Positions 1-64,000 of a stretch of 64,000 bases of DNA are shown here, piece by piece. The stretch's first letter is position 1, and each line of letters begins with the position of its first letter. A program made the translations under genes and the position numbers. A model generated the notes under the pieces. That model was not told the origin of the DNA and ran no database searches. It saw nothing but the letters and a program-made list of their open reading frames with translations. This DNA comes from a virus. Location of the stretch: positions 5,388 through 69,387 of the IMG/VR virus record IMGVR_UViG_3300039106_000653. One strand, given 5' to 3'.

Positions 1-2
1 TA

Positions 3-140
3 CACAAAGATCAAGAATCAATCACTCGACTAGAGCACCTAGAGCGTTGCTACATCAAAGCTTGGACAGAAATGGATGAATCTATATTCAGACTAGAGTT
101 AGCACTAGGTATGCTACGCCGATGGCGAACAACACTTTAA
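3..140 (+). CDS. C-terminal fragment of an antirepressor-associated protein (runs off the window); paralog of 11466..11831 and 59708..60034
   Basis: Frame 3 reads HKDQESITRLEHLERCYIKAWTEMDESIFRLELALGMLRRWRTTL*, which aligns with the C-termini of the other two copies. Confidence 0.75.
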   Translation, partial: HKDQESITRLEHLERCYIKAWTEMDESIFRLELALGMLRRWRTTL

Positions 141-149
141 CCCAAAACG

Positions 150-175
150 AGCCAGCCTAAGAACTGGCTTTTTTT
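150..175 (+). terminator. Rho-independent terminator
   Basis: AGCCAG-cctaagaa-CTGGCT stem followed by a T run, just after the stop at 140. Confidence 0.75.
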
Positions 176-197
176 ATGTCCAAAATAAAGGTACTTA

Positions 198-434
198 ATG
201 AAAGGCTCATTTCTAGGCAATGTAACCGTTATTGATGATAGACCATGGCGAGATAAGGTAATTGCGCTAAATGAGTCTATACGCCTTAACAGTAGTGGTA
301 ATAGATGCAAGCAATGTGGTGGCCCACTAGCCAAATACAGTAGCTTAAACACCAAACAATGCTATGACTGCGGCAAACAGTACGACTGGAAACTAAAGCC
401 AAAACAGCAACCATTAGTCAAGTATCAGAGATAG
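198..434 (+). CDS. Small zinc-ribbon protein
   Basis: CKQCGG...CYDCGK motifs; SD-like AGGT upstream. Confidence 0.6.
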   Translation: MKGSFLGNVTVIDDRPWRDKVIALNESIRLNSSGNRCKQCGGPLAKYSSLNTKQCYDCGKQYDWKLKPKQQPLVKYQR

Positions 435-436
435 TC

Positions 437-673
437 ATGTATAGCACATTAAAAGCATTCATTAAACATCACATTATTGACGATGAACCAGAGGATTTAA
501 TGGAAAGAGAAGAAATAATCGCAAAGATAGCAAGATTAAGAGATACCGCGCACAAGGTGGCTGAATCAGCATTGCGTGCAGAAACTAATGCCGAGCATAA
601 CGCAGAAATGGCTAGATCAAATAAGTTGTTAGATGAGGCTGCTGCGCTTGAAAAGATTTTGAGGGATTTATGA
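437..673 (+). CDS. Hypothetical phage protein (coiled coil)
   Basis: ORF in a tightly coupled + strand run. Confidence 0.5.
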   Translation: MYSTLKAFIKHHIIDDEPEDLMEREEIIAKIARLRDTAHKVAESALRAETNAEHNAEMARSNKLLDEAAALEKILRDL

Positions 674-1200
674 CAAGAGCAGAAATACGCGACAAAATCT
701 GGCGATTGCGAGAACAGGCACGCAAACTGATTAATAACGCAAAAAACCAAAATGAATATAAAAATAAAGCTTATATGGCAGGTGCAAAAAAACTGAATGA
801 TAAAGCTGACGTAATTGAGCAGTGCTTGGATGATTGCATGAGTTTAGACGCATCTAAACGCATTGAAAAACTTCAATTTTTATTAGGCATTCGCGAAGTC
901 AGGATTTCTGAATTAGAAAGAGAAATTGGATTATTAAAGTTAACATTATCTCAATCTGTTGCCGGAAGAAAAAACGCAGAGGATGCGTATGTCAACCTTG
1001 AATCCATGTATCTAAATACTGCTCAAGAGCGCGATTTACTACAACCCAAGATTGATAGCGGTGTAAGAGTATTGGTTATCCCTGAGCCTACGTTGGTAAG
1101 AAATCCATTAGTCAAAAACAGCTATATTGTGTATTGCGGCGACGATAAGGAATGGGGAAATAAACACAACGCCACACTGATTTTTGACAATGATAACTAG
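670..1200 (+). CDS. Hypothetical coiled-coil phage protein
   Basis: ATGA overlap with the previous gene; heptad-like sequence. Confidence 0.55.
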   Translation: MTRAEIRDKIWRLREQARKLINNAKNQNEYKNKAYMAGAKKLNDKADVIEQCLDDCMSLDASKRIEKLQFLLGIREVRISELEREIGLLKLTLSQSVAGRKNAEDAYVNLESMYLNTAQERDLLQPKIDSGVRVLVIPEPTLVRNPLVKNSYIVYCGDDKEWGNKHNATLIFDNDN

Positions 1201-1390
1201 AGCTGAGTTATTAAGCGCACACGATCCATTGGTATTACAAATATTAATAGATCGTATCGAAAAAGGGTGTGCATGGGATTATTACTCACCTGATTTTATA
1301 AAATCGGGGTGTGGTAATTTTATTTACAAAAAACGATCTGCTTTGCGATTTAGATATTGTCCGCATTGTGGATGTGAAATTAAATTGTAG
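1184..1390 (+). CDS. Small Cys-motif protein
   Basis: SGCG...YCPHCG motif common in phage small proteins. Confidence 0.55.
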   Translation: MTMITRAELLSAHDPLVLQILIDRIEKGCAWDYYSPDFIKSGCGNFIYKKRSALRFRYCPHCGCEIKL

Positions 1391-1398
1391 GGGTATTT

Positions 1399-1593
1399 AT
1401 GAATGAAAAAAATCAGTCGTGTGCATTCCCAGTTCGGAATAAATTGCAATTTGGATTAACTAAGCGTGAATATTTTGCTGCGATAGCGTTGCAAGGATTA
1501 TTAGCTAATCAAGGAAAAACTCTTGGGCTAGAACACGCTGCCGCTGTAGCAGTTAATTACGCTGACGCACTAATAGAAGAGTTAATTAAATGA
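1399..1593 (+). CDS. Conserved small phage protein
   Basis: GLTKREYFAAIALQGLLAN...ADALIEEL, a widespread phage family motif. Confidence 0.7.
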   Translation: MNEKNQSCAFPVRNKLQFGLTKREYFAAIALQGLLANQGKTLGLEHAAAVAVNYADALIEELIK

Positions 1594-1862
1594 AAATTGA
1601 ATTAACAATAGAACTTTTAGTAGATAACTATCAAAAAACTATAAAGATACCTGTAGAGTCTGTTGAGTTTGCTAAGCATTGGGATTTATTGTTTTTAGCT
1701 GAGCCACAGCATGTAAATTATTTTACAACTATACGATTTAATGAAAATAATGATAATCATCAAAGGTATCTTGAAAGAGGATTACTATTTAAATCAGAAG
1801 CAGATGTGTTGCTTTTTTCAAAAAGTTTTTTAATAAGTAATAGACAGGAATTAAATAAATGA
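1590..1862 (+). CDS. Hypothetical protein
   Basis: Coupled to both neighbours by ATGA overlaps. Confidence 0.5.
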   Translation: MKIELTIELLVDNYQKTIKIPVESVEFAKHWDLLFLAEPQHVNYFTTIRFNENNDNHQRYLERGLLFKSEADVLLFSKSFLISNRQELNK

Positions 1863-2386
1863 AAATTGAACTAAAAATATTACCCCACCTACAACATAAT
1901 CCACACTTTGACTTGAATCAAGACACACGAAACTACCGTTATTATGGCCCAAGTTATGCCAAGCCAGGGGATGCAGGTATGGATATTCGAGCATGTATTG
2001 ATGCACCGATTGAGTTATTACCTGGCGACACCGTACTTATACCGACTGGATTAGCGTTTTATGGTGGTTCCATTTGGAATAGCACTGAATTATATAACGA
2101 CGATGATACAGTGGTTGCATTAACACTTGTTCCGCGCTCAGGACTAGGGCATAAGCATGGAATCATTCTAGGAAATACAATAGGTGTCATTGACGAAGGC
2201 TATCAGAACGAAACCTTTATAAGTGCCTACAATCGCTCAAAAGTAGCTTACACAATACAACCAGCAGAGCGTATCTGTCAGATAATGGTTATGCCTGTAG
2301 TTAAAGCCGAATGGCAAATTGTCGATGAATTTAGCGGCACTACTGAGCGAGGTTTAGGCGGCTTTGGTAGCACAGGGGTTTTATGA
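1859..2386 (+). CDS. dut: Trimeric dUTPase
   Basis: Motifs AGMDI, PRSGLG, GVIDEGY, ERICQ, RGLGGFGSTG. Confidence 0.97.
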   Translation: MKIELKILPHLQHNPHFDLNQDTRNYRYYGPSYAKPGDAGMDIRACIDAPIELLPGDTVLIPTGLAFYGGSIWNSTELYNDDDTVVALTLVPRSGLGHKHGIILGNTIGVIDEGYQNETFISAYNRSKVAYTIQPAERICQIMVMPVVKAEWQIVDEFSGTTERGLGGFGSTGVL

Positions 2387-3018
2387 CAACACTATCACCT
2401 CAATCGGCAAAAGAACGGTTAATAGCGTTAGTTCATAGTAGCAGCATTCAGTCCATTGACTGCCCAAAAAGACGATACAGTCGGCAAGACATTATGCAGG
2501 CTATTGATAGAGCAATACAGGCATTAGACGAAGAAATATTATCTGAGGATGATCTTAAGTGAATAAGCTACTAATAGTCATTGGTGTTGTTGGTGGCTTT
2601 TATTTTGGTCTAATTACAACCAGTGATGCGATTATTAAAGATTGCATAGATAACCATAATTTCAGTATCAAGCGGCAATCGTTTGAGTGTAGAGAAAAGC
2701 CTATTAATGCGAACATTAATCAATAACCCGAATGAACTTCAAGACGCAATAATTCGAGCAAGAGTCAATCCACCTTCCCCAGTATTCAGTGAACATCCTA
2801 GATTCATGTGTGTGCGCTGCAAGACACGGCAATTAGCCAAAGGTGGAACTTGGGTTACTAGAACCAGACGGCAATTTATTTGCGCAGGATGTAAATGACT
2901 TGGATAGCAAAGAACGCACCTCCCGATAATATCAAAGCAATAAGACCCCCAGAATCAATCCGATACATGCAGCGATTGCGTGAGATAGACAAACTTCCAC
3001 CAGTTACGATCACAGTTA

Positions 3019-3399
3019 GTGAAGAATCTTCAAACCGTGAACGCAAATTTTATTCAAGAGAATACCGATGATAATAACATTATTAACAACATTTATAGAG
3101 ACGGAGGTTTTATGAGTTTTGATGAATGGTGGAAAGAATATTCGCGTGATTTTGGTAGCAGTACATATACAAGAGCAACTGGAAATTATGCAAAACTTGG
3201 CTGGAATGCTGCGCTAAAAAACCAGTGGCAGCCTATAGAGAATTGCCCGATTGATACACCAGTTTTGTGCGTTGAAAATGGAAAAACATTTAGATCAGTT
3301 TTTGTTTTTGACGGAAAGCATTGGTACGACAGTGATGGCTATATTGTTGATGATTTTAAACCAACGCATTTCATGCTAATCCCGGAGACACCAAAATGA
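3019..3399 (+). CDS. DUF551-like protein (probable start at ATG 3112)
   Basis: WQPIENCP...PTHFMLIPETP pattern; GGAGG SD before 3112. Confidence 0.65.
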   Translation: MKNLQTVNANFIQENTDDNNIINNIYRDGGFMSFDEWWKEYSRDFGSSTYTRATGNYAKLGWNAALKNQWQPIENCPIDTPVLCVENGKTFRSVFVFDGKHWYDSDGYIVDDFKPTHFMLIPETPK

Positions 3400-3761
3400 T
3401 AACAACAATACCAGTGGCACTTATAGCCACTATTGTTTCAATAGTAGATGGCGACACAATTAAGGTTAATTTACCGTGTGACCAGCCTATATTTTGCAAA
3501 GCGATACCCGTTAGAGTTGGACACTTAGACACACCAGAAATACATGGGCAGTGTCCAGAGGAAAAGGATTTAGCACTGAAAGCACGCGCTATAACCGCTA
3601 GTTATTTTGCGGTGGGTAGCAAGGTTGAGCTAGTTAACCCAAGGCGCGATCAGTATTTCAGAATTGATGCAGACTTCCCGGAATTAGAGCAAAAGCTTAT
3701 CAGTATGGTATTAGCTAAACCGTATGAGGGCGGCAAGAAAAAGGAGTGGTGCAATGAGTGA
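3396..3761 (+). CDS. Thermonuclease (SNase-like) family protein
   Basis: VDGDTI, VRVGHLDTPE, DQYFR motifs. Confidence 0.85.
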   Translation: MITTIPVALIATIVSIVDGDTIKVNLPCDQPIFCKAIPVRVGHLDTPEIHGQCPEEKDLALKARAITASYFAVGSKVELVNPRRDQYFRIDADFPELEQKLISMVLAKPYEGGKKKEWCNE

Positions 3762-3893
3762 TAAAGAAGCGTTTATTTAATTTGTGTCAATAGTTATATT
3801 TTTACTTGGATTCCTTATTGCAAATATGACTATTAAAGCGTGGACAGAAAACAGTTGCATGATTGGAGAGCATAAGACAGAGCAGGTGTCTAA

Positions 3894-5672
3894 GTGAGGG
3901 CAATCATCATGACAAGACGCAAAAGAACATTTTGGGCAAAAACAAATAATGGTTACGCATTAGATGGGCATATGTCAGGGCATCATAAATTCTTGCTTTT
4001 GCGTGGTCTTTGTATGCCTGTGTTTGCTCCACCGACAAATCATTTCAAGCTGATGAGATTCTTCAAAACATGGTACTGGAATGAGAAAAAAATGCGCCTT
4101 CGCTTGAGAATTTTACTTAATGAGGTTAAGCAATTATGCGTGAATTTAAAGGCTTCATAAAAACGGATAAGGTAGGTTCGCTTTGCGAATTTAAATTTGA
4201 GGTTGAGAATGATGCTTCAGATACTGATATAGAAGAAATTGCCAAAGAATGCGCCTTTGAATTGATCGAGTGGAACTATGAAGAGGTGTCAAAATGAATG
4301 ATTTAATTGATATTGTACTTAGCTCTTATTTTGCTTTAGGGATGTTTATGTATGGATATAAAAGCGGCAAGAATCCAACTGATTATGATGTATGGGGTGA
4401 AATGACTCATGCGGTAGTAACGGTATGGTTCTGGCCTTACATTATCTGGAAAGGACTAAAAAATGAAACCTAAATTTGAATACCAAGGTAAAACATTCAT
4501 CCAGATAACACCACAAGGAAGTGATTGTACTGGGTGTTATTTCTGGCATAACGCATGTACCTTTGAAGGAAAGAAAGTATGCACATCACAAACGATATTA
4601 GTCGAAGAACCGATAACCGACCCATATAAGGCTTATCTGGTAAAGAAAATATCAAACTACAAATGGTCATCGGTTAACTTGGTATTTCTTGAACTGGTAG
4701 CTAAGTTGTTAGGTGTTGAGCCTTACCAGAAGCAGTATTAGCAATGAAGATCAGAGATAAATCTATTAAGCAGTATGTCGATGTTTCTCGCAAAGACTGT
4801 CAGACATTTGAATGCTATTTACCTACCTCATTTCGAGGTGACTATTTTTGTGGCGGCCGTGAAAAAAGAGGCTGTCCAAGTAACCCTATAACTAAAGGTA
4901 AATAAGATTAATTATGGAATGCCCTAAGTGCAATGCATCCACCGAAATGCGGGTACAAGTTACCTTAATTTTTCCTTCAGAATTTGAATCGCAATTAACG
5001 AAAAAACTTATTTCATCAAGACAAGTCAAGATATATGCCGTTGATTGGGATGCAGCAAGCTACCTTTGCAAGAGTTGTGGATGGGGAGAATCAGGAGTCA
5101 TCAGGTACACAAAAATACTTGAAAGAAGGGTTGCTGAATTAGAACTATTGTTAGATAAAAACAAGATAAATTATGAACAAATCAATATTAATTTATAGGT
5201 ATCAGAATGAGTGGTGGACATTTTAATTATGCATTTACTTATGTAAGTAATTTTGCCAGTGAACTTCAAACTGAATTAGATGAAGCTGGAAAAAGAAACA
5301 TGGATGGAAATATTAATCCAGATATACATCCAGAAGTAAAAGATTTGCTTCAAGAAATAGTTAATGAAGCAAATTATTATTCAAACCTTATGCACGAAAC
5401 GGAGCTATATTTTTCTGATGATATTGGTGATGATTTATTCTTAGATAGGGTTTATGAACTAAAAGCAAAGCATAAACCTTACTCTGATGAATAATCATGA
5501 ACTCCCATTCGATTACTCAAGATGCCAGCCTAATACCAATGGATGCCAAGATAAAGACACTTGCGCTAGATATACTTCACAATGGCGCGAAGGTTATCAG
5601 ATTTGCACTGACTTTACCTTGAATAGTCCTGGCAAGTGTGAACACTTTATACCTAATAAGGCAATATTATGA
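3894..5672 (+). other. Cluster of small hypothetical early genes (3894..4160, 4463..4741, 4914..5198, 5207..5494, 5487..5672 and shorter ORFs), several Cys-rich
   Basis: Dense same-strand ORFs with SD sites and start/stop overlaps; CPKC..CKSC in 4914..5198. Confidence 0.5.
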
Positions 5673-6085
5673 ATGCAAAAGACTTAAAAAATACGCCTGG
5701 GCCTTGGGAAATTGTTTATCGTGATGACAATCCTTTTCAGAAAATGGCTCTTATCTATAAAAAAGACGCTATAGAAAATGTTATTAATAATTTTGATCTG
5801 AATGAAAATAAAAGTAATACAAAAGTAATTGCTGTAATCTGGCATCAAAGAAATTCAATTGAGAATAAAGATGCAATTAGTGGCGATGAATCCGATGCAA
5901 ACGATAGATTAATTGCAGCAGCACCAGAATGGCAGCACTGGAATGATTATTTTGCAGATGCACTTGAATTAATACCCGGTATAAATGTTGACAGAGAAAT
6001 CATGACAGCGAAAAGATTACCTGTTACCCAAAGAAAAAAAGCGATTAAAAAAATCCTTGATGATAGAAAAGAAGGGCAACCATGA
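5669..6085 (+). CDS. Conserved phage hypothetical protein
   Basis: TPGPW...[11 protein letters not shown] motif typical of phage early proteins. Confidence 0.65.
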
Positions 6086-6918
6086 AGCAATACTTAAACT
6101 TACTACAAACCATACTAGATACTGGTAATGACAAGGACGATAGGACTGGTACTGGTACGTTATCAATATTTGGTCATCAAATGCGCTTTAATTTAGCTGA
6201 TGGCTTTCCATTGGTGACTACGAAGAAAATTCACATAAAGTCGGTTATTCACGAATTACTATGGATGCTCTCTGGTGATACAAATATCAAATACCTTAAT
6301 GATAACGGCGTTACTATTTGGGATGAATGGGCCGATAAGAATGGTTATCTTGGGCCTATTTATGGGGAGCAATGGCGTAGTTTTAGCGAGCCAATAGGAG
6401 GTTATTCAGGAATAGATCAGATAGAAGATGTAGTCAGGAATATTAAAAAACGACCAAATTCTCGCAGACATATTGTTTCAGCATGGAATCCATTAGCACT
6501 ACCACTTGAGTTTGTTTCATCTAAAGCAAATATTGAATTAGGCAGAATGTCTTTAGCTCCATGTCATTGCTTGTTTCAATTCTATGTTTACAATAACAAG
6601 CTATCATGCCAATTATATCAGCGTAGTGCAGATGTATTTCTTGGCGTACCATTTAATATTGCCAGCTACGCATTACTCACAATGATGATTGCGCAACAAT
6701 GCGATCTACGTTTAGGTGAATTGATTTGGACTGGTGGTGATGTGCATTTATACAAAAATCACATTGAGCAAGCCAAGTTGCAGTTAACGCGAGAACCTAC
6801 ACTGTTACCGACTATGCTTATCCTTAAAGCAGATTCAATCTTTGATTATCAGTACGATGATTTTAAGCTAATTAAATATGACCCTTGGCCTGCAATTAAA
6901 GCGGAAGTATCTGTATGA
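6082..6918 (+). CDS. thyA: Thymidylate synthase
   Basis: DRTGTGT, IWDEW, LAPCH (catalytic Cys), [20 protein letters not shown]. Confidence 0.98.
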
Positions 6919-7208
6919 CACCAGAAGCTAAAGAAGCATTAGAAAAGTGTATTGAAAAGTATGACAGAGCTAGTAAGGGAAAGAGTATTTCATTAGGGCC
7001 AAGTAGTTGCGCTTTATGCAAGATATTTCATAGTTTTTATGGATGTGACGGGTGTCCAGTTAAAGAAAGAACTGGCTTAGATTATTGTGAAAACACGCCT
7101 TATCTTAATATTGCATGGACAATGGCAAAGCATCATCATTCAAGTGGATTTTACAAAGATGCAGCAAGACAAGAGCGAGACTTCTTAATTAGCTTACGAG
7201 AAGATTAA
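6915..7208 (+). CDS. Cys-rich hypothetical protein
   Basis: CALC...CDGCPV...C pattern; coupled to thyA. Confidence 0.55.
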
Positions 7209-7450
7209 TGGTAAATACATTCTTTGCATTAATGGCAGAGTTTAATCAAGCTCATGTGCCTGTAACCGAGGTTGCTAAAAAGTATTACGATCATGATGAA
7301 ATAACGGCAAAAAGATATGCAGCTAAAGGTAAATATCCATTCCCTGTGTTCAGACTGGAAGGACAAGGGTCAAAATGGATGGTTGCAATTAATGATCTTG
7401 CGGATTACACCGACAAAGCGAGAGATAGGGCTGCTAAAGATTTACTGTAA
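7208..7450 (+). CDS. PrtN-like (pyocin activator family) wHTH protein, probable excisionase
   Basis: NTFFALMAEF...PFPVFR...SKWMVAINDLADY pattern; directly beside attP and the integrase. Confidence 0.8.
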   Translation: MVNTFFALMAEFNQAHVPVTEVAKKYYDHDEITAKRYAAKGKYPFPVFRLEGQGSKWMVAINDLADYTDKARDRAAKDLL

Positions 7451-7710
7451 AATGCACGATAAATGCACTATGAACTATGGAAGCACATTTAGTTTGCATC
7501 TATGTTATTGTTTAGCATTAGTGAATAAATGAGGTAATTTTAACTGTCAATCCAATCGAGCATTGGCGCTATGGAGAAAGTAGACAAGGGCTTCAGTCTG
7601 TCACCTCTAAATTCACTGTAAAGTTTCTGCATATTTTGTAATATTTCTGTATTTTTTTGCACGGTCAATGCACAATAAGTGCACTATCAATTTTCATAGT
7701 GCATTATTTC
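7451..7710. mobile_element. attP of a dusA-targeting prophage
   Basis: Lies between xis and int. Arm-type TGCAC repeats at 7453, 7464, 7658, 7669 and 7680 (11-bp spacing) plus an inverted copy at 7696-7703; the core encodes FSIAPMLDW on the minus strand. Confidence 0.85.
7540..7632 (-). pseudogene. dusA: Replacement 5' end of dusA carried in attP
   Basis: Reads MQKLYSEFRGDRLKPLSTFSIAPMLDWIDS*, matching the DusA N-terminal motif FSVAPMLDWTD; an in-frame GTG at 7662 is an alternative start. Confidence 0.85.
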
Positions 7711-8733
7711 ATGGCCTCGACAAAAACTATAAAAAACAAGGACGGCACAACCAGCTACCGCATATTCGTAAATTTTACACAAGACGGGAAGCTTAAGCGA
7801 GAAAGCCGAACATTTAGTAAAAAGCAACTTGCTATCGACTGGGCTGCTAAGCGTAAAAAAGAACTTGAGTATGCCAGCGTTCATGGTGATTCGAATAGTT
7901 GTCTTATTAAGGATGTGATTCAAGCGTACATAGATCAATTTGGTTCCGGGTATGGTCGATCTAAGAATTATGACCTACTGAGATTGCTTAATTACCCTAT
8001 CGCTGAATTGCGTGTAGATAAGTTAGCGCCTAAAGACATTGTGGCTCACTGTATAGAACGTAATAAAGAAGCAAAGCCCCAGACAGTAGCGAATGATGTT
8101 ATTTGGCTACGAAGCGTTATCAAAACAATGTCGGCATTGCAAGGCTTTCAATTCAACAGCGCAGTATTTGATACAGCATCCGAATTGTTACGCAAAGAAA
8201 AGCTTATCGGTAAATCTGCTAACAGGAAGCGATTGCCGACTAGACTGGAAATGATAAAACTAACACGGCATTTTAAGCGCAGTCGTAGTCAGATACCGAT
8301 GGTTGATATTATGTGGTTTGCTTATTTCTCAGCAAGACGCTTGTCTGAGATTACACGCCTGGAATGGACTGATAATAACAATGAGCGATTAACAGGTATG
8401 GTACGTGATGCCAAACATCCAAGACTTAAAGAAGGTAATCACAAGCGTTTTAAGTACGATAAGTCTGCATGGAAAATAGTGATGCGCCAAAAGCAGACAT
8501 CAGTATATATATTTCCTTATAACAGTAAGACCATAGGCACGCTATTTGAAAGAGCATGTAAGTTACTATGCATTAATGACCTGCACTTCCATGATCTTAG
8601 ACACGCCGCAGCTACTCGCTTATTTAGCAAAGGTTACAGTATAGAGCAAGTCCAGCAATTCACCTTGCATGACGACTGGAAAACACTAGCTAGATACACA
8701 CAAATACAACCAGAGGATATTAAGAGTTTATGA
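7657..8733 (+). CDS. int: Tyrosine integrase, dusA-associated type (probable start ATG 7711)
   Basis: Catalytic SARRLSEI (R), HDLRH, LHDDW, RYT; adjacent dusA core. Confidence 0.93.
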   Translation: MHGQCTISALSIFIVHYFMASTKTIKNKDGTTSYRIFVNFTQDGKLKRESRTFSKKQLAIDWAAKRKKELEYASVHGDSNSCLIKDVIQAYIDQFGSGYGRSKNYDLLRLLNYPIAELRVDKLAPKDIVAHCIERNKEAKPQTVANDVIWLRSVIKTMSALQGFQFNSAVFDTASELLRKEKLIGKSANRKRLPTRLEMIKLTRHFKRSRSQIPMVDIMWFAYFSARRLSEITRLEWTDNNNERLTGMVRDAKHPRLKEGNHKRFKYDKSAWKIVMRQKQTSVYIFPYNSKTIGTLFERACKLLCINDLHFHDLRHAAATRLFSKGYSIEQVQQFTLHDDWKTLARYTQIQPEDIKSL

Positions 8734-9023
8734 AACGATATTACACATTAAGATGGAAAGAAAATAAATATACTGAAGCTGAAATTAATGGTGTATTTGA
8801 TTCAAGAAATGACGCTATCTCAAGAGCAAAACAAATTGGTTATATTGAGCCAAAATGGTGGCAATTATGGAAACCAAAGATAGAAGTATTTTCTTGCGAA
8901 CCATCATTAGATGAAAACTATGACGAAGGACACAGCGTAAAAGAGTATTCAGATACTTGGTCTATGGGTAAAGATGGTAAGCACTATTGGAGTGATGCTA
9001 CTGATAAGTTTATGCGTAAGTAA
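8730..9023 (+). CDS. Hypothetical protein
   Basis: ATGA-coupled to int. Confidence 0.5.
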   Translation: MKRYYTLRWKENKYTEAEINGVFDSRNDAISRAKQIGYIEPKWWQLWKPKIEVFSCEPSLDENYDEGHSVKEYSDTWSMGKDGKHYWSDATDKFMRK

Positions 9024-9035
9024 ATTGGAGATATT

Positions 9036-9518
9036 ATGAATACTGAAGGTGTTATTAATTTAATTAAAGCTCATGGTGAAATTTTAGGGTATGGCTTTGA
9101 ATATTTGAAATTAGGCAGAAAGCTATGTGAGTCTAACCCTGTTGAAAGCATTTGGTTAGGCGAAACCGATTTCAACCTTAATAAAAAACATCCAGACACT
9201 TATCCACGGCCTGATATTAATAAAGAAGAACCAGATGAAGATCATATTGATATGTTTCTTTGTTATAGCAATGATAAGTTGATCTATATGCTCAAATTGT
9301 ATAAACCTGGATTACTAGATACTCACCCTGCACGCGAACACTGTGCTTTTAAAATTGAGCTAAAGCAAATACCTGTAGAACTAGAAGAAATTATTTATAA
9401 TAAATTGGCATCTATAGCTAGAAAAGAAATTGAGCGACAAAAGAATGCAGAGTACAACAGGCGTGTTCAAGCTGAAATTAGAAACATAATGGTTAATATT
9501 GGCTTACATGTGAAATAA
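9036..9518 (+). CDS. Hypothetical protein
   Basis: GGAG SD; 160-aa ORF. Confidence 0.5.
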   Translation: MNTEGVINLIKAHGEILGYGFEYLKLGRKLCESNPVESIWLGETDFNLNKKHPDTYPRPDINKEEPDEDHIDMFLCYSNDKLIYMLKLYKPGLLDTHPAREHCAFKIELKQIPVELEEIIYNKLASIARKEIERQKNAEYNRRVQAEIRNIMVNIGLHVK

Positions 9519-9522
9519 ATTA

Positions 9523-9780
9523 ATGAAGAAAAACATTCAAACACTTAACGAATACCTATTCCAATCCATAGAAAGACTCAGTAACGAATCACTATCAAAC
9601 GACCAACTAGCAGTAGAAATAGCGCGATCAAAGCAAATAGCAGACACAGCCAGGACACTAATTGAAAGCGGCAAACTAAGTCTAGCCGCAGCACAAGCAA
9701 TACATAACGATGAACTTAGCTCATTACCACTACTCCTAGAAAATAAAGATAGATCAACTATTCCTTATGGGCAGCAATAA
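9523..9780 (+). CDS. Conserved phage protein usually found upstream of an HNH gene
   Basis: LNEYLFQSIERL...EIARSKQIA pattern. Confidence 0.7.
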   Translation: MKKNIQTLNEYLFQSIERLSNESLSNDQLAVEIARSKQIADTARTLIESGKLSLAAAQAIHNDELSSLPLLLENKDRSTIPYGQQ

Positions 9781-10228
9781 CGGCAGATTCAAAAAGGGGA
9801 TGACACCTTGGAATAAAGGGCTTAGCTACACTCCAAAGAATGCAGAAATTGGTAAATTCAAAAAAGGTATTATTCCTGCAATCACGCATGAAGTAGGATA
9901 TGAGTCATTAGATAGCAAAGGTCGTCACATCATCAAGATAGCGCACCCTAGAACATGGCGTCTAAAGCATCACATCCTTTACGAGTGGTACACGGGTGAG
10001 ACATTAACCAAGACCGATCTAGTCATCTTTGTTGATCTAAATCAGAGTAACTTCGCACCTAGTAATCTCAGTAAAGTAAATAGAAGTGAACTAGCTATGC
10101 TATGCAAAATGAAATACAACGAATACCCAGTAGAACTAAGGCATACACTAATTGCGTATGTTAGATTAAAATTACTAATAGCCAGTCTTGAAAATGCCAA
10201 AACATGTGAAAAAGTTAACAGAATTTAG
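9767..10228 (+). CDS. HNH endonuclease-like protein
   Basis: FKKG..PWNKG N-terminal motifs; KHHILYE...VIFVDLNQSNFAPSNL...RSEL (degenerate HNH). Confidence 0.75.
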   Translation: MGSNNGRFKKGMTPWNKGLSYTPKNAEIGKFKKGIIPAITHEVGYESLDSKGRHIIKIAHPRTWRLKHHILYEWYTGETLTKTDLVIFVDLNQSNFAPSNLSKVNRSELAMLCKMKYNEYPVELRHTLIAYVRLKLLIASLENAKTCEKVNRI

Positions 10229-10301
10229 CGTTTCAATTAGATACAATCCACCCTAGCATTGTTGCTTACAGTGCTATTTTTAACTCAACAAGGTAAACAC
10301 T

Positions 10302-10592
10302 ATGAAAAAACTAGCACTTGCAGTAATGATGATGGCGGTATCTTCTAACATACTTGCAGCAGACTTTAGAATCAGACTAACTAGAGACTCAGGTAATCTT
10401 TATAAAGCCGATAACCTTGGCGATGGATATAGCAATGTGTGGTATATAGCAACAAGCTTATGCTTAGAGTTTGCAATTTATGATGACTCTATTGTGTCTT
10501 ATGTGCCATACAGCTTTAACAATAAAATAACTTTTCACAACGGCAAGACATGCAAGATTGATTATATACAAAATGTTATTAATTATAGGTAG
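10302..10592 (+). CDS. Small secreted protein (moron-like)
   Basis: Sec signal peptide MKKLALAVMMMAVSSNILA; two Cys; own SD. Confidence 0.7.
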   Translation: MKKLALAVMMMAVSSNILAADFRIRLTRDSGNLYKADNLGDGYSNVWYIATSLCLEFAIYDDSIVSYVPYSFNNKITFHNGKTCKIDYIQNVINYR

Positions 10593-10647
10593 TTAAGGTA
10601 TGTCCATTATGGACACAGCTATAGCAAGTTATATACAGGATGTTTGT

Positions 10648-10676
10648 TTGACAATAATATAAATTTAATGTACGCT
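10648..10676 (+). promoter_or_regulatory. Sigma70 promoter of c4/antirepressor operon 1
   Basis: TTGACA-17 bp-TACGCT. Confidence 0.65.
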
Positions 10677-10790
10677 TATGATTGAGTCTTAGAAAGCTCA
10701 AAGGCGGACACCAAACCCGTAAGCATACTTGGTATTTTTGTCCCTACCGTTTTCACCCTTAGCGATTTCAAATCGGAATGGGTAAAAGTT

Positions 10791-10861
10791 GCGTTAGGAG
10801 TGATTGAGAATATATTGAATATCAATCGCAGCGCCTTTGGCTGTTTCTAAGCTCCTACCGC
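10791..10861 (+). ncRNA. c4-like antisense RNA 1
   Basis: Outer stem GCGTTAGGAG/CTCCTACCGC. b' CGCCTTTG and a' TTTCTAAG complement a1/b1 (CTTAGAAA 10688, CAAAGGCG 10699) and a2/b2 (TTAGAAA 10880, CAAAGG 10890). Confidence 0.75.
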
Positions 10862-10902
10862 TTCAATTATGAGGCTTTTTTAGAAAATACAAAGGGGACA
10901 TT

Positions 10903-11831
10903 ATGTCTAATCAATTAATTCCAGCGTCTTACAATGATGCGATCACAATAAGTTTCACATCAACCGCTTGGTTTAATGCTACCACTGTAGCTAAAAACTT
11001 TGGTAAACGCCCAATAGAATGGCTTAGACTTGATAGCACTATCGAGTATATTAATAATTTAATTGAAATTCAAAAGTGTGATAATCCCACCTTTGATAAA
11101 AATCAATTAGTTGTAATTAAAAAGGGAAATCCAGAAAACGGCGGTGGTTCCTGGCTTCATCCTAAATTAGCAATAAGATTTGCTCAATGGCTTGATGCTA
11201 AATTTGCCGTGTGGTGCGATATGCAGATAGAAAAGATACTGCATCCAGTGTTGATACTCGAACCACCAACAATCACCAAAGCACAGCAAGGCGACATCTA
11301 TAACAAGGTGAAACTTATTGCTGGCAACAATCACAAGCCATTCCCGCACTCTGGTCACGCTTCCACCATCAATTCAATATCAACAGCTACAAAGAACTAC
11401 CTGCATCAAAATACGAAGCAGCTATAGACTACATTGACTTTCTCAACCAGCAATACAATGACGGTGTGGAAATGCTGTTTATCAGCTCAGTTGAATTAGA
11501 GAAGTTGATTAAAGAGCGCATAGCATTATTACCATCACCAGAACTAACCAGAGAGTCGGTATTAGCGATGATTGATGAAAAACTGAAGTTGATACCTGAA
11601 CCCTTGCCAGAGATTGAAATACCCACTAAAACCTATAACCAGGATGCAAGACAGTGTATCGACATGTTACGCAAGACTAAACTCACTTACCAACAACAAG
11701 AATTAGTCGAGCACCTAGAGCGTTGCTTGATAAGTGCATGGACTCATTTTGATGAAATGGTGCCAAGATTGCGTATGTGTGCCGACCTTGCTATGCGTTG
11801 GCGCGGCACACCTTATAGTATTGCGGCTTAA
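10903..11831 (+). pseudogene. KilA-N/ORF6C-type antirepressor-like gene split by a -1 frameshift near 11335 (ORFs 10903..11427 and 11466..11831)
   Basis: KilA-N motifs FNAT..AK.FGK and GSWLHPKLAIRFAQWL; after TITKAQQG the domain continues in frame 3 as AIPALWSRFHHQFNINSYKELPASKYEAAIDYID into the second ORF. Confidence 0.8.
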
Positions 11832-11837
11832 GTAGAA

Positions 11838-11876
11838 AATACATCGGCTCTTCCTAAAATGGGTCGATGTATTATT
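11838..11876 (+). terminator. Hairpin terminator after the antirepressor
   Basis: AATACATCGGCTC...GGGTCGATGTATT inverted repeat. Confidence 0.55.
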
Positions 11877-12347
11877 ACATTCAATAATATCTCACGCTTT
11901 ATACACAATACAGGTTTCGCTATGGCAAAATTAACCGAAGAACAAAAACAAGCTAACAAAGAAAAAGACAAAATTCTTAGAGCAGAGTTTAATAAACGGC
12001 GCAAGGAATATGAAGCAGCAAAGAAAAAAGCTCTTAATGAAATAGAGTTATCTAGTCTGAAAAAAGAATTGGAGGCAGCCTACAGCAAAGAGTCAATAGC
12101 CAGGGAAGCTATGATTCATGAAGAACTTATTTATAAAGATGAAATATACGAAATACAGGAAAAAATTAAACAATTAAGAGATAAGCACCATATAGATTCT
12201 ATAGCCGAAGAACGAAAATCGGCTAGCATTAGATTATGTGCGGCAAGTAATGAAGCCATGAGAAAAGTTGCAGAACAATATTCTGATATTGCAGAAGATT
12301 GCTATTGTTTTATACGATGGAAGCATAAAAGAAATTTATCCAATTAA
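11859..12347 (+). CDS. Coiled-coil hypothetical protein (probable start 11922)
   Basis: K/E-rich helical ORF. Confidence 0.5.
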   Translation: MGRCIITFNNISRFIHNTGFAMAKLTEEQKQANKEKDKILRAEFNKRRKEYEAAKKKALNEIELSSLKKELEAAYSKESIAREAMIHEELIYKDEIYEIQEKIKQLRDKHHIDSIAEERKSASIRLCAASNEAMRKVAEQYSDIAEDCYCFIRWKHKRNLSN

Positions 12348-12401
12348 TGAACCGTAAAGTAAACTCACAAGGATGTGATTATTAACTTGAGGAAATGAAT
12401 C

Positions 12402-12689
12402 GTGATCGAAGAAGTAATAGTAAATGAATCTATCGGCCCCATTTTGACTGATTTTGATGGTGCATTATCTAGCAAAATTCTAAAATGCTTTGATGGTGAT
12501 TATCGCTGTAAGTTCCTGGGTATTCATGATTGTCATTATTTTTATTGCTCAGCTCAGACTTCTATAGAAAATTCTAGCAGTGGCGATTATGCTTATCCTT
12601 GGCCCAATGCTGGAAAGCAGTTAAGAGATTCATCCCCAAATAAAGGTTGCCCATACGGGAACATTAATAAAGATAATGAAGTAATATAA
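12402..12689 (+). CDS. Hypothetical Cys-containing protein
   Basis: ORF with GAGG upstream. Confidence 0.4.
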   Translation: MIEEVIVNESIGPILTDFDGALSSKILKCFDGDYRCKFLGIHDCHYFYCSAQTSIENSSSGDYAYPWPNAGKQLRDSSPNKGCPYGNINKDNEVI

Positions 12690-12724
12690 GCCAAAATTAA
12701 AAACATATTATTAACAAACTGCCA

Positions 12725-13276
12725 ATGAATACATTATCTGAATCAGCATTACAATATGCAACCCTGTGCCACGAAGGGCAGCTACGCAAATACACCAATG
12801 AACCATATATAAATCATTCAATAAGAGTTGTTGAAATGGTGTCTAAGCATACTACGAATGAGCATGTTATTGCGGCAGCTTATTTGCATGATGTTGTTGA
12901 AGATTGTGGCGTTACTATAAGAAAAATAAACGGCATGTTCGGCTATAGGGTTGGCGCTATGGTTCAAGATGTTACTAAAGTAAGTAGCCATTTGAATGGT
13001 GATAGAGACTTTAGATTACAATTAGAAATAGATCACCTTAAAAATGCCCTTGTAGAATCAAAAATAATTAAAATTGCAGATATTATTGATAATACTAAAG
13101 ACATTTGCGAACATGATATTGAGTTTGCAAAAGTTTATTTGCCTGAAAAGTATGCAATACTACATGAAGCACTTTATGAAGATGTTATTTATTCATTATG
13201 GAATTATGCTGAATACCAAATAGCTTACGCATTAAAAAGACACAATATTGACTATAAATCAAAGGTAAAAACATGA
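12725..13276 (+). CDS. HD-domain protein, RelA/SpoT-hydrolase (Mesh1/SAH)-like
   Basis: H.GQ.RK...EPYINH, AAYLHDVVED, KIADIIDN motifs; no synthetase domain. Confidence 0.88.
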   Translation: MNTLSESALQYATLCHEGQLRKYTNEPYINHSIRVVEMVSKHTTNEHVIAAAYLHDVVEDCGVTIRKINGMFGYRVGAMVQDVTKVSSHLNGDRDFRLQLEIDHLKNALVESKIIKIADIIDNTKDICEHDIEFAKVYLPEKYAILHEALYEDVIYSLWNYAEYQIAYALKRHNIDYKSKVKT

Positions 13277-13575
13277 AACACAAAGAACCAGAAGAAGGCT
13301 CATACTGGCTGCACAAGAAATCAGGTAACTACTATCAAGTTATTGTCGTAGCTAATACCAGTGAACTCAACAAAAAACCAGAAGAATATCCACCATCCAT
13401 TACTTACAAAAGATTGATTGATGGCAGTATATGGGAGCGCAGACTTTCACGGTGGTATGAATCCTACGAGCCTGCAAATACCTCTTGCGAAGAATTTAAA
13501 AATCAAATAGGTAATATCATTTATGAGCACTTAAATAAATGGAAGGTTTATTATGGCGACATCGTTAAGCACTAA
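13273..13575 (+). CDS. DUF1653-like protein
   Basis: YWLHKKSGNYYQV...YKRL.DGSIWER pattern. Confidence 0.65.
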   Translation: MKHKEPEEGSYWLHKKSGNYYQVIVVANTSELNKKPEEYPPSITYKRLIDGSIWERRLSRWYESYEPANTSCEEFKNQIGNIIYEHLNKWKVYYGDIVKH

Positions 13576-13588
13576 TAGAAGGTAAAAC

Positions 13589-14249
13589 ATGAGTGAAGCA
13601 TCAATAAACACAAGGCTTAATAATGTTTTATCAGATATTGAGAAAACTAAGTCAAATATAAAGATTGTTAAAAGAAATATAGATATTTTAACAATATTAA
13701 ACAAGAATGATGACTTGGTTAAGTACACTCTGTTTTTGATTAAGTTAAGAAAAAAACTTCACTTATTGAAAAGAACAAAAATAAAACTCAAGAATCTACA
13801 AAAAGGATTCTGGTCTAAGCATCCATATAAAATACGCAAACTTTTAGCCGAGAGAGATTATTGGAAGCAGGAGGCTATGAAATATAAGTTTATTATTGAA
13901 AAACAAGGGAATAATAATGAGTGAAGAATACAAAGAGCAATTATCGTATATAGCGAATAGCATTAATAATCTTGCCGATGATGTGTCTAAAAAAAGACAA
14001 GAGCAATTAGAATATATCAGCAACAGTCTTAGTGCGATTGCTAGTCAGATTGCTAATGAGAGATTGGCTAAGCTTAAGCTGTTGGATAATGCTAAGTTAA
14101 TCTCAGGTCTTGGCTACATAATGCAAAAAGGCGATGAATTGCATATTACTTTAGAAAATGAAGGGTACAGGATGTGCTGTAAGGATATTAAAGCATTATT
14201 AGATGAATTAGCGAGTAACTGTAATACTAACTTAAAAGACGATCAATAA
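13589..14249 (+). other. Two hypothetical genes (13589..13924 basic; 13896..14249 with an internal repeat)
   Basis: Coupled ORFs; EQLSYIANS/EQLEYISNS duplication in the second. Confidence 0.45.
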
Positions 14250-14288
14250 GTATGGTGCTATAATCAAGTTTTCACAGTAAGGAATTTA

Positions 14289-14960
14289 ATGAAGAAGCAC
14301 TCATCTGTAGTTGAATTACCCTATGTTCCAGCACCACTAAAACCGCTAAACACCAATCAAGAACGCTATATCAAATCAATCAAGACCAATACTATTACTT
14401 TTGGTATTGGTTCAGCAGGTACAGGTAAAAGCTATATCGCTGCGTCAATGGCGGCTGATATGCTTAAGTCGCGTAAAATAGATAAAATCATTGTGACACG
14501 ACCAGCGGTAGAGGCTGGTGAAAAGCTTGGGTTTTTGCCTGGATTCAAAGAAGAAAAATTTGAGGTATATCTTGACCCAGTTAAATCTATATTCGAGGAA
14601 AGACTAGGAAAAAGCCAAGCAGAGTACCTAATTAAGCGCAATATTATCGAGGGTAAGCCAATGGCTTATCTACGAGGACAGACCTTTAAAAACGCCTTTG
14701 TGTTGCTTGATGAAGCGCAGAATGTTAGTCCAGGTCAAATGTATTTATTCTTGACGCGTATAGGTGAGAACTGCAAAGTTGTAGTAGATGGTGATGTATT
14801 GCAAAAAGATATACCTGGACGATCTGGATTACAGGATGCGATAGATAAGCTTGATAATAAATTGAATGATTGTAAGTTCATCTACTTCACTATTGATGAT
14901 GTAGTTAGATCAGGAATTGTGCGTGGAATCATGGAGCTATATGCTGAACATAATAATTAA
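14289..14960 (+). CDS. phoH: PhoH family ATPase
   Basis: GSAGTGKS Walker A, RPAVEAGEKLGFLPG, YLRGQTF, DEAQN, TRIGE; extended -10 TGCTATAAT at about 14256. Confidence 0.96.
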   Translation: MKKHSSVVELPYVPAPLKPLNTNQERYIKSIKTNTITFGIGSAGTGKSYIAASMAADMLKSRKIDKIIVTRPAVEAGEKLGFLPGFKEEKFEVYLDPVKSIFEERLGKSQAEYLIKRNIIEGKPMAYLRGQTFKNAFVLLDEAQNVSPGQMYLFLTRIGENCKVVVDGDVLQKDIPGRSGLQDAIDKLDNKLNDCKFIYFTIDDVVRSGIVRGIMELYAEHNN

Positions 14961-15189
14961 CATACTGGCCTTACTGATACCGCACTTCAGGACTGACGAC
15001 TACGCACTTGTCATTAATGATGACGAGGATTTCGAGATATTGTGTTTAGCTGAAGAACTGGAAGAAGGCGAGGATTTTGACGCGTTACAGCAAATGAGTA
15101 TGCTGGTGTGGCTTAACTGTTGTTTATATGGAAGTACGGTTGGGCCGCTAAGGATAAAATTAGAGTCAGTGATGGAAAGGCTAGACTAA
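14917..15189 (+). CDS. Hypothetical acidic protein (probable start 14941)
   Basis: GGAG SD before ATG 14941. Confidence 0.45.
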   Translation: MCVESWSYMLNIIINILALLIPHFRTDDYALVINDDEDFEILCLAEELEEGEDFDALQQMSMLVWLNCCLYGSTVGPLRIKLESVMERLD

Positions 15190-15205
15190 CCACCACTGTC
15201 TAGGA

Positions 15206-15895
15206 CTAATAACCCACTAATATCTTCTTAAATGGACTAATAGTCATTGTCCATGTAACTGTATCAGGTGGGCTATCTTTATGCTTTGGAAGTACCTTAT
15301 AACCCAGTCTAACGCGTAGACACCGATCAGACTTACCCCAACGCATAATGATATTGATCCCACAACGCAAATATAGCCAGCTACCACTAGCCCAGACAAT
15401 ATTGAAGCCACTCTTTATACTCCCATCTTCATTGTATCTGTTATCGACATCATAAGTACCTGCATAGTTCACTGACTTAATGCGCTTGAAATTAGCGTTA
15501 TACAGCCATGTAGAGCAGAGATTATGCACTGGATTGCGCCATGCTAACCAAATGTATTGGTTCCAGAATGAGCGTGCTTTAGTGAAGTCTGGGCAATCTA
15601 AATCATGATGCGCCCAGTTACCTTCTTTATCACCAAGACTGCCATCATCCTTGTTGCTCCATAGGTACGCCCAGGATGGTAACTGACGCAATGCCCAGCC
15701 ATTATCACGCCTTTCTGTATCGCTGTCTTTTGCAAAAGGTAAGGCTATTGGGACAATAAAAACCCCTAACAGCCATAGTAACCTTTCAGGAATCCATAGT
15801 ATCAGCGTATGAATGATGCAGTAGATTGTTAATGGTATTGCTTTAAGTGTATTTACCATTCTCGCCAAGTGTAGGTAGAAGTTGCCGTGGCACAC
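15206..15895 (-). CDS. Conserved phage membrane-anchored protein
   Basis: Hydrophobic N-terminus; LPSWAYLW..DD...GD and WLAWRNP motifs. Confidence 0.65.
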   Translation of the reverse strand: MCHGNFYLHLARMVNTLKAIPLTIYCIIHTLILWIPERLLWLLGVFIVPIALPFAKDSDTERRDNGWALRQLPSWAYLWSNKDDGSLGDKEGNWAHHDLDCPDFTKARSFWNQYIWLAWRNPVHNLCSTWLYNANFKRIKSVNYAGTYDVDNRYNEDGSIKSGFNIVWASGSWLYLRCGINIIMRWGKSDRCLRVRLGYKVLPKHKDSPPDTVTWTMTISPFKKILVGY

Positions 15896-16134
15896 CAGAC
15901 ACTAACTGCAAATATAGGGCTAACTCCTGCTGGTGTTGTGTAACTGCTATTCGCTGGTACAAGAATACTGACATTATCATTTGCAGCAGTACCGTTGATT
16001 TCATTTATTTTCATAGCATTTGCTGATGTATTAAAGAACTGAAAGCCGTTTCTTAATTGTGATGCAGGAGCTACTTGCTGTGCTGTGCCGCCTACAGCTA
16101 TTGTAGACCCTGAGCCTACTGGTGGATTACGCAT
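15853..16134 (-). CDS. Small beta-rich virion-like protein
   Basis: AQQVAPA..LRNGFQFFNTS pattern; A/T/G/S-rich. Confidence 0.55.
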   Translation of the reverse strand: MRNPPVGSGSTIAVGGTAQQVAPASQLRNGFQFFNTSANAMKINEINGTAANDNVSILVPANSSYTTPAGVSPIFAVSVWCATATSTYTWREW

Positions 16135-16297
16135 TGAATATAAACCTAATAATTAATTAATCGTTGTTTAATTATACCACTTTTAACGCAAATAATAAAA
16201 AACTATTGCACTAAAACGATTTATGTGTATATGTAAAATACTCCTAAAAAACTAATGCTAAAATAACACCTCACTAATTTAACCACACGGATTCACT

Positions 16298-16615
16298 ATG
16301 GATTTAAAAGACGCAATTATTAACAAAGTAGCTGAGTATCAAAAAGATATGCACAGCAATATTGTTAAAAACAAAGTAGGCAAAGATATTCTTGAAGAAG
16401 GATTCTTGATTGCATCAGGAGTTAAGACGATTACTACTGAGCAAATGAAGCAAATATCTAAAAGCAATCCTAAATTACGCATAGCGATTGATAATGCTGC
16501 GGCACATATTCAACTAGCTAATGCCGAGGAATTTGCACAAAAAGATGATCTGCAAAATGCGTTTGATTATTTATGCGTTGGATGTGTTTTATTTGGTCAA
16601 GCCATTTATAAGTAG
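16298..16615 (+). CDS. Hypothetical protein
   Basis: ORF after an AT-rich divergent intergenic region. Confidence 0.5.
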   Translation: MDLKDAIINKVAEYQKDMHSNIVKNKVGKDILEEGFLIASGVKTITTEQMKQISKSNPKLRIAIDNAAAHIQLANAEEFAQKDDLQNAFDYLCVGCVLFGQAIYK

Positions 16616-16624
16616 GTAAATCTA

Positions 16625-17071
16625 ATGAACTTTGAAGAATTTTACGCATCAATAGAATCTGATATTAAGGCTGTAATTAAAGCTAAATTTGAAGCAGAAA
16701 ACAAACCTGAAACATGGAATCCTAAAGGTGGTGAATGGACTATTGATATAACAGGCGAGGTTTTTACTGGTGCTACTGATCGAGAGAGTAGAGATTTTGG
16801 CACTGAGCGAGCAACTAGAGAGTTAGCACAAGCTGCAAGTGAAAAAATGCGAGTGTTTAATAGACTCATGGCTTATGTGGACGAGGTTTCAGGCGGTTGG
16901 GAGTTCACTGTTGGTTGCGATAATGCTTATATATCTTATGATATAGAAGATAATGAATATTTAGTTAGTTACGAAAAATCAGAGTTTAAAGGTCTGGGCA
17001 CAGTCTACATGCATATAGATACAGCTCATATGTTATGTAAGAAGTTAAATTCAGGCGAGGTGGTGTTATGA
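16625..17071 (+). CDS. Conserved phage hypothetical protein
   Basis: W.PKGGEW...FGTER.TRE.A pattern; SD. Confidence 0.55.
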   Translation: MNFEEFYASIESDIKAVIKAKFEAENKPETWNPKGGEWTIDITGEVFTGATDRESRDFGTERATRELAQAASEKMRVFNRLMAYVDEVSGGWEFTVGCDNAYISYDIEDNEYLVSYEKSEFKGLGTVYMHIDTAHMLCKKLNSGEVVL

Positions 17072-17496
17072 GTAGTGTTATTGAAGAACTAAAGGAAAGT
17101 ATTGTCAGACATAGAGCTGCACATCCTAATTATCTTCGTGGCGCACTTCTAGCTCAAAAAGAATCTATAAAGAACTGGTTACTAACTACCTACACTAATA
17201 GACAAGCGATAGGCGAATGGAACGACCATTACTACTCTATTTCAAGCTTTAATGCAGGAATTGCAGCAAATAAATTTAAGTGTTCAGTGTAGCACTCAAG
17301 AAAGATACTAGATAGTCTGTCAAGTCTTAGTATTTTAAATAGAACAAAGACGCATTCATCCATGGGTAACAAGGCGTCACCAGTGACATATCGCTTTGAT
17401 AGAAAGATATGTGATGCTCTAGCTGAGGAAGTTACGAAGGAACTGCTTGCTGCTGGATTTGTTATGGATGAAAAGCAACCCCTAGACTCAAAATAA
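17068..17496 (+). pseudogene. Putative winged-helix protein with an in-frame TAG at 17290-17292
   Basis: The frame stays open 67 codons past the TAG (HSRKILDSLSSLSIL...VTYRF...) and fills the gap to the convergent gene. Confidence 0.6.
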
Positions 17497-17520
17497 CATT
17501 AGCATAGGGGTCGATACTAT

Positions 17521-20500
17521 CTAGGCCGCTATCTTGGTGTATTGCCTTATCAGGTATTCCATGCTCTTATCTCTTAACCTATCAGCCTCAAGCTTAAGTA
17601 ACTTAGCCTTACCTGATTTACCATCTTTCTCAGCTTTAGTCGCTGCCGCCATCTTGCCATTAGCTTGATTGATACGGTGATTTATCTCGTCACCCAATTC
17701 GGCTAATTGTGCTTCCTCTGGCGTTAATTTAGAGCCAACTGATGCTTCTGCTGATAGATCATTCACTCTAGCAATATAGCGGTAAAACAGCTTCTCCTTA
17801 AGCGCATCATCATCTTGTGCTAAAACCCATCTATCAACAAAAGGCGATACCGTTTGTTTGCCTCTAGCTTCACGACTAGGGTTTTCAATGAACTGCTTAA
17901 TCAGTGTATTGAATACCACTGGGAACGGCATGTAGGTTCTAGCTATCTCTCTGACTTCTTCAGGATATACATCAAAGCCTAATTTAGCCATTTCTTGCGC
18001 AAACATTTTGTATTCTTCTGGCGTAGTCTTTCTGCCTTGCAATGCCTTAGCTTTGTTATCTTTAGCAAACTTAGCATTGGTCAGTGAGTTTCCAAATGCG
18101 TTAACATCCATACCGACATTTGCTATGCCTTTGAATGGTTGCGGCGTGATAGATTGCATAAACCAGATTGCAGGATGATCTGAAATAGCGGTATCTGATG
18201 GTGCTACTGGTGATGCTATTTTGATTGCACCATAAACCATTTCTGTTAATGTCTCGCCTGCCGACTGATTGCCTTGAGTGAACTTAGCCAAGTTAACCGC
18301 AGTAGACCATGCTAGTTGTGGTAAGCCGAAGCCTACTGGGATTTTAGCGTAAACACCATTGCCTACTGGAATCGGTATATTGCGATACAAGTTAAAGTTT
18401 CCCAGTTCATCCATGTTATTTACACCAAGTTCATCATCGTCATCACCTGAGCGTAATAGTGAATACAGCATATAACCTGCAATGATGTAGGAGTACAGCC
18501 TGTATTGACCACGCTTAGTTTGAAGCGATTGAGCTAATTGGTGTGCTGATGTCGCTGCTGGCTGGGCAAACATCCATAACGCTCTAATAGGTGACATAAT
18601 TCTGCCACGCTTACTAAAGTTAAATAAGTTTAGCGATGTGGTTGCTGCTGTTTTGACATCTACATTCTGCTCACGCAATGCCTTGTAAACCGCATAACCT
18701 GAGATTAAGTCAAATGATTGGTTCCAAGTATGCACGACATCCATTGAGCCTTTAGTCCATGTACCTATTTTTTCCAGCTTCTCTGATAGACCTTTACTAT
18801 CGGTGTTCAGATAATCACCCCAGGTACTCGCCCCACCTTCATTCAGAAACTCAAGGATAGATAATGTCTCAGGGTCTGAGTAATCCACTGTCAAATCCAT
18901 TTTCATACCCAAGAAATTAACACCACCTTCTAGTGGCGTACCTAGTGCTGAAATCGACATAATCTTTTTCAATAGCTTCATGGTTTGCGTTGATGCAATA
19001 GCCAGTGTACGCTTACCTGCTAGGTTCATATCGACATTATCGTAACCAGGAATAGTCCTAGCACGAATATTCTCTGAACGCTCAAAGGTATCCATTAATG
19101 CGTTTTTAATTGCAAAGAATGGCATGAACTGCGTAATAAAACGACTGTTCCAAGCATTTAAGAATGCTACTGGTTTTAACAGTGTAGGTGTTTCTTCGTG
19201 GTTGATACTTCTCAATGCATCAATAGCGGCTTTATTGTTTAGATCATAAACCCAAACACTATCGCCTTTGCGCACGATAATACCATCATCACTGGTACGC
19301 TGGCCTTGTCTTTCTGCATGGCGATTAATGCCGTATTTTTCAGCAACCTCTCTAACTGCTTCTTGTTCGGTGCTGCCAGTATCAACAAAGCCTTTCACAA
19401 GATCATCATAAACCTCTGTTAGCTTATCTTTGAAGTCTAGCCAGCCATGATACCTAGCAGACTTTTCTGCTTGCTCAAAACTAGCATCAATACCATTTTG
19501 CGCAAGGCTAGTTTGGCGTCCTTGTAATCTCTTATCGTTTTGCTGATTTAGATTGCCAGTGGTAAAGAAATCATCAGAACTATCATCATTACGCGGGTCG
19601 CCTGTCAATGGTACATAGAATCCAGACTTATCGAATTTATCTGCTGCTTCTTGTGTTATCTTGCCATTCTTGATGTCTTGTTGCAGCTTGTAAGCATTCA
19701 TTGCGTACACATGATTAGCAACTTTTTCTATCAATCCTTTATCAAGCACTCGCTCAATATTTGCCATGTGCTTTTGCGCCGTGGCGTTATTATAACCACC
19801 CGCTAAACCTATCTCATGCTTTTGTACGGTCGGGTCAATAATATCTGGGCTATTCATTGCAGCTTCAAACTGATTAACTTTTTTAGTTGCTCGATCTAAA
19901 GCATTCGCTAATCGTTCTCTTTCCCCTGCAATTTCTGATGAAGTCATCATCGGGTCTGGATTATTGTTAAAAGCATCTAACTCTTGAAATGCTTCTTGCT
20001 CCTTTTCCTTGTAGCCTTTCAGTAAGTTTTGGTTGGCGATCTGAGCGTATCTAGCAGTCATCCATTGACCTGTCATTTCTTTAGTGGCTCGGTAATCTTT
20101 CCAACCTGCTTTATTCATTACGGCACGAATTGATTTGCCAATGTCATCACCGAACTTCAGCATAATTTCTTTTTCAAACGCTTTCTTGCGCTCCACTGCA
20201 CGATCTTTAGCCATAACCAACTGCGCCGCTTTAATAGCATCAGGTAGCTTGCGCGTCCATACATCGAATGGTCTAGTTGCATCGGCAAATAATTCAACTA
20301 GCTTATCCGCAGTATCATTCCATGTATCGCGTCTTTCTGGCATACGACCAGATTGCAAGATTTGATTAAACTCGTCTAAAGATCGTGGTGTCTCGGTATT
20401 ATCGCCTAGTACAGTTCTTTTTGCCCTATCAGCAATGTTAGATGCAATACTAAATCTGATTTCGTTGTTGTCACCAGCATTAGCAGGAGCACTGTGCATT

Positions 20501-23500
20501 TCCTTACCGTTATACATCACAATAACATCACTATTGGGCGTGTCTTGTGTTGATTCTATCGGTGTATTCTTGCGCTGCTCTGCTGTTAGATATTGTCTTG
20601 CTTGTACATTGCGTGATTCTACTTCGCCTGCTAATCGTTTATATCTTTCTGACGAAGTAAGCTTTCCTTTACCATACTTTAATACTGCAATTTCATTAGT
20701 CCATGAGTTATACAAAGAATCGTGCTCAAAAATATAAAATTCTAACTTTTCTTTCTGCGACCAATCAGCAACGCCTTTTCCATAATCTTTAGCCCAAGCA
20801 TTTGCCTTATCAATTAAGTCTTGCTTTGCATAATCAGCTTCTTCACTAACTTGATTTTCTCTTACGCGAATTTTATCTTCTAACTCATTGATTCTATATT
20901 TGTCTGCTAGCACATTTTGCTGTGAACTGTCTACACTTCCACCACTTGCAAAGCCTTCATTTTCCTGAATAGCGTGTTGTACTTCATGGAGTAGAATATT
21001 TAAAAACTCATCATTTGCGCCTTTAAAACTATAGGGGTCTTTAATTGTTATGGTATTTGATTCTGGGCTAAAACCTGCGCTACTTTTGATGTTGTCATCA
21101 ATTTTGACTCTAACTAGATTTAACTGTGGATATGCCGCAAATAAAGCAGGATGCACCAATACATTTACTAATGGCTCACCATTTTCACGATTAGTGGCTT
21201 TTTCAATCCATGAGTCGCTATCCATTTGACTTGGCTGTAATCTTGCATCACTATCATCAATCTCGAATCGCCATTTACCGTCAACGCCTTTAAACCAGCC
21301 AGTGTCTTTACGGACTTGCTCAGCATCATCACCTTTAGTTAGACGCTCTTGTGCTGTAGATAACTGGTATTTATCTGCTGTCTGTGCATTCTGTCCTGCG
21401 AATGATGTTCTTACGCTATCATCAGTATTACCGATATTATCAAACAACAAACTATCAGGCGCAGTTCTTAGTGCATTCTCTGCCATGTAAGCAATATCAT
21501 CAGTAGTCATCCTAGATGCGTAATTGTAGATAGCGAGTTTCTGTGCTGCGGGTAATGCTTTACCGATATTACGGATAGCTTGACGGAACCATGCTAGTAG
21601 GCGTTTTACGATGCCTAGTTGCGGGTGATATTGTACGAGGTACGCCAACGCTTCTTCGGTAATATGCTCTGCTTTAGTATCTTTAGGTACACGACCAAAA
21701 GCATCAACAACTTTCTTATTGCCGAAGTCACGCATTTGCTCTAACTGCGTAAGTATGGCTTTAAATTCTTTATCGTTTTTGCCAAGCTGTAACGCATGAA
21801 CTGCAATCTCATGATTCAGCAATCCAAAGAGATCGTTATCTTTGTCGATGTTGTTATAGACTAAATAAGTAGTATCTTTTCCGTTAGTATCATCATAGAA
21901 ACCTTGAGCTATAGATGCTTTGTAGCCGCCTATATCATAAGCTTCATCGCTACTAATGATCTTAAACTTACCTGTAGCTAATAAACGATCTACCCAGTTG
22001 CTACCGAACTTAGCATTGAATACTTTACGCATTGATTGCAGTAATGATGCTTCAGTGTGTGGGTTCTCTACTTGGGATTGTGATGTTGAATAAGCAATTC
22101 CATTAAGGCTTTCAGGTAAATCTCCTGATAAAAATGAATCCAGAAGCTCAGAAAATCCTGATCTGTCGCCTTGTTTGGATATAAGTTCTTTTGTAAGAAT
22201 AGCTCGCTTAATCGTTGCTTCGCCAATGCTAAAGCCTGCTTTTCTTGCTTGCTGCGAATGTTTTGCGTATTCGCTTTCTGTAATTTCTTTGCCAGCTTTG
22301 TTTTCAAATTTCCCGGTATTGGTATTGAATCTAGCATCATCAAACCATTGCTTGTCACTGATTGCATTTTCTACATAATCAAGGTTATCGGTGTCATAGA
22401 ATGGACTTAGCTTTGGATTGCTTACGCTGAATTTAATATCGGTATCTTTGCTTGCGTAATGCTCTTTTGCAATTTCCGATGTATGGTAGTCGAAATCAGG
22501 CTCAGGAATGTATTTTCCATCACTGTAATCAGATTGGTTTAGATCAAATGGTTTAAATAATTCAGCACCATAAGCATCATTTAGAGCCATTACAATAACT
22601 TGAGCATTACCATCTTGTGACTCAATAGATATGCCATTAACAAACTGATAAATAACAGCCTTATCATAACCAAGTTTTTGTATAAGGTTAGCAGCTTCTT
22701 TAATATATTTTGCACTCAATACGAAAGTATTATCTTTGAACTTTACTGATTTAAGCGTTATTGGTACATATTGATTGATGCTTCCATTTAAGAACTTACT
22801 TGTTTTAACAATGCCATCAGCATAGGCAGATAAGTTGACTGTTGAAACAACAAAACCTTCGCCATTATTCTTTGCTTCAGTAACGAGATTTTCTATTTTT
22901 GTATATTTAGGGTATCTACCATCTATCCATGTTTCAGCTTCAGATTGTGATTTACCTTCTACCGATGCTCTGCTATATATTGCGTCAGAAAAATTATGTG
23001 AAAGCACTGGCACATCATCACCTGAGTATTTCACAGAAGCAATCATGTGACCATTTGTTGATGTTAGTTTTCCATCGCTTATCAAAAGTCCATTTAGGTA
23101 ATATCTAACATCATCCTTAGCCATTATTGGCAACAATGCTTTTGATATATCCTTAAATGTTTTATTAATTTTAGATACATTTGCTTTTTTGATAAATGGT
23201 ACGATGTCACTTAAAAGCTGAGTTTCAAATCCATTTTGAATATATCCTTGTTTAGATATTTTTGGTGCTACTTTAGGTAATAGCCTGTTTAAGAATAATC
23301 TTGCGGCATCGGCGTAGGCTTTATCACTGGAGACTCTTTTCTCATAATCCCCTTCATCAAATAATCGCAATGAGTAAGTAATGTCATCACCAAGAAAATC
23401 ACTTGAATCCTTTACAGGTTGTGCAATACCTTTTGCTTCTGTTGGCTTATCTTTTAATTCTTTATCATTTTTTTCTGCAATAGATACAAGATGAGCTATA

Positions 23501-24717
23501 TGCGGATTACCTAATATGCTAGCGTCATTAATGTATCTATAATCTCCAACGTTAACCTTTGTATTTACAGCTAGTTTAGCAAAATCTTTATATTTATCTT
23601 TATACTCCTGGTTGCCATCTAATTCTGTAAAAGTGGAAACGAATTTTTCAACCCAATCTTGCTCTAGCTTTTTATCATCACTATAAGCAGCGTAAGTATA
23701 AAAGTCAGTGACCAAATCATTTACAATATTTTTTAACTTATCAGAAGTAAGTAAATCACTTGCAATGCTGTCGCTATCTGAAACATCATTAATTATTTTT
23801 TCTTCTGATTGCTGGCTTTGTGATTCTGTATCATCTTCAAGTTCAGACGATAATTTACCAAAACCCAATTTCTCTTTAGCTTTTCGATCTTCTATTTCTT
23901 TCGATGAAAGTCCACCTTTAACTTCATTTTCTGTAATAACACCTTTATCTAGTGCGGCCTGATAAAGATTTACACCGTCCTGCCATAGCTTTTGATACTC
24001 ACTGTTGTTAGCTATTTCAAAAGCAGTTTTAAATGCTTTTACTTCTTTTTCTTTTCTAATTCCTGATTTATAAGCAAGTTCTTCTGGTGATTTATTTGAG
24101 CTAAACGCAAACGATTCAGCACCAGCATCTAAGCCTTTGTTAAAAGCGCCTCTGACATTATCTTTTACCAATATTGGATTTTTTGCATCAGCTTCAAGGT
24201 TGATTTGTGATTCTGAATCACTAGGTAATTTAGCTACCCTAACTCGAATATTCCTTAGCTTTTCATTACTTTTTAATCTTTCAGGATAATCCTTGCTACT
24301 ACTCATTCTTGCAATACTACCTACTCCACCAGTGTATGCATTATTAACAATCGCGTCTGTTAAAATATCCTGATAAGCAACAGATAGTCCTAGTTTTTTA
24401 TTGCCTTTAGAAACTAGCTTTTCAAATTCATCCTCAGTAATGAATTTTGTTTTTTCATCAAGCACGCCTTTTATAGCATGTTTTCCATTAGGTATATTAT
24501 TGAATACATAAGCAATGACAGTACCCATATCTGACTGCTTCTGTTCATATTCTGTTTTAGGTGATTCTGCTTTGACCTCACTCACACCTGTTAAGGACTT
24601 ATAATCAAACTTAACATCAGGATAAAGCTTTTCTAATCCACCATTAGCTAAGTAGGCTTTAAACTCATTCTGTGAGATAAAATCTTCCGTTCCTGGCAAA
24701 GCATAGGTACACGCCAT
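17521..24717 (-). CDS. Giant polyvalent internal-virion/ejection protein: beta-clamp-like region, zincin-like HExxH domains, LPD23-like and LPD38-like regions
   Basis: MAKDDVRYYLNG...TNGH...IDGRYPKY (DnaN-like); HEIAVH/EEALAY; TGWFKGVDGKWRFEIDD; LHEVQHAIQ..EGFASGG and YKRLAGEVESR; C-terminal KIPVGFG region; last gene of the virion operon. Confidence 0.85.
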   Translation of the reverse strand: MACTYALPGTEDFISQNEFKAYLANGGLEKLYPDVKFDYKSLTGVSEVKAESPKTEYEQKQSDMGTVIAYVFNNIPNGKHAIKGVLDEKTKFITEDEFEKLVSKGNKKLGLSVAYQDILTDAIVNNAYTGGVGSIARMSSSKDYPERLKSNEKLRNIRVRVAKLPSDSESQINLEADAKNPILVKDNVRGAFNKGLDAGAESFAFSSNKSPEELAYKSGIRKEKEVKAFKTAFEIANNSEYQKLWQDGVNLYQAALDKGVITENEVKGGLSSKEIEDRKAKEKLGFGKLSSELEDDTESQSQQSEEKIINDVSDSDSIASDLLTSDKLKNIVNDLVTDFYTYAAYSDDKKLEQDWVEKFVSTFTELDGNQEYKDKYKDFAKLAVNTKVNVGDYRYINDASILGNPHIAHLVSIAEKNDKELKDKPTEAKGIAQPVKDSSDFLGDDITYSLRLFDEGDYEKRVSSDKAYADAARLFLNRLLPKVAPKISKQGYIQNGFETQLLSDIVPFIKKANVSKINKTFKDISKALLPIMAKDDVRYYLNGLLISDGKLTSTNGHMIASVKYSGDDVPVLSHNFSDAIYSRASVEGKSQSEAETWIDGRYPKYTKIENLVTEAKNNGEGFVVSTVNLSAYADGIVKTSKFLNGSINQYVPITLKSVKFKDNTFVLSAKYIKEAANLIQKLGYDKAVIYQFVNGISIESQDGNAQVIVMALNDAYGAELFKPFDLNQSDYSDGKYIPEPDFDYHTSEIAKEHYASKDTDIKFSVSNPKLSPFYDTDNLDYVENAISDKQWFDDARFNTNTGKFENKAGKEITESEYAKHSQQARKAGFSIGEATIKRAILTKELISKQGDRSGFSELLDSFLSGDLPESLNGIAYSTSQSQVENPHTEASLLQSMRKVFNAKFGSNWVDRLLATGKFKIISSDEAYDIGGYKASIAQGFYDDTNGKDTTYLVYNNIDKDNDLFGLLNHEIAVHALQLGKNDKEFKAILTQLEQMRDFGNKKVVDAFGRVPKDTKAEHITEEALAYLVQYHPQLGIVKRLLAWFRQAIRNIGKALPAAQKLAIYNYASRMTTDDIAYMAENALRTAPDSLLFDNIGNTDDSVRTSFAGQNAQTADKYQLSTAQERLTKGDDAEQVRKDTGWFKGVDGKWRFEIDDSDARLQPSQMDSDSWIEKATNRENGEPLVNVLVHPALFAAYPQLNLVRVKIDDNIKSSAGFSPESNTITIKDPYSFKGANDEFLNILLHEVQHAIQENEGFASGGSVDSSQQNVLADKYRINELEDKIRVRENQVSEEADYAKQDLIDKANAWAKDYGKGVADWSQKEKLEFYIFEHDSLYNSWTNEIAVLKYGKGKLTSSERYKRLAGEVESRNVQARQYLTAEQRKNTPIESTQDTPNSDVIVMYNGKEMHSAPANAGDNNEIRFSIASNIADRAKRTVLGDNTETPRSLDEFNQILQSGRMPERRDTWNDTADKLVELFADATRPFDVWTRKLPDAIKAAQLVMAKDRAVERKKAFEKEIMLKFGDDIGKSIRAVMNKAGWKDYRATKEMTGQWMTARYAQIANQNLLKGYKEKEQEAFQELDAFNNNPDPMMTSSEIAGERERLANALDRATKKVNQFEAAMNSPDIIDPTVQKHEIGLAGGYNNATAQKHMANIERVLDKGLIEKVANHVYAMNAYKLQQDIKNGKITQEAADKFDKSGFYVPLTGDPRNDDSSDDFFTTGNLNQQNDKRLQGRQTSLAQNGIDASFEQAEKSARYHGWLDFKDKLTEVYDDLVKGFVDTGSTEQEAVREVAEKYGINRHAERQGQRTSDDGIIVRKGDSVWVYDLNNKAAIDALRSINHEETPTLLKPVAFLNAWNSRFITQFMPFFAIKNALMDTFERSENIRARTIPGYDNVDMNLAGKRTLAIASTQTMKLLKKIMSISALGTPLEGGVNFLGMKMDLTVDYSDPETLSILEFLNEGGASTWGDYLNTDSKGLSEKLEKIGTWTKGSMDVVHTWNQSFDLISGYAVYKALREQNVDVKTAATTSLNLFNFSKRGRIMSPIRALWMFAQPAATSAHQLAQSLQTKRGQYRLYSYIIAGYMLYSLLRSGDDDDELGVNNMDELGNFNLYRNIPIPVGNGVYAKIPVGFGLPQLAWSTAVNLAKFTQGNQSAGETLTEMVYGAIKIASPVAPSDTAISDHPAIWFMQSITPQPFKGIANVGMDVNAFGNSLTNAKFAKDNKAKALQGRKTTPEEYKMFAQEMAKLGFDVYPEEVREIARTYMPFPVVFNTLIKQFIENPSREARGKQTVSPFVDRWVLAQDDDALKEKLFYRYIARVNDLSAEASVGSKLTPEEAQLAELGDEINHRINQANGKMAAATKAEKDGKSGKAKLLKLEADRLRDKSMEYLIRQYTKIAA

Positions 24718-24887
24718 TAAACTTCCCCTGCTAGTTTCAACGCAAGTTCACAAATAGTTGCTGTAAATTCTTCTACCGAATAATCTTCTTGATAGATAGC
24801 ATCACGGATAGGATGACCGCTATCAGAGTATTCAACGACATCCTTAGCCAGTTCTAGTAATTGTCTTTCTTTAGGTGTGAGTTTCAT
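24717..24887 (-). CDS. 56-aa protein not in the ORF track
   Basis: MKLTPKERQLLELAKDVVEYSDSGHPIRDAIYQEDYSVEEFTATICELALKLAGEV; SD AAGGCGG; its TAA overlaps the ATG of the giant gene. Confidence 0.65.
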   Translation of the reverse strand: MKLTPKERQLLELAKDVVEYSDSGHPIRDAIYQEDYSVEEFTATICELALKLAGEV

Positions 24888-24895
24888 TAACCGCC

Positions 24896-25087
24896 TTATA
24901 AGTTAGCAAACACTGAATCAATATGTGCTTGCTCTATTTCATCTATTTCATCGGAGAATTGGGAGAATTGATCTGGCTTATGGAGTACATAGTATTCAAC
25001 TTCACCACCAAGACCATCGTAAATAAAGTCGTCAAAGTCATCAGTGAACATTGAGTCGATGACTTCTTCTCGATTTGGCGCAAGCAT
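24896..25087 (-). CDS. Small highly acidic protein
   Basis: 63 aa, D/E-rich; TAATG-coupled to the ferritin. Confidence 0.6.
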   Translation of the reverse strand: MLAPNREEVIDSMFTDDFDDFIYDGLGGEVEYYVLHKPDQFSQFSDEIDEIEQAHIDSVFANL

Positions 25088-25572
25088 TATTTACTGCCAA
25101 GTTCGTTATCGAATACCAGAATATCCCCGCCAAGGTCTAGTCTTTGCAGTAAGTCTGCGTACTCACCAATAGACTTATTTTGAATCTCTAGGAATTGCAG
25201 CAAGAATTGACCAGTAATAGGCTCCACTGTCACTGTCTTTTTGTACCAGTCTGCATATTTTGCACCTAATGCAACTTCAGCCTCATATCCAGCCTCTAAG
25301 GCATCTTTTAGGCTTGTTACTTCAGTGGCGATAGATTCTATAGTGGGTGTTTCTGCAACGCTGCCACGATCATTGATGAAGTCTACAATGCGTTCATAGT
25401 GCGTTAGCTCGTCTGCGCTTTCTGCTTTGAAGTATTTTTGTGCACCGAACAATCCTAATCGCTGACATTGGTTAGCGAGGTGTCGGTAAAGATGTGATGC
25501 GTGTAATTCTTGTTCGATAGCTTGTTCAAGTATTTCGGTAGTGAGTGGTGTTAGGAATGATTTTAATTGCAT
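25087..25572 (-). CDS. ftnA: Non-heme ferritin (FtnA-like)
   Basis: QELHASHLY, GLFGAQKYF..ESADELTH, FINDRG, EAE, FL..Q, and an E-helix-like ILVFDNEL. Confidence 0.88.
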   Translation of the reverse strand: MQLKSFLTPLTTEILEQAIEQELHASHLYRHLANQCQRLGLFGAQKYFKAESADELTHYERIVDFINDRGSVAETPTIESIATEVTSLKDALEAGYEAEVALGAKYADWYKKTVTVEPITGQFLLQFLEIQNKSIGEYADLLQRLDLGGDILVFDNELGSK

Positions 25573-25575
25573 TAA

Positions 25576-26211
25576 TTATCCGCAGTGGTATCTAACTTTA
25601 TCTGATTGCGCTTGTTCTTCTGGTGTCATATTATTTTTATTTTTAACATTATATCCAATACCATAAGGTATCGGAGAGTTTTCATTTTCATTATCTGTAA
25701 TAACATCATGCCAGTAATTCTGAATAAAAGCCATTTGCTGTACTTGATCTTCTGTAATATTATATTCTTTACCATATGTGTTAATTATATCACTAGCTGA
25801 TAATATTTTCGTACCTAGCTTATCAAATACGGTTTCAATATTACTTTTTGCTTTTTCTAGCTTAGGTCTTTTAAGCTCATTTAATGAACTATTAATCTTT
25901 TGAATTGCTTTGTTATTGTCATTAATTTGCTTTTTTAATGACTTTTTTTGATCTTGTTTAGACGCAAGAATATCATTGTACTGTGGTAACTGCTTTACAG
26001 AATTTATTAGTGCATCAGCAAGTAGTTTGTGGCCTGAAATATATTGCTCTTTGCTTTCATTTGCAGCATCAATATACAATGCATCAACAGATTTTCTTTT
26101 AGCTAATGGCTTTTTATTTTCCTCTATCTTTAGTTCATCAACTCTTTCATTGATATATTTAAAATCTTCTTTGTCTAAGTGCTTAATGCCGCATAACGAT
26201 GGTGAACCCAT
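25576..26211 (-). CDS. Hypothetical helical protein in the ejection locus
   Basis: Coupled by a TAATG overlap; Cys near both termini. Confidence 0.6.
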   Translation of the reverse strand: MGSPSLCGIKHLDKEDFKYINERVDELKIEENKKPLAKRKSVDALYIDAANESKEQYISGHKLLADALINSVKQLPQYNDILASKQDQKKSLKKQINDNNKAIQKINSSLNELKRPKLEKAKSNIETVFDKLGTKILSASDIINTYGKEYNITEDQVQQMAFIQNYWHDVITDNENENSPIPYGIGYNVKNKNNMTPEEQAQSDKVRYHCG

Positions 26212-27113
26212 TAAATGATACCTCTATAAAATAAATCAACTAATACCAATACCACAGATTCTTCCTCGTCATTATCTTCATTAATAATTAAATCTTTATT
26301 CTTTTCTAGCTTAATAGTTAGCTTTCTTTTATCAAAGTTCTTTTGAAAGATAAGATTGCTACTACCGCCACGCAAAAACTGTGGCAATACATAGGGTGTA
26401 ATTGTTACTGCATCTGATGCAATCGTGCTACTATAAAATGTATTATCGTTAACAAATAGGCTTGGCGATAATGTTCCAGCTATAAATACATTGCTGCTAA
26501 AAAATGTATTGTCATTTGATAATAAAGGTGCTGTTACTGTGCTGTTACTAACTAAACTTGCAGAGTAAAAGCTATCGGCATCAGCAAATAATACTGGCGA
26601 TACAAAGCTATTGCCTACTACAGAATGACCGTAGAATGTATTGCTATTAGTAAATAATGTGGGTAATAAGCTACCTGAAGCAGCACTGATTGTAGGACTG
26701 AAAAAAGTATCAGCGTCAGTGTATAAGCTTGGTGATAATGTATTTAAACTAGATGCACTTGAAATAAAGAATGTATTAGTGTTACTGAACAGTGATACAG
26801 GTAATGTTGAATTACTTGTAATAGCCTCACTGTAAAAAGTATTTTGATTGCTAAATACAGAAGGCGTAATAGCATTATTACTTGTAACTGTTTCAGCAAA
26901 AAATGTATTACTATTGGAAAATAATAACGGCGAAAGCGTATTGTTATTTAATACATTTTCACTGTAAAAAGTATTGGTATTAGTATATAACGATGGAGTT
27001 AGACTTGCGCTAGATGTTACCTGTGCAGCATAAAAGCTATTGGTATTAACAACTAATGGAGGTGATAGCGCACCAGCGATTGCACCAGATGCTAACGCAA
27101 GTAGTAAGGACAT
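26211..27113 (-). CDS. Repeat-containing virion-like protein (about ten 22-aa repeats)
   Basis: Consensus PSLFxNxNTFYS; C-terminal DNDEEESVVLVLV. Confidence 0.75.
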   Translation of the reverse strand: MSLLLALASGAIAGALSPPLVVNTNSFYAAQVTSSASLTPSLYTNTNTFYSENVLNNNTLSPLLFSNSNTFFAETVTSNNAITPSVFSNQNTFYSEAITSNSTLPVSLFSNTNTFFISSASSLNTLSPSLYTDADTFFSPTISAASGSLLPTLFTNSNTFYGHSVVGNSFVSPVLFADADSFYSASLVSNSTVTAPLLSNDNTFFSSNVFIAGTLSPSLFVNDNTFYSSTIASDAVTITPYVLPQFLRGGSSNLIFQKNFDKRKLTIKLEKNKDLIINEDNDEEESVVLVLVDLFYRGII

Positions 27114-27463
27114 TAAATTATGCTGCCCTCAATTTTTCCTGTAGCCAAAACATATTGATAAATCTGCTTGACTAGATCATCCCGCCTAGTCATTCCTGCT
27201 TCTGGTTGTGCATCCAATACTTTTGATAGATCACTTGGCGATATTTCAAACATCATTGAGTCAATAGGAGTGAAGATATTATCCACTATCTCGCCTTTAC
27301 GCATTACGAGAGTAGCGCCACCATCAGCATTGAATGTTAATGGCAATGGTAAATAGTAATAAGTCTTTGGATTACACTGTATCATTAGACATCTTCCTTC
27401 CAATTTAATGCTGCCCAGAATGTAGGAGCTACCGTAGCTGCCGCACCCAACACGCCTACACAT
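27113..27463 (-). CDS. Hypothetical protein (probable start 27385)
   Basis: TAATG coupling with the preceding gene. Confidence 0.55.
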   Translation of the reverse strand: MCRRVGCGSYGSSYILGSIKLEGRCLMIQCNPKTYYYLPLPLTFNADGGATLVMRKGEIVDNIFTPIDSMMFEISPSDLSKVLDAQPEAGMTRRDDLVKQIYQYVLATGKIEGSII

Positions 27464-28878
27464 AACACCATGATTGAGCCGCCAGTAGTTGCTGCCGTAC
27501 CAGCCGCCGTGTTAGCCATCTTGATTAAGTTATCTTCAAAATATTCAAAATCAATCGCGTTATTGATATTGACAGTGGTCGGAATAATACCTTGAGCAAC
27601 AATAATTCCACCTGCGATTGCTGTCGCTGTGGTTGAAGCTGTATCTACTTGTGCGCCTTCGGTAGTTAACGCAGCAAATGTAGCACCTGTAAATGTACTC
27701 GGCGCATAAATCAAAGCCCATGTAAACGCTGTCGGCCCTGTACCTGCTGCTGCAACCATGATATTTGCTTTAGTAGGTATAACAGATGCCCTACGACTAA
27801 TATCATTCGTACCAGAAGGTCTAAGTGCAATTAATGGATACCATGAACCAATGGCTGCTGTAGCTGATATTGCTTTTGCCGCACCTGATACGTTAGCTAT
27901 AAACGATCTATAGCGCCATGTAACCCGCCGCGCAAAAATATCACCTTCTTGAACTACCGAACAGTTAACCAGTTTAAGCAATCCAGCCTGTGCAGTTACA
28001 CCTGTAGTAAATATCTCTGCACGCATAGGAAAAGAGCCTGTTCTTGACCAAGGCACAGCAAGATTGTTTACTGAGTTAAATTGATGCGCCCAAACAATAC
28101 CACCTGAACCTGTCTCGAATCCTACTCGAATAGTACCTACACCAAGCCATTGCCATTCAATAACTAAGTGCTGAGTCTTGGTAAAATCTAAATTAATACC
28201 CGATGCGCCTGTACCATTTAACAAGTCGATATTCCATGACGCTTGCACTACCTGCTCAACAGCACCTACACCACCACCTGTGAGATAGCGTCTACTAATG
28301 AATAGCGCAGTACCTACAGCTTCTAAGAAAATACCATCACCCGCGTTTGATGGGAACGTACCTTGGTCTGTAAAACACCCTACTCTCCATGTTTGGTTTG
28401 CTTGTAATACTGTAGCGTTAAAAGTAAATTGCGCTTTAGTTGATATACCGGGAGCGTAGCGGATATGATAAAGCGATTGAATCCAATACCCCGTTGCTGA
28501 GGCTGTTGTTGTATTTAAATTCTGACACGCATCGTTGTTAAGTGTAGGAGGAGCACCTGCAACCGCAATAGCAGCGGGTAACAATGTACCAGCACCGTAA
28601 GCGGCTGAATCCCAATATTCCGCTCTAATCCCATTTGCGAAGGTGTAAGCAAACGCAATACGAGGCTCAGACACCCTTAGTCTTTGAAACGAATCTACTA
28701 TTGGGTCTTGATCTGCAAAACTGATGTAATTTTGGTTTGCCCAGACGTTAGATAATTGAACAGGTACAGGGTTAGCTAATGTAGCTATGGATGTGCCGTT
28801 TTTACCGATTGTTGAAATGCTCATTATGCGAAAACCCACGCTATAGTGTAGATGCCATGTGCTAACACTGTGTTGCAC
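27385..28878 (-). CDS. Virion structural/fibre-like protein (probable start 28824)
   Basis: DSFQRLRVSEP motif; beta-rich lectin-like EWQWLGVGTIRVGF segment. Confidence 0.65.
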   Translation of the reverse strand: MQHSVSTWHLHYSVGFRIMSISTIGKNGTSIATLANPVPVQLSNVWANQNYISFADQDPIVDSFQRLRVSEPRIAFAYTFANGIRAEYWDSAAYGAGTLLPAAIAVAGAPPTLNNDACQNLNTTTASATGYWIQSLYHIRYAPGISTKAQFTFNATVLQANQTWRVGCFTDQGTFPSNAGDGIFLEAVGTALFISRRYLTGGGVGAVEQVVQASWNIDLLNGTGASGINLDFTKTQHLVIEWQWLGVGTIRVGFETGSGGIVWAHQFNSVNNLAVPWSRTGSFPMRAEIFTTGVTAQAGLLKLVNCSVVQEGDIFARRVTWRYRSFIANVSGAAKAISATAAIGSWYPLIALRPSGTNDISRRASVIPTKANIMVAAAGTGPTAFTWALIYAPSTFTGATFAALTTEGAQVDTASTTATAIAGGIIVAQGIIPTTVNINNAIDFEYFEDNLIKMANTAAGTAATTGGSIMVLCVGVLGAAATVAPTFWAALNWKEDV

Positions 28879-29093
28879 TTAGCATAAATTGTGAAGCCAG
28901 AACTATTAACTATATTTCCAGCTATAACTGTTAAATCTTCTACCCAGTGACAATCAGCTTCATTATTTGTTGTAGCAGTTGGGAATATCCAAGCTTCAAC
29001 TAGATTGCTACTTGTGATAGTAGGTGCTGATACAAATACCGATGCATCCGATGAACCAGCGCCAAAATTAACTGTTGTTGTACCTTGCGCCAT
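28824..29093 (-). CDS. Small virion-like protein
   Basis: Beta-rich; coupled. Confidence 0.55.
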   Translation of the reverse strand: MAQGTTTVNFGAGSSDASVFVSAPTITSSNLVEAWIFPTATTNNEADCHWVEDLTVIAGNIVNSSGFTIYAKCNTVLAHGIYTIAWVFA

Positions 29094-29102
29094 TACCTAT
29101 CC

Positions 29103-29519
29103 TTATAAAGAAAATATCCCTGATGCATTGAAGGTTATATTAATATTCCCGCCATTTGGTGTAATCGGTAATCCAGTGACACCAGTATCTATATATGCAA
29201 TCAAAGGCCAAGTTGTGTTAGCACCTGCATTCTTGCGATATAGCACTAATGCTTCTACGCTTGCTCCCGTTACTGACGAGAATGTGACATCGTTACCATC
29301 GAATACGCCGTTGACTTGTGTCTTGGCTGTAATCTCTTGGTCAGTACCTACCACGCCTGTTAGGGAGCTATAAAACTGATGTGCTGCATTGTAGGTATAG
29401 GTTCCAGTATCAACCAAAGCCACATAAACACCTGTAGCACCCTCTTCTGAGTTAAGAAGGTTATTTGATGTTCCTTTCATAAGTTCTTGCTTATAAAGAG
29501 GGTAAACAGAATTAGCCAT
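29103..29519 (-). CDS. Conserved virion structural protein
   Basis: YNAAHQFYSSL...GVFDGNDVTF...PITPNGGNINITF pattern. Confidence 0.7.
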   Translation of the reverse strand: MANSVYPLYKQELMKGTSNNLLNSEEGATGVYVALVDTGTYTYNAAHQFYSSLTGVVGTDQEITAKTQVNGVFDGNDVTFSSVTGASVEALVLYRKNAGANTTWPLIAYIDTGVTGLPITPNGGNINITFNASGIFSL

Positions 29520-29522
29520 TAA

Positions 29523-29825
29523 TTACTTGCTCTCTTTGATAATAATTGATTGCATTTTGCCGTTCTTGTCACGCTGAATAGTAGCTACTACATCACCACG
29601 CTTTTTCTCTGGTTGCTGTAACTGATCTATTCTGTCGTTCATTAATTTGATTTGGTCGAGCACAGATACTAGCTGCTGTTCGTTATAACTGATAACCACT
29701 TCCTGTGGCTTTGTTTCGATTGGCCTTGTTTCGATGATGGGTGCTTCAACCTTTTTAGGTTTCTCGCTTAAATCTATGAAACTGTCAAAGAATGGATGCT
29801 TAGCCATTACTTGCCTTTGCAACAT
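29523..29825 (-). CDS. Hypothetical protein (probable start 29807)
   Basis: C-terminal IQRDKNGKMQSI hairpin motif; TAATG-coupled to the 1504-aa gene. Confidence 0.55.
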   Translation of the reverse strand: MLQRQVMAKHPFFDSFIDLSEKPKKVEAPIIETRPIETKPQEVVISYNEQQLVSVLDQIKLMNDRIDQLQQPEKKRGDVVATIQRDKNGKMQSIIIKESK

Positions 29826-32800
29826 TTAATGAAGTTATCGTACTGTGATATTTTTTCTTCAATATTATTCTCACGAATTTTATCTAGTGCTACTTTACCG
29901 CTAATCTCAGTTCCATTGATTTTAACCTTAACATCACTCAAATCAATACCGCTATTTATTATATCGTCAATACTAATATTCTTGGTATCAATAGCGTTTA
30001 GTTTTTCGGTAAGTTCATCACTAGTTGATTTAAGCTTTTTTAACTGCGCATCAAGTTCTGATTTTGTTTTCTCATATTCAGATAATTTTTTTGAATATTC
30101 TTCTTGAGGTATTTTATCACTATCTGGTTTATTCGTGGTGCTAGAGTTATCAGCTTCATTATTTACAGATAATTCCTCAGCACCTTTACCACTATTATTT
30201 GCATTATCAGATACTTGTTCTTGTGGTTTAGAGATAGTGTTTTCTGGTGATTGAGATAATAAATGCTCTGCGTAATCTAATCCTATTTTACCAATAGCCT
30301 TTTGATCTAAATGATATTCACCATCAGGACTAACTAATTTACGCGATGTTTCTTTGTAATTGTTTTTGTCTGATAGCTTTTCCTTTAGCTTTTTCAGCTC
30401 AATATTATTTAGTCTTAATGGGTGCGCAGGAGCATCATGCTCACTTAGCTTCTGTTCGTCTTTGTGATATTTATCATAATTAATTTCACTTTCTTCCTTG
30501 ATAGTCCAACCGTTATTTACTCGATTTTCAATAACATCCTTTAGTGTTCTGTTTCCGTCTTTATCAGGCGCGTATTCTTTGGTTAGCTTGGATTTGGCTT
30601 GACCTTTACCTAGCTTGTCTTTTTTATTCAGAAATTCATCAAAGCTATCTGGTTTTACTTTAATATTATTAGGTTGACCTATGTCTCCGAATTTAGCTTC
30701 GGGAACATCATTAACCGCACCCTCAGCATCAGCCTTGGGTGCAGCGTTATCTAACAGCCTTTCTTCTTGCCCGGTTTCATCGGTGGCATTGGCTTCATTG
30801 GTTTTTGCTTCATCTTTATTCTCCGTTGTGGTTGTGGGTTTTTCTACTACATACCATCGCTTACTGTCTTTAACGGCATGATGGGTGTCTGTTAGATTGT
30901 TATCAGCTATGTGTTTATCAGCAACTTTCTTTGTGAGGAAGTTTAAGCTGCCTTGACCACTGTTATCATCGCCTCTGGCTTCAGCCTGACTCGCATCTTC
31001 ACCTTTGCTTCTGGCACTTGAACTCCCAGCCTGTCCTGTAACTTGTGAATCTGCGACTGCTGGTACAATAGTTTCTGCTCCATTCTCGCCATTTGCTCCT
31101 GCATTCGTTTTATTTGTTTTGTCATTATTCTCTGTAAGTTTCTGGTAATCTTTTAGTGCTATATCTGGTACATTCTTTTTATCTCTAATAGCATTACTTA
31201 CGATTTCCTTGTAAGTAGCAACTGCACCATCTTCATTGAATGGTTTATCTGGTCTGTATTTAGCGTGAGATGCTTTGCTGTTATTAACATATTCATCCAG
31301 AGTCATTTGATAAAAAGGTTTAGGCTTCGGCTTGGAATCCTGTTGTTCTTCAGGCTCTTTTACTACAGGCTTAGGCTTATCTACCTGATTATCTATGTCA
31401 AATAACGGATCAAGATTATCAATATTTCTTATTCTTGAGCGATCAAATCTACCATTGAGATAACCATCTAACTTGCCAAGATCATTAGCTTTGCGTAATT
31501 CACTCCGCTTATCTAAAATCTCATTAGCCTCTGATTCAGTAAAACCCTTAGACTTAAAGTAGTCTATGGCTTTCTGGTTTCCACTAAGATCAACAGATTG
31601 ATCTAAAGCATCGTTAGCTTTCTGATCTTGTACTGGTGGCGTAATTGCTTCTTTAGCCGCAATGCTTTCAGGCCGATTAGTTTCCTGCTGGTTTGCATTC
31701 TCTTTACTAATATTTTGTGATTCAGTTGCAATATCAGTAAGGGTATTCCGAGTCTCTTGTTCTTTCTCTTGATTAGCGGGTAGTACATCGTTATTTTCTT
31801 GATTGGTAGCGAAATCAGTTTCATTGCCAGATAATAAGTTACTGACTTCACTAGGATTACTTGCTTGACCGTTGCTTGACTGAGAAATCTGTTTTGACAA
31901 TTCCTCTTGAGCTTTGCTATAAGGTATAAAATTAATATCAGGGTATTGCTTTTTTAGTGTTGGTATCGTACTGGCTACATGATCTGAAACTAGAACATTA
32001 GTTATACCGTATTCTCTAATTGTTTTTCCTGGTGCTGAAGTAACTATAAACGCACCGTCTTTATATGCACCACCAGCCGAACCAAGGTGTAATGAGCCTT
32101 GATTTCCTTTGGTTACTAATGGAGCAGTATCAAAACCTCTATCTTTGTTTACGCCATGATTTAATAAGTATAGCAAGCTACCTAATTGATTAGATTTTGC
32201 TATTCCATGTGCATCAAATTGCGAACCAATATCACTATCTACGCCGCCACCTTCATGCCATGATTCAAAGTGGTCATGATTGTTTTTGGTCAGCTCGCCA
32301 TTTTCATCGGTTTTAAAGTAATTACTATTATAAGCGTCCCTTATTTCTTTATTTTTATTTGCTAGAAGCTCTTTATTTGCTGAAATTTGCTGGTCAAACT
32401 TTCCTTTACCACTTGTACTAAGTAAATATTGTTTTACTTCATCTTCTATTTGTTCGACTGTTTTACCATTAGTTGTTATGCCATTTTTTCTAGCACTATT
32501 GATAGCATTATCAAGTCTAAATTTCTGATCTTCAGCTAGTGAATCATTCGTAACGACTGGTTCGCTCTGTGGCGTTGCACTTCCTGGCTCTCCAACATTA
32601 GTCGGTACTTCACTATCTGGCTGTTCTGAGCTAGCAGGATTTGGCGTTGCTGCTCTACTATCTGGTGTAACTGTTGGTTCTCCTGTTGGAGTTCCTGTAG
32701 TTGTGTTTGCGTTATCTGGGATTGTGGCATTAATTGCCTCTGGTTTATTTAAAGCGGATAACCGTTGAATCAACTCTCTAGTCGCTGCGTTTTTCTGCGC

Positions 32801-34321
32801 TCTAAGTTCTTCTGGTGTTTGATCGAAAGCATCAGACTCAATTAATCCTGCTACTGGCTGTCTTAGCGCGGCATCTGGTGGTAGTAATTCGCCTTCTAAT
32901 GGAGAAGGAATTACATCAGGTTGTGATTGCTGTCTTTCAACTGGTAGCTGCGATGGCTGCTCTGAAAGTGTACTGATAATAGGATTAATGTTATCAGTCG
33001 TTTTACCAGCATTACTGACCAATTCATCAGCGACTCTTAGTGATTCGTCTAGTGATGTATTAGGGTTGACTATATCGCCAGGGTTGACTGATTGTCTTGC
33101 TTGCTCTCTTATACGATCTGATGCTTGATTGAGTAAATCATTCTGCTCTTGAGTTGTGCCATCAGAGTATGGAGTAGATGCTCTAGCTTCTCTGGTAATG
33201 TCATCAAACTGCTGTGGTGTTATATTGCCCTGTCCAGTGGATTGATTAGCTTGACTTATCTCCTGATCTACAGCTTGACCTAATGCACTCGGTCTATCAA
33301 CAGGCCGAGGACTCAATACACCTGCAACACCACCGATAGCACCACCACCGATAGCACCCATTGCACCTGCTGTTCTTGCTTGTGCATGTGCTTCGTCAGA
33401 GTTCCAGTCATTACCTTTACCAGCTTCTTCAAGCAAGGTTTGACCATATTCTGTACCATATTCTGCGGGAGCTGTTGTAATACCACCTATCGCACCTCGT
33501 ACAGCGCGATTACTGTTCTTCATGAACGGCAATTTACCCGCTAAGGCATCAAGCCCTAACTTATCACCCGCCGCTTCTAATCCACCTGCTGCTAATGTAG
33601 CTGCAAAACCTTTGCCGATTTCATCAGCGGTAAGTGTTCTATTTTCATCTTGTGTTTTCTGCGCTAGGCCGCCACCTATCTCACCACCTTCTTGCGCTGT
33701 ACCCATTCCGTACAATGCTGCGGCTGAACCTATATTTGCAACTTTTTGTGTAACAAGCTTGGTAGCTTCTTGCTCAGAAACGCCTTTAGCAATTTCCTTG
33801 GCGACTTCTTTTTCGATATAGTTTTTAGCTATAGCCTTAGCACCAATAGAGCCTAATCCTGCGGTCAGGAATGCTTGTGCTCCTTGCGATACAGCATGAC
33901 CTAGACCATACTGAGCAAAATCCACTAATGCGCTTAAATCGCCTTCTTTGGCCTTATTTAGTGAGTAGTCCCATTCGTCACTAGGTTTAGCAGTTTTAGC
34001 TATTTCTTGTTGGCCTTCTTGGTATTTTCCAAGTAGTCCGTTTTTAATGCCTGTCGCTAATCCACCTTCACCGACTGCGCTTTCAGCGGTAGCAGCAAGT
34101 CCAGCACCTAAGCCATATAGCGTAGTCGGTACTTGTTTGATGTCGTCTTTGATGCCTCGATAGAAGTCGCTATCATCTTTGGGTTGTTCTGGTTCGGCAT
34201 CTTTATTAATGATGCTACCATCGGCGGTATAACCTAGCTTTTGTAGTGCTGATGATAATTCATCATCATTTAAGTCATCAAGACCAGGGTTTAATCTTCT
34301 AAAAGAACTTAAATCTGCCAT
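29807..34321 (-). CDS. Large ejection/internal virion protein
   Basis: A/G-rich helical N-terminal half (EYGTEYGQTLLE, GAMGAIGGGAIGG) followed by Q/E/P-rich linkers; follows the SLT protein. Confidence 0.75.
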   Translation of the reverse strand: MADLSSFRRLNPGLDDLNDDELSSALQKLGYTADGSIINKDAEPEQPKDDSDFYRGIKDDIKQVPTTLYGLGAGLAATAESAVGEGGLATGIKNGLLGKYQEGQQEIAKTAKPSDEWDYSLNKAKEGDLSALVDFAQYGLGHAVSQGAQAFLTAGLGSIGAKAIAKNYIEKEVAKEIAKGVSEQEATKLVTQKVANIGSAAALYGMGTAQEGGEIGGGLAQKTQDENRTLTADEIGKGFAATLAAGGLEAAGDKLGLDALAGKLPFMKNSNRAVRGAIGGITTAPAEYGTEYGQTLLEEAGKGNDWNSDEAHAQARTAGAMGAIGGGAIGGVAGVLSPRPVDRPSALGQAVDQEISQANQSTGQGNITPQQFDDITREARASTPYSDGTTQEQNDLLNQASDRIREQARQSVNPGDIVNPNTSLDESLRVADELVSNAGKTTDNINPIISTLSEQPSQLPVERQQSQPDVIPSPLEGELLPPDAALRQPVAGLIESDAFDQTPEELRAQKNAATRELIQRLSALNKPEAINATIPDNANTTTGTPTGEPTVTPDSRAATPNPASSEQPDSEVPTNVGEPGSATPQSEPVVTNDSLAEDQKFRLDNAINSARKNGITTNGKTVEQIEDEVKQYLLSTSGKGKFDQQISANKELLANKNKEIRDAYNSNYFKTDENGELTKNNHDHFESWHEGGGVDSDIGSQFDAHGIAKSNQLGSLLYLLNHGVNKDRGFDTAPLVTKGNQGSLHLGSAGGAYKDGAFIVTSAPGKTIREYGITNVLVSDHVASTIPTLKKQYPDINFIPYSKAQEELSKQISQSSNGQASNPSEVSNLLSGNETDFATNQENNDVLPANQEKEQETRNTLTDIATESQNISKENANQQETNRPESIAAKEAITPPVQDQKANDALDQSVDLSGNQKAIDYFKSKGFTESEANEILDKRSELRKANDLGKLDGYLNGRFDRSRIRNIDNLDPLFDIDNQVDKPKPVVKEPEEQQDSKPKPKPFYQMTLDEYVNNSKASHAKYRPDKPFNEDGAVATYKEIVSNAIRDKKNVPDIALKDYQKLTENNDKTNKTNAGANGENGAETIVPAVADSQVTGQAGSSSARSKGEDASQAEARGDDNSGQGSLNFLTKKVADKHIADNNLTDTHHAVKDSKRWYVVEKPTTTTENKDEAKTNEANATDETGQEERLLDNAAPKADAEGAVNDVPEAKFGDIGQPNNIKVKPDSFDEFLNKKDKLGKGQAKSKLTKEYAPDKDGNRTLKDVIENRVNNGWTIKEESEINYDKYHKDEQKLSEHDAPAHPLRLNNIELKKLKEKLSDKNNYKETSRKLVSPDGEYHLDQKAIGKIGLDYAEHLLSQSPENTISKPQEQVSDNANNSGKGAEELSVNNEADNSSTTNKPDSDKIPQEEYSKKLSEYEKTKSELDAQLKKLKSTSDELTEKLNAIDTKNISIDDIINSGIDLSDVKVKINGTEISGKVALDKIRENNIEEKISQYDNFIKCCKGK

Positions 34322-36132
34322 TAATTAAATCCAAGTAATCCTGATTTATAAGAACCTAGCCGTTTTGATTTGCTTACAGCATCAGGGTAATCATTAACCG
34401 TTGATTCTGGATTACTAATAAATTCTTTTTGCTGCTCTGGCGTCATATTCTCGAATACTCTACGCTGACTATCTGTTAATGAATTTAATATTTCTTGTTT
34501 TATTGAATCAATACTGAACTTATTTTTTTCAAAAGTATCTAATACTTTTTTAGGGTCATCTGATTTAATAATTGCCTGCTGAACTATATCTGGGAATTTG
34601 TTGATACGAGCAATATCTTTACTATCAAATCCAGGTTCATTATCGCTGGATGCAACATTAGCTTGGCTTTCTTGCTTGGGTTCAGTAGAAGTACCTTTTC
34701 CTAGTTTTCTAATTTCATCTTGCAAAGCTGATGATGTTATTACTTGTCCATTATAAGTAGGCACGCCATTGGTAAATGTAGATGCCAGTGCTAATGTTTT
34801 AGCGCCTTGAATATCACCTGTTGTATCAACATAGTTTCTGAATAATGCTAATCGCTCATTCTTGTTATCATAAGGTTCGCCACTGTCTTTGGCTTCAGTA
34901 AATAAATGATCTACTAGGTCGCTTTGGGTTTCTTTAAATTCTTTGCGCTGATCTTTGTTTAAGTAAAAAGGCTCTTGTTTTTTAGCAGCAACAGTTTTTT
35001 CTTGAGGTAACTCTTTGGAGTTATCAGGATTTGTATCTTGTTTTGTTCCATCAAATTTCTTGGCATACCCAAGAACATCATTGACATAACTTTGATTATT
35101 AACCCCATTAGCGACACCTTCTGCTCCTGCATTATGTGCTGCAATAGCCTTTTCTACACTACCAAATCTATTGACATTTTCAGCAAAAGCTTTAACAGCA
35201 CCATTAATACTCTGTACAGGGTCGTTTCTATCTGCAATACCATAGTCTTTAGCAAAACCCTCATGTGATTGAACTAAACCTACAGCTTTTCCACCATCAC
35301 CAATAGCTTTCGGGTTAAAACTACTTTCTTGAGCAATAATACCTTTGATATAGTTTTTGTATGAATCATCCAAGCCATTAGCCTTGAGCGCCTTAGATAT
35401 TTCATCATCATAAGCCGAACTATTAGCCGGAATAGATTTATTACTTGGACTTGATGTTGATGCTTCTTGGTTAGACTGTTTGCCATATCCTAGTAGCGAA
35501 TTACTAAACGCATCATCAATACTTAAAAGCTTATCTCGTCTTTTATAAAGAGCGTCCTCTTGTTCTTTATTTTGGAAAGAACCATTCTTAATTAAATCTT
35601 CTACAGTTTTTAAACTTTCGTCATTGGCTTTCTTAAATTCAAGCAATGTTTTATATTGATTACTATCTTTAGCGTTTAGTTTACCAACGGCATTACCGTT
35701 TTCATCATAGATTACACCTGCCCTACGCTGCTCGGAACCAGCATCGTAGTAATCCGCTTGCTTGTTCTTTAAATTAACATCGCTAGTAGCTTGCTTAGAA
35801 TCGGTTATAGCGCGATTAGCTGCCATTAAATCTGGATTATTAGCGTCATCAATGGTTTGCTTTCTGTTAAATTCAGCTTTAGGAGCTTCACCTGCAATTT
35901 GAGCTTCTGCAATTAATCTTGCTCTATTTGCATCTGTAAGCTTAGCCTCGTTTCTTTGATCTGTTTTTTGCGCATATTGATCTTCAATCTCAAGACTTTT
36001 CGCTTTGTTATCAAGCGCGTATTTTTGCTGAAGCGCTAGTCTGTTATTTTCAATATCTTCATCAATATACTTATTTGCCAAAGTTGCTGCGCCTGCACCA
36101 ACACCACCAAAGAATGAAAGTAGTCCAGACAT
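34321..36132 (-). CDS. Ejection protein with a lytic transglycosylase (SLT) domain
   Basis: QESSFNPKA..D..KAVGLVQ...AAHNAG...YV motifs. Confidence 0.85.
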   Translation of the reverse strand: MSGLLSFFGGVGAGAATLANKYIDEDIENNRLALQQKYALDNKAKSLEIEDQYAQKTDQRNEAKLTDANRARLIAEAQIAGEAPKAEFNRKQTIDDANNPDLMAANRAITDSKQATSDVNLKNKQADYYDAGSEQRRAGVIYDENGNAVGKLNAKDSNQYKTLLEFKKANDESLKTVEDLIKNGSFQNKEQEDALYKRRDKLLSIDDAFSNSLLGYGKQSNQEASTSSPSNKSIPANSSAYDDEISKALKANGLDDSYKNYIKGIIAQESSFNPKAIGDGGKAVGLVQSHEGFAKDYGIADRNDPVQSINGAVKAFAENVNRFGSVEKAIAAHNAGAEGVANGVNNQSYVNDVLGYAKKFDGTKQDTNPDNSKELPQEKTVAAKKQEPFYLNKDQRKEFKETQSDLVDHLFTEAKDSGEPYDNKNERLALFRNYVDTTGDIQGAKTLALASTFTNGVPTYNGQVITSSALQDEIRKLGKGTSTEPKQESQANVASSDNEPGFDSKDIARINKFPDIVQQAIIKSDDPKKVLDTFEKNKFSIDSIKQEILNSLTDSQRRVFENMTPEQQKEFISNPESTVNDYPDAVSKSKRLGSYKSGLLGFN

Positions 36133-36707
36133 TATTTACCTTTAAACCCTAAAAGACCTTTTGGCGATTCTTGTTTTTGCTTGGATTCGTTTTTAACTTG
36201 ATCTATTTGTTGTTGCAATTCACCATTACTTGCTTTCTGCTGTAATTCAGTAAGATACTGTTGCAATAAAGCAGGGTCATATTCACCCTTATGAATGTTC
36301 AAATATGTTTTCATAACTATTTGAGTTACATAATTTGTTTCATCAGTAGTTAACGGCTTTCTACCAGTAGCCTCGATGTCTTGCATCAAATCAGCTAAAG
36401 TAGTTTGTCCTGCGGCAAAAGCCGTGCGAAGCTCAATTACACCTGTTTCTTTGTAAATAGCATCCAGGATACCCAATACGGCCTGAGATATTGCTTGAGT
36501 TCTATCGCCTTTATCATATGCAGCAATGATTTCTTTAAAAACTTCATCGCGATAGAGTTTGTTTGAAATAAATTGTCTGACTTGCAAGAAGTAATTTAAA
36601 AACTGTTGCTTAAACTGCGGATCATTTTCATTTGGCATTTTCAACATATTAAGCACCTGCTCCAATAGGAACCCACATTCCAGCTTGAGGATTCCACATT
36701 CTGTCAC
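36132..36707 (-). CDS. Probable internal virion protein (probable start 36647)
   Basis: Position in the ejection cluster; ends GLLGFKGK. Confidence 0.55.
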   Translation of the reverse strand: MTECGILKLECGFLLEQVLNMLKMPNENDPQFKQQFLNYFLQVRQFISNKLYRDEVFKEIIAAYDKGDRTQAISQAVLGILDAIYKETGVIELRTAFAAGQTTLADLMQDIEATGRKPLTTDETNYVTQIVMKTYLNIHKGEYDPALLQQYLTELQQKASNGELQQQIDQVKNESKQKQESPKGLLGFKGK

Positions 36708-37500
36708 CTACCACTATGGGTGCTGATTGAATACCTGTGTTCGCTCTAACATCTTTTAGTCTATCTCTTGAGGCGTCAATTTGCATTTGAGCTGTTTGTT
36801 TTTGAGCATCTGCTGTTGAATAACTTGCAATTCCGCTACCCAGTAAGCCAACTATCTCTTTATTGTCTTTTAAAAATCCACCAACGCCACTTAATAAACT
36901 TGAATTTGATTCTTGTCCTACATTAGAGTTTTGCGCAACTTGCTGACTAACTGCGGTTGGCTGGGTTTCTGAATGCTTAGATTGCGACGGTATATAAACT
37001 TGCGGAGTATCTTGAGATTCCGCTGGAAGTAAATTTGGCTTACTTTGCTCTATGCTTGATAGATTTGGCGTTATTGATTGCTGTAATGCTTGTTGATTAG
37101 TTGGATTTGTTAATTGCTGTGGGTCATAATTATCCTCAGCAATAGGCTTTGCATTTAAGGCGCTATTAAATCTTGGGGTAAGTGATTGATCTGGTGTTTT
37201 TACGTTATTTTGAACTAGTCCAATTTTATTATCAAGAACATTCTCTCCGCCAGAATCACTAGAATTACCGCTAAGCGCACTTCCTGTATTAAATAGATTC
37301 TTGACTGGTGTTATTGCGGTTGAGCCTAATGCTAAACCTCCTGCAACCATACCAAGACCGCCCATAACATCCCCATCTACAGCTTTTGCAATACCTAATC
37401 CTACAGTAGCTACTGAAACCACCGCTGTAACTACAGCTCCTACTGCTGTTGCTGTTGCTGTTGAAACTCCCACCGCAATTAATGCCGCTGAAATACTCAT
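36649..37500 (-). CDS. Ejection/DNA-transfer pilot protein
   Basis: Hydrophobic A/G/V-rich N-terminus, Q/S-rich body; follows the GNAT gene. Confidence 0.65.
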   Translation of the reverse strand: MSISAALIAVGVSTATATAVGAVVTAVVSVATVGLGIAKAVDGDVMGGLGMVAGGLALGSTAITPVKNLFNTGSALSGNSSDSGGENVLDNKIGLVQNNVKTPDQSLTPRFNSALNAKPIAEDNYDPQQLTNPTNQQALQQSITPNLSSIEQSKPNLLPAESQDTPQVYIPSQSKHSETQPTAVSQQVAQNSNVGQESNSSLLSGVGGFLKDNKEIVGLLGSGIASYSTADAQKQTAQMQIDASRDRLKDVRANTGIQSAPIVVGDRMWNPQAGMWVPIGAGA

Positions 37501-37946
37501 CTTTCTATCTCCAATCTGTAAGTAAACCCGGTTGTTTTATAACCGCATCTATGAATTATTTTTGTTAAATCTAGCCCTGATGTTGTTCTCAAACTTATAT
37601 ACTTAACTCGATCAAAACCTTTAGCCCACTCTGTAAACTCTTGATATAGTTTTAACGCGCCACCACGACCACGCGCATTTGGAAGTATAAAAATAGTTAT
37701 ACCTTCAGCTTGCATATCCGAACTAAACCAAGACCTAACTATGCGACCACAGAATGCACCTACAAGATTGTTTTTATCGTCATAATATCCTTTACAGAAG
37801 TAATCAGGATGGTGCAATATCTCTGTTAGCGTCTTAGTCACTATTTCGTCATCTATCCTGTCCCAATATTTGACATCCTGTACGCCAATCTTTGCTAGAT
37901 TTATGATTTCAGGAATTTCATCTAAACTTAAATATCTAGTTTCCAT
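37497..37946 (-). CDS. GNAT-fold acetyltransferase in the virion operon
   Basis: IFILPNARGRGGALKL acetyl-CoA motif. Confidence 0.8.
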   Translation of the reverse strand: METRYLSLDEIPEIINLAKIGVQDVKYWDRIDDEIVTKTLTEILHHPDYFCKGYYDDKNNLVGAFCGRIVRSWFSSDMQAEGITIFILPNARGRGGALKLYQEFTEWAKGFDRVKYISLRTTSGLDLTKIIHRCGYKTTGFTYRLEIER

Positions 37947-37947
37947 A

Positions 37948-40008
37948 TTACTGACTAATAGCCTTACCGATAGGTGATGTTGATTGTAAATACGAATCTA
38001 TTTGTGATGATGTTAATCCCTGCACAAATGCATTTTTACTAATCGCTTGCAAGTATTGCCCCATAGTTACTGGTGGAATGCCTATCTGACCATTAATTAG
38101 ATTGTATGCATTAAGCTGCGGTGCAATTACCCCGGCAACAGTTTGAAATTTATTCTCTGTTGATACCGTTGGGTCACGGAAAACATTATCCGAAAGTTGT
38201 GCAGCATTATTAGATAAATTGACAATTTGATTATCAATATTTGTCTTAAATGTTTTGTCTGTTTGATATTTATTTGACAGATAGCTTAAGTTATTACCTT
38301 CTCGTTGAACGGATGCATTTAAGTTTGCGTTGGCTAAGCTAGTGCTCGCTTGTGTATCAGTATTATATTTACTTGTTTCTGCATTAAGATTTGCATTATA
38401 CATACTCGATGCAGCACTTTTATCTGAGCCATACATACTAGCTGAAGCACTAATTCTTGCTTGCTCTAACTGTGCTGAATTATTAATACCTGCAAGTTTT
38501 AATGCCTGACTATTTCCTGTCTCAGTTTTCCACTTATCAAATGCTTGCTGAGAATCTTGTAATGCATTTTGAGATAAATAACTATTGTAAGCTTGGCTGT
38601 AATTAATAGCTTTTTGCAGTTCAGCTTGATTATTAGCTTGATTAATAGATAACTGTGACTGTTGCGCATTCAATGCGCCTGTGTCTATATTCTGCAAGTG
38701 CTGTTGCTGAATTTGGTTCGCAGTTAAAATATCACTTAAACCTGCTCTATTTGCATAATCTGAGTTAGCCAAATAAGATGATGATGCAGTATTTAACCCA
38801 GCATTCAATATTGCTAAATCGGCTGTATTTTGGTTGTTAGCATTAAGCTGATTTGCTTGATTTCGTGCAGTTTGATTTGCTAGATTTTGCTGCTGATAAG
38901 TGCTAGAATCTTGTAATGCAAACGGTTGAGCCGATTTCACCATTTCAGCTTGCGCATTACCTGCCGATATTGAACTATTCAATAACCCACGACCTGCCGC
39001 TGTACGCTCACCTGACTTTTGTGCTAACTGCATCAAAGGCGAATCTTCACCAGTGATTTTCGCTAACTGATACTGCGATGTCGCTTCAGGGGTAACCTGC
39101 CCTAATTGCGCTTGTGCTTGCGGCACCGTAATACCTTGAGCCTTAGCAAAATTGACAATATCTTGATACTGCTGAGCGCCTTTATAAGCTAATAACCCAT
39201 TACTTGAAGGTGTTGTATTAACTAATTTACCATCCGTGGTGTACAGTGGCATTGTTGTTTGCCCTGTGGTTGTGTTATTTGCCCCACTATTAGGTGTATT
39301 GTTTGTGGAATTTTGCTGCGGCCCTAAGCCTCTAGTATTCCAGAAGTCAAAGCCATTGCTAGCAGGCGTAGTTTTACTATTAACCGCATTAATCCATTGG
39401 TTAACTTGCGGGTCAGAGAAACCATCTTTAGTGCTATTGCTTTTTATGTAGTTAGCAATATCTGTATCGCTATAGCCTGCATCCTTAGCGGTTTTATATG
39501 CACCAGTGTAGTCTTTTGATTTTATCGCTGAATCAAATGAGGCCAATGTATTTGGATTGACATTTCCATAGGTTCCGTAAGCTGGGCCTACATTATCTGC
39601 TGGTATGTTAATTGCGGTAGGGGCTTGGTCTGGTAATGGCTTTGGCTTTGGTATTGGCGTAGCTGAAGGTGTTGGTACAGGAGTATTACCAAGTAGCCCA
39701 GAAACTACATTGTTTACCGATGTATGCCAATCAGGGACAACGCTTGATGGAGCTGGAACTGGTGGTGGATTATATACCTGTGGAGCAGGAGCAGGACTTG
39801 GTGAAGGCGTCTGATAGTTGCTTAAATAATTTGCCGCATTAGACGCTGCTGTAGTTGAACCAAGTTGCTGGCCAACATAATTGGATATTTGACTATCATT
39901 AAATCCAAATGACCTAGCTAAGTCTGCTGCTTTTGCGTAGTCGTTTGGATTTGAGCTATTTATATAACTATTGAATTTATCGTAATCAGATTGTGTTGGA
40001 CTTGCCAT
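37948..40008 (-). CDS. Ejection/internal virion protein
   Basis: N/Q/S/A-rich; DSPLMQ.A...GRGLLNSS...AQPFALQDS motif seen in podophage internal proteins. Confidence 0.7.
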   Translation of the reverse strand: MASPTQSDYDKFNSYINSSNPNDYAKAADLARSFGFNDSQISNYVGQQLGSTTAASNAANYLSNYQTPSPSPAPAPQVYNPPPVPAPSSVVPDWHTSVNNVVSGLLGNTPVPTPSATPIPKPKPLPDQAPTAINIPADNVGPAYGTYGNVNPNTLASFDSAIKSKDYTGAYKTAKDAGYSDTDIANYIKSNSTKDGFSDPQVNQWINAVNSKTTPASNGFDFWNTRGLGPQQNSTNNTPNSGANNTTTGQTTMPLYTTDGKLVNTTPSSNGLLAYKGAQQYQDIVNFAKAQGITVPQAQAQLGQVTPEATSQYQLAKITGEDSPLMQLAQKSGERTAAGRGLLNSSISAGNAQAEMVKSAQPFALQDSSTYQQQNLANQTARNQANQLNANNQNTADLAILNAGLNTASSSYLANSDYANRAGLSDILTANQIQQQHLQNIDTGALNAQQSQLSINQANNQAELQKAINYSQAYNSYLSQNALQDSQQAFDKWKTETGNSQALKLAGINNSAQLEQARISASASMYGSDKSAASSMYNANLNAETSKYNTDTQASTSLANANLNASVQREGNNLSYLSNKYQTDKTFKTNIDNQIVNLSNNAAQLSDNVFRDPTVSTENKFQTVAGVIAPQLNAYNLINGQIGIPPVTMGQYLQAISKNAFVQGLTSSQIDSYLQSTSPIGKAISQ

Positions 40009-40091
40009 TAACCCCCTATATCATTTTTGCTATATTATAGCAAGTAATTAAACATTGTTTAATTTAATTTCAAAAAACACAACATATAGTG

Positions 40092-40547
40092 CTAGTTGTT
40101 ATGCGAAGTCACTACATATTGTAGTAAGTACATTACTAGCGCACCAATAGCTGAGCTTGCACCTACTAATATTGTCTTACTAATTGATGTCATGACCTGC
40201 GTTCTAGCATTAGCCATTTCTAATGAACGTACACGATCATCAATGTTTTTAGTATCTATGTGTAGCCGAGTATCAATATCATCAATCTTATTGCCGAATC
40301 GCTCAAATGTAGTCTTGTAGCCTTCATAGATAATTTGACTTTGCTTATCACGCTCACTCATAGTGGAGGCTAATAGGCTTATTGATGTTGATAGTTCAGA
40401 TACTTGTTTGCATAGCATGTTAAAGTCTGATTTCATTGACCGCTCGAAACCATTAAAATCTTCACGAATATCATGTAAGTCATCGTGAATATCTTTTAAA
40501 TCTTCTTCAGTACGCATGACACGCTCCGAGTAATCCTGTATAGACAT
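40092..40547 (-). CDS. Coiled-coil protein with a C-terminal TM segment (holin/antiholin-like)
   Basis: RVRSLE followed by a hydrophobic C-terminus. Confidence 0.5.
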   Translation of the reverse strand: MSIQDYSERVMRTEEDLKDIHDDLHDIREDFNGFERSMKSDFNMLCKQVSELSTSISLLASTMSERDKQSQIIYEGYKTTFERFGNKIDDIDTRLHIDTKNIDDRVRSLEMANARTQVMTSISKTILVGASSAIGALVMYLLQYVVTSHNN

Positions 40548-40603
40548 TAGTCTCCTTGGTCATAATGTTTAATTGATTTCATTTGAGATTCTTGACTCAG
40601 TAG

Positions 40604-41065
40604 TTAACTATCTAAAGAATTTGCTAAAATAAAAACTTGTTCAATCTTGTAGCTAATACTTAAACTCTCAGCGAATGTAACTAAGTGCGTGTTGTTAGAA
40701 TGTAGCGTGGTCTCATACTCCCACATGTCAATTAACTCGCCATCATTGCTGTTTTGTATTGCATCTTCAACAGTATCTCTTATATTTAGCCGCCTCAATG
40801 CGCGTCTAAATGATGCTGCACTTGCTGTGTAAATAACAGGAGGTAACGGATCGGCAGGTTCTGGGGTGTGCGGCGGGTGCTCAATAACTTCACCTGTGGG
40901 TTCCCATACGTACTCTCCATCTTGCAAACCTAATGTGATTACACCCTCAACCCAACCATCGCGCCATTTTAAATACTCTCTGTAATCTGAGTTATTTTCA
41001 TCTGCTGGAATACTTGCGCCATCAGCAATGCGGATAATTGTGTCTGTGTGTGTTAGTTTGTACAT
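40604..41065 (-). CDS. Tail fibre assembly/chaperone-like protein
   Basis: IIRIADGASIPADENNSDYREYLKW motif; directly after the fibre gene. Confidence 0.7.
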   Translation of the reverse strand: MYKLTHTDTIIRIADGASIPADENNSDYREYLKWRDGWVEGVITLGLQDGEYVWEPTGEVIEHPPHTPEPADPLPPVIYTASAASFRRALRRLNIRDTVEDAIQNSNDGELIDMWEYETTLHSNNTHLVTFAESLSISYKIEQVFILANSLDS

Positions 41066-41068
41066 TTT

Positions 41069-42364
41069 TTATAATCTCGCTGACAATGTTAATGTCTGAA
41101 CTGCCCCTGTTGTTTGATAACAATGTAAAGCGTCTGCTGTTGTTCCTGTTGATGTAAAACCCGCTCCACCACCTCCAATCGTAGGCGTGGTTCGCATATT
41201 GATTGGGAATGTTGTTTTAGATGTAGACGATTGGCTAACAAACACAGTATATGTCTGATAGTATCGTTGGCATAAACTAAGTTCTATACTGTATGGTTTT
41301 CTTTCAAACGGCGTTGCTACTGAGCCTTCTTCGAGTTGCACATCTGTTATCGTAAATGAATCGTCTGCCCCAGCAGTGCCGGTAGGAGTATATGTAAAGT
41401 AAGTTCCAAATTGCGTGGCGCTTGCAGGCACTGCTATTTGTAATTGATATAAAGTTTGTGCTGCATTTAGTGTAATGGGGGTATTGTATATAGTTCCTCC
41501 GCCAGTGAATCCAGCTGTAAGTATAGAAGATTCAACTCCTGTTCCGTATTGGGAAACAATACCCAATAAATTACTGGTGGATGAGAAATTACCCCCTTTT
41601 TGAATTTTTAATGATAATGTTACTGTTTTTCCGGCAAATTTAGCAATCTCAATAGATTCAAACGACTTACTTAAATACAAATTTGCGGTTGATGTATCGC
41701 CCGCTGTTCGCTGGACTTTTAAAGCTGGTAATCCGTTTACAGTTTGTTTCGATGCAGTTATACCTGACGTATATGAGGTTCTATTATATTGCCAGTCATC
41801 CGCGCAAAATGATGTAGATGCGTTAGTAGGATTAGTAAAACTCGTCCCACCTTGCCATATCTGAAAATCGCCATTGATAATCTTGTTTCTGAATCCCTTG
41901 GCGGCTGAATCTGCTAAATAAGCTGTTCCAGTAGAATTAATTAATAGTGATTGACCAGCATTTGCAGAAGTTATAGATGGAAATGTAGAAACTATTGTTG
42001 CTGCTGCTGATGCGCTTGTTGCTGCTGCACTAGCTGATGCGGCGGCTGCTACCTTGCTATTGTAAGAATCAAGCGAATCATAAACCCATGCTGTGCCGTT
42101 CCATACACCGATGCGATTAGTGGTAGTATCAAAATAATCAGCACCTGTCTGTAATGCGCCGCCACTGTTATCAACTGTAGGTGCTGAGCTTTTAGCTCCA
42201 AGATGTAGCTTGTTGTATAAGTTAACCGCTGAACCATAGTTATTAAATGTACTATCTACGCTAGCAAATGCACTCTGTATTGCCAAGAACTCAGAGTAGA
42301 CATCGGTTCCTTTGGCTAAAGTATTATCAGGAAATGTGTGTGTGGTTACATAGTATGTTGTCAT
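41069..42364 (-). CDS. Tail fibre / receptor-binding protein
   Basis: N-terminal anchor, Ala-rich coil, RNKIINGDFQIWQ...VQLEEGSVATPFE...ELSLCQRYYQ domain. Confidence 0.85.
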   Translation of the reverse strand: MTTYYVTTHTFPDNTLAKGTDVYSEFLAIQSAFASVDSTFNNYGSAVNLYNKLHLGAKSSAPTVDNSGGALQTGADYFDTTTNRIGVWNGTAWVYDSLDSYNSKVAAAASASAAATSASAAATIVSTFPSITSANAGQSLLINSTGTAYLADSAAKGFRNKIINGDFQIWQGGTSFTNPTNASTSFCADDWQYNRTSYTSGITASKQTVNGLPALKVQRTAGDTSTANLYLSKSFESIEIAKFAGKTVTLSLKIQKGGNFSSTSNLLGIVSQYGTGVESSILTAGFTGGGTIYNTPITLNAAQTLYQLQIAVPASATQFGTYFTYTPTGTAGADDSFTITDVQLEEGSVATPFERKPYSIELSLCQRYYQTYTVFVSQSSTSKTTFPINMRTTPTIGGGGAGFTSTGTTADALHCYQTTGAVQTLTLSARL

Positions 42365-44446
42365 TTATCCCCTGTTAATTCGATTGGGTAGATAATGAAC
42401 AGTGACGCTGTTCAATGTAAATGGCTCTGATTGGTCGCTATTACCGTAAAATAGGAATGAAATGTTTTGACCATTGCCTGTTAAGCTAAGAATCTGTTGA
42501 TCTATAATGGGTGATGACCATGACATTTGCGCCCATCTACCAGCACCCCAATAGCCACCAGCCCCCTTAACTTCTAAATTGACTGGTGTGCTACTTTCGC
42601 GATTGGTATTTCCGTAAGCTAATTCATAGCTGAAGCGAATAGCTGAACCATTCGTACCTTTAGAATTAATCTCAATGCGCTTGTATCGCTTAATGATGCT
42701 AGGTGAACCAAGATGCAAGAACGGTGTGCGTAATGCGTAAACCATAGGCTGACCATCACAGTTATTCCCTGTATCTTCACGATAGACATAACCGTCTTTA
42801 TCGCCAAACAGCATCACCTCTGTATAGTCATCGACATTCACCGAGCTAATGCATACAGGAATATGGTAATAGCTGAATGTTGTGAACTGTGGCAAGCTGT
42901 TGTCGGCATACAAGGCATCTTGAGTTAAGATTATTCCTGTACCGTCATTGAGATAGATTCTGTATTGGTTGTTTATGCGTGATATACCAGCACCAACAAC
43001 TGCCTTAGTGCTGATTAAGTCATTCACCAGAGGCCAGATTAGCCTAGATACTGTACCGCTCTGAAAGTCCCCAAAAGCCTGGGTAGGGTCTAACCTAATA
43101 ATACCCTTCTTGGTCATCATGTAGGGTCTAACTGATACCGCGCAAGTGTTGTCTATACCACTGGTATCTGCCGATAGTACCTTCAATGTAAAATCAGCCG
43201 TTGTGCTGCCATACATGGCGCTTATTTGTCGTTCTGTGGAAATGATTAAGGCATTATCAAGCACTGACCTCATGCCTTTTATTTCGCTTCCTAGACCGTA
43301 TTCTGCTGCACCTAGAAATCCGCTAAAGTTAAGAGGCTCGCCCAAGACAGAGGATTGTAATGAGCCTTTTCTGAACGCTAGCCATAAATAGTTTTTATGC
43401 GCTTCAATATACAGAGGCTTGTTGTCAAACGGGGCATTCGGTAATGTCGGTAAAATGATCGGTGTAAATATCGTGCCATCAAATTCAAATGCAGGATTAA
43501 CACCATCACAACCATACATTCTGAAAGTATCAGTCGATGCGTAGAAGTTATAGTTTACAAACTGGAACTTATTAGCGCCTGCTGTTAATGTAATAGCTGA
43601 GCTTGCACCATTGGTAGTGGCTTTAGTTACACCTGCTTTCTTAATAGCTTCAGCATTAATAAACGCACCTGATGATATTTGTACCACCATATAACCTGCC
43701 GCATCCGTACCCCAAGAGCCGCTATACTTGACAATGCGCTTAATCGTACCCGTTGCACCTGATGTGCCGCCCGTAATGACTACACCTTCAGCTAAATCAC
43801 CCACTGCACCAACACCAGTATTGAACTTTAGCAAGCTATAGAATGTGACTGCTGTCCATGATGTGCCGTTGCCGACATACATAATGACATTTGTGCCATT
43901 GCTTCTGAATGCGTAGTAATTGGTTTTGTAAACCCATACGCCCAATACATTTCCTGTTCCTGGTACTGGCGACAGTAAGTTACGAAAGTAATTGTTAGAG
44001 GCTAATTGCCATGCTCTATTTAAAGCTGAAGTACCTGCACCATTTTGAGATTCTTTAGCAACAACAGTCACACCACTATGCGCAGTAATGCTATTACCGA
44101 TACCAAATGAACCTGTTAAATTCACAATACAAAGCTGTTTAAGCGTATCATCCTTAGCTACAATATATCCAGTAGCACCGCTAGTGGCATCGGTTAATGC
44201 TGTACCAATGGTGAATGAGGTGGTATTGGATAGCGTTAACGCATACCAAGGATTTGAGTCTAATGTTGGGCCACCGCAAGTACGCTCATAACCATTGATT
44301 GTTTGATAACCACCAGTAACTAAGGCTTTGAAGTTTCTAGCTTCAAGCATGAATCCTGGTTGAATACTATCGTGTGGCGTTGATAGATCAATACCACCAC
44401 GCATACTAACTGAAGCTGTTTTAACCTGCGGTAAACCTTGCGGCAT
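42365..44446 (-). CDS. Podovirus tail nozzle / stabilisation protein
   Basis: Beta-propeller-like sequence; follows the adaptor; KRYKRIEI near the C-terminus. Confidence 0.75.
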   Translation of the reverse strand: MPQGLPQVKTASVSMRGGIDLSTPHDSIQPGFMLEARNFKALVTGGYQTINGYERTCGGPTLDSNPWYALTLSNTTSFTIGTALTDATSGATGYIVAKDDTLKQLCIVNLTGSFGIGNSITAHSGVTVVAKESQNGAGTSALNRAWQLASNNYFRNLLSPVPGTGNVLGVWVYKTNYYAFRSNGTNVIMYVGNGTSWTAVTFYSLLKFNTGVGAVGDLAEGVVITGGTSGATGTIKRIVKYSGSWGTDAAGYMVVQISSGAFINAEAIKKAGVTKATTNGASSAITLTAGANKFQFVNYNFYASTDTFRMYGCDGVNPAFEFDGTIFTPIILPTLPNAPFDNKPLYIEAHKNYLWLAFRKGSLQSSVLGEPLNFSGFLGAAEYGLGSEIKGMRSVLDNALIISTERQISAMYGSTTADFTLKVLSADTSGIDNTCAVSVRPYMMTKKGIIRLDPTQAFGDFQSGTVSRLIWPLVNDLISTKAVVGAGISRINNQYRIYLNDGTGIILTQDALYADNSLPQFTTFSYYHIPVCISSVNVDDYTEVMLFGDKDGYVYREDTGNNCDGQPMVYALRTPFLHLGSPSIIKRYKRIEINSKGTNGSAIRFSYELAYGNTNRESSTPVNLEVKGAGGYWGAGRWAQMSWSSPIIDQQILSLTGNGQNISFLFYGNSDQSEPFTLNSVTVHYLPNRINRG

Positions 44447-45129
44447 TAAGCAAGTGATCTCCCAATTCTAGGTTTAGGCGCTTGCTCGAAAGTCAAGTCT
44501 CTGTAATAAGATGCAAAGTTCTTTTGACCTCTAGCAATGCATTCTTGCGCGGATTCATAAAAACCGTATTCTTGTAAAGCCTTCCAGACAATAATCAGTT
44601 GATATTGTTCAGGAATAATAGGTTCATCAATATCAGTCACCATTTGATGTGGTGTACTGTAATACTGACCTTTTACTGTGTAGCCTGTAGCGTCAGGGAT
44701 AGGAAATAACACTAACGACTTATCTGGTTTGATTGAAAAATCAAACGGTCTACCTGTTTGTGTCGATGCTGCACCAAAATCACGGTAATCACGAAAATGC
44801 GTGTTGTAATCCAGATACCTTAACCATTGCTCGTCATAGATACCAGTTGCCGTAGTGTAGACTCTGAATGAATTAGGTTTCCAGTCTCGAATGTCTGTAT
44901 ATCCACCATAAGTTTTAGGATATATTTTCTGGCCTGAGATTGTCTGAAAACTAAATTCCTTAGTGCGAAATAACCAGTCTTGGCGCATATTCTGGATTTC
45001 CTCATACGCCTGTTCTATCCAGTTGACTAAGCGTAGCATTTCACCCGTTTGATTCAATGTAGAAGCAGGCCCATCGCCTGAGATAGACGCTTCTTGCCGT
45101 AACCGCTTACACAGTTCAAGCTTTGTCAT
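44446..45129 (-). CDS. Head-tail adaptor (tail tubular A-like)
   Basis: LELCKRLRQE...W.F...GRP...LFPIPD...PIIPEQY pattern. Confidence 0.8.
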   Translation of the reverse strand: MTKLELCKRLRQEASISGDGPASTLNQTGEMLRLVNWIEQAYEEIQNMRQDWLFRTKEFSFQTISGQKIYPKTYGGYTDIRDWKPNSFRVYTTATGIYDEQWLRYLDYNTHFRDYRDFGAASTQTGRPFDFSIKPDKSLVLFPIPDATGYTVKGQYYSTPHQMVTDIDEPIIPEQYQLIIVWKALQEYGFYESAQECIARGQKNFASYYRDLTFEQAPKPRIGRSLA

Positions 45130-45614
45130 TATGAACGCTCAGCACGCACAGTTTGCAACCAGCCATGACCTTTAGGATTAGGGTCGTTCAAGATGGTGAT
45201 GTGATGCGTAGGAGTAAAGAACGACTTTAATTCTGTAGACTTTTCATTATCACGACCAACAACTTCTTGGGTTCTAATGTTCTCAGTCTTGACGCTGGCT
45301 AATACATAAACAAATTTACGCTTTACCCATTTCGGCATACCACGAATAAATGTTTGCCAGATACCGTTATGGCATACAGGAATTTCAATAGGGTCTAGTG
45401 GATTACCTGACTCATTGACAACGACTTCGATTTTTTCATTCATGAAGCGTTCTTCTTCTAGCAATTTAGCGATATTTGCCGAAGGGTCTACAGCTTCATA
45501 CTGACTACCAAAATCCTCTAGTAATTCGTCTTTGTCTATTTCACCTGAGCCTGGAATAATGATTGATCTTTCACCACCAATATCCATATTATCTGTATTG
45601 TATTTTCTTGCCAT
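45129..45614 (-). CDS. Conserved head-region protein
   Basis: HNG....IRG....VKRKFV.VL and DPNPKG..WL motifs; between capsid and adaptor genes. Confidence 0.6.
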   Translation of the reverse strand: MARKYNTDNMDIGGERSIIIPGSGEIDKDELLEDFGSQYEAVDPSANIAKLLEEERFMNEKIEVVVNESGNPLDPIEIPVCHNGIWQTFIRGMPKWVKRKFVYVLASVKTENIRTQEVVGRDNEKSTELKSFFTPTHHITILNDPNPKGHGWLQTVRAERS

Positions 45615-45637
45615 TTTATTATTCTCAGTAAGTTAAA

Positions 45638-45668
45638 AGGGAAAAGACCGGGATATTTCACCCGGTCA
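45638..45668 (-). terminator. Terminator after the capsid-accessory genes
   Basis: Minus strand GACCGGG-tgaaatat-CCCGGTC-TTTT. Confidence 0.7.
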
Positions 45669-45674
45669 ATAGTT

Positions 45675-46181
45675 CTAGGTTAAGAACGGTCTAGCAGGGA
45701 TAAAGCCCACGCTATGAAACACGTTGCTTAAACCTGATTGTGCAAAAGAAGTAGTACCGAAAGTAAATGCTGAACTACCTGCTGCGTTACGCACTAAAAT
45801 CACACCGAATGGCGCATAAGTTGCAGATAAGTTAGGGGCTTTAGGCACTTGATTACCGAATCCATAGCTAGGAGCGGTAGTTGCACCATCCCAATCTACG
45901 ATGTTGCCTTGAGCAGCTACAATGTTGCCTGAAGCATCTAAGCCCAATGTATAAGCACACGCTTTACCGACTGAAGCTGTAGGAGTTACAGCAACAAAAG
46001 CTAAGCCAGTTACAATATCAGTAGTCGGTGTAGCTTGGTTAGTTACCGCTGCTTTGGTTTTGCCATCACTATTGATGAAATAATGAATGATGTTTGCAGT
46101 TGAAATAGTGCTAGTAGTGCCTGCTGATAAGCCAGCTACGTTCGCAGTATAAGAACCGCTTGAGAGAAAATCTGCTTGCAT
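45675..46181 (-). CDS. Capsid decoration-like protein
   Basis: A/T/G-rich beta protein downstream of the capsid gene. Confidence 0.6.
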   Translation of the reverse strand: MQADFLSSGSYTANVAGLSAGTTSTISTANIIHYFINSDGKTKAAVTNQATPTTDIVTGLAFVAVTPTASVGKACAYTLGLDASGNIVAAQGNIVDWDGATTAPSYGFGNQVPKAPNLSATYAPFGVILVRNAAGSSAFTFGTTSFAQSGLSNVFHSVGFIPARPFLT

Positions 46182-46190
46182 TAATTTATC

Positions 46191-46415
46191 CTATGGAATG
46201 AGTTTAAGAGCCGCTGGGTTCCAGAGTGCGCCGTAGTTAGTGTCTGTTACACCTGCGTCAGCATCTAACTTGGCTGTGATACCAATGATTGCCGCGCGTA
46301 ATGCCGCTAAATCCGCTTGAGCTGCATTAAGAGCTTGTCTTAACTCAAGTGCTGTACGCTGATCTGTTATAGCTGCTGTGCGCTTTGCTATTGATTGTGT
46401 GGTTACTATTGCCAT
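46191..46415 (-). CDS. Small head-associated protein
   Basis: ITAKLDADAGVTDTNY motif; GGAG SD. Confidence 0.65.
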   Translation of the reverse strand: MAIVTTQSIAKRTAAITDQRTALELRQALNAAQADLAALRAAIIGITAKLDADAGVTDTNYGALWNPAALKLIP

Positions 46416-46427
46416 TTATGTCTCCAA

Positions 46428-46456
46428 TAAACGGGGTGACTGTGACATCACCCCTA
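46428..46456 (-). terminator. Hairpin after the major capsid gene
   Basis: GGGGTGA...TCACCCC stem followed by GTTTATT on the minus strand. Confidence 0.6.
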
Positions 46457-46461
46457 GTGTC

Positions 46462-47520
46462 CTAGCCAGACAATGCGTTAGCCGCAACTTCAGCAACCGC
46501 CAACCAGCCTGGGTTAGCGATACCGCAACCATGCCAGAATTTAGCGCCCACATAACCGCGTTGACCGATGGGGTCAGCTTTGGTAGGTTTGGTGTCTAAA
46601 TAAATAGCTTCGACTGATTCTTGACCGCGTAAAGCAACTTGGATAAATGCTTCTTCAGCTACAAATACAACAGGATATACGTCTGGGTTAGTACCGCCAG
46701 TGGTGTATAAGTCATAAGTAGATGCAGTAATAGAAGATGCAGCGTTAGGATAAGAGCTCAATTCAGGACTTAATACGAAACGGATGTTTCTCCATGTACC
46801 GATTTCACGATCATTGATTAATTGGCGTTGACCGTACAAAGCAGTAACAGTGAAGCCGGGCAAATCGCGGATGTCTTGCTCTAAATCAGTATGTGCAAAC
46901 GCTACATATGAAGGTTCTACTTGACGAGTACCCCAGTTGCCTGTAGAGTTGAGCACCTTAGTGATTAATTTGCCGTGATTCTTTTGCAGAGAGCGCACGA
47001 TACGAGAACAAACTACATCATTAAGTTTACCTGATACAGTTGCGCGTGAGGTCGCAGTTGTACCAGTTGCGTTAGCATAGAATTTGTTAGTTGAGCCTTT
47101 CATCTGGCCCCAAATAGCTAACTCACGAACCAAAGACATACGATTACCGATGTTTTGCTTCATGCCTTCCATGATGTCATCTTCATACAAATCTTCGTCT
47201 TTATCGGTGTAGCTGTATAAAGCTGAATACTGTACTAATTTGATTGGTATATCACGACGAACTAAGCTATCAGCTTGAGGTGTGACACCTTCAGTAGTGA
47301 TGTGCTCAGCGATTGCGATAGACCAAGTGTTTGGAGCTGAAACAGTACCACCGTAAGGAACCCAAGATGAGTAAGTCACGGTATCTGTTTTGTTTTTAGG
47401 CATTTTTTTGTTCATAGCAACATTGCCAAGAACTTCTGCCGGAATTGCGTATGCGATAAACTCACCTGAGAGCTGCGCAAGACGCGAAGCCTGTGAGTCG
47501 TATGTATGACCTAATGCCAT
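46462..47520 (-). CDS. Major capsid protein, N4-gp56-like
   Basis: MPKNK, TEGVTP, LVQY, HTDLEQDIR, EIG...IRFV, DPIGQRGYVGAK. Confidence 0.92.
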   Translation of the reverse strand: MALGHTYDSQASRLAQLSGEFIAYAIPAEVLGNVAMNKKMPKNKTDTVTYSSWVPYGGTVSAPNTWSIAIAEHITTEGVTPQADSLVRRDIPIKLVQYSALYSYTDKDEDLYEDDIMEGMKQNIGNRMSLVRELAIWGQMKGSTNKFYANATGTTATSRATVSGKLNDVVCSRIVRSLQKNHGKLITKVLNSTGNWGTRQVEPSYVAFAHTDLEQDIRDLPGFTVTALYGQRQLINDREIGTWRNIRFVLSPELSSYPNAASSITASTYDLYTTGGTNPDVYPVVFVAEEAFIQVALRGQESVEAIYLDTKPTKADPIGQRGYVGAKFWHGCGIANPGWLAVAEVAANALSG

Positions 47521-47538
47521 TAATTCACCATATAGTTG

Positions 47539-48411
47539 TTATCTCCCCAACTCTTTTAGTTTGGATGTCAGTCCAAGATTAAAAGCGTCCGAGGTAGATA
47601 GGGTTTTTGTGTTGTTTGCTGGTGCTGAAGTCTTTGGGACGACCGCTCTATTCAGCTTCTCTTGTTTGGTTTGCTGTTCTTTAGCTTTCGCAGCTTTTAA
47701 CTGCTTGAATTTATCTAGGACATCTGATATTTCTGACGCGTCATTAGCTAAAACAGGGTCTAGTAGAATCTCTAGCACTTCAGGTTCGGAGTTCACCCAG
47801 TCTTTAAATTCTTGTGAATCAGATATTTCGTGCGCATCTTTGTGGCGTCTTAGTAATCGCTTGTGTTCTCTTTCAAACTGTTCTTTAGCGAAGTCGCTTT
47901 TAAGTACCTCTCTTTCCGCTTGCAGTTTTTCGGCTACTAATGCAGTCAAATCATCTGGCGTAATTGATTGGCTTTGAACTTCTCTAACTAACTGTAATTT
48001 ATTGAGAATCTTGCTTAAATCGTTAGCAAACGATACGGATAGATCATCCCCGAATTGTTCATTAATTGATTCCAGCATATCAGGCGTGATAGTCACTTCG
48101 ACTGGTTGCGGCTTAAATGTTTTTAAGTCACTGTCTAGTTGTCCTAATTTGCCGAATGCCTGATCTAATCGCTTGTACACAGCGTTAGGGTCTAGGTCTT
48201 TGATGCGATCTAAGTGCTCTTGATATGCGTCAAACCGTGTTCTGAGTTCATCAAGTGGGTTGGGTTCAACTACTTCTGGTTCTTCAATTACTTCTTGCTC
48301 GACATCTGCATCATCACTGTCAGTCTCATAGGACTCACCAGTTACATTGGACATACCGGACATAAAAGCACTTTCTAAATCTTCACTAGTTGTTTCTAAT
48401 TCTTTGTTCAT
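47539..48411 (-). CDS. Capsid scaffolding protein
   Basis: Acidic coiled-coil protein directly upstream of the capsid gene; SQEFKDW motif. Confidence 0.75.
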   Translation of the reverse strand: MNKELETTSEDLESAFMSGMSNVTGESYETDSDDADVEQEVIEEPEVVEPNPLDELRTRFDAYQEHLDRIKDLDPNAVYKRLDQAFGKLGQLDSDLKTFKPQPVEVTITPDMLESINEQFGDDLSVSFANDLSKILNKLQLVREVQSQSITPDDLTALVAEKLQAEREVLKSDFAKEQFEREHKRLLRRHKDAHEISDSQEFKDWVNSEPEVLEILLDPVLANDASEISDVLDKFKQLKAAKAKEQQTKQEKLNRAVVPKTSAPANNTKTLSTSDAFNLGLTSKLKELGR

Positions 48412-48427
48412 TTTCAGATACCTATTT

Positions 48428-48685
48428 TTACAGCGGCTTGAAAGTCGCTTGTTTGCTGCTCTGGTCGCCAGTTACGATGCGGCCTTTGATTTTGTCTGCT
48501 GTGTCTAACTCAGCTATTGTGAGTAGCCACCGCAGTTCGATTATTCGCCCGCGTAACCGAGCTGTTTCTAATTCATCAACGCCAGCATTTTCGAGTTTCG
48601 TTCTATGCAGTTCGATGCGCTCAGCAATGCTGGACGCTATCTTTTCCCACATGTACGATTCTCTTTCTGCTTGCGTGAGTTTCAT
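48428..48685 (-). CDS. Small portal-adjacent protein
   Basis: ETARLRGRIIEL motif typical between portal and scaffold. Confidence 0.65.
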   Translation of the reverse strand: MKLTQAERESYMWEKIASSIAERIELHRTKLENAGVDELETARLRGRIIELRWLLTIAELDTADKIKGRIVTGDQSSKQATFKPL

Positions 48686-48688
48686 TTA

Positions 48689-48955
48689 TTAAACAATGTT
48701 TAATTGTTGGTTAAAAAAAGGGGTGTTTAATTCTATTGATGCTATAAAACAAGGCTTTGCATCTAACTCATTGCTTGGTATGTAGCCTAGATTACAGTGT
48801 AGGTATATGCTGCTTCTTGATTTCCCAATTACTAAGCACGGAGTCATATCTATAATTTCTCTAGCATTGAATGCGTCAGACTGAATTACAGTGATGCCGT
48901 TTAGTTGATTATTCTGCATAAGCCTGCCCTGGACTTGCTCTGCCTGCTGGCTCAA
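48689..48955 (-). CDS. Hypothetical protein (probable start 48919)
   Basis: AT-richer ORF overlapping the portal stop. Confidence 0.35.
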   Translation of the reverse strand: MSQQAEQVQGRLMQNNQLNGITVIQSDAFNAREIIDMTPCLVIGKSRSSIYLHCNLGYIPSNELDAKPCFIASIELNTPFFNQQLNIV

Positions 48956-51485
48956 CTAGTGGGCTTGATGCTTGCGTATTATGCTTATACAAGTCCTTTC
49001 CAGAGATTGAATGATGCTTCTGTAGGTCTGCCGCCATAGCTTCTTGACTTAGTTCTTTCTGAGTCTTAAGCTTCAGCGCATCCCTAGCGACATCCACTTT
49101 AAGCTCCTGTTCTACCTGCTGCCATGTGAGGTTGTGTTGCATGGCGTATTGCATCATCACATTCTGATTGCGCAGCTTTTCCATAGCAATTTCATGTTCG
49201 CGTTGTCTTTCAGCTTCGTCCATTTTGATTGACAGTTGGGTTGCAGCAAGTCTTTCTTTATATTCAAGTTCTTGCATAGTTTCAGCGTTCTTAAGCTGTA
49301 GATTCTGAGCTTCGGACTGTGCGTTAAGCTGTGCAATCTGTATAGCTGACTGCGATCTGATATTTGCAGCTTCAATTTGTGGTGGTGCTGGTGGTTGCTG
49401 CTGTGCTGCTTCTGCTTTTTCTGCATCTGTAAGCATTAGAGGTTTATAGTCCACCTTGTTTGCTTTGAGCATCTGTTCTAGCCAGCGAGCATAAGACATA
49501 CCAGATTGTGGGTTCATGACTAGCGGTGCGATCTGACTTAAAAACTGATTAGATGCGTCACGCTCGTACAGTGATGTGCTACCCATAGCTTGAATTTGGA
49601 AGTCGCCCTTGCAACTATCATCCTCACCGTACACCATCAGCCATTCATAATAGCGTTTCAGATGCGGAACTAACCGATCATCGAAATTACGAGCGACTCT
49701 GCGTAATGCTGTATTGCTGTTGTTCTGTAATAGTTGTCTACCTTGAGCTGTCTCAGGACTTCCACCTTGGCTGCCTTGCATCATTAAGGGCATTTGACAG
49801 AGCTTCTCTGCCATTTCCATTGACATCTTAATGATTTCCATGAGTTCAGCTTGTAGGCTTGGTATCACTATAGAACTCATGGCGTGCTGCACTTGTCCTG
49901 CATCTGCATTAGCATCTGCTAGCCAAATCTTGCGTGGTGTAAGCTCCCATTCGCCGTCTGCTGGTGTAATCACGCCATCTTTCAGTATGATCTGTGGCCC
50001 AGCACTGATTCCAGCGTTATCCATGAGATTACGAACTGCTGCATTAAGCTTGCGTTGTTCAGTACGAATGATGCGACCAATGCCTTTGCCCCAAGGAGAA
50101 TCATTGATTTCTTGCCATACAAAGATGTCATAAGGGAACTCACCGCTATCTAGCACGCTTAGTGTAGCTTTGATAACGCGATCATTAACCATTGTCACGA
50201 CAACTGGTGTCACTTCGTCATCATCACATTCACAGCCTGCTGCTCTGAGTTCTTCTGCGTTAGCGAATCCGTGGTAGTACCATATTTCGTATCTATCGTT
50301 TTCACTCTTGTTATTGCGCTTGTCGTTATCGTTCTCGTAGGCTTTATTCGGCCCCTCTTTCAGAATGATCTTGATTTGGTCATCTAGGTAATCTTGACCG
50401 AGAAACTCTTGCAACTGTTTTGATGTGATGTTGTCGCGCTCAAATACAAACGAGCCATTGTGAATATCATCGCCGCACGCTGGGTCTGGGTATAGATTCC
50501 AAGGACTGATGAACTTACTACCTGGCTGTACACGGTCTACTTTGATAAGCTCCATGCCGAAAGGTGTTTTGCGTGACTCACGCGAGGTTACTCGATAGGG
50601 GAACGGGCCTTTTAATACGCCTGAGCCTATTTTAGCCATGCTCTGAATATTCTTTCTTAGCTCACCTACCCAACCAGATTCTTCAAGCCAATCCCAGATT
50701 TGCTGTTCTGCCTTCTCTGCTGCTTCTTGCGCTTCGTCTTGAACTTTAGCTTGTGCTAGTTCTTCGGGCGTCTGCGGCGCATTTGGCTGCGCTGCTTGCG
50801 GTTGAGCGCCCATCATTGCAGCTAACGGATTGCCTTGTGCTGCTGGTAAACCTTGCTGTGCTGCTTGCGGTAGTCCTGCTGGTTGTGCTGGTGGCAGTCC
50901 TTGTGGCTGCATACCTTGCATAGCATCAGGTTGCATAGCACTAGCATCTTGCCCCACATCGGAGGGAGGTGCAGACTGTAGCACAGGGGTTACCTGAGCT
51001 GAGCCTACAGCCTGACCTGTTTTATCGAATGAGCCTAAGATTTTCTCTAACAATCCGCTATGGTCATTACTCATTTTGGATTGAAGATCGTTTTTTAGAC
51101 TTGCTACACTGGTAGCGATTGGTGTGGGTTTGAAGGAAAACTGTTTATCATTTGTCGGCGTTAGCATGTCTACTGCGCGAGCTGCGCATAGATCAACATA
51201 CATTTGCGTGATTGGAGTGTATAGCGTACAACCTGAGATTTCGCCTTCGTTAGTAGAGTAGGTTACTCTGCCGTTCATCGAAGTTGGTTTGTAATACTGC
51301 TCATGGCTGTTGAACTCATCTATCGCGTCATAAGCATCTTCATCTTCCTGCCAGATTTTCTCAATGCCGCTTTCTCTGCGGTACTTGACTGCTTCTTTGC
51401 GTTTGCCAGCTAAGTTGCCAGCGAACGCCATAAGTATTTCTAACTGTTGATCTTCTTCAGTATTAGCGCCAAATATATCTATCAT
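48909..51485 (-). CDS. Portal protein with a Q/P/A-rich insertion
   Basis: Follows TerL; GSGVLKGP, SPWNLYPDP, PWGKG, DNAGISAGPQ; Q-rich barrel-like C-terminus. Confidence 0.92.
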   Translation of the reverse strand: MIDIFGANTEEDQQLEILMAFAGNLAGKRKEAVKYRRESGIEKIWQEDEDAYDAIDEFNSHEQYYKPTSMNGRVTYSTNEGEISGCTLYTPITQMYVDLCAARAVDMLTPTNDKQFSFKPTPIATSVASLKNDLQSKMSNDHSGLLEKILGSFDKTGQAVGSAQVTPVLQSAPPSDVGQDASAMQPDAMQGMQPQGLPPAQPAGLPQAAQQGLPAAQGNPLAAMMGAQPQAAQPNAPQTPEELAQAKVQDEAQEAAEKAEQQIWDWLEESGWVGELRKNIQSMAKIGSGVLKGPFPYRVTSRESRKTPFGMELIKVDRVQPGSKFISPWNLYPDPACGDDIHNGSFVFERDNITSKQLQEFLGQDYLDDQIKIILKEGPNKAYENDNDKRNNKSENDRYEIWYYHGFANAEELRAAGCECDDDEVTPVVVTMVNDRVIKATLSVLDSGEFPYDIFVWQEINDSPWGKGIGRIIRTEQRKLNAAVRNLMDNAGISAGPQIILKDGVITPADGEWELTPRKIWLADANADAGQVQHAMSSIVIPSLQAELMEIIKMSMEMAEKLCQMPLMMQGSQGGSPETAQGRQLLQNNSNTALRRVARNFDDRLVPHLKRYYEWLMVYGEDDSCKGDFQIQAMGSTSLYERDASNQFLSQIAPLVMNPQSGMSYARWLEQMLKANKVDYKPLMLTDAEKAEAAQQQPPAPPQIEAANIRSQSAIQIAQLNAQSEAQNLQLKNAETMQELEYKERLAATQLSIKMDEAERQREHEIAMEKLRNQNVMMQYAMQHNLTWQQVEQELKVDVARDALKLKTQKELSQEAMAADLQKHHSISGKDLYKHNTQASSPLVEPAGRASPGQAYAE

Positions 51486-51488
51486 TAA

Positions 51489-52721
51489 TTAATAGCCTGC
51501 GCTCCTGTCTCTAAATGTGTGTTTCGGCAGGATAATCGTTCTATTCTGCGTTTTAGTGAACTTGCGAGCTGACTCTAAGCTGTAGCGTAATGCGTCAATT
51601 ACATGGTTTTCTTTATCTTCTAGGTGTGGCTGCACTTGACCAGTTAATTTATCTACTTTATAGCTATACATCGTTAGCTCTTTGATAGTCTCTACGCAGC
51701 GTGGATGCACAATAATGTCAAAAGACTGTAGAAACTCGATACCATCTTCTATGCTGCCTTTGCCTTTTGATGCTTTATTGATCTTCGGAAAACCGTGCCG
51801 CTGCATATAGCTGATAGTTTCAGGGCGTGCTGAGTCTGCTGTGATGAAAAACTTGCGTGAGTCAGGAACACGATCAAATAGCATTGGTAGTTGGTCTATC
51901 TCACATCCGACCATGTATGCTTCATAGTCTATATAGAGCTTGCGACCATCTACGCGGCATCTGACAAGTACACTAGGGTCTACACTAAATCCCCAATCAG
52001 CACCAAGGTAGTAAGTCACATTGTCTGGACTATCGAACTCTTGCACTTTCCAATTCTTGAATACTCTTGAATCACTATTAGTCTTATACTTACCTTCCCA
52101 AACATGCAGATACTTGTCGTAGTCGCGTGCGCGGTCAAATTCCATTTCGTCTTTTAAAACATCGGGGAATTTGGGGTTGTCGTAGTAGTTAGCCTCTATG
52201 ACGATGCTAGACTCAGGTACAGATTCACCACGCAAGAACGCATCAATCGGGTCTGTTTCGTACTCTGGATTCCATGAAAACCATATTTCTGAATCAGGTT
52301 TGCGGATAGTTGGGCGCAATAAGTCTAGGCTGCGCTGTGATAAACTCTGAGCTTCTTCGCACCACGCTATATCAAAACCCTCTAGTGACTTGATACTGTC
52401 GCTAGTGTGGTTCTGCATACCATTGAATATCATCAGACCGCCGCGTTTATCCTTAATGACTGATTCTTGTATTTCAAAGAAGTCATTAAGTTGAAACTGA
52501 TCTATCTTAGATTCTATTAATTTCTTGACTGATTGATTAAGCGACTTCTGAATCTCACGAACACAGACCGTATCTGTTTTTTTCTGATAGTGACGCTCTA
52601 CAACTGACTCAGCAAAGAAGTGACTTTTTCCTGAACCCCTCCCGCCGTGTACGCCTTTATATCTGCTTGGCTGTAGCAGAGGCTCGAACACTTTGGCAGT
52701 CTCGATCACTAATGCCGTCAT
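51489..52721 (-). CDS. terL: Terminase large subunit, PBSX family
   Basis: GGRGSGKS, CVREIQ, KSLEG, WCEEA, PTIRK, GADWGF, NHVIDALRY. Confidence 0.97.
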   Translation of the reverse strand: MTALVIETAKVFEPLLQPSRYKGVHGGRGSGKSHFFAESVVERHYQKKTDTVCVREIQKSLNQSVKKLIESKIDQFQLNDFFEIQESVIKDKRGGLMIFNGMQNHTSDSIKSLEGFDIAWCEEAQSLSQRSLDLLRPTIRKPDSEIWFSWNPEYETDPIDAFLRGESVPESSIVIEANYYDNPKFPDVLKDEMEFDRARDYDKYLHVWEGKYKTNSDSRVFKNWKVQEFDSPDNVTYYLGADWGFSVDPSVLVRCRVDGRKLYIDYEAYMVGCEIDQLPMLFDRVPDSRKFFITADSARPETISYMQRHGFPKINKASKGKGSIEDGIEFLQSFDIIVHPRCVETIKELTMYSYKVDKLTGQVQPHLEDKENHVIDALRYSLESARKFTKTQNRTIILPKHTFRDRSAGY

Positions 52722-52978
52722 TAATGCTGAAAATCGTCCTTCAATATCTTGCGTTGAATCTCAGTAAACTGTAAATCTAATCCACCACTGACAGTCTGAT
52801 CTATCGCCTTCATATCAGGTAACAGCTTTTTCAAGATGATCTCAGTAGCTTTTAACTGCGTCTGAGTCATTTCAATTTCCCCTTCAGCACACTTCTGCAA
52901 ACGATTCATTAGATTGCCAACACGGACGCCGTCTTTCCACTTCTCGTTTAGTTCAATGCGTCTTGTTCTAGCTGCCAT
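52721..52978 (-). CDS. terS: Terminase small subunit
   Basis: Coupled upstream of terL; TQLKATEIILKKLLPDMKA motif. Confidence 0.75.
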   Translation of the reverse strand: MAARTRRIELNEKWKDGVRVGNLMNRLQKCAEGEIEMTQTQLKATEIILKKLLPDMKAIDQTVSGGLDLQFTEIQRKILKDDFQH

Positions 52979-53087
52979 TAATTACCTCATAGCAATAAAA
53001 CACAATATCAAATAAGCCTAAATTCACTTTGTTGATTTTGTTATGTTTTTTAAAGCATGTGTTAATCATGACTTAGACTGTTTTCGC

Positions 53088-53570
53088 TTACTCGTTATAT
53101 CCACTAGGCATTCCAAGTTTCGGAGTTTTCTTCGTTACTCCCTGAACTTGCAATCCACCTTTAGCCATACCGACATCAAACGGACTAACACCACCCGACA
53201 TATGCTCTTCAAGCTTCATCTTCGCTACTTTGAGAGCTGCATCAATGCTATCTACTGTTTGCATACCTGAGTCATCGTCACTGGTCATGCTCTCTTGCGA
53301 CATAGCGGTTTGGTCTGTGACTTCTGTGTTCTCACTCCCGGCTGTCTCTTCTGCTTCTTGACCGACTTTAACTGTACCATCTGAGTAGACCTCTATTGTG
53401 ATTGCAAACTCTGGCGCTTCTGGTTGTTGTTCACTATCCTGGGCAGGATTAGATAAGGCCGGATCATCGCCAGTCGGCATAGATTGCGCTGAGTTAATCT
53501 GGGGTTTTGCAAACGGACTGAGAGCCATAAATACCTTTATTAAACATTGTTCAATTAATCGGCAACACAT
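53088..53570 (-). CDS. Acidic hypothetical protein upstream of terS (probable start 53528)
   Basis: AAGGT SD before MALSPF; E/D/Q-rich. Confidence 0.55.
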   Translation of the reverse strand: MCCRLIEQCLIKVFMALSPFAKPQINSAQSMPTGDDPALSNPAQDSEQQPEAPEFAITIEVYSDGTVKVGQEAEETAGSENTEVTDQTAMSQESMTSDDDSGMQTVDSIDAALKVAKMKLEEHMSGGVSPFDVGMAKGGLQVQGVTKKTPKLGMPSGYNE

Positions 53571-53694
53571 GCCGCATTTATTTATCCCAAATATAGCACA
53601 TATCTATATATAGTGCAAGCGAAAAACAAAAACTACTATATATTGTGTTTTCATTTATTTTTACAAGTATTCGCAAATAAATCGCACATAAGTG

Positions 53695-53723
53695 TTGACA
53701 AGGTACGATAAAAGGTAAATAAT
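53695..53723 (+). promoter_or_regulatory. Sigma70 promoter with an overlapping inverted repeat
   Basis: TTGACA-17 bp-AATAAT; AAAAGGT...ACCTTTT flanks the -10. Confidence 0.6.
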
Positions 53724-53760
53724 AAGTCACCTTTTAAAGAAAAGGCTTTTTAATCAACTG

Positions 53761-54492
53761 ATGCTATCAAATGAGATAGCGGGGAATGAGACAATGAAAA
53801 ACTTTAATCAAGTATCAAAAGTAGTTATTGGAAAATTCATTTTTACTCAACATGAGCATGTTGAATGGAATATGAACCGCTACTCTAAAGGCTGGCATCG
53901 TCAGCATGGAGGAGTTAAAGAAGTATCTAATAGACGCGTTATAATCTCAAAGGCAGACAAACGCGTTAAAGGCGGATTTAAAACACTGGCTACCGTGCCT
54001 TTTGATGCTTGGCGAGGTAATGTGTTGCTACAGGCAATTAAAGAAAGCGGTTTATTTACACCACCAGAATCTACACTCAACTTATCTATTCGACTTGATA
54101 AATTTTATGATGGTAGATTGATTAGAGTTATGGGCAAGCTAAGAATATACGAACGCACTTTATTAGGTGAGTTTGTGGACTATTGCGTTGTGCTTAACGG
54201 CGTAACCTATCACGCTGAAACTATTCGTGATGCTGTCAAGGGTATTCACACTAAAATCAAAGCAGCATTCAAAAAAGTTAATGAACCGATCTCATATAAA
54301 CTCTGCAAAGATTTAGGCTTTTGTGATAACGGTATTAGAGCGTTTTGTGATGCCTTTGGGTTGTCAATCAAGGACACTTTTAGTCCAGCTTACATTGAAT
54401 CACTAGTAAAGGCGGAGCCAAGCAAAGCAGCACCTTTTGAATCTGAGTTAAGGACTATGGCTAAGGCTCTTAATTATAATATTTCAATTTAA
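53761..54492 (+). CDS. Hypothetical protein (probable start 53794)
   Basis: Long ORF after the promoter; C-terminal LGFC..GIRAFC motif. Confidence 0.6.
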   Translation: MLSNEIAGNETMKNFNQVSKVVIGKFIFTQHEHVEWNMNRYSKGWHRQHGGVKEVSNRRVIISKADKRVKGGFKTLATVPFDAWRGNVLLQAIKESGLFTPPESTLNLSIRLDKFYDGRLIRVMGKLRIYERTLLGEFVDYCVVLNGVTYHAETIRDAVKGIHTKIKAAFKKVNEPISYKLCKDLGFCDNGIRAFCDAFGLSIKDTFSPAYIESLVKAEPSKAAPFESELRTMAKALNYNISI

Positions 54493-54503
54493 CACTAACG
54501 CGC

Positions 54504-54986
54504 ATGGATGCGTATAAACCTGGAAATAACATGGCTACTAAAAAGAGCGTTTTCTTATCTGATCTCACTACCAACTGGATAGAGGTCACAACCAAAAAAG
54601 ATGATTTTGAGCAAGGGGCGAAATGGTCAGAAGCTATTAATGCTACATTCGAGCAACTAATATATTTGGTTAGATCATCATTGCCAGAATTAAGTGTAAA
54701 AGAATGGGAAATTATACTGAATGTCTACGCTGGCTGTTATTTTCCAGCCCATGGTGTACCCGCTAGAATTGCATCTGACATTATGGATAATTTTGGTGAG
54801 GTAGATATTGATGATATTAAGCCAGAATTAGCCGCTTTTGTGCGTAAAACTCATGCTATGAGCCAAACCGAACAATTAGCAATATTATATGTGGCGCAAA
54901 TGTTTTTGTCTAAAAACTGGGGTTCATATAATGATTTTCAGGATATTATTAACGCTATTAAAAAAGCAATGATTCCGCAAAAATAA
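54504..54986 (+). CDS. Putative ribbon-helix-helix-like regulator (probable start 54531)
   Basis: N-terminal KKSVFLSD strand followed by helices (WSEAIN). Confidence 0.5.
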   Translation: MDAYKPGNNMATKKSVFLSDLTTNWIEVTTKKDDFEQGAKWSEAINATFEQLIYLVRSSLPELSVKEWEIILNVYAGCYFPAHGVPARIASDIMDNFGEVDIDDIKPELAAFVRKTHAMSQTEQLAILYVAQMFLSKNWGSYNDFQDIINAIKKAMIPQK

Positions 54987-55107
54987 ATACTGTATGGTAA
55001 TAATATTTATATACTATTACCAGTTATTTTGATAAAATAATTACGCATTGGAATTGCACCCCATAACTCAAGGATAAGAGCATTAATAACCATAATTAGA
55101 GGTTAAC

Positions 55108-56058
55108 ATGAAAGCAGTATTATCATCACTCGTTATTAAGGTCATGTACATCAAGGTACAGTCAGAGTTTAAGATGTCACCGTTACCAAGGCATGTAAAG
55201 TTTCATGTACTCGATCAGGCTTATAGCATGTACGGAAAAGGTAGATTCACAACACTGGCAGGGCTTAGATTTATCTCTAAGCAACTTGCAACGCTAGAAA
55301 ACGAGTTACCATACTTTAACTAATGCACACCAAGCCAAGGAAGGCTTTAATCAGGGGAATACTATGCTTACTTCTTTATGTGCAAAATCAAAACGGACTC
55401 TTACCGACAAAGAACAAAATCAAGTATTTGATCTTGAGAGAGAGTTTATTAAATCTCGATCTGATTCGGATAAGGCAAACATTATATTAACTTTGCGTGA
55501 AGTGTTTTGGATTACTGATTTTTCTGGTGCTCCGTTTTTTATTAGATCAGATATAGTCAGTTAGCTATAACTCTACCCTTTTATAACCATCGAATTACGA
55601 GAGGTTCTTATTATGACTATTTACAGAAATAAAAGATTGGGGCAGTATGTTTGTGTACTGCATTATGGTAATGATCTTATTGTATCTTGTGGCCTTACCA
55701 GGATGGATGCAATGAGCAATGCTTTCAGGGGGATTTTATGACTATTATGCTTGATATTGCTAAAGAAGTACCTATCAATGCTACAGACCATCGAGGAAGA
55801 TTGCTTTTTGACCTTGATCTTAACTCTCAAGGTAGACTTACTAAGCCATATCTAACAATCAACATTCCTGTGAACTTTACCACTTATGATGGCAAAATTC
55901 ATGACTCGCATTCAGGTGCTTTAATAGTTGATTTTGAAAATGTACTAGATGAAGCATTAAAGTCATTTAGTGAAAGAGAACTAATTGAAGAATTAATATC
56001 TATATACAAAGTTCTTAACATTTACGCCGAAAAATATAAAAAAGCCATACTGGAATAA
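55108..56058 (+). other. Small hypothetical genes (55108..55323, 55364..55564, 55687..56058)
   Basis: Each has a GAGG/GGGG SD. Confidence 0.45.
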
Positions 56059-56060
56059 CC

Positions 56061-56306
56061 ATGCACCTACCAGACTCAAGAACTCATAATCCAGACCCAG
56101 CTTATTTAAGATCACTTATCGAGCAAGCTGGTCTATCTCAGCGTAAAGTTGCTATCTATCTTGGGATAAGCGATAGAAGCATGAGAAAGTATTTTAGTCT
56201 TGAGCATGGTGGTGATTGTCCTTATACAGTGCAGTATTGCTTAGAAGTGTTGGCAATGAATCCCAAGATAAAAACTAATGCACACCAAAATAACAGCAAC
56301 GAATAA
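56061..56306 (+). CDS. XRE-like helix-turn-helix protein
   Basis: LRSLIEQAGLSQRKVAIYLGISDRSMRKY. Confidence 0.8.
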   Translation: MHLPDSRTHNPDPAYLRSLIEQAGLSQRKVAIYLGISDRSMRKYFSLEHGGDCPYTVQYCLEVLAMNPKIKTNAHQNNSNE

Positions 56307-56308
56307 AG

Positions 56309-57544
56309 GTGATTATCATGACAGAACTACAATACTGGGAAGAATGTATTTTACTTGGTGCAGAAGAATGCAATCTAAATTTAAATGCAGAACAACTTAA
56401 TTCACTTGCTACCAGCGCCATGGGCGGGCATGAAAACTATGATCTAGCCTTTTATTCACCACATGCTATCGACCTGATGCGCTCTTTTGAAAAAGCACAT
56501 CAGGATGAATTATCCAAACTTAAGTCTGAACTTAACGAGTATCAGATAGCGGCAGGGGAAGCCATAAGAAAATCGTTAAAACTTCCAGTGTATGCCAAAG
56601 TACAAATAAACAAAGATGGTAGTATTGTCAGGAATGACTAACGCCACTATTTACACGCTACTTTAACATGATTTACGTTAAAAGTCAATGCGTTACACGA
56701 TAAACAGGTGATACAATGAAATTAAAAGACTTTATCGAAATGGTAGAAAAATTAAAAACTTTAGACCCTGATACTCCAATAGTTTTACTTGATGAAGTAT
56801 CACGCGAATTTGCAAGAAAAGGAGAGCATTGCAGAATAGCTGTTAGAGAATTTAGTTATGGCAATAGCGAGAGCAATCCCACATTAATTCTTCACAACAC
56901 ACGATAATCCAACTTAGACAGGTGATACCATGAAAGAACATCTAAACCATATTGGGTATATAACCGAAGCCACCTTAAAATCTCTACAAAAACGCGGGAG
57001 AGACTTGTGCTTAATATACCGAACAAACCCAACAACAAAAGATATTCCCGCCTACGCAAATTGTCAGCAAATGTTAAACCGTATTTCTGAACTAGAAGAT
57101 GAGAATAAACTTCTTAGAGAAAGGTTAGACGCACAAGCTAAAGTAATTCTAACGCAAGGTAGTTGATGGGAGTAAATGAAAGTAACAATAGAAGTTGAAT
57201 TAGTAGACGATCTTGGTCAATCCGTGGAGAACCCAGATCCGTGTATGGGCTGCATATTTGAGCCTTTGCATGATTGCAAAGAAGCTTTTACAAACGCCAC
57301 AGGGCTTAAATGCGATGAATCCCATAAGAAACTAATAGTATTTAGCCCCAAAGACCAAGAGAAAGTTGGGAGTCCTTCAGGTATGAGTCTAAAAACACTT
57401 GAGGAAGGAAGAAGGAACCTAGAAACCCTCCTCAAACAACGTCAATCTAATACAAAAGAAGCTATGGTATCTAGGTTTAATGTGGATGATGAACTTGAAT
57501 GGCTACGTCAGTGGGCGGGGGAAAAGGTTGATAAACATGGTTAA
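56309..57544 (+). other. Small hypothetical genes (56309..56641, 56716..56907, 56930..57166, 57176..57544)
   Basis: Same-strand ORFs; identical ACAGGTGATAC SD context before 56716 and 56930. Confidence 0.5.
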
Positions 57545-57686
57545 AGTAAATTCCAATGAACTATCAGGTATAGCCTTAGATTGGGCTGTATCTATTTGCG
57601 AGAGGGAACCCATTGAGTTATTCAAGGTTGATCCTGATAATAAGGCGTCAGTACAGAATTTTTATACTGACGCCATGAATAATTAA
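57537..57686 (+). pseudogene. Truncated NinX/DUF2591-like gene
   Basis: ELSGIALDWAV N-terminal motif; ends abruptly at the convergent YHYH mini-gene. Confidence 0.5.
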
Positions 57687-57808
57687 TGGCAGTGCCAAGA
57701 ACCTGTTCTGTGATCCATGTGGCAGCCGTTAGCATCAGCGCCGCCCGAGTGTGCAATAACATTACTTGATAAAGTTAGCGCCAAAGCTAAAGCAAATATA
57801 ATTTTCAT
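57683..57808 (-). CDS. Secreted 41-aa YHYH-domain-like peptide (not in the ORF track)
   Basis: MKIIFALALALTLSSNVIA|HSGGADANGCHMDHRTGSWHCH*; GAGG SD. Confidence 0.8.
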   Translation of the reverse strand: MKIIFALALALTLSSNVIAHSGGADANGCHMDHRTGSWHCH

Positions 57809-57962
57809 CTTTAATACCTCGTGTTAATAGTTAAAAACATGTACTGCAAACTGATACTATCATGATTATTAGTCGAAATCTGTTAACTATCTCACTAATT
57901 TTGTTTTTTATCAAGGTAAGATAATTTAGTATTTGAAATACATTTAATTATTTACCTACAAA

Positions 57963-57991
57963 TTTACTTTTATATTGTTTCGTGGTATGTT
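57963..57991 (+). promoter_or_regulatory. Promoter of c4/antirepressor operon 2
   Basis: TTTACT-17 bp-TATGTT with TGn extension. Confidence 0.55.
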
Positions 57992-58104
57992 ATCTCTAGT
58001 TGCACCACATTGTGCGACCGGGCTTGACATCCCGAAATACCAAGGCGCATGACAACGCCGCATTTTAGCGGTTTTTTTTATGCGTAAAACATCCCTTCTA
58101 TTAT

Positions 58105-58176
58105 GGCGGGGTGAATTAGGCCATCGAAAGGTGGGCCGGTACTTGGTTCCGGTATGTCAACCTGATTCACTCCGCC
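58105..58176 (+). ncRNA. c4-like antisense RNA 2
   Basis: 16-bp outer stem GGCGGGGTGAATTAGG/CCTGATTCACTCCGCC and a GAAA tetraloop. b' CTTGGTT and a' ATGTCAA complement a1/b1 (TTGACAT 58024, ACCAAG 58039) and a2/b2 (TTGGCAT 58185, AACCAAG 58215). Confidence 0.88.
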
Positions 58177-58231
58177 GCCCAAGTTTGGCATATTGGCAGC
58201 GGTTTATATTTCTTAACCAAGAGTCAATATA

Positions 58232-59074
58232 ATGAACAACAGTTCTACACAAACCGCACTACAGCAATTCTCTTTTGAATCTCAGTCTATCCGTATTATA
58301 TCGGATGAAAACGGAGCACCTTGGTTTATTGCCAAGGATGTAGCCTCACTACTTGGCTATGCAAATACAAGAGAAACTATAATCAAACATTGCAAAAAAT
58401 CTAAGTCATTGAAAGATATAGGGGTAGCGATTCACGACCCCTATACAAATCAACAACTTGACACACAAACAAAAGCAATACCCGAGTCCGATGTCTATCG
58501 CTTAATAATGCGTTCAAACCTTGAATCTGCCGATAAGTTTCAAGAATGGGTTTGTGATGAAGTGTTACCAGCTATCCGCAAAACTGGAAGTTACTCAGTT
58601 GACACAAGTCGCCAAGACTTCAATAACTCAATCAGAGAACTTAACCCCTCTCGTCTAGCTAAAACCCACCGTTCAATGCTGGCTATCGCCAAGCTTAATG
58701 GATTAAAAGGTAATCAAGCTATTATCAGCGCCGATAGAGCAACCACTAAACTAGAGGGACACTCAACTTTAGCTTTGCTTGGTATAGATTTAATCGCCGA
58801 AGTTAAGGAAAAAACACTTAACCCCACTGAAATAGGTATGCAACTAGGGAATATATCTGCTCAAAGTGTTAACAAGATGCTGAAAGAACGCGGATACCAG
58901 ATAAGTTTCAGAGATTGTCACAATAATTTACAGTGGGATGCTACTGATAAAGGTAAGCCATATGGTGAAATGGCTGATGTTGGAAAGAAAAATAATGAAG
59001 GAGCGCCCATTAAGCAATGGCGCTGGTATTCATCAATTATTGAGCAATTAAAATCATTGGAGTCAGTAGCATGA
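58232..59074 (+). CDS. Bro-N antirepressor-like protein
   Basis: PWFIAKDVASLLGY, IPESDVYRLIMRS, FQEWVCDEVLPAIRKTGSY; C-terminal PTEIG...VNKML. Confidence 0.92.
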   Translation: MNNSSTQTALQQFSFESQSIRIISDENGAPWFIAKDVASLLGYANTRETIIKHCKKSKSLKDIGVAIHDPYTNQQLDTQTKAIPESDVYRLIMRSNLESADKFQEWVCDEVLPAIRKTGSYSVDTSRQDFNNSIRELNPSRLAKTHRSMLAIAKLNGLKGNQAIISADRATTKLEGHSTLALLGIDLIAEVKEKTLNPTEIGMQLGNISAQSVNKMLKERGYQISFRDCHNNLQWDATDKGKPYGEMADVGKKNNEGAPIKQWRWYSSIIEQLKSLESVA

Positions 59075-59421
59075 GTATAGGCAAATATTATCCAGTAAAC
59101 ACACCAAGCCATATAGAAATTATTAATGGTAAAGAAGTGTCAGTATCAACATTCAAAGGCTGCGCTGTTGGTATCTTAGATCATAACGATATTAGCACAC
59201 TAGAGCATGTTATGGAGTTCATTACTTTGAATATGGCTAATGAAAAACTTGGCGAGGAATATGGAGACTTGATTGATCTGGTTATTACTAACTCAAAAGC
59301 CAGAATACTATCTTTGCATAATGTCTTAGGTGCTTTTGATATTGGTAGCAACGGACAACTGACTAAGCCTGATTCAGAACTGATCGACTGGCATCACTTA
59401 GACGACAATTCAGAAACCTAA
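59071..59421 (+). CDS. Hypothetical protein coupled to Bro-N
   Basis: ATGA overlap; followed by the hairpin TATGGCG...CGCCATA. Confidence 0.55.
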   Translation: MSIGKYYPVNTPSHIEIINGKEVSVSTFKGCAVGILDHNDISTLEHVMEFITLNMANEKLGEEYGDLIDLVITNSKARILSLHNVLGAFDIGSNGQLTKPDSELIDWHHLDDNSET

Positions 59422-59707
59422 TCCCAGTTAATTTTTTATGGCGGCAAGTTAAAAGCTGTGTCGCCATAGTTTTGGAAACGATAAATTAAACACCACGAAC
59501 CAGTCTTTAGCGTATTGCTAGATAACAGATATTACGCGCTATGTTACACCAATGTTTTTTGTGGGTACCACTTGGGATAAGCAGTTTTCGAGGTGTCTCG
59601 AAGCTGTTTATTTCAGTCTGCAAAATGTAGCATTAATGTAATTAGCAGACACACTGGAATTTAATTTACTAGATGCTTTCACACAATAACAAAAAGGAAT
59701 CATTGAT

Positions 59708-60034
59708 ATGACCACCATGCAATATAACAACATTACATTTAAAATAGTAGATTTCAAAGATATTAAACCCTTGCCAGAGGTAGATAAGTCAGCTTCCCCT
59801 GAACAACCAATATCAACCACCACCAAATACGACTACAATCACGCTAAAACCAACATCGCTAACATCCGTGATGCCATTAGCTTGTTTCACAGCTCAGCGA
59901 TTAGTGAGTTTGTCTTGAAAGAACTGGAAGAACTAGACAAGTGCTTAGTGAGTGCCTGGACGCATATGGATGAATCTATTTTTCGGCTAAATATTGCTGT
60001 ACTCTATCAAAAACGCTGGCGGGGCGCTAGATAG
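59708..60034 (+). CDS. Stand-alone copy of the antirepressor-associated C-terminal domain
   Basis: PLPEV...LDKCLVSAWTHMDESIFRL...RWRG. Confidence 0.7.
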   Translation: MTTMQYNNITFKIVDFKDIKPLPEVDKSASPEQPISTTTKYDYNHAKTNIANIRDAISLFHSSAISEFVLKELEELDKCLVSAWTHMDESIFRLNIAVLYQKRWRGAR

Positions 60035-60066
60035 TTTTATCGGCGTGCATGGTATTACTGAGCACG

Positions 60067-60207
60067 CTAACTACATTTCCTTAAGTACCCCACAAACGCC
60101 ATAACGGTTCCGATATTTATCAAAGCAAGTGCTGGATGTAATAAGCTATTCCAAAATATCAGAACACACCCAATAACTATAGCAGACCATCCTAATTTCT
60201 CTGTCAT
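60067..60207 (-). CDS. 46-aa hydrophobic membrane peptide (not in the ORF track)
   Basis: MTEKLGWSAIVIGCVLIFWNSLLHPALALINIGTVMAFVGYLRKCS; AGGTGA SD; follows the TraR-like gene. Confidence 0.5.
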   Translation of the reverse strand: MTEKLGWSAIVIGCVLIFWNSLLHPALALINIGTVMAFVGYLRKCS

Positions 60208-60210
60208 TAA

Positions 60211-60393
60211 TCACCTATCCCAATCATCACGGCAATTAGCATCGCACCATCTGCGTTCTGTACCTATGTGCTCGCCACAGTTCCAACAAATACCAGACTC
60301 ATTGCTGATTACTAATTTCTCATTCACTGTAAAGGCTATTTGAGCATCCAGTAATCGCTGCTGCTGAATATCCGCTCTATCTGCATCATCCAT
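60211..60393 (-). CDS. DksA/TraR-like C4 zinc-finger protein
   Basis: MDDADRA...CWNCGE...RWCDANC. Confidence 0.75.
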   Translation of the reverse strand: MDDADRADIQQQRLLDAQIAFTVNEKLVISNESGICWNCGEHIGTERRWCDANCRDDWDR

Positions 60394-60653
60394 TAGTCTA
60401 AATCTCCATTAAGTAATTCAAGCCTTAATGCGTCTACTAGTTTTAGAATCTTATCCTTATCACAGGTAGACGATGAAAAAGCAACATTGCCATTATGCTT
60501 GACTCCTATCACCACCACTTGCTCTAACTCACCGATAGCACCTCCTAATACACCATCAGGATTTATGTCCCCCTTGGTATAGAAATTAGCATTAACTACA
60601 TCACCCATTAATAAACCGTCCCCAACTAAAGCTTGGTAATCTACTGCTGCCAA
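60393..60653 (-). CDS. Conserved small phage protein
   Basis: TKGDINPDGVL..A...LEQVVVIG motif. Confidence 0.6.
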   Translation of the reverse strand: MAAVDYQALVGDGLLMGDVVNANFYTKGDINPDGVLGGAIGELEQVVVIGVKHNGNVAFSSSTCDKDKILKLVDALRLELLNGDLD

Positions 60654-60828
60654 TCTTCCTTGACTTGATAATACTTACCGCTGAATGGCGTGCATTAGCC
60701 AAGGATGAAGGGCTTTCATCAAATCCCATGATAGTACACACCTTTTCCTGAAAGTCTCTTAAATCATCGTCTGTGTAGCCAGGAACGCGTGTTGCTAGAT
60801 AGTCTCTGTCAGATTCTATGTATGCCAT
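60601..60828 (-). CDS. Hypothetical protein
   Basis: Immediately after the endolysin. Confidence 0.45.
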   Translation of the reverse strand: MAYIESDRDYLATRVPGYTDDDLRDFQEKVCTIMGFDESPSSLANARHSAVSIIKSRKIGSSRLPSFSWGRFING

Positions 60829-61353
60829 TTATTTTTTGAGTGATTGCAGAAAATTAATTGCGTAATCCAGAATTGATACTTTCTTTTCTTCTGACTTTTC
60901 TTTTGAGTTTTCCGCTGGCTTATCTGGCTTGATAAACAGCTTACGCTCCATTTCTCTGCGCTTTACGAGTCCTGGCAATACAACACCACCACCACGCACG
61001 AAGCTCTTAAAATAGGCTTGCGCCTGTTCTGGTTTGCCTTCGTTAGTAAATTTACGGACATTAGATATGCTGAAATTACTTAGCCCGACATTGAAGGCCA
61101 GTGATACACATGCGGAAAACTGATTATCTGTTGCATTATGCGTTAACATTGTATCAACGCCTTTTTCAAAATTATCCAAATCATCAGCTAAATATTGCTC
61201 TGCTTGCGCTTCCGTGATAATGTCGCCAATCTTGACACCCTTGGTGTGACCCCATCCTATTGTTGGCACGCCTGCTGGACAAAAATACGCTTTTAATTTA
61301 AGAGATTCGCAATCTTTGATTATTTGTAGCCCTTCTTGATTAATGCGCCTCAT
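60829..61353 (-). CDS. Endolysin, GH24 phage lysozyme
   Basis: E..KLKAYFCPAGVPTIGWGHT, SLAFNVG, LPGLVKRREME. Confidence 0.95.
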   Translation of the reverse strand: MRRINQEGLQIIKDCESLKLKAYFCPAGVPTIGWGHTKGVKIGDIITEAQAEQYLADDLDNFEKGVDTMLTHNATDNQFSACVSLAFNVGLSNFSISNVRKFTNEGKPEQAQAYFKSFVRGGGVVLPGLVKRREMERKLFIKPDKPAENSKEKSEEKKVSILDYAINFLQSLKK

Positions 61354-62083
61354 TAACCCCCTTGCTTAAATGATTATTAATTCTTTCTTGTGCTACTTGA
61401 AAATAATGGTCGTCTTTTTCAATACCAATAAACTTTCTATTAGTATTAATACAAGCAATACCTGTTGAGCCTGAACCCATAACATTATCTAAAACAGTTT
61501 CACTTTCATTGGTGTATGTTTTAATCAAGTATTCAAGCAAATCTATTGGTTTTTGAGTTGGATGCTGTCTTTTTTTTATATCAACAGCGTTAAATTTTAT
61601 TAACGATGTAGGGAATCTATTTGTATCCCCACCTTGGTAATTTCGCTTATTCTCTCCATGCCATAATTCCCCATTTGAAGAACCTTTTGCGCTTTTTGTT
61701 GGCATATGTCCTGTTGTTTTTTGCGGATAATACTTTCCTGGTTTACCATAAAAAACAACAATATCCTCATGCTTTCTTAATGGTTGCCTTTTGGCATGTA
61801 AAAAGTTGGTAGAAAAATTCTTTTGCCATATCCAGCAATATTTAAACCAAATTAAATTACTAATTATCAAAGAACTAGTGAATGGCTGACTTCCGAATAA
61901 AACTATCGGTGAATTAAATTTTATAATTCGTTTATATTGACACCATAAATGCTCAAGTGAAATAGAGTTATCCCATTTGCAAGCACTAACTTGATATGGC
62001 AAATCAGCTAACACAAGGTCTATGCTTTCATCAGGTATGCTTTTCATTTTATCCAAGCAATCACCGTGAATCAGTTTTATCAT
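61340..62083 (-). CDS. DNA methyltransferase (N4-C/N6-A, beta class)
   Basis: DLPY motif IV, HPTQKP, LDNVMGSGSTG motif I. Confidence 0.93.
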   Translation of the reverse strand: MIKLIHGDCLDKMKSIPDESIDLVLADLPYQVSACKWDNSISLEHLWCQYKRIIKFNSPIVLFGSQPFTSSLIISNLIWFKYCWIWQKNFSTNFLHAKRQPLRKHEDIVVFYGKPGKYYPQKTTGHMPTKSAKGSSNGELWHGENKRNYQGGDTNRFPTSLIKFNAVDIKKRQHPTQKPIDLLEYLIKTYTNESETVLDNVMGSGSTGIACINTNRKFIGIEKDDHYFQVAQERINNHLSKGVNEAH

Positions 62084-62333
62084 TAACCCCCTTTAATAGT
62101 GTTTCGAGCTGCATAGCCCATTGTGTTACTAATAACTCCCGTGTATCTAACTTATCGAATGTTTCGTCAGATAAACACATAAGAGAATCTGAATTAATGG
62201 CTGGCAGTATCGGGCGTGGTGGTATCGGAATGTTGATTTTCGCCACTGGTGTCGGTGGAGTCGAACATGCCGCTATTGTTAAAAGCATTGCGACTATGCA
62301 ACACTTCAGGCTTTTTGTGTTCTTCAAATTCAT
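62061..62333 (-). CDS. Outer-membrane lipoprotein spanin (Rz1-like)
   Basis: Lipobox LTIAA|C, Pro-rich linker; overlaps the 3' end of the i-spanin gene. Confidence 0.8.
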   Translation of the reverse strand: MNLKNTKSLKCCIVAMLLTIAACSTPPTPVAKINIPIPPRPILPAINSDSLMCLSDETFDKLDTRELLVTQWAMQLETLLKGVNDKTDSR

Positions 62334-62526
62334 GTCGCTGTGACTCCTGTAAATCGTGTAATTTATCAACGATTTCATTATGTTGCATTATATCATTGTT
62401 TTGGCTTTCTAGGGATTTTCGCAATGTATCTGCTTCAAGTTTATGCCGTTTTCCCCAGTTGTACGCCGCAAATGCCAGGGTACTTGAAATAAGTGCTACT
62501 GCTGCTAATGTGACAATTAAGCTCAT
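62194..62526 (-). CDS. Inner-membrane spanin (Rz-like)
   Basis: N-terminal TM segment plus coiled coil; overlapped by the lipoprotein gene. Confidence 0.75.
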   Translation of the reverse strand: MSLIVTLAAVALISSTLAFAAYNWGKRHKLEADTLRKSLESQNNDIMQHNEIVDKLHDLQESQRHEFEEHKKPEVLHSRNAFNNSGMFDSTDTSGENQHSDTTTPDTASH

Positions 62527-63025
62527 ACTTCCTCACCTAACGCTTCTTTTAGTTTAAATAGCTTTTTCAGGTAAATCGCATTATCTTGCTTAGCTACAGC
62601 TTTAAGCTGACTGATTTCTTTGTTTGCAGAGTCTACTTGCTTAAGTAATATGCGTACTCGTTTAGCCGATGATTGCCAACATAGCCAGTAATAACCCGAT
62701 AATAGAACAAATGTTGTTAGCATTAATAGTAATGCTGGTGTTAGATAATTCACTTGCTGCCGTCCACGACTGTTTTTATGTGATAGATATGTTCTCGAAG
62801 CTGTTTAGCATCTACGCGAAACTGATCTCGTTCGATTGCTAAATGTTCTAGCTTTTTCTCAAGATATACATTGTCGTTATTGAGTTTTGCAATCTTAGAT
62901 AGCGCATTACTCAATTCATCTTGCTCATTCTTTAAAAGATGCACAACCCATGAAGCTAAAATAATCATAAAAGTTAATGCAACGATTAAATACATTTCTA
63001 ACCCCATCATTTCAACGACCCACAT
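62523..63025 (-). other. Two TM + coiled-coil proteins (62523..62753, 62750..63025)
   Basis: Hydrophobic N-termini followed by heptads; ATGA-coupled. Confidence 0.55.
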
Positions 63026-63261
63026 ACTTCACGTTCAGGACTAAATCCATTACAAATACGATCAAAGTTAGTGACTTTACAATTCAAACCTGTTTCATCA
63101 CATACCATGATTACGCTGATTAATTGATCTGGTCTGTTATCTATAGTGATAGCAGGTATAGTGAGTGATCTAGTTGCAGAATCGTAAGTTGATAGGATTG
63201 GTGATACTGCCGCCTGAACAGGGAATGTAAGGCTTATTGCGACTAATAATAACTTTCTCAT
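63007..63261 (-). CDS. Small secreted protein
   Basis: Signal peptide MRKLLLVAISLTFPVQA; 4 Cys. Confidence 0.55.
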   Translation of the reverse strand: MRKLLLVAISLTFPVQAAVSPILSTYDSATRSLTIPAITIDNRPDQLISVIMVCDETGLNCKVTNFDRICNGFSPEREVCGSLK

Positions 63262-63533
63262 ACGCTTTCCTCGGGAAATTCATTTAAACCGCTATCCAGT
63301 GTATAGCCAGCCATGACTACCATCGCATAAGTCTGTATTGAGTTAAGATCAACGCCGCTTGCGATAATACCGATTACAGCCATTACAATCGCTGATAGGG
63401 CTTTAATACTTGAGAATGGGTTGTGGAACATGTATTCAGCATATGTCGCCAAGGTTTGCGCTCTGGCTGCTTTCTTAATGTAATGCGCTACTTGTCCCAG
63501 CAAAGCAAATGCCGATAAAATTAGTATTTCCAT
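63258..63533 (-). CDS. Putative holin
   Basis: 91 aa, about three hydrophobic segments, in the lysis region. Confidence 0.55.
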   Translation of the reverse strand: MEILILSAFALLGQVAHYIKKAARAQTLATYAEYMFHNPFSSIKALSAIVMAVIGIIASGVDLNSIQTYAMVVMAGYTLDSGLNEFPEESV

Positions 63534-63838
63534 TAGGCAGCTCCTAGCACAGATTTTTCGTGGTTTGCAATAGATGCTAGATATTCTTTGTTTTGCAGCG
63601 TCAGATTAGATATTGTCCAGCGTGCGCGTGCCTCAGCTTCACGACCTAAACCTTTTTCAATCGCTTCTTCAAGCAAGCAAATGTTTTCTTCGCGCAGACG
63701 ATAATTCAACTTATCAATCTTAAGCAACGATCTAACACCATCAAGTGCAATCGTTGAGCATGACTGATAGATGTTCTTAGCTTTTTCAATCACCAGCTCA
63801 TAATCTCTTTCTAACATAGAATCTTCTCTTTTAGCCAT
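63533..63838 (-). CDS. Hypothetical coiled-coil protein
   Basis: TAATG-coupled on both sides. Confidence 0.5.
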   Translation of the reverse strand: MAKREDSMLERDYELVIEKAKNIYQSCSTIALDGVRSLLKIDKLNYRLREENICLLEEAIEKGLGREAEARARWTISNLTLQNKEYLASIANHEKSVLGAA

Positions 63839-64000
63839 TAGTCACCTGTATATTTATTAATCAATTCGTAAGTCAATCTAATAATAATGCACGGAGTTAA
63901 TATTGCCAGCATTATTAAATACAATCCAATGTCAGTTAATCCAATTCCAAAACGAGAGTAGGGCGAGTTTACAGGAATTTGAGCCTGAGCACGCATGCAC

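What the first reader, a model, noticed from the sequence alone, without database searches (positions are those of the whole stretch)
22580..23170. DNA polymerase III beta-clamp-like domain inside the giant injected virion protein
Seen: the 2398-aa protein contains MAKDDVRYYLNGLLISDGKLTSTNGHMIA...WIDGRYPKYTKI...FVLSAKYIKEAANLI...QVIVMAL. Known: DnaN domains II-III carry MAxQDVRYYLNG...ATDGHRL...VDGRFPDY...FNVSYVLDVL...YVVMPM, and the II/III interface forms the pocket for clamp-binding motifs (Pol III, Pol IV/V, MutS/L, Hda, ligase). Domain I is not evident and domain III looks shortened, so a closed ring is unlikely. Inference: a clamp decoy or recruitment platform delivered with the DNA at infection, which could sequester or tether host replication/repair factors before phage expression. 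I cannot confirm whether this fusion is already reported.
Basis: partly seen in the sequence, partly recalled or inferred. Interest (0 to 1): 0.85.

Follow-up and report, generated by a model that had tools for sequence, protein, structure and literature searches.

The report
Ringless sliding-clamp module in giant phage protein
A giant, probably injected, phage protein contains a cut-down copy of the bacterial DNA sliding clamp that cannot close a ring but keeps the clamp's partner-docking pocket, so the phage may use it to capture host replication or repair proteins.

Summary
Residues 513-715 of the 2398-aa ORF (window 17521-24717, minus strand) are a true homologue of DnaN domains II-III. 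A profile built only from giant-protein copies hits beta clamps at E 1.6e-18. The AlphaFold2 model (pLDDT 92.3) superposes on E. coli beta residues 132-366 with Z 16.6, rmsd 2.6 A over 172 residues.

Domain I is absent, and parts of domains II and III have no counterpart. The pocket positions are the best-conserved part of the family.

The module has a family-specific N-terminal extension and an 'hFxP' tail. It recurs in 19 giant metagenomic proteins, and stand-alone phage forms of 180-204 aa also exist. I found no giant fusion in GenBank phages or plasmids, and the polyvalent-protein paper's main text never mentions a clamp.

The function is inferred: a ringless docking platform for proteins carrying clamp-binding motifs, delivered at infection. 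A fold test with E. coli delta gave only weak support. Virion packaging is untested.

This scan has noted the same module before on other DNA, in at least seven other genomes.

The parts
17521..24717 (-). 2398-aa ORF: polyvalent-type giant protein, last gene of the minus-strand late (virion) block
   Evidence: Single open frame. Pfam LPD23 E 7.6e-24 and LPD38 E 1.1e-11, both above their cut-offs. phrog_14770 and phrog_21376. It lies on the same strand as terminase, portal, major head protein and tail fibre.
22573..23181 (-). Clamp-like core, residues 513-715: homologue of DnaN domains II-III with both domains shortened
   Evidence: HMM envelope. Profile against PDB E 1.6e-18. AlphaFold2 pLDDT 92.3, pTM 0.90. 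Foldseek E 4.9e-9. VIA Z 16.6, rmsd 2.6 A over 172 residues, on beta 132-366. phrog_3007 E 1.8e-9 and phrog_947 E 2.3e-6.
23089..23112 (-). DVRYYLNG, residues 536-543 (equivalent to E. coli D150-G157): pocket and inner-face motif
   Evidence: R538 (E. coli R152) is invariant in 24 of 24 family members, Y540 is kept in 21 of 24 and G543 in 23 of 24.
22582..22596 (-). IVMAL, residues 708-712 (equivalent to E. coli V360-M364): last strand of the clamp fold and wall of the pocket
   Evidence: M710 (E. coli M362) is invariant in 24 of 24. This copy has A711 where 11 of 24 members and E. coli have P.
23182..23382 (-). Family-specific N-terminal extension, residues 446-512: two helices, a variable linker and a 'PxPIxK' strand. 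It is not domain I.
   Evidence: Conserved across the giant-protein copies: Y468 and P507 in at least 90%, and an 'AAxxFLEGxL' motif. Modelled as two helices with pLDDT 81-86. It is not aligned to any part of DnaN by VIA-align, whose alignment starts at model residue 79.
22540..22572 (-). Tail, residues 716-726, with LFKPF (720-724): conserved aromatic 'hFxP' motif after the clamp's C-terminal strand
   Evidence: The consensus keeps F and P here. The per-sequence listing shows the motif 7-17 residues after VMxxR, followed in relatives by K/P/A-rich linkers. pLDDT is 88-90 in both models.
21238..21405 (-). LPD23 domain, residues 1105-1160
   Evidence: Pfam PF18838, E 7.6e-24, 83.7 bits against a cut-off of 27.
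20974..20988 (-). HEVQH, residues 1244-1248: candidate zincin (MPTase-like) active-site motif
   Evidence: Motif position. Only weak Pfam matches around it: DUF6782 E 0.039 and SprT-like E 0.081.
21796..21813 (-). HEIAVH, residues 969-974: HExxxH motif, a variant that Iyer et al. describe for some polyvalent-protein MPTases
   Evidence: Motif position. The variant is described in a passage of PMC5512222. Its activity was not tested.
17932..18402 (-). LPD38 domain, residues 2106-2262
   Evidence: Pfam PF18857, E 1.1e-11, 45.7 bits against a cut-off of 27. [quoted passage not shown]

Best explanation
Residues about 446-726 of the 2398-aa late-operon protein form a self-contained module. Its core (513-715) descends from domains II and III of the bacterial beta sliding clamp.

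Shown:
- Domain I is absent, and stretches of domains II and III have no counterpart.
- The elements that build the partner-docking pocket between domains II and III are kept and are the best-conserved positions of the family.
- The module recurs in many giant multi-domain proteins of uncultured phages and, in a still shorter form, as a stand-alone phage gene.

Inferred:
- The giant protein is packaged and enters the cell with the DNA, as proposed for polyvalent proteins. It may be cut into pieces by its own zincin-like peptidase motif(s).
- The module does not encircle DNA. It acts as a ringless docking site that binds proteins carrying clamp-binding motifs, such as the host's clamp-loader delta subunit, Pol III or repair and translesion enzymes.
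- This phage is temperate and I found no DNA polymerase in it. I therefore lean towards recruiting host replication or repair enzymes to the incoming genome rather than shutting the host down, but the data do not decide between the two.

I am about 97% confident in the homology and the ringless architecture, and about 45% confident in the pocket-docking mechanism. The score below is for the whole statement.
For: Homology and fold:
- Profile A1, built from 24 giant-protein copies with no DnaN in it, hits beta clamps at E 1.6e-18 over chain residues 139-373 of 374.
- AlphaFold2 pLDDT 92.3, pTM 0.90.
- Foldseek E 4.9e-9, probability 1.00.
- VIA Z 16.6, rmsd 2.6 A, 172 residues, on beta 132-366. 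This was reproduced with the longer model at Z 15.8.

Trimmed ends:
- The alignment starts at beta residue 132, and the N-extension is not aligned to domain I.
- E. coli residues about 193-229 (in patches) and 293-317 have no counterpart in at least 80% of the family.

Pocket:
- I used 20 pocket positions, listed from my recollection of the E. coli literature. In the family they have mean identity 0.66, against 0.41 for the other 161 aligned columns. None of 20000 random draws of 20 columns reached 0.66.
- The family's majority residue equals E. coli's at 18 of 20 of these positions.
- R152 and M362 are two of the four invariant columns.

Recurrence: of 41 hits at E<=1e-3, 19 are proteins of 1453-4841 aa with one full module, 7 are 481-963 aa, 10 are 180-204 aa, 2 are DnaN-sized, 2 are false positives and 1 is the query itself.

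Polyvalent context:
- LPD23 and LPD38 in this protein.
- LPD38 or LPD1 in 4 of 4 relatives scanned.
- ART-PolyVal in P0042.

Late-operon position.

No DnaN and no polymerase-sized early gene in the 69,387-base record.

Complex fold with E. coli delta residues 1-140:
- The verdict was 'weak support': score 0.41, best of 3 controls 0.02.
- The mark was reached by 58 of 80 solved complexes and 2 of 110 mismatched pairs. At 0.60 or under it was reached by only 7 of those 80 and by both mismatches that passed.
- The runs agree in at least 75% of contacts, and the partner's pLDDT is at least 87.
- A beta-delta complex has been solved (1jql is listed), so the pass may come from memory. Delta is also a stand-in from another host.
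Against: - No binding has been measured.
- In this copy only 10 of 20 pocket positions equal E. coli's. The changes include R176M, P363A and R365N.
- Unlike DnaN and the stand-alone phage forms, the chain continues past the C-terminal strand into a conserved 'hFxP' tail that is confidently placed in both models. The tail could sit in the pocket itself. I could not inspect coordinates.
- High conservation of these motifs could reflect folding needs, because they are also core motifs of the fold.
- Neither this phage's ORFs nor its virion-block proteins carry a strict QLxLF-type peptide, so no phage-encoded ligand is evident.
- Virion packaging and injection are inferred from the protein class, not shown.
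- The host is unknown.
- The complex score is in the weak band.
Confidence: 0.5

Rival explanations
1. Self-capped structural or DNA-binding module. The clamp fragment is kept as a curved, basic DNA-cradling or scaffolding piece of the giant protein. Its old pocket is filled in cis by the conserved aromatic tail (LFKPF), so it binds no host partner.
For: - A conserved aromatic residue lies 7-17 residues after the last strand in nearly all giant-protein copies. The stand-alone forms lack it and end like DnaN.
- The tail is confidently placed, with pLDDT 88-90 and beta-bridges.
- The family has its own conserved basic motif 'YARGxxKAxKY' on the helix equivalent to the first helix of domain III. 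From recall, that helix lines the DNA channel in ring clamps.
Against: - Pocket positions stay close to DnaN's: the majority residue is identical at 18 of 20. That is more than a filled cavity would seem to need.
- The tail lacks the conserved Q of clamp-binding motifs.
- DNA binding was not tested.
- Where the tail sits was not seen, because no coordinates were available.
Confidence: 0.2
2. Clamp poison. The fragment pairs with host beta monomers through a retained ring-interface edge and opens, caps or blocks host clamps, stalling host replication at infection.
For: - The strand and helix region equivalent to the start of domain III is kept and carries a family-specific conserved motif. From recall, this region holds the E. 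coli dimer-interface residues around 272-273.
- Phage proteins that target the clamp or its loader are known (recalled, not read here).
Against: - E. coli residues 293-317 and most of 193-229 are missing.
- A temperate phage with no DNA polymerase of its own depends on the host replisome.
- This pairing was not tested.
Confidence: 0.1
3. True processivity ring. Several copies of the module, or of the processed fragment, assemble into a closed clamp around phage DNA, the way two-domain PCNA subunits form a trimer.
For: - Two clamp-type domains per chain, as in PCNA (recalled).
- Stand-alone relatives are annotated 'DNA clamp protein' or 'processivity factor' in GenBank records.
- Tandem copies exist in P0018 and P0042.
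Against: - Both outer halves of the two-domain unit are reduced, and one of the four channel helices is lost (secondary structure compared with the alignment).
- The module is embedded in a 2398-aa chain.
- The annotations are untested labels.
Confidence: 0.08

Closest known systems
Bacterial beta sliding clamp DnaN (TIGR00663; Pfam PF00712/PF02767/PF02768; for example E. coli 2pol, 1mmi)
   Same: - Same fold and the same relative placement of domains II and III: Z 16.6, rmsd 2.6 A over 172 residues.
- Same signature motifs: DVRYYLNG, T-D/N-G-H, GR-F/Y-P-x-Y and V-M at the C-terminus.
- Pocket positions are largely kept.
   Different: - No domain I.
- About 65 of the 246 E. coli residues from 121 to 366 have no counterpart.
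- Scores are far below the curated cut-offs.
- It is embedded in a 2398-aa protein with an N-terminal extension and a C-terminal tail.
- It is not expected to form the head-to-tail dimer ring.
Stand-alone short clamp-like proteins of phages (phrog_3007; for example Burkholderia phage Bcep781 gp15 and the Vibrio phage vB_VpaM_R20L 'DNA clamp protein')
   Same: - The same cut-down DnaN II-III architecture. The window's domain matches phrog_3007 at E 1.8e-9 over profile positions 10-184 of 190.
- 6 of 6 stand-alone hits scanned belong to phrog_3007.
- They are of phage origin.
   Different: - They are solo genes of 180-204 aa in early or replication neighbourhoods, for example near SSB and a methylase.
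- They end at the clamp's natural C-terminus.
- Domain III is shorter still.
- They lack the N-extension, the 'YARGxxKAxKY' and 'SPDG' motifs, and the tail of the giant-protein form.
Polyvalent proteins of phages and conjugative elements (Iyer, Burroughs, Anand, de Souza, Aravind 2017, PMC5512222)
   Same: - A giant multi-domain protein with LPD23 and LPD38 and zincin-type motifs, encoded with late virion genes.
- The paper describes repeated accretion of solo phage modules into such proteins, and modules that 'jump-start transcription or replication' (abstract and passages).
   Different: The paper's main text contains none of 'clamp', 'DnaN', 'sliding', 'PCNA', 'processivity', 'replisome' or 'polymerase III'. 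Its supplementary domain lists could not be seen. No Pfam family covers residues 505-725 above its cut-off.
E. coli beta bound by the clamp-loader delta 'wrench' (PDB 1jql, listed)
   Same: A single beta chain outside a ring presents the domain II-III pocket to delta (recalled). The window's module co-folded with delta 1-140 scored 0.41, against 0.02 for the best control (weak support).
   Different: 1jql holds a full three-domain beta chain. Here the partner is a stand-in from another organism and nothing was measured.

Membership tests
DnaN beta sliding clamp (TIGR00663 / PF00712+PF02767+PF02768) | Three clamp domains (N-terminal, central, C-terminal) in one chain | tested here: not met
   There is no PF00712 match. 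Structural alignments begin at beta residue 131-132. The conserved N-extension is not aligned to domain I.
DnaN beta sliding clamp (TIGR00663 / PF00712+PF02767+PF02768) | Score above the curated family cut-offs | tested here: not met
   TIGR00663 scores 23.7 bits against 137.65. PF02767 scores 13.9 bits against 27.
DnaN beta sliding clamp (TIGR00663 / PF00712+PF02767+PF02768) | DNA-clamp fold of domains II and III in their native mutual arrangement | tested here: met
   Z 16.6, rmsd 2.6 A, 172 residues across beta 132-366. Foldseek probability 1.00. Profile E 1.6e-18.
DnaN beta sliding clamp (TIGR00663 / PF00712+PF02767+PF02768) | Conserved hydrophobic partner-binding pocket between domains II and III | tested here: inconclusive
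   The family majority equals E. coli at 18 of 20 recalled pocket positions, but this copy does so at only 10 of 20, with R176M, P363A and R365N. Whether the pocket is open was not seen, because no coordinates were available. The delta co-fold gave weak support only.
DnaN beta sliding clamp (TIGR00663 / PF00712+PF02767+PF02768) | Closed head-to-tail dimer ring that encircles DNA | not tested
   No oligomer prediction or experiment was done. The absence of domain I and the missing stretches argue against it by inference.
Polyvalent proteins (Iyer et al. 2017) | Large protein combining several unrelated domains, including LPD domains | tested here: met
   2398 aa. LPD23 at 83.7 bits and LPD38 at 45.7 bits, both with a cut-off of 27, plus the clamp-like module.
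Polyvalent proteins (Iyer et al. 2017) | Zincin-like MPTase domain (HExxH or HExxxH) | tested here: inconclusive
   HEVQH at residue 1244 and HEIAVH at residue 969. Only sub-threshold Pfam matches were found: DUF6782 E 0.039 and SprT-like E 0.081.
Polyvalent proteins (Iyer et al. 2017) | Encoded among late virion genes (phage type) | tested here: met
   It is the last gene of the minus-strand block that runs from terminase (51489-52721) through portal, major head protein, tail fibre and a transglycosylase-bearing protein.
Polyvalent proteins (Iyer et al. 2017) | Packaged in the virion and delivered with the DNA | not testable with these tools
   This needs virion mass spectrometry or infection assays.
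phrog_3007 (short phage clamp-like proteins, labelled 'RusA-like Holliday junction resolvase') | Match to the family profile over nearly its whole length | tested here: met
   E 1.8e-9, residues 525-712 on profile positions 10-184 of 190.
phrog_3007 (short phage clamp-like proteins, labelled 'RusA-like Holliday junction resolvase') | Stand-alone protein of about 190 aa | tested here: not met
   The module is embedded at residues 513-715 of a 2398-aa protein.

The most novel reading that the evidence does not exclude
Phages deliver, inside their giant polyvalent proteins, a monomeric 'pocket-only' mimic of the host sliding clamp. Within seconds of DNA entry it captures the clamp-loader delta wrench, Pol III or repair enzymes. 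It either parks them on the incoming genome to start gap filling and replication before any phage gene is expressed, or it starves the host replisome. The conserved aromatic tail would act as a built-in plug that is released when the zincin peptidase cuts the polyprotein.
Probability: 0.25. Interest if true: 0.8.

Novelty: new variant of a known kind. Interest (0 to 1): 0.62.

Why it matters
The beta clamp's pocket is the hub through which bacterial polymerases, the clamp loader, mismatch repair and replication-control proteins are organised. A ringless copy of that hub, carried in a protein that probably enters the cell with phage DNA, would be a new way for a virus to reach into host replication and repair before its own genes are expressed.

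It would add a replication-hub module to the known repertoire of polyvalent proteins, which so far includes primases, a virion RNA polymerase, methylases and peptidases.

The module is small, folds confidently in silico and has stand-alone cousins in cultured phages. The idea is therefore directly testable, and a minimal pocket domain could also serve as a reagent for studying clamp-binding motifs.

It also flags a widespread mislabel ('RusA-like resolvase') for the stand-alone phage forms.

Tried and rejected
- **Close DNA relatives.** Megablast of the gene against GenBank phages gave no match.
- **Word-indexed protein searches.**
  - With the region inside the full protein, the search found only the query itself among proteins of 1318-4197 aa.
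  - With the 301-aa segment, nothing reached E<=1e-3 among proteins of 165-527 aa.
  - With profile A1 and 'longer' lengths, it covered only 414-2000 aa and the top 8000 candidates. It returned 27 proteins, mostly ordinary DnaN, so it was not a usable survey.
- **Related loci.**
  - Alignment A1 was rejected for lack of a conserved 7-10-column stretch.
  - The single domain in viral contigs gave no relative.
  - The whole protein in genome contigs gave no relative. The host therefore stays unknown.
- **Gene context of relatives.** Cluster look-up of 10 giant relatives gave only 'hypothetical protein' or no name.
- **Annotated collections.** tblastn of the window's segment and of a typical giant-protein copy against GenBank phages and plasmids found only stand-alone short forms or ordinary dnaN, and no giant fusion.
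- **Clamp-binding peptides in this phage.** No strict Q-[LMIV]-x-[LMI]-F motif was found in 170 ORFs of at least 50 aa. In the eight virion-block proteins scanned there were only two loose matches, and one of them is the domain's own last strand. I rejected the idea that co-packaged proteins of this phage carry the ligand.
- **Is the N-extension a remnant of domain I?** Structural alignment did not support this.
- **False positives.** P0006 (12 repeats) and P0027 (10 repeats) are discoidin/EGF and YadA repeat proteins. I left them out of all alignments.
- **Literature.** I ran five full-text searches: 'polyvalent protein'+'clamp'; phage+'beta clamp'+truncated+homolog; 'sliding clamp'/polyvalent/phage/injected; 'DnaN-like'+phage (0 papers); phage-encoded/'sliding clamp'/DnaN/prophage. 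From the listings, and from passages of PMC7824862, PMC4351075 and PMC5512222, I found no description of a clamp-like module in polyvalent or virion proteins. Supplementary files, including the domain lists of Iyer et al. 2017, were not visible and could hold one.
- **Earlier scan notes.** A look-up by sequence returned nothing. A look-up by words returned 14 notes, of which 8 were shown.
- **Not attempted.** I ran no oligomer (ring) prediction and no pairing with host DnaN, because the one complex job went to delta. I did not inspect model coordinates, which no tool provides.
Full report
**What is in the window**

The finding lies in a single 2398-codon open frame on the minus strand, window 17521-24717. 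MAKDDVRYYLNG begins at residue 532 and QVIVMAL ends at residue 712, which is window 22582-23124.

The window is bases 5388-69387 of a 69,387-base IMG/VR virus record. The record is classed as linear, and CheckV estimates it to be complete.

The giant gene is the last member of a minus-strand late block that includes:
- large terminase (51489-52721);
- a portal/adaptor protein (48909-51485);
- major head protein (46462-47520);
- a tail-fibre-like protein (41069-42364);
- a 603-aa protein with a transglycosylase region;
- a 1504-aa protein with no family match;
- a 'virion structural protein' (27385-28878).

The plus-strand genes include an integrase, anti-repressors, thymidylate synthase, dUTPase, PhoH, and a Sak4-like/Gam/exonuclease/SSB recombination set. 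No ORF of DNA-polymerase size is present on the early strand. The only match to the DnaN model in the whole record is the finding itself. This is therefore a temperate phage that presumably replicates with host enzymes.

**Is the segment really clamp-like?**

With the single sequence the signal is weak but consistent:
- TIGR00663 E 2e-5, 23.7 bits against a cut-off of 137.65.
- PF02767 E 0.068.
- Best PDB sequence hit a beta clamp at E 0.048.
- phrog_947 'DNA polymerase processivity factor' E 2.3e-6, and phrog_3007 E 1.8e-9.

An exhaustive HMMER search with residues 505-725 found 41 proteins at E<=1e-3. I aligned the window's segment with the matching stretches of 23 of them. All 23 were copies embedded in larger proteins. 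I left out the stand-alone forms, the two DnaN-sized hits, the two repeat proteins, P0036 (a fragment) and two near-duplicates (P0013/P0014-type rows were partly kept; for the exact rows).

This profile contains no DnaN sequence, yet it hits beta clamps at E 1.6e-18 and aligns chain residues 139-373 of a 374-residue clamp. Of the 56 PDB sequences at E<=1, 52 are beta clamps. The other four have E>=0.42.

AlphaFold2 with this alignment gave pLDDT 92.3 and pTM 0.90. Foldseek then returned beta clamps only among the rows shown (E from 4.9e-9, probability 1.00, query TM 0.54-0.63). VIA-align gave Z 16.6, rmsd 2.6 A and 172 aligned residues, with model residues 14-210 on E. coli beta 132-366. All 50 rows shown are beta clamps. 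The homology is not in doubt.

**What kind of clamp fragment**

Domain I is missing. No PF00712 match exists, and the structural alignments start at beta residue 131-132.

I then noticed that BLAST alignments between the giant proteins start 45-100 residues upstream of the clamp core. A wider alignment shows a conserved extension. It has Y468 and P507 in at least 90% of sequences, an 'AAxxFLEGxL' motif, a variable linker and then 'PxPIxK'. A second model of residues 440-745 (pLDDT 82.5, pTM 0.85) puts two helices there. VIA-align still aligns only model residues 79-275 to beta 132-366 (Z 15.8). The extension is therefore family-specific and is not a relic of domain I.

Within domains II-III, the following E. 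coli residues have no counterpart in at least 80% of the family: 193-229 (in patches), 293-317, and shorter stretches. In total that is 65 residues between 121 and 366. From my recollection of the clamp structure, these lie in the halves of domains II and III that face domain I, within the chain and across the dimer. The retained halves are the ones that meet to form the partner-binding pocket. That placement is recalled, not computed here.

**The pocket**

I took 20 pocket positions of E. coli beta from memory of the literature:
- sub-site 1: L155, T172, G174, H175, R176, L177, P242, R246, V247, V360, M362;
- sub-site 2: R152, Y154, N320, Y323, V344, S346, P363, M364, R365.

In the 24 giant-protein copies these columns have mean identity 0.66, against 0.41 for the other 161 columns shared with E. 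coli. None of 20000 random draws reached 0.66. The family's commonest residue equals E. coli's at 18 of 20 positions. R152 and M362 are invariant in 24 of 24.

The window's own copy is more diverged, with 10 of 20 identical. Its conservative changes are L177I, R246K, V247I, V360I and M364L. Its less conservative changes are R176M, N320S, S346G, P363A and R365N. Overall identity to E. coli is 34 of 181 columns.

This pattern is what one expects if the pocket is still used. It could also reflect folding constraints, since these motifs are the core of the fold.

**The tail**

DnaN and the stand-alone phage forms end right after the V-M-P-x-R strand. The embedded copies continue with a conserved aromatic motif 7-17 residues later. 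In the window this is AELFKPF. Relatives have, for example, PLFAKY, QTFKPL, KLFAPY and YLFQPF. K/P/A-rich linkers then follow.

The tail has pLDDT 88-90 and beta-bridges in both models. It may plug the pocket in cis, or it may cover a surface exposed by the deletions. I could not see coordinates, so this is open. It is the main reason I hold the docking mechanism at under one half.

**Binding test**

- The verdict was 'weak support': median score 0.41 (runs 0.41, 0.48, 0.40), best of three controls 0.02.
- The mark was reached by 58 of 80 solved complexes and 2 of 110 mismatched pairs. At 0.60 or below it was reached by only 7 of those 80 and by both mismatches that passed.
- The runs agree in at least 75% of contacts, and the partner's pLDDT is at least 87.

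A beta-delta complex is in the PDB, so the score may reflect likeness rather than binding. Delta from E. coli is also a stand-in, because the host is unknown.

**Distribution**

The 41 hits break down as follows:

| Group | Count |
|---|---|
| The query itself | 1 |
| Proteins of 1453-4841 aa with one full module | 19 |
| Proteins of 481-963 aa, some probably fragments (P0018 and P0042 carry two modules) | 7 |
| Proteins of 180-204 aa (nine stand-alone, one fragment) | 10 |
| DnaN-sized proteins | 2 |
| False positives (a discoidin/EGF repeat protein and a YadA adhesin) | 2 |

All four giant relatives scanned carry LPD38 or LPD1, and P0042 carries ART-PolyVal. This ties the module to polyvalent proteins. 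The ten giant relatives I looked up are metagenomic and unnamed.

In GenBank phages and PLSDB plasmids, tblastn found only stand-alone short forms or ordinary dnaN. The stand-alone forms belong to phrog_3007 (6 of 6 scanned). They hit only beta clamps in the PDB (28 of 28 for P0031). In one Vibrio phage the gene sits in an early block near SSB and a DNA methylase. The ESM Atlas places the window's domain next to viral clusters of 173-207 aa, one of them with 1876 members.

Iyer et al. 2017 describe exactly this kind of repeated accretion of solo phage modules into polyvalent proteins (passage).

**Is it in print?**

The main text of Iyer et al. 2017 has no occurrence of clamp, DnaN, sliding, PCNA, processivity, replisome or polymerase III. 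The paper lists LPD38 among phage-only domains. The jumbo-phage survey from the same group mentions clamps only as replication proteins (passages).

Five full-text searches gave nothing on a clamp-like module in polyvalent or virion proteins. Supplements were closed, so an unnamed LPD could correspond to it. No Pfam family covers the segment above its cut-off.

This scan has already noted the same kind of module on other DNA. Eight notes were shown, seven of them on embedded clamp or clamp-fragment modules in giant phage proteins of other genomes. They are AI notes and I do not count them as evidence. They agree with what I tested here. One note reported QLxLF peptides in linkers of head-associated giant proteins of another phage. 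I looked for such peptides in this phage and found none.

**Verdict**

Shown:
- a true, ringless-looking DnaN II-III derivative;
- a conserved pocket;
- its own N-extension and tail;
- recurrence in giant polyvalent proteins;
- a position in the late operon of a temperate phage that has no polymerase.

Inferred:
- delivery with the DNA;
- docking of proteins that carry clamp-binding motifs;
- recruitment rather than sequestration.

I file it as a new variant of a known kind: a known fold and pocket in a new, truncated, embedded form. It does not meet the definition of a DnaN family member.

Noticed in passing
PHROG family phrog_3007; GenBank/RefSeq records NC_004333.2 (Bcep781 gp15), NC_016566.1 (EP23), PP580404.1: The stand-alone short clamp-like phage proteins are labelled 'RusA-like Holliday junction resolvase' in PHROGs and in some records. 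Other copies of the same genes are labelled 'DNA polymerase III beta subunit' or 'DNA clamp protein'. Six of six stand-alone hits match phrog_3007, and P0031 hits only beta clamps (28 of 28) in the PDB. The RusA label looks wrong.
   Followed up: partly
P0018 (481 aa) and P0042 (963 aa): Two relatives carry two clamp-like modules in one chain. P0042 also has an N-terminal ART-PolyVal domain, and its second module reaches the Pfam DNA_pol3_beta_2 cut-off (27.8 bits against 27).
   Followed up: partly
window 21796-21813 and 20974-20988 (-): The giant protein holds both an HExxxH motif (HEIAVH, residue 969) and an HExxH motif (HEVQH, residue 1244). LPD23 lies just upstream of the second. Both motif types are described for polyvalent-protein metallopeptidases, but only sub-threshold Pfam matches were found here.
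   Followed up: partly
window 4914-5198 (+): A 94-aa early-strand ORF ends in ...EQININL. This resembles the hexapeptide form of clamp-binding motifs (Q-h-x-h-x-h) at a C-terminus. Nine loose terminal matches were found in 170 ORFs, so chance is not excluded.
   Followed up: no
window 29807-34321 (-) and 25576-27113 (-): A 1504-aa protein and two proteins of 211 and 300 aa inside the virion block have no PHROG match at E<=1e-3.
   Followed up: no
window 1-17071 (+), 53761-60034 (+) and L003 1-5600: The phage is temperate and has a rich early region: integrase, two Ant-like anti-repressors, thymidylate synthase, dUTPase, PhoH-like ATPase, an HD phosphohydrolase, a tellurite-resistance-like protein, and a Sak4-like/Gam/exonuclease/SSB set. 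It has no DNA polymerase, primase or helicase of recognisable size.
   Followed up: partly
P0006 and P0027: Repeat proteins (12 discoidin F5/8-C repeats with EGF; a YadA-type adhesin) reached E 1.8e-11 and 5.4e-5 in the single-sequence HMMER search by summing many weak repeat matches. This is a reminder that multi-stretch hits in that search can be false.
   Followed up: yes
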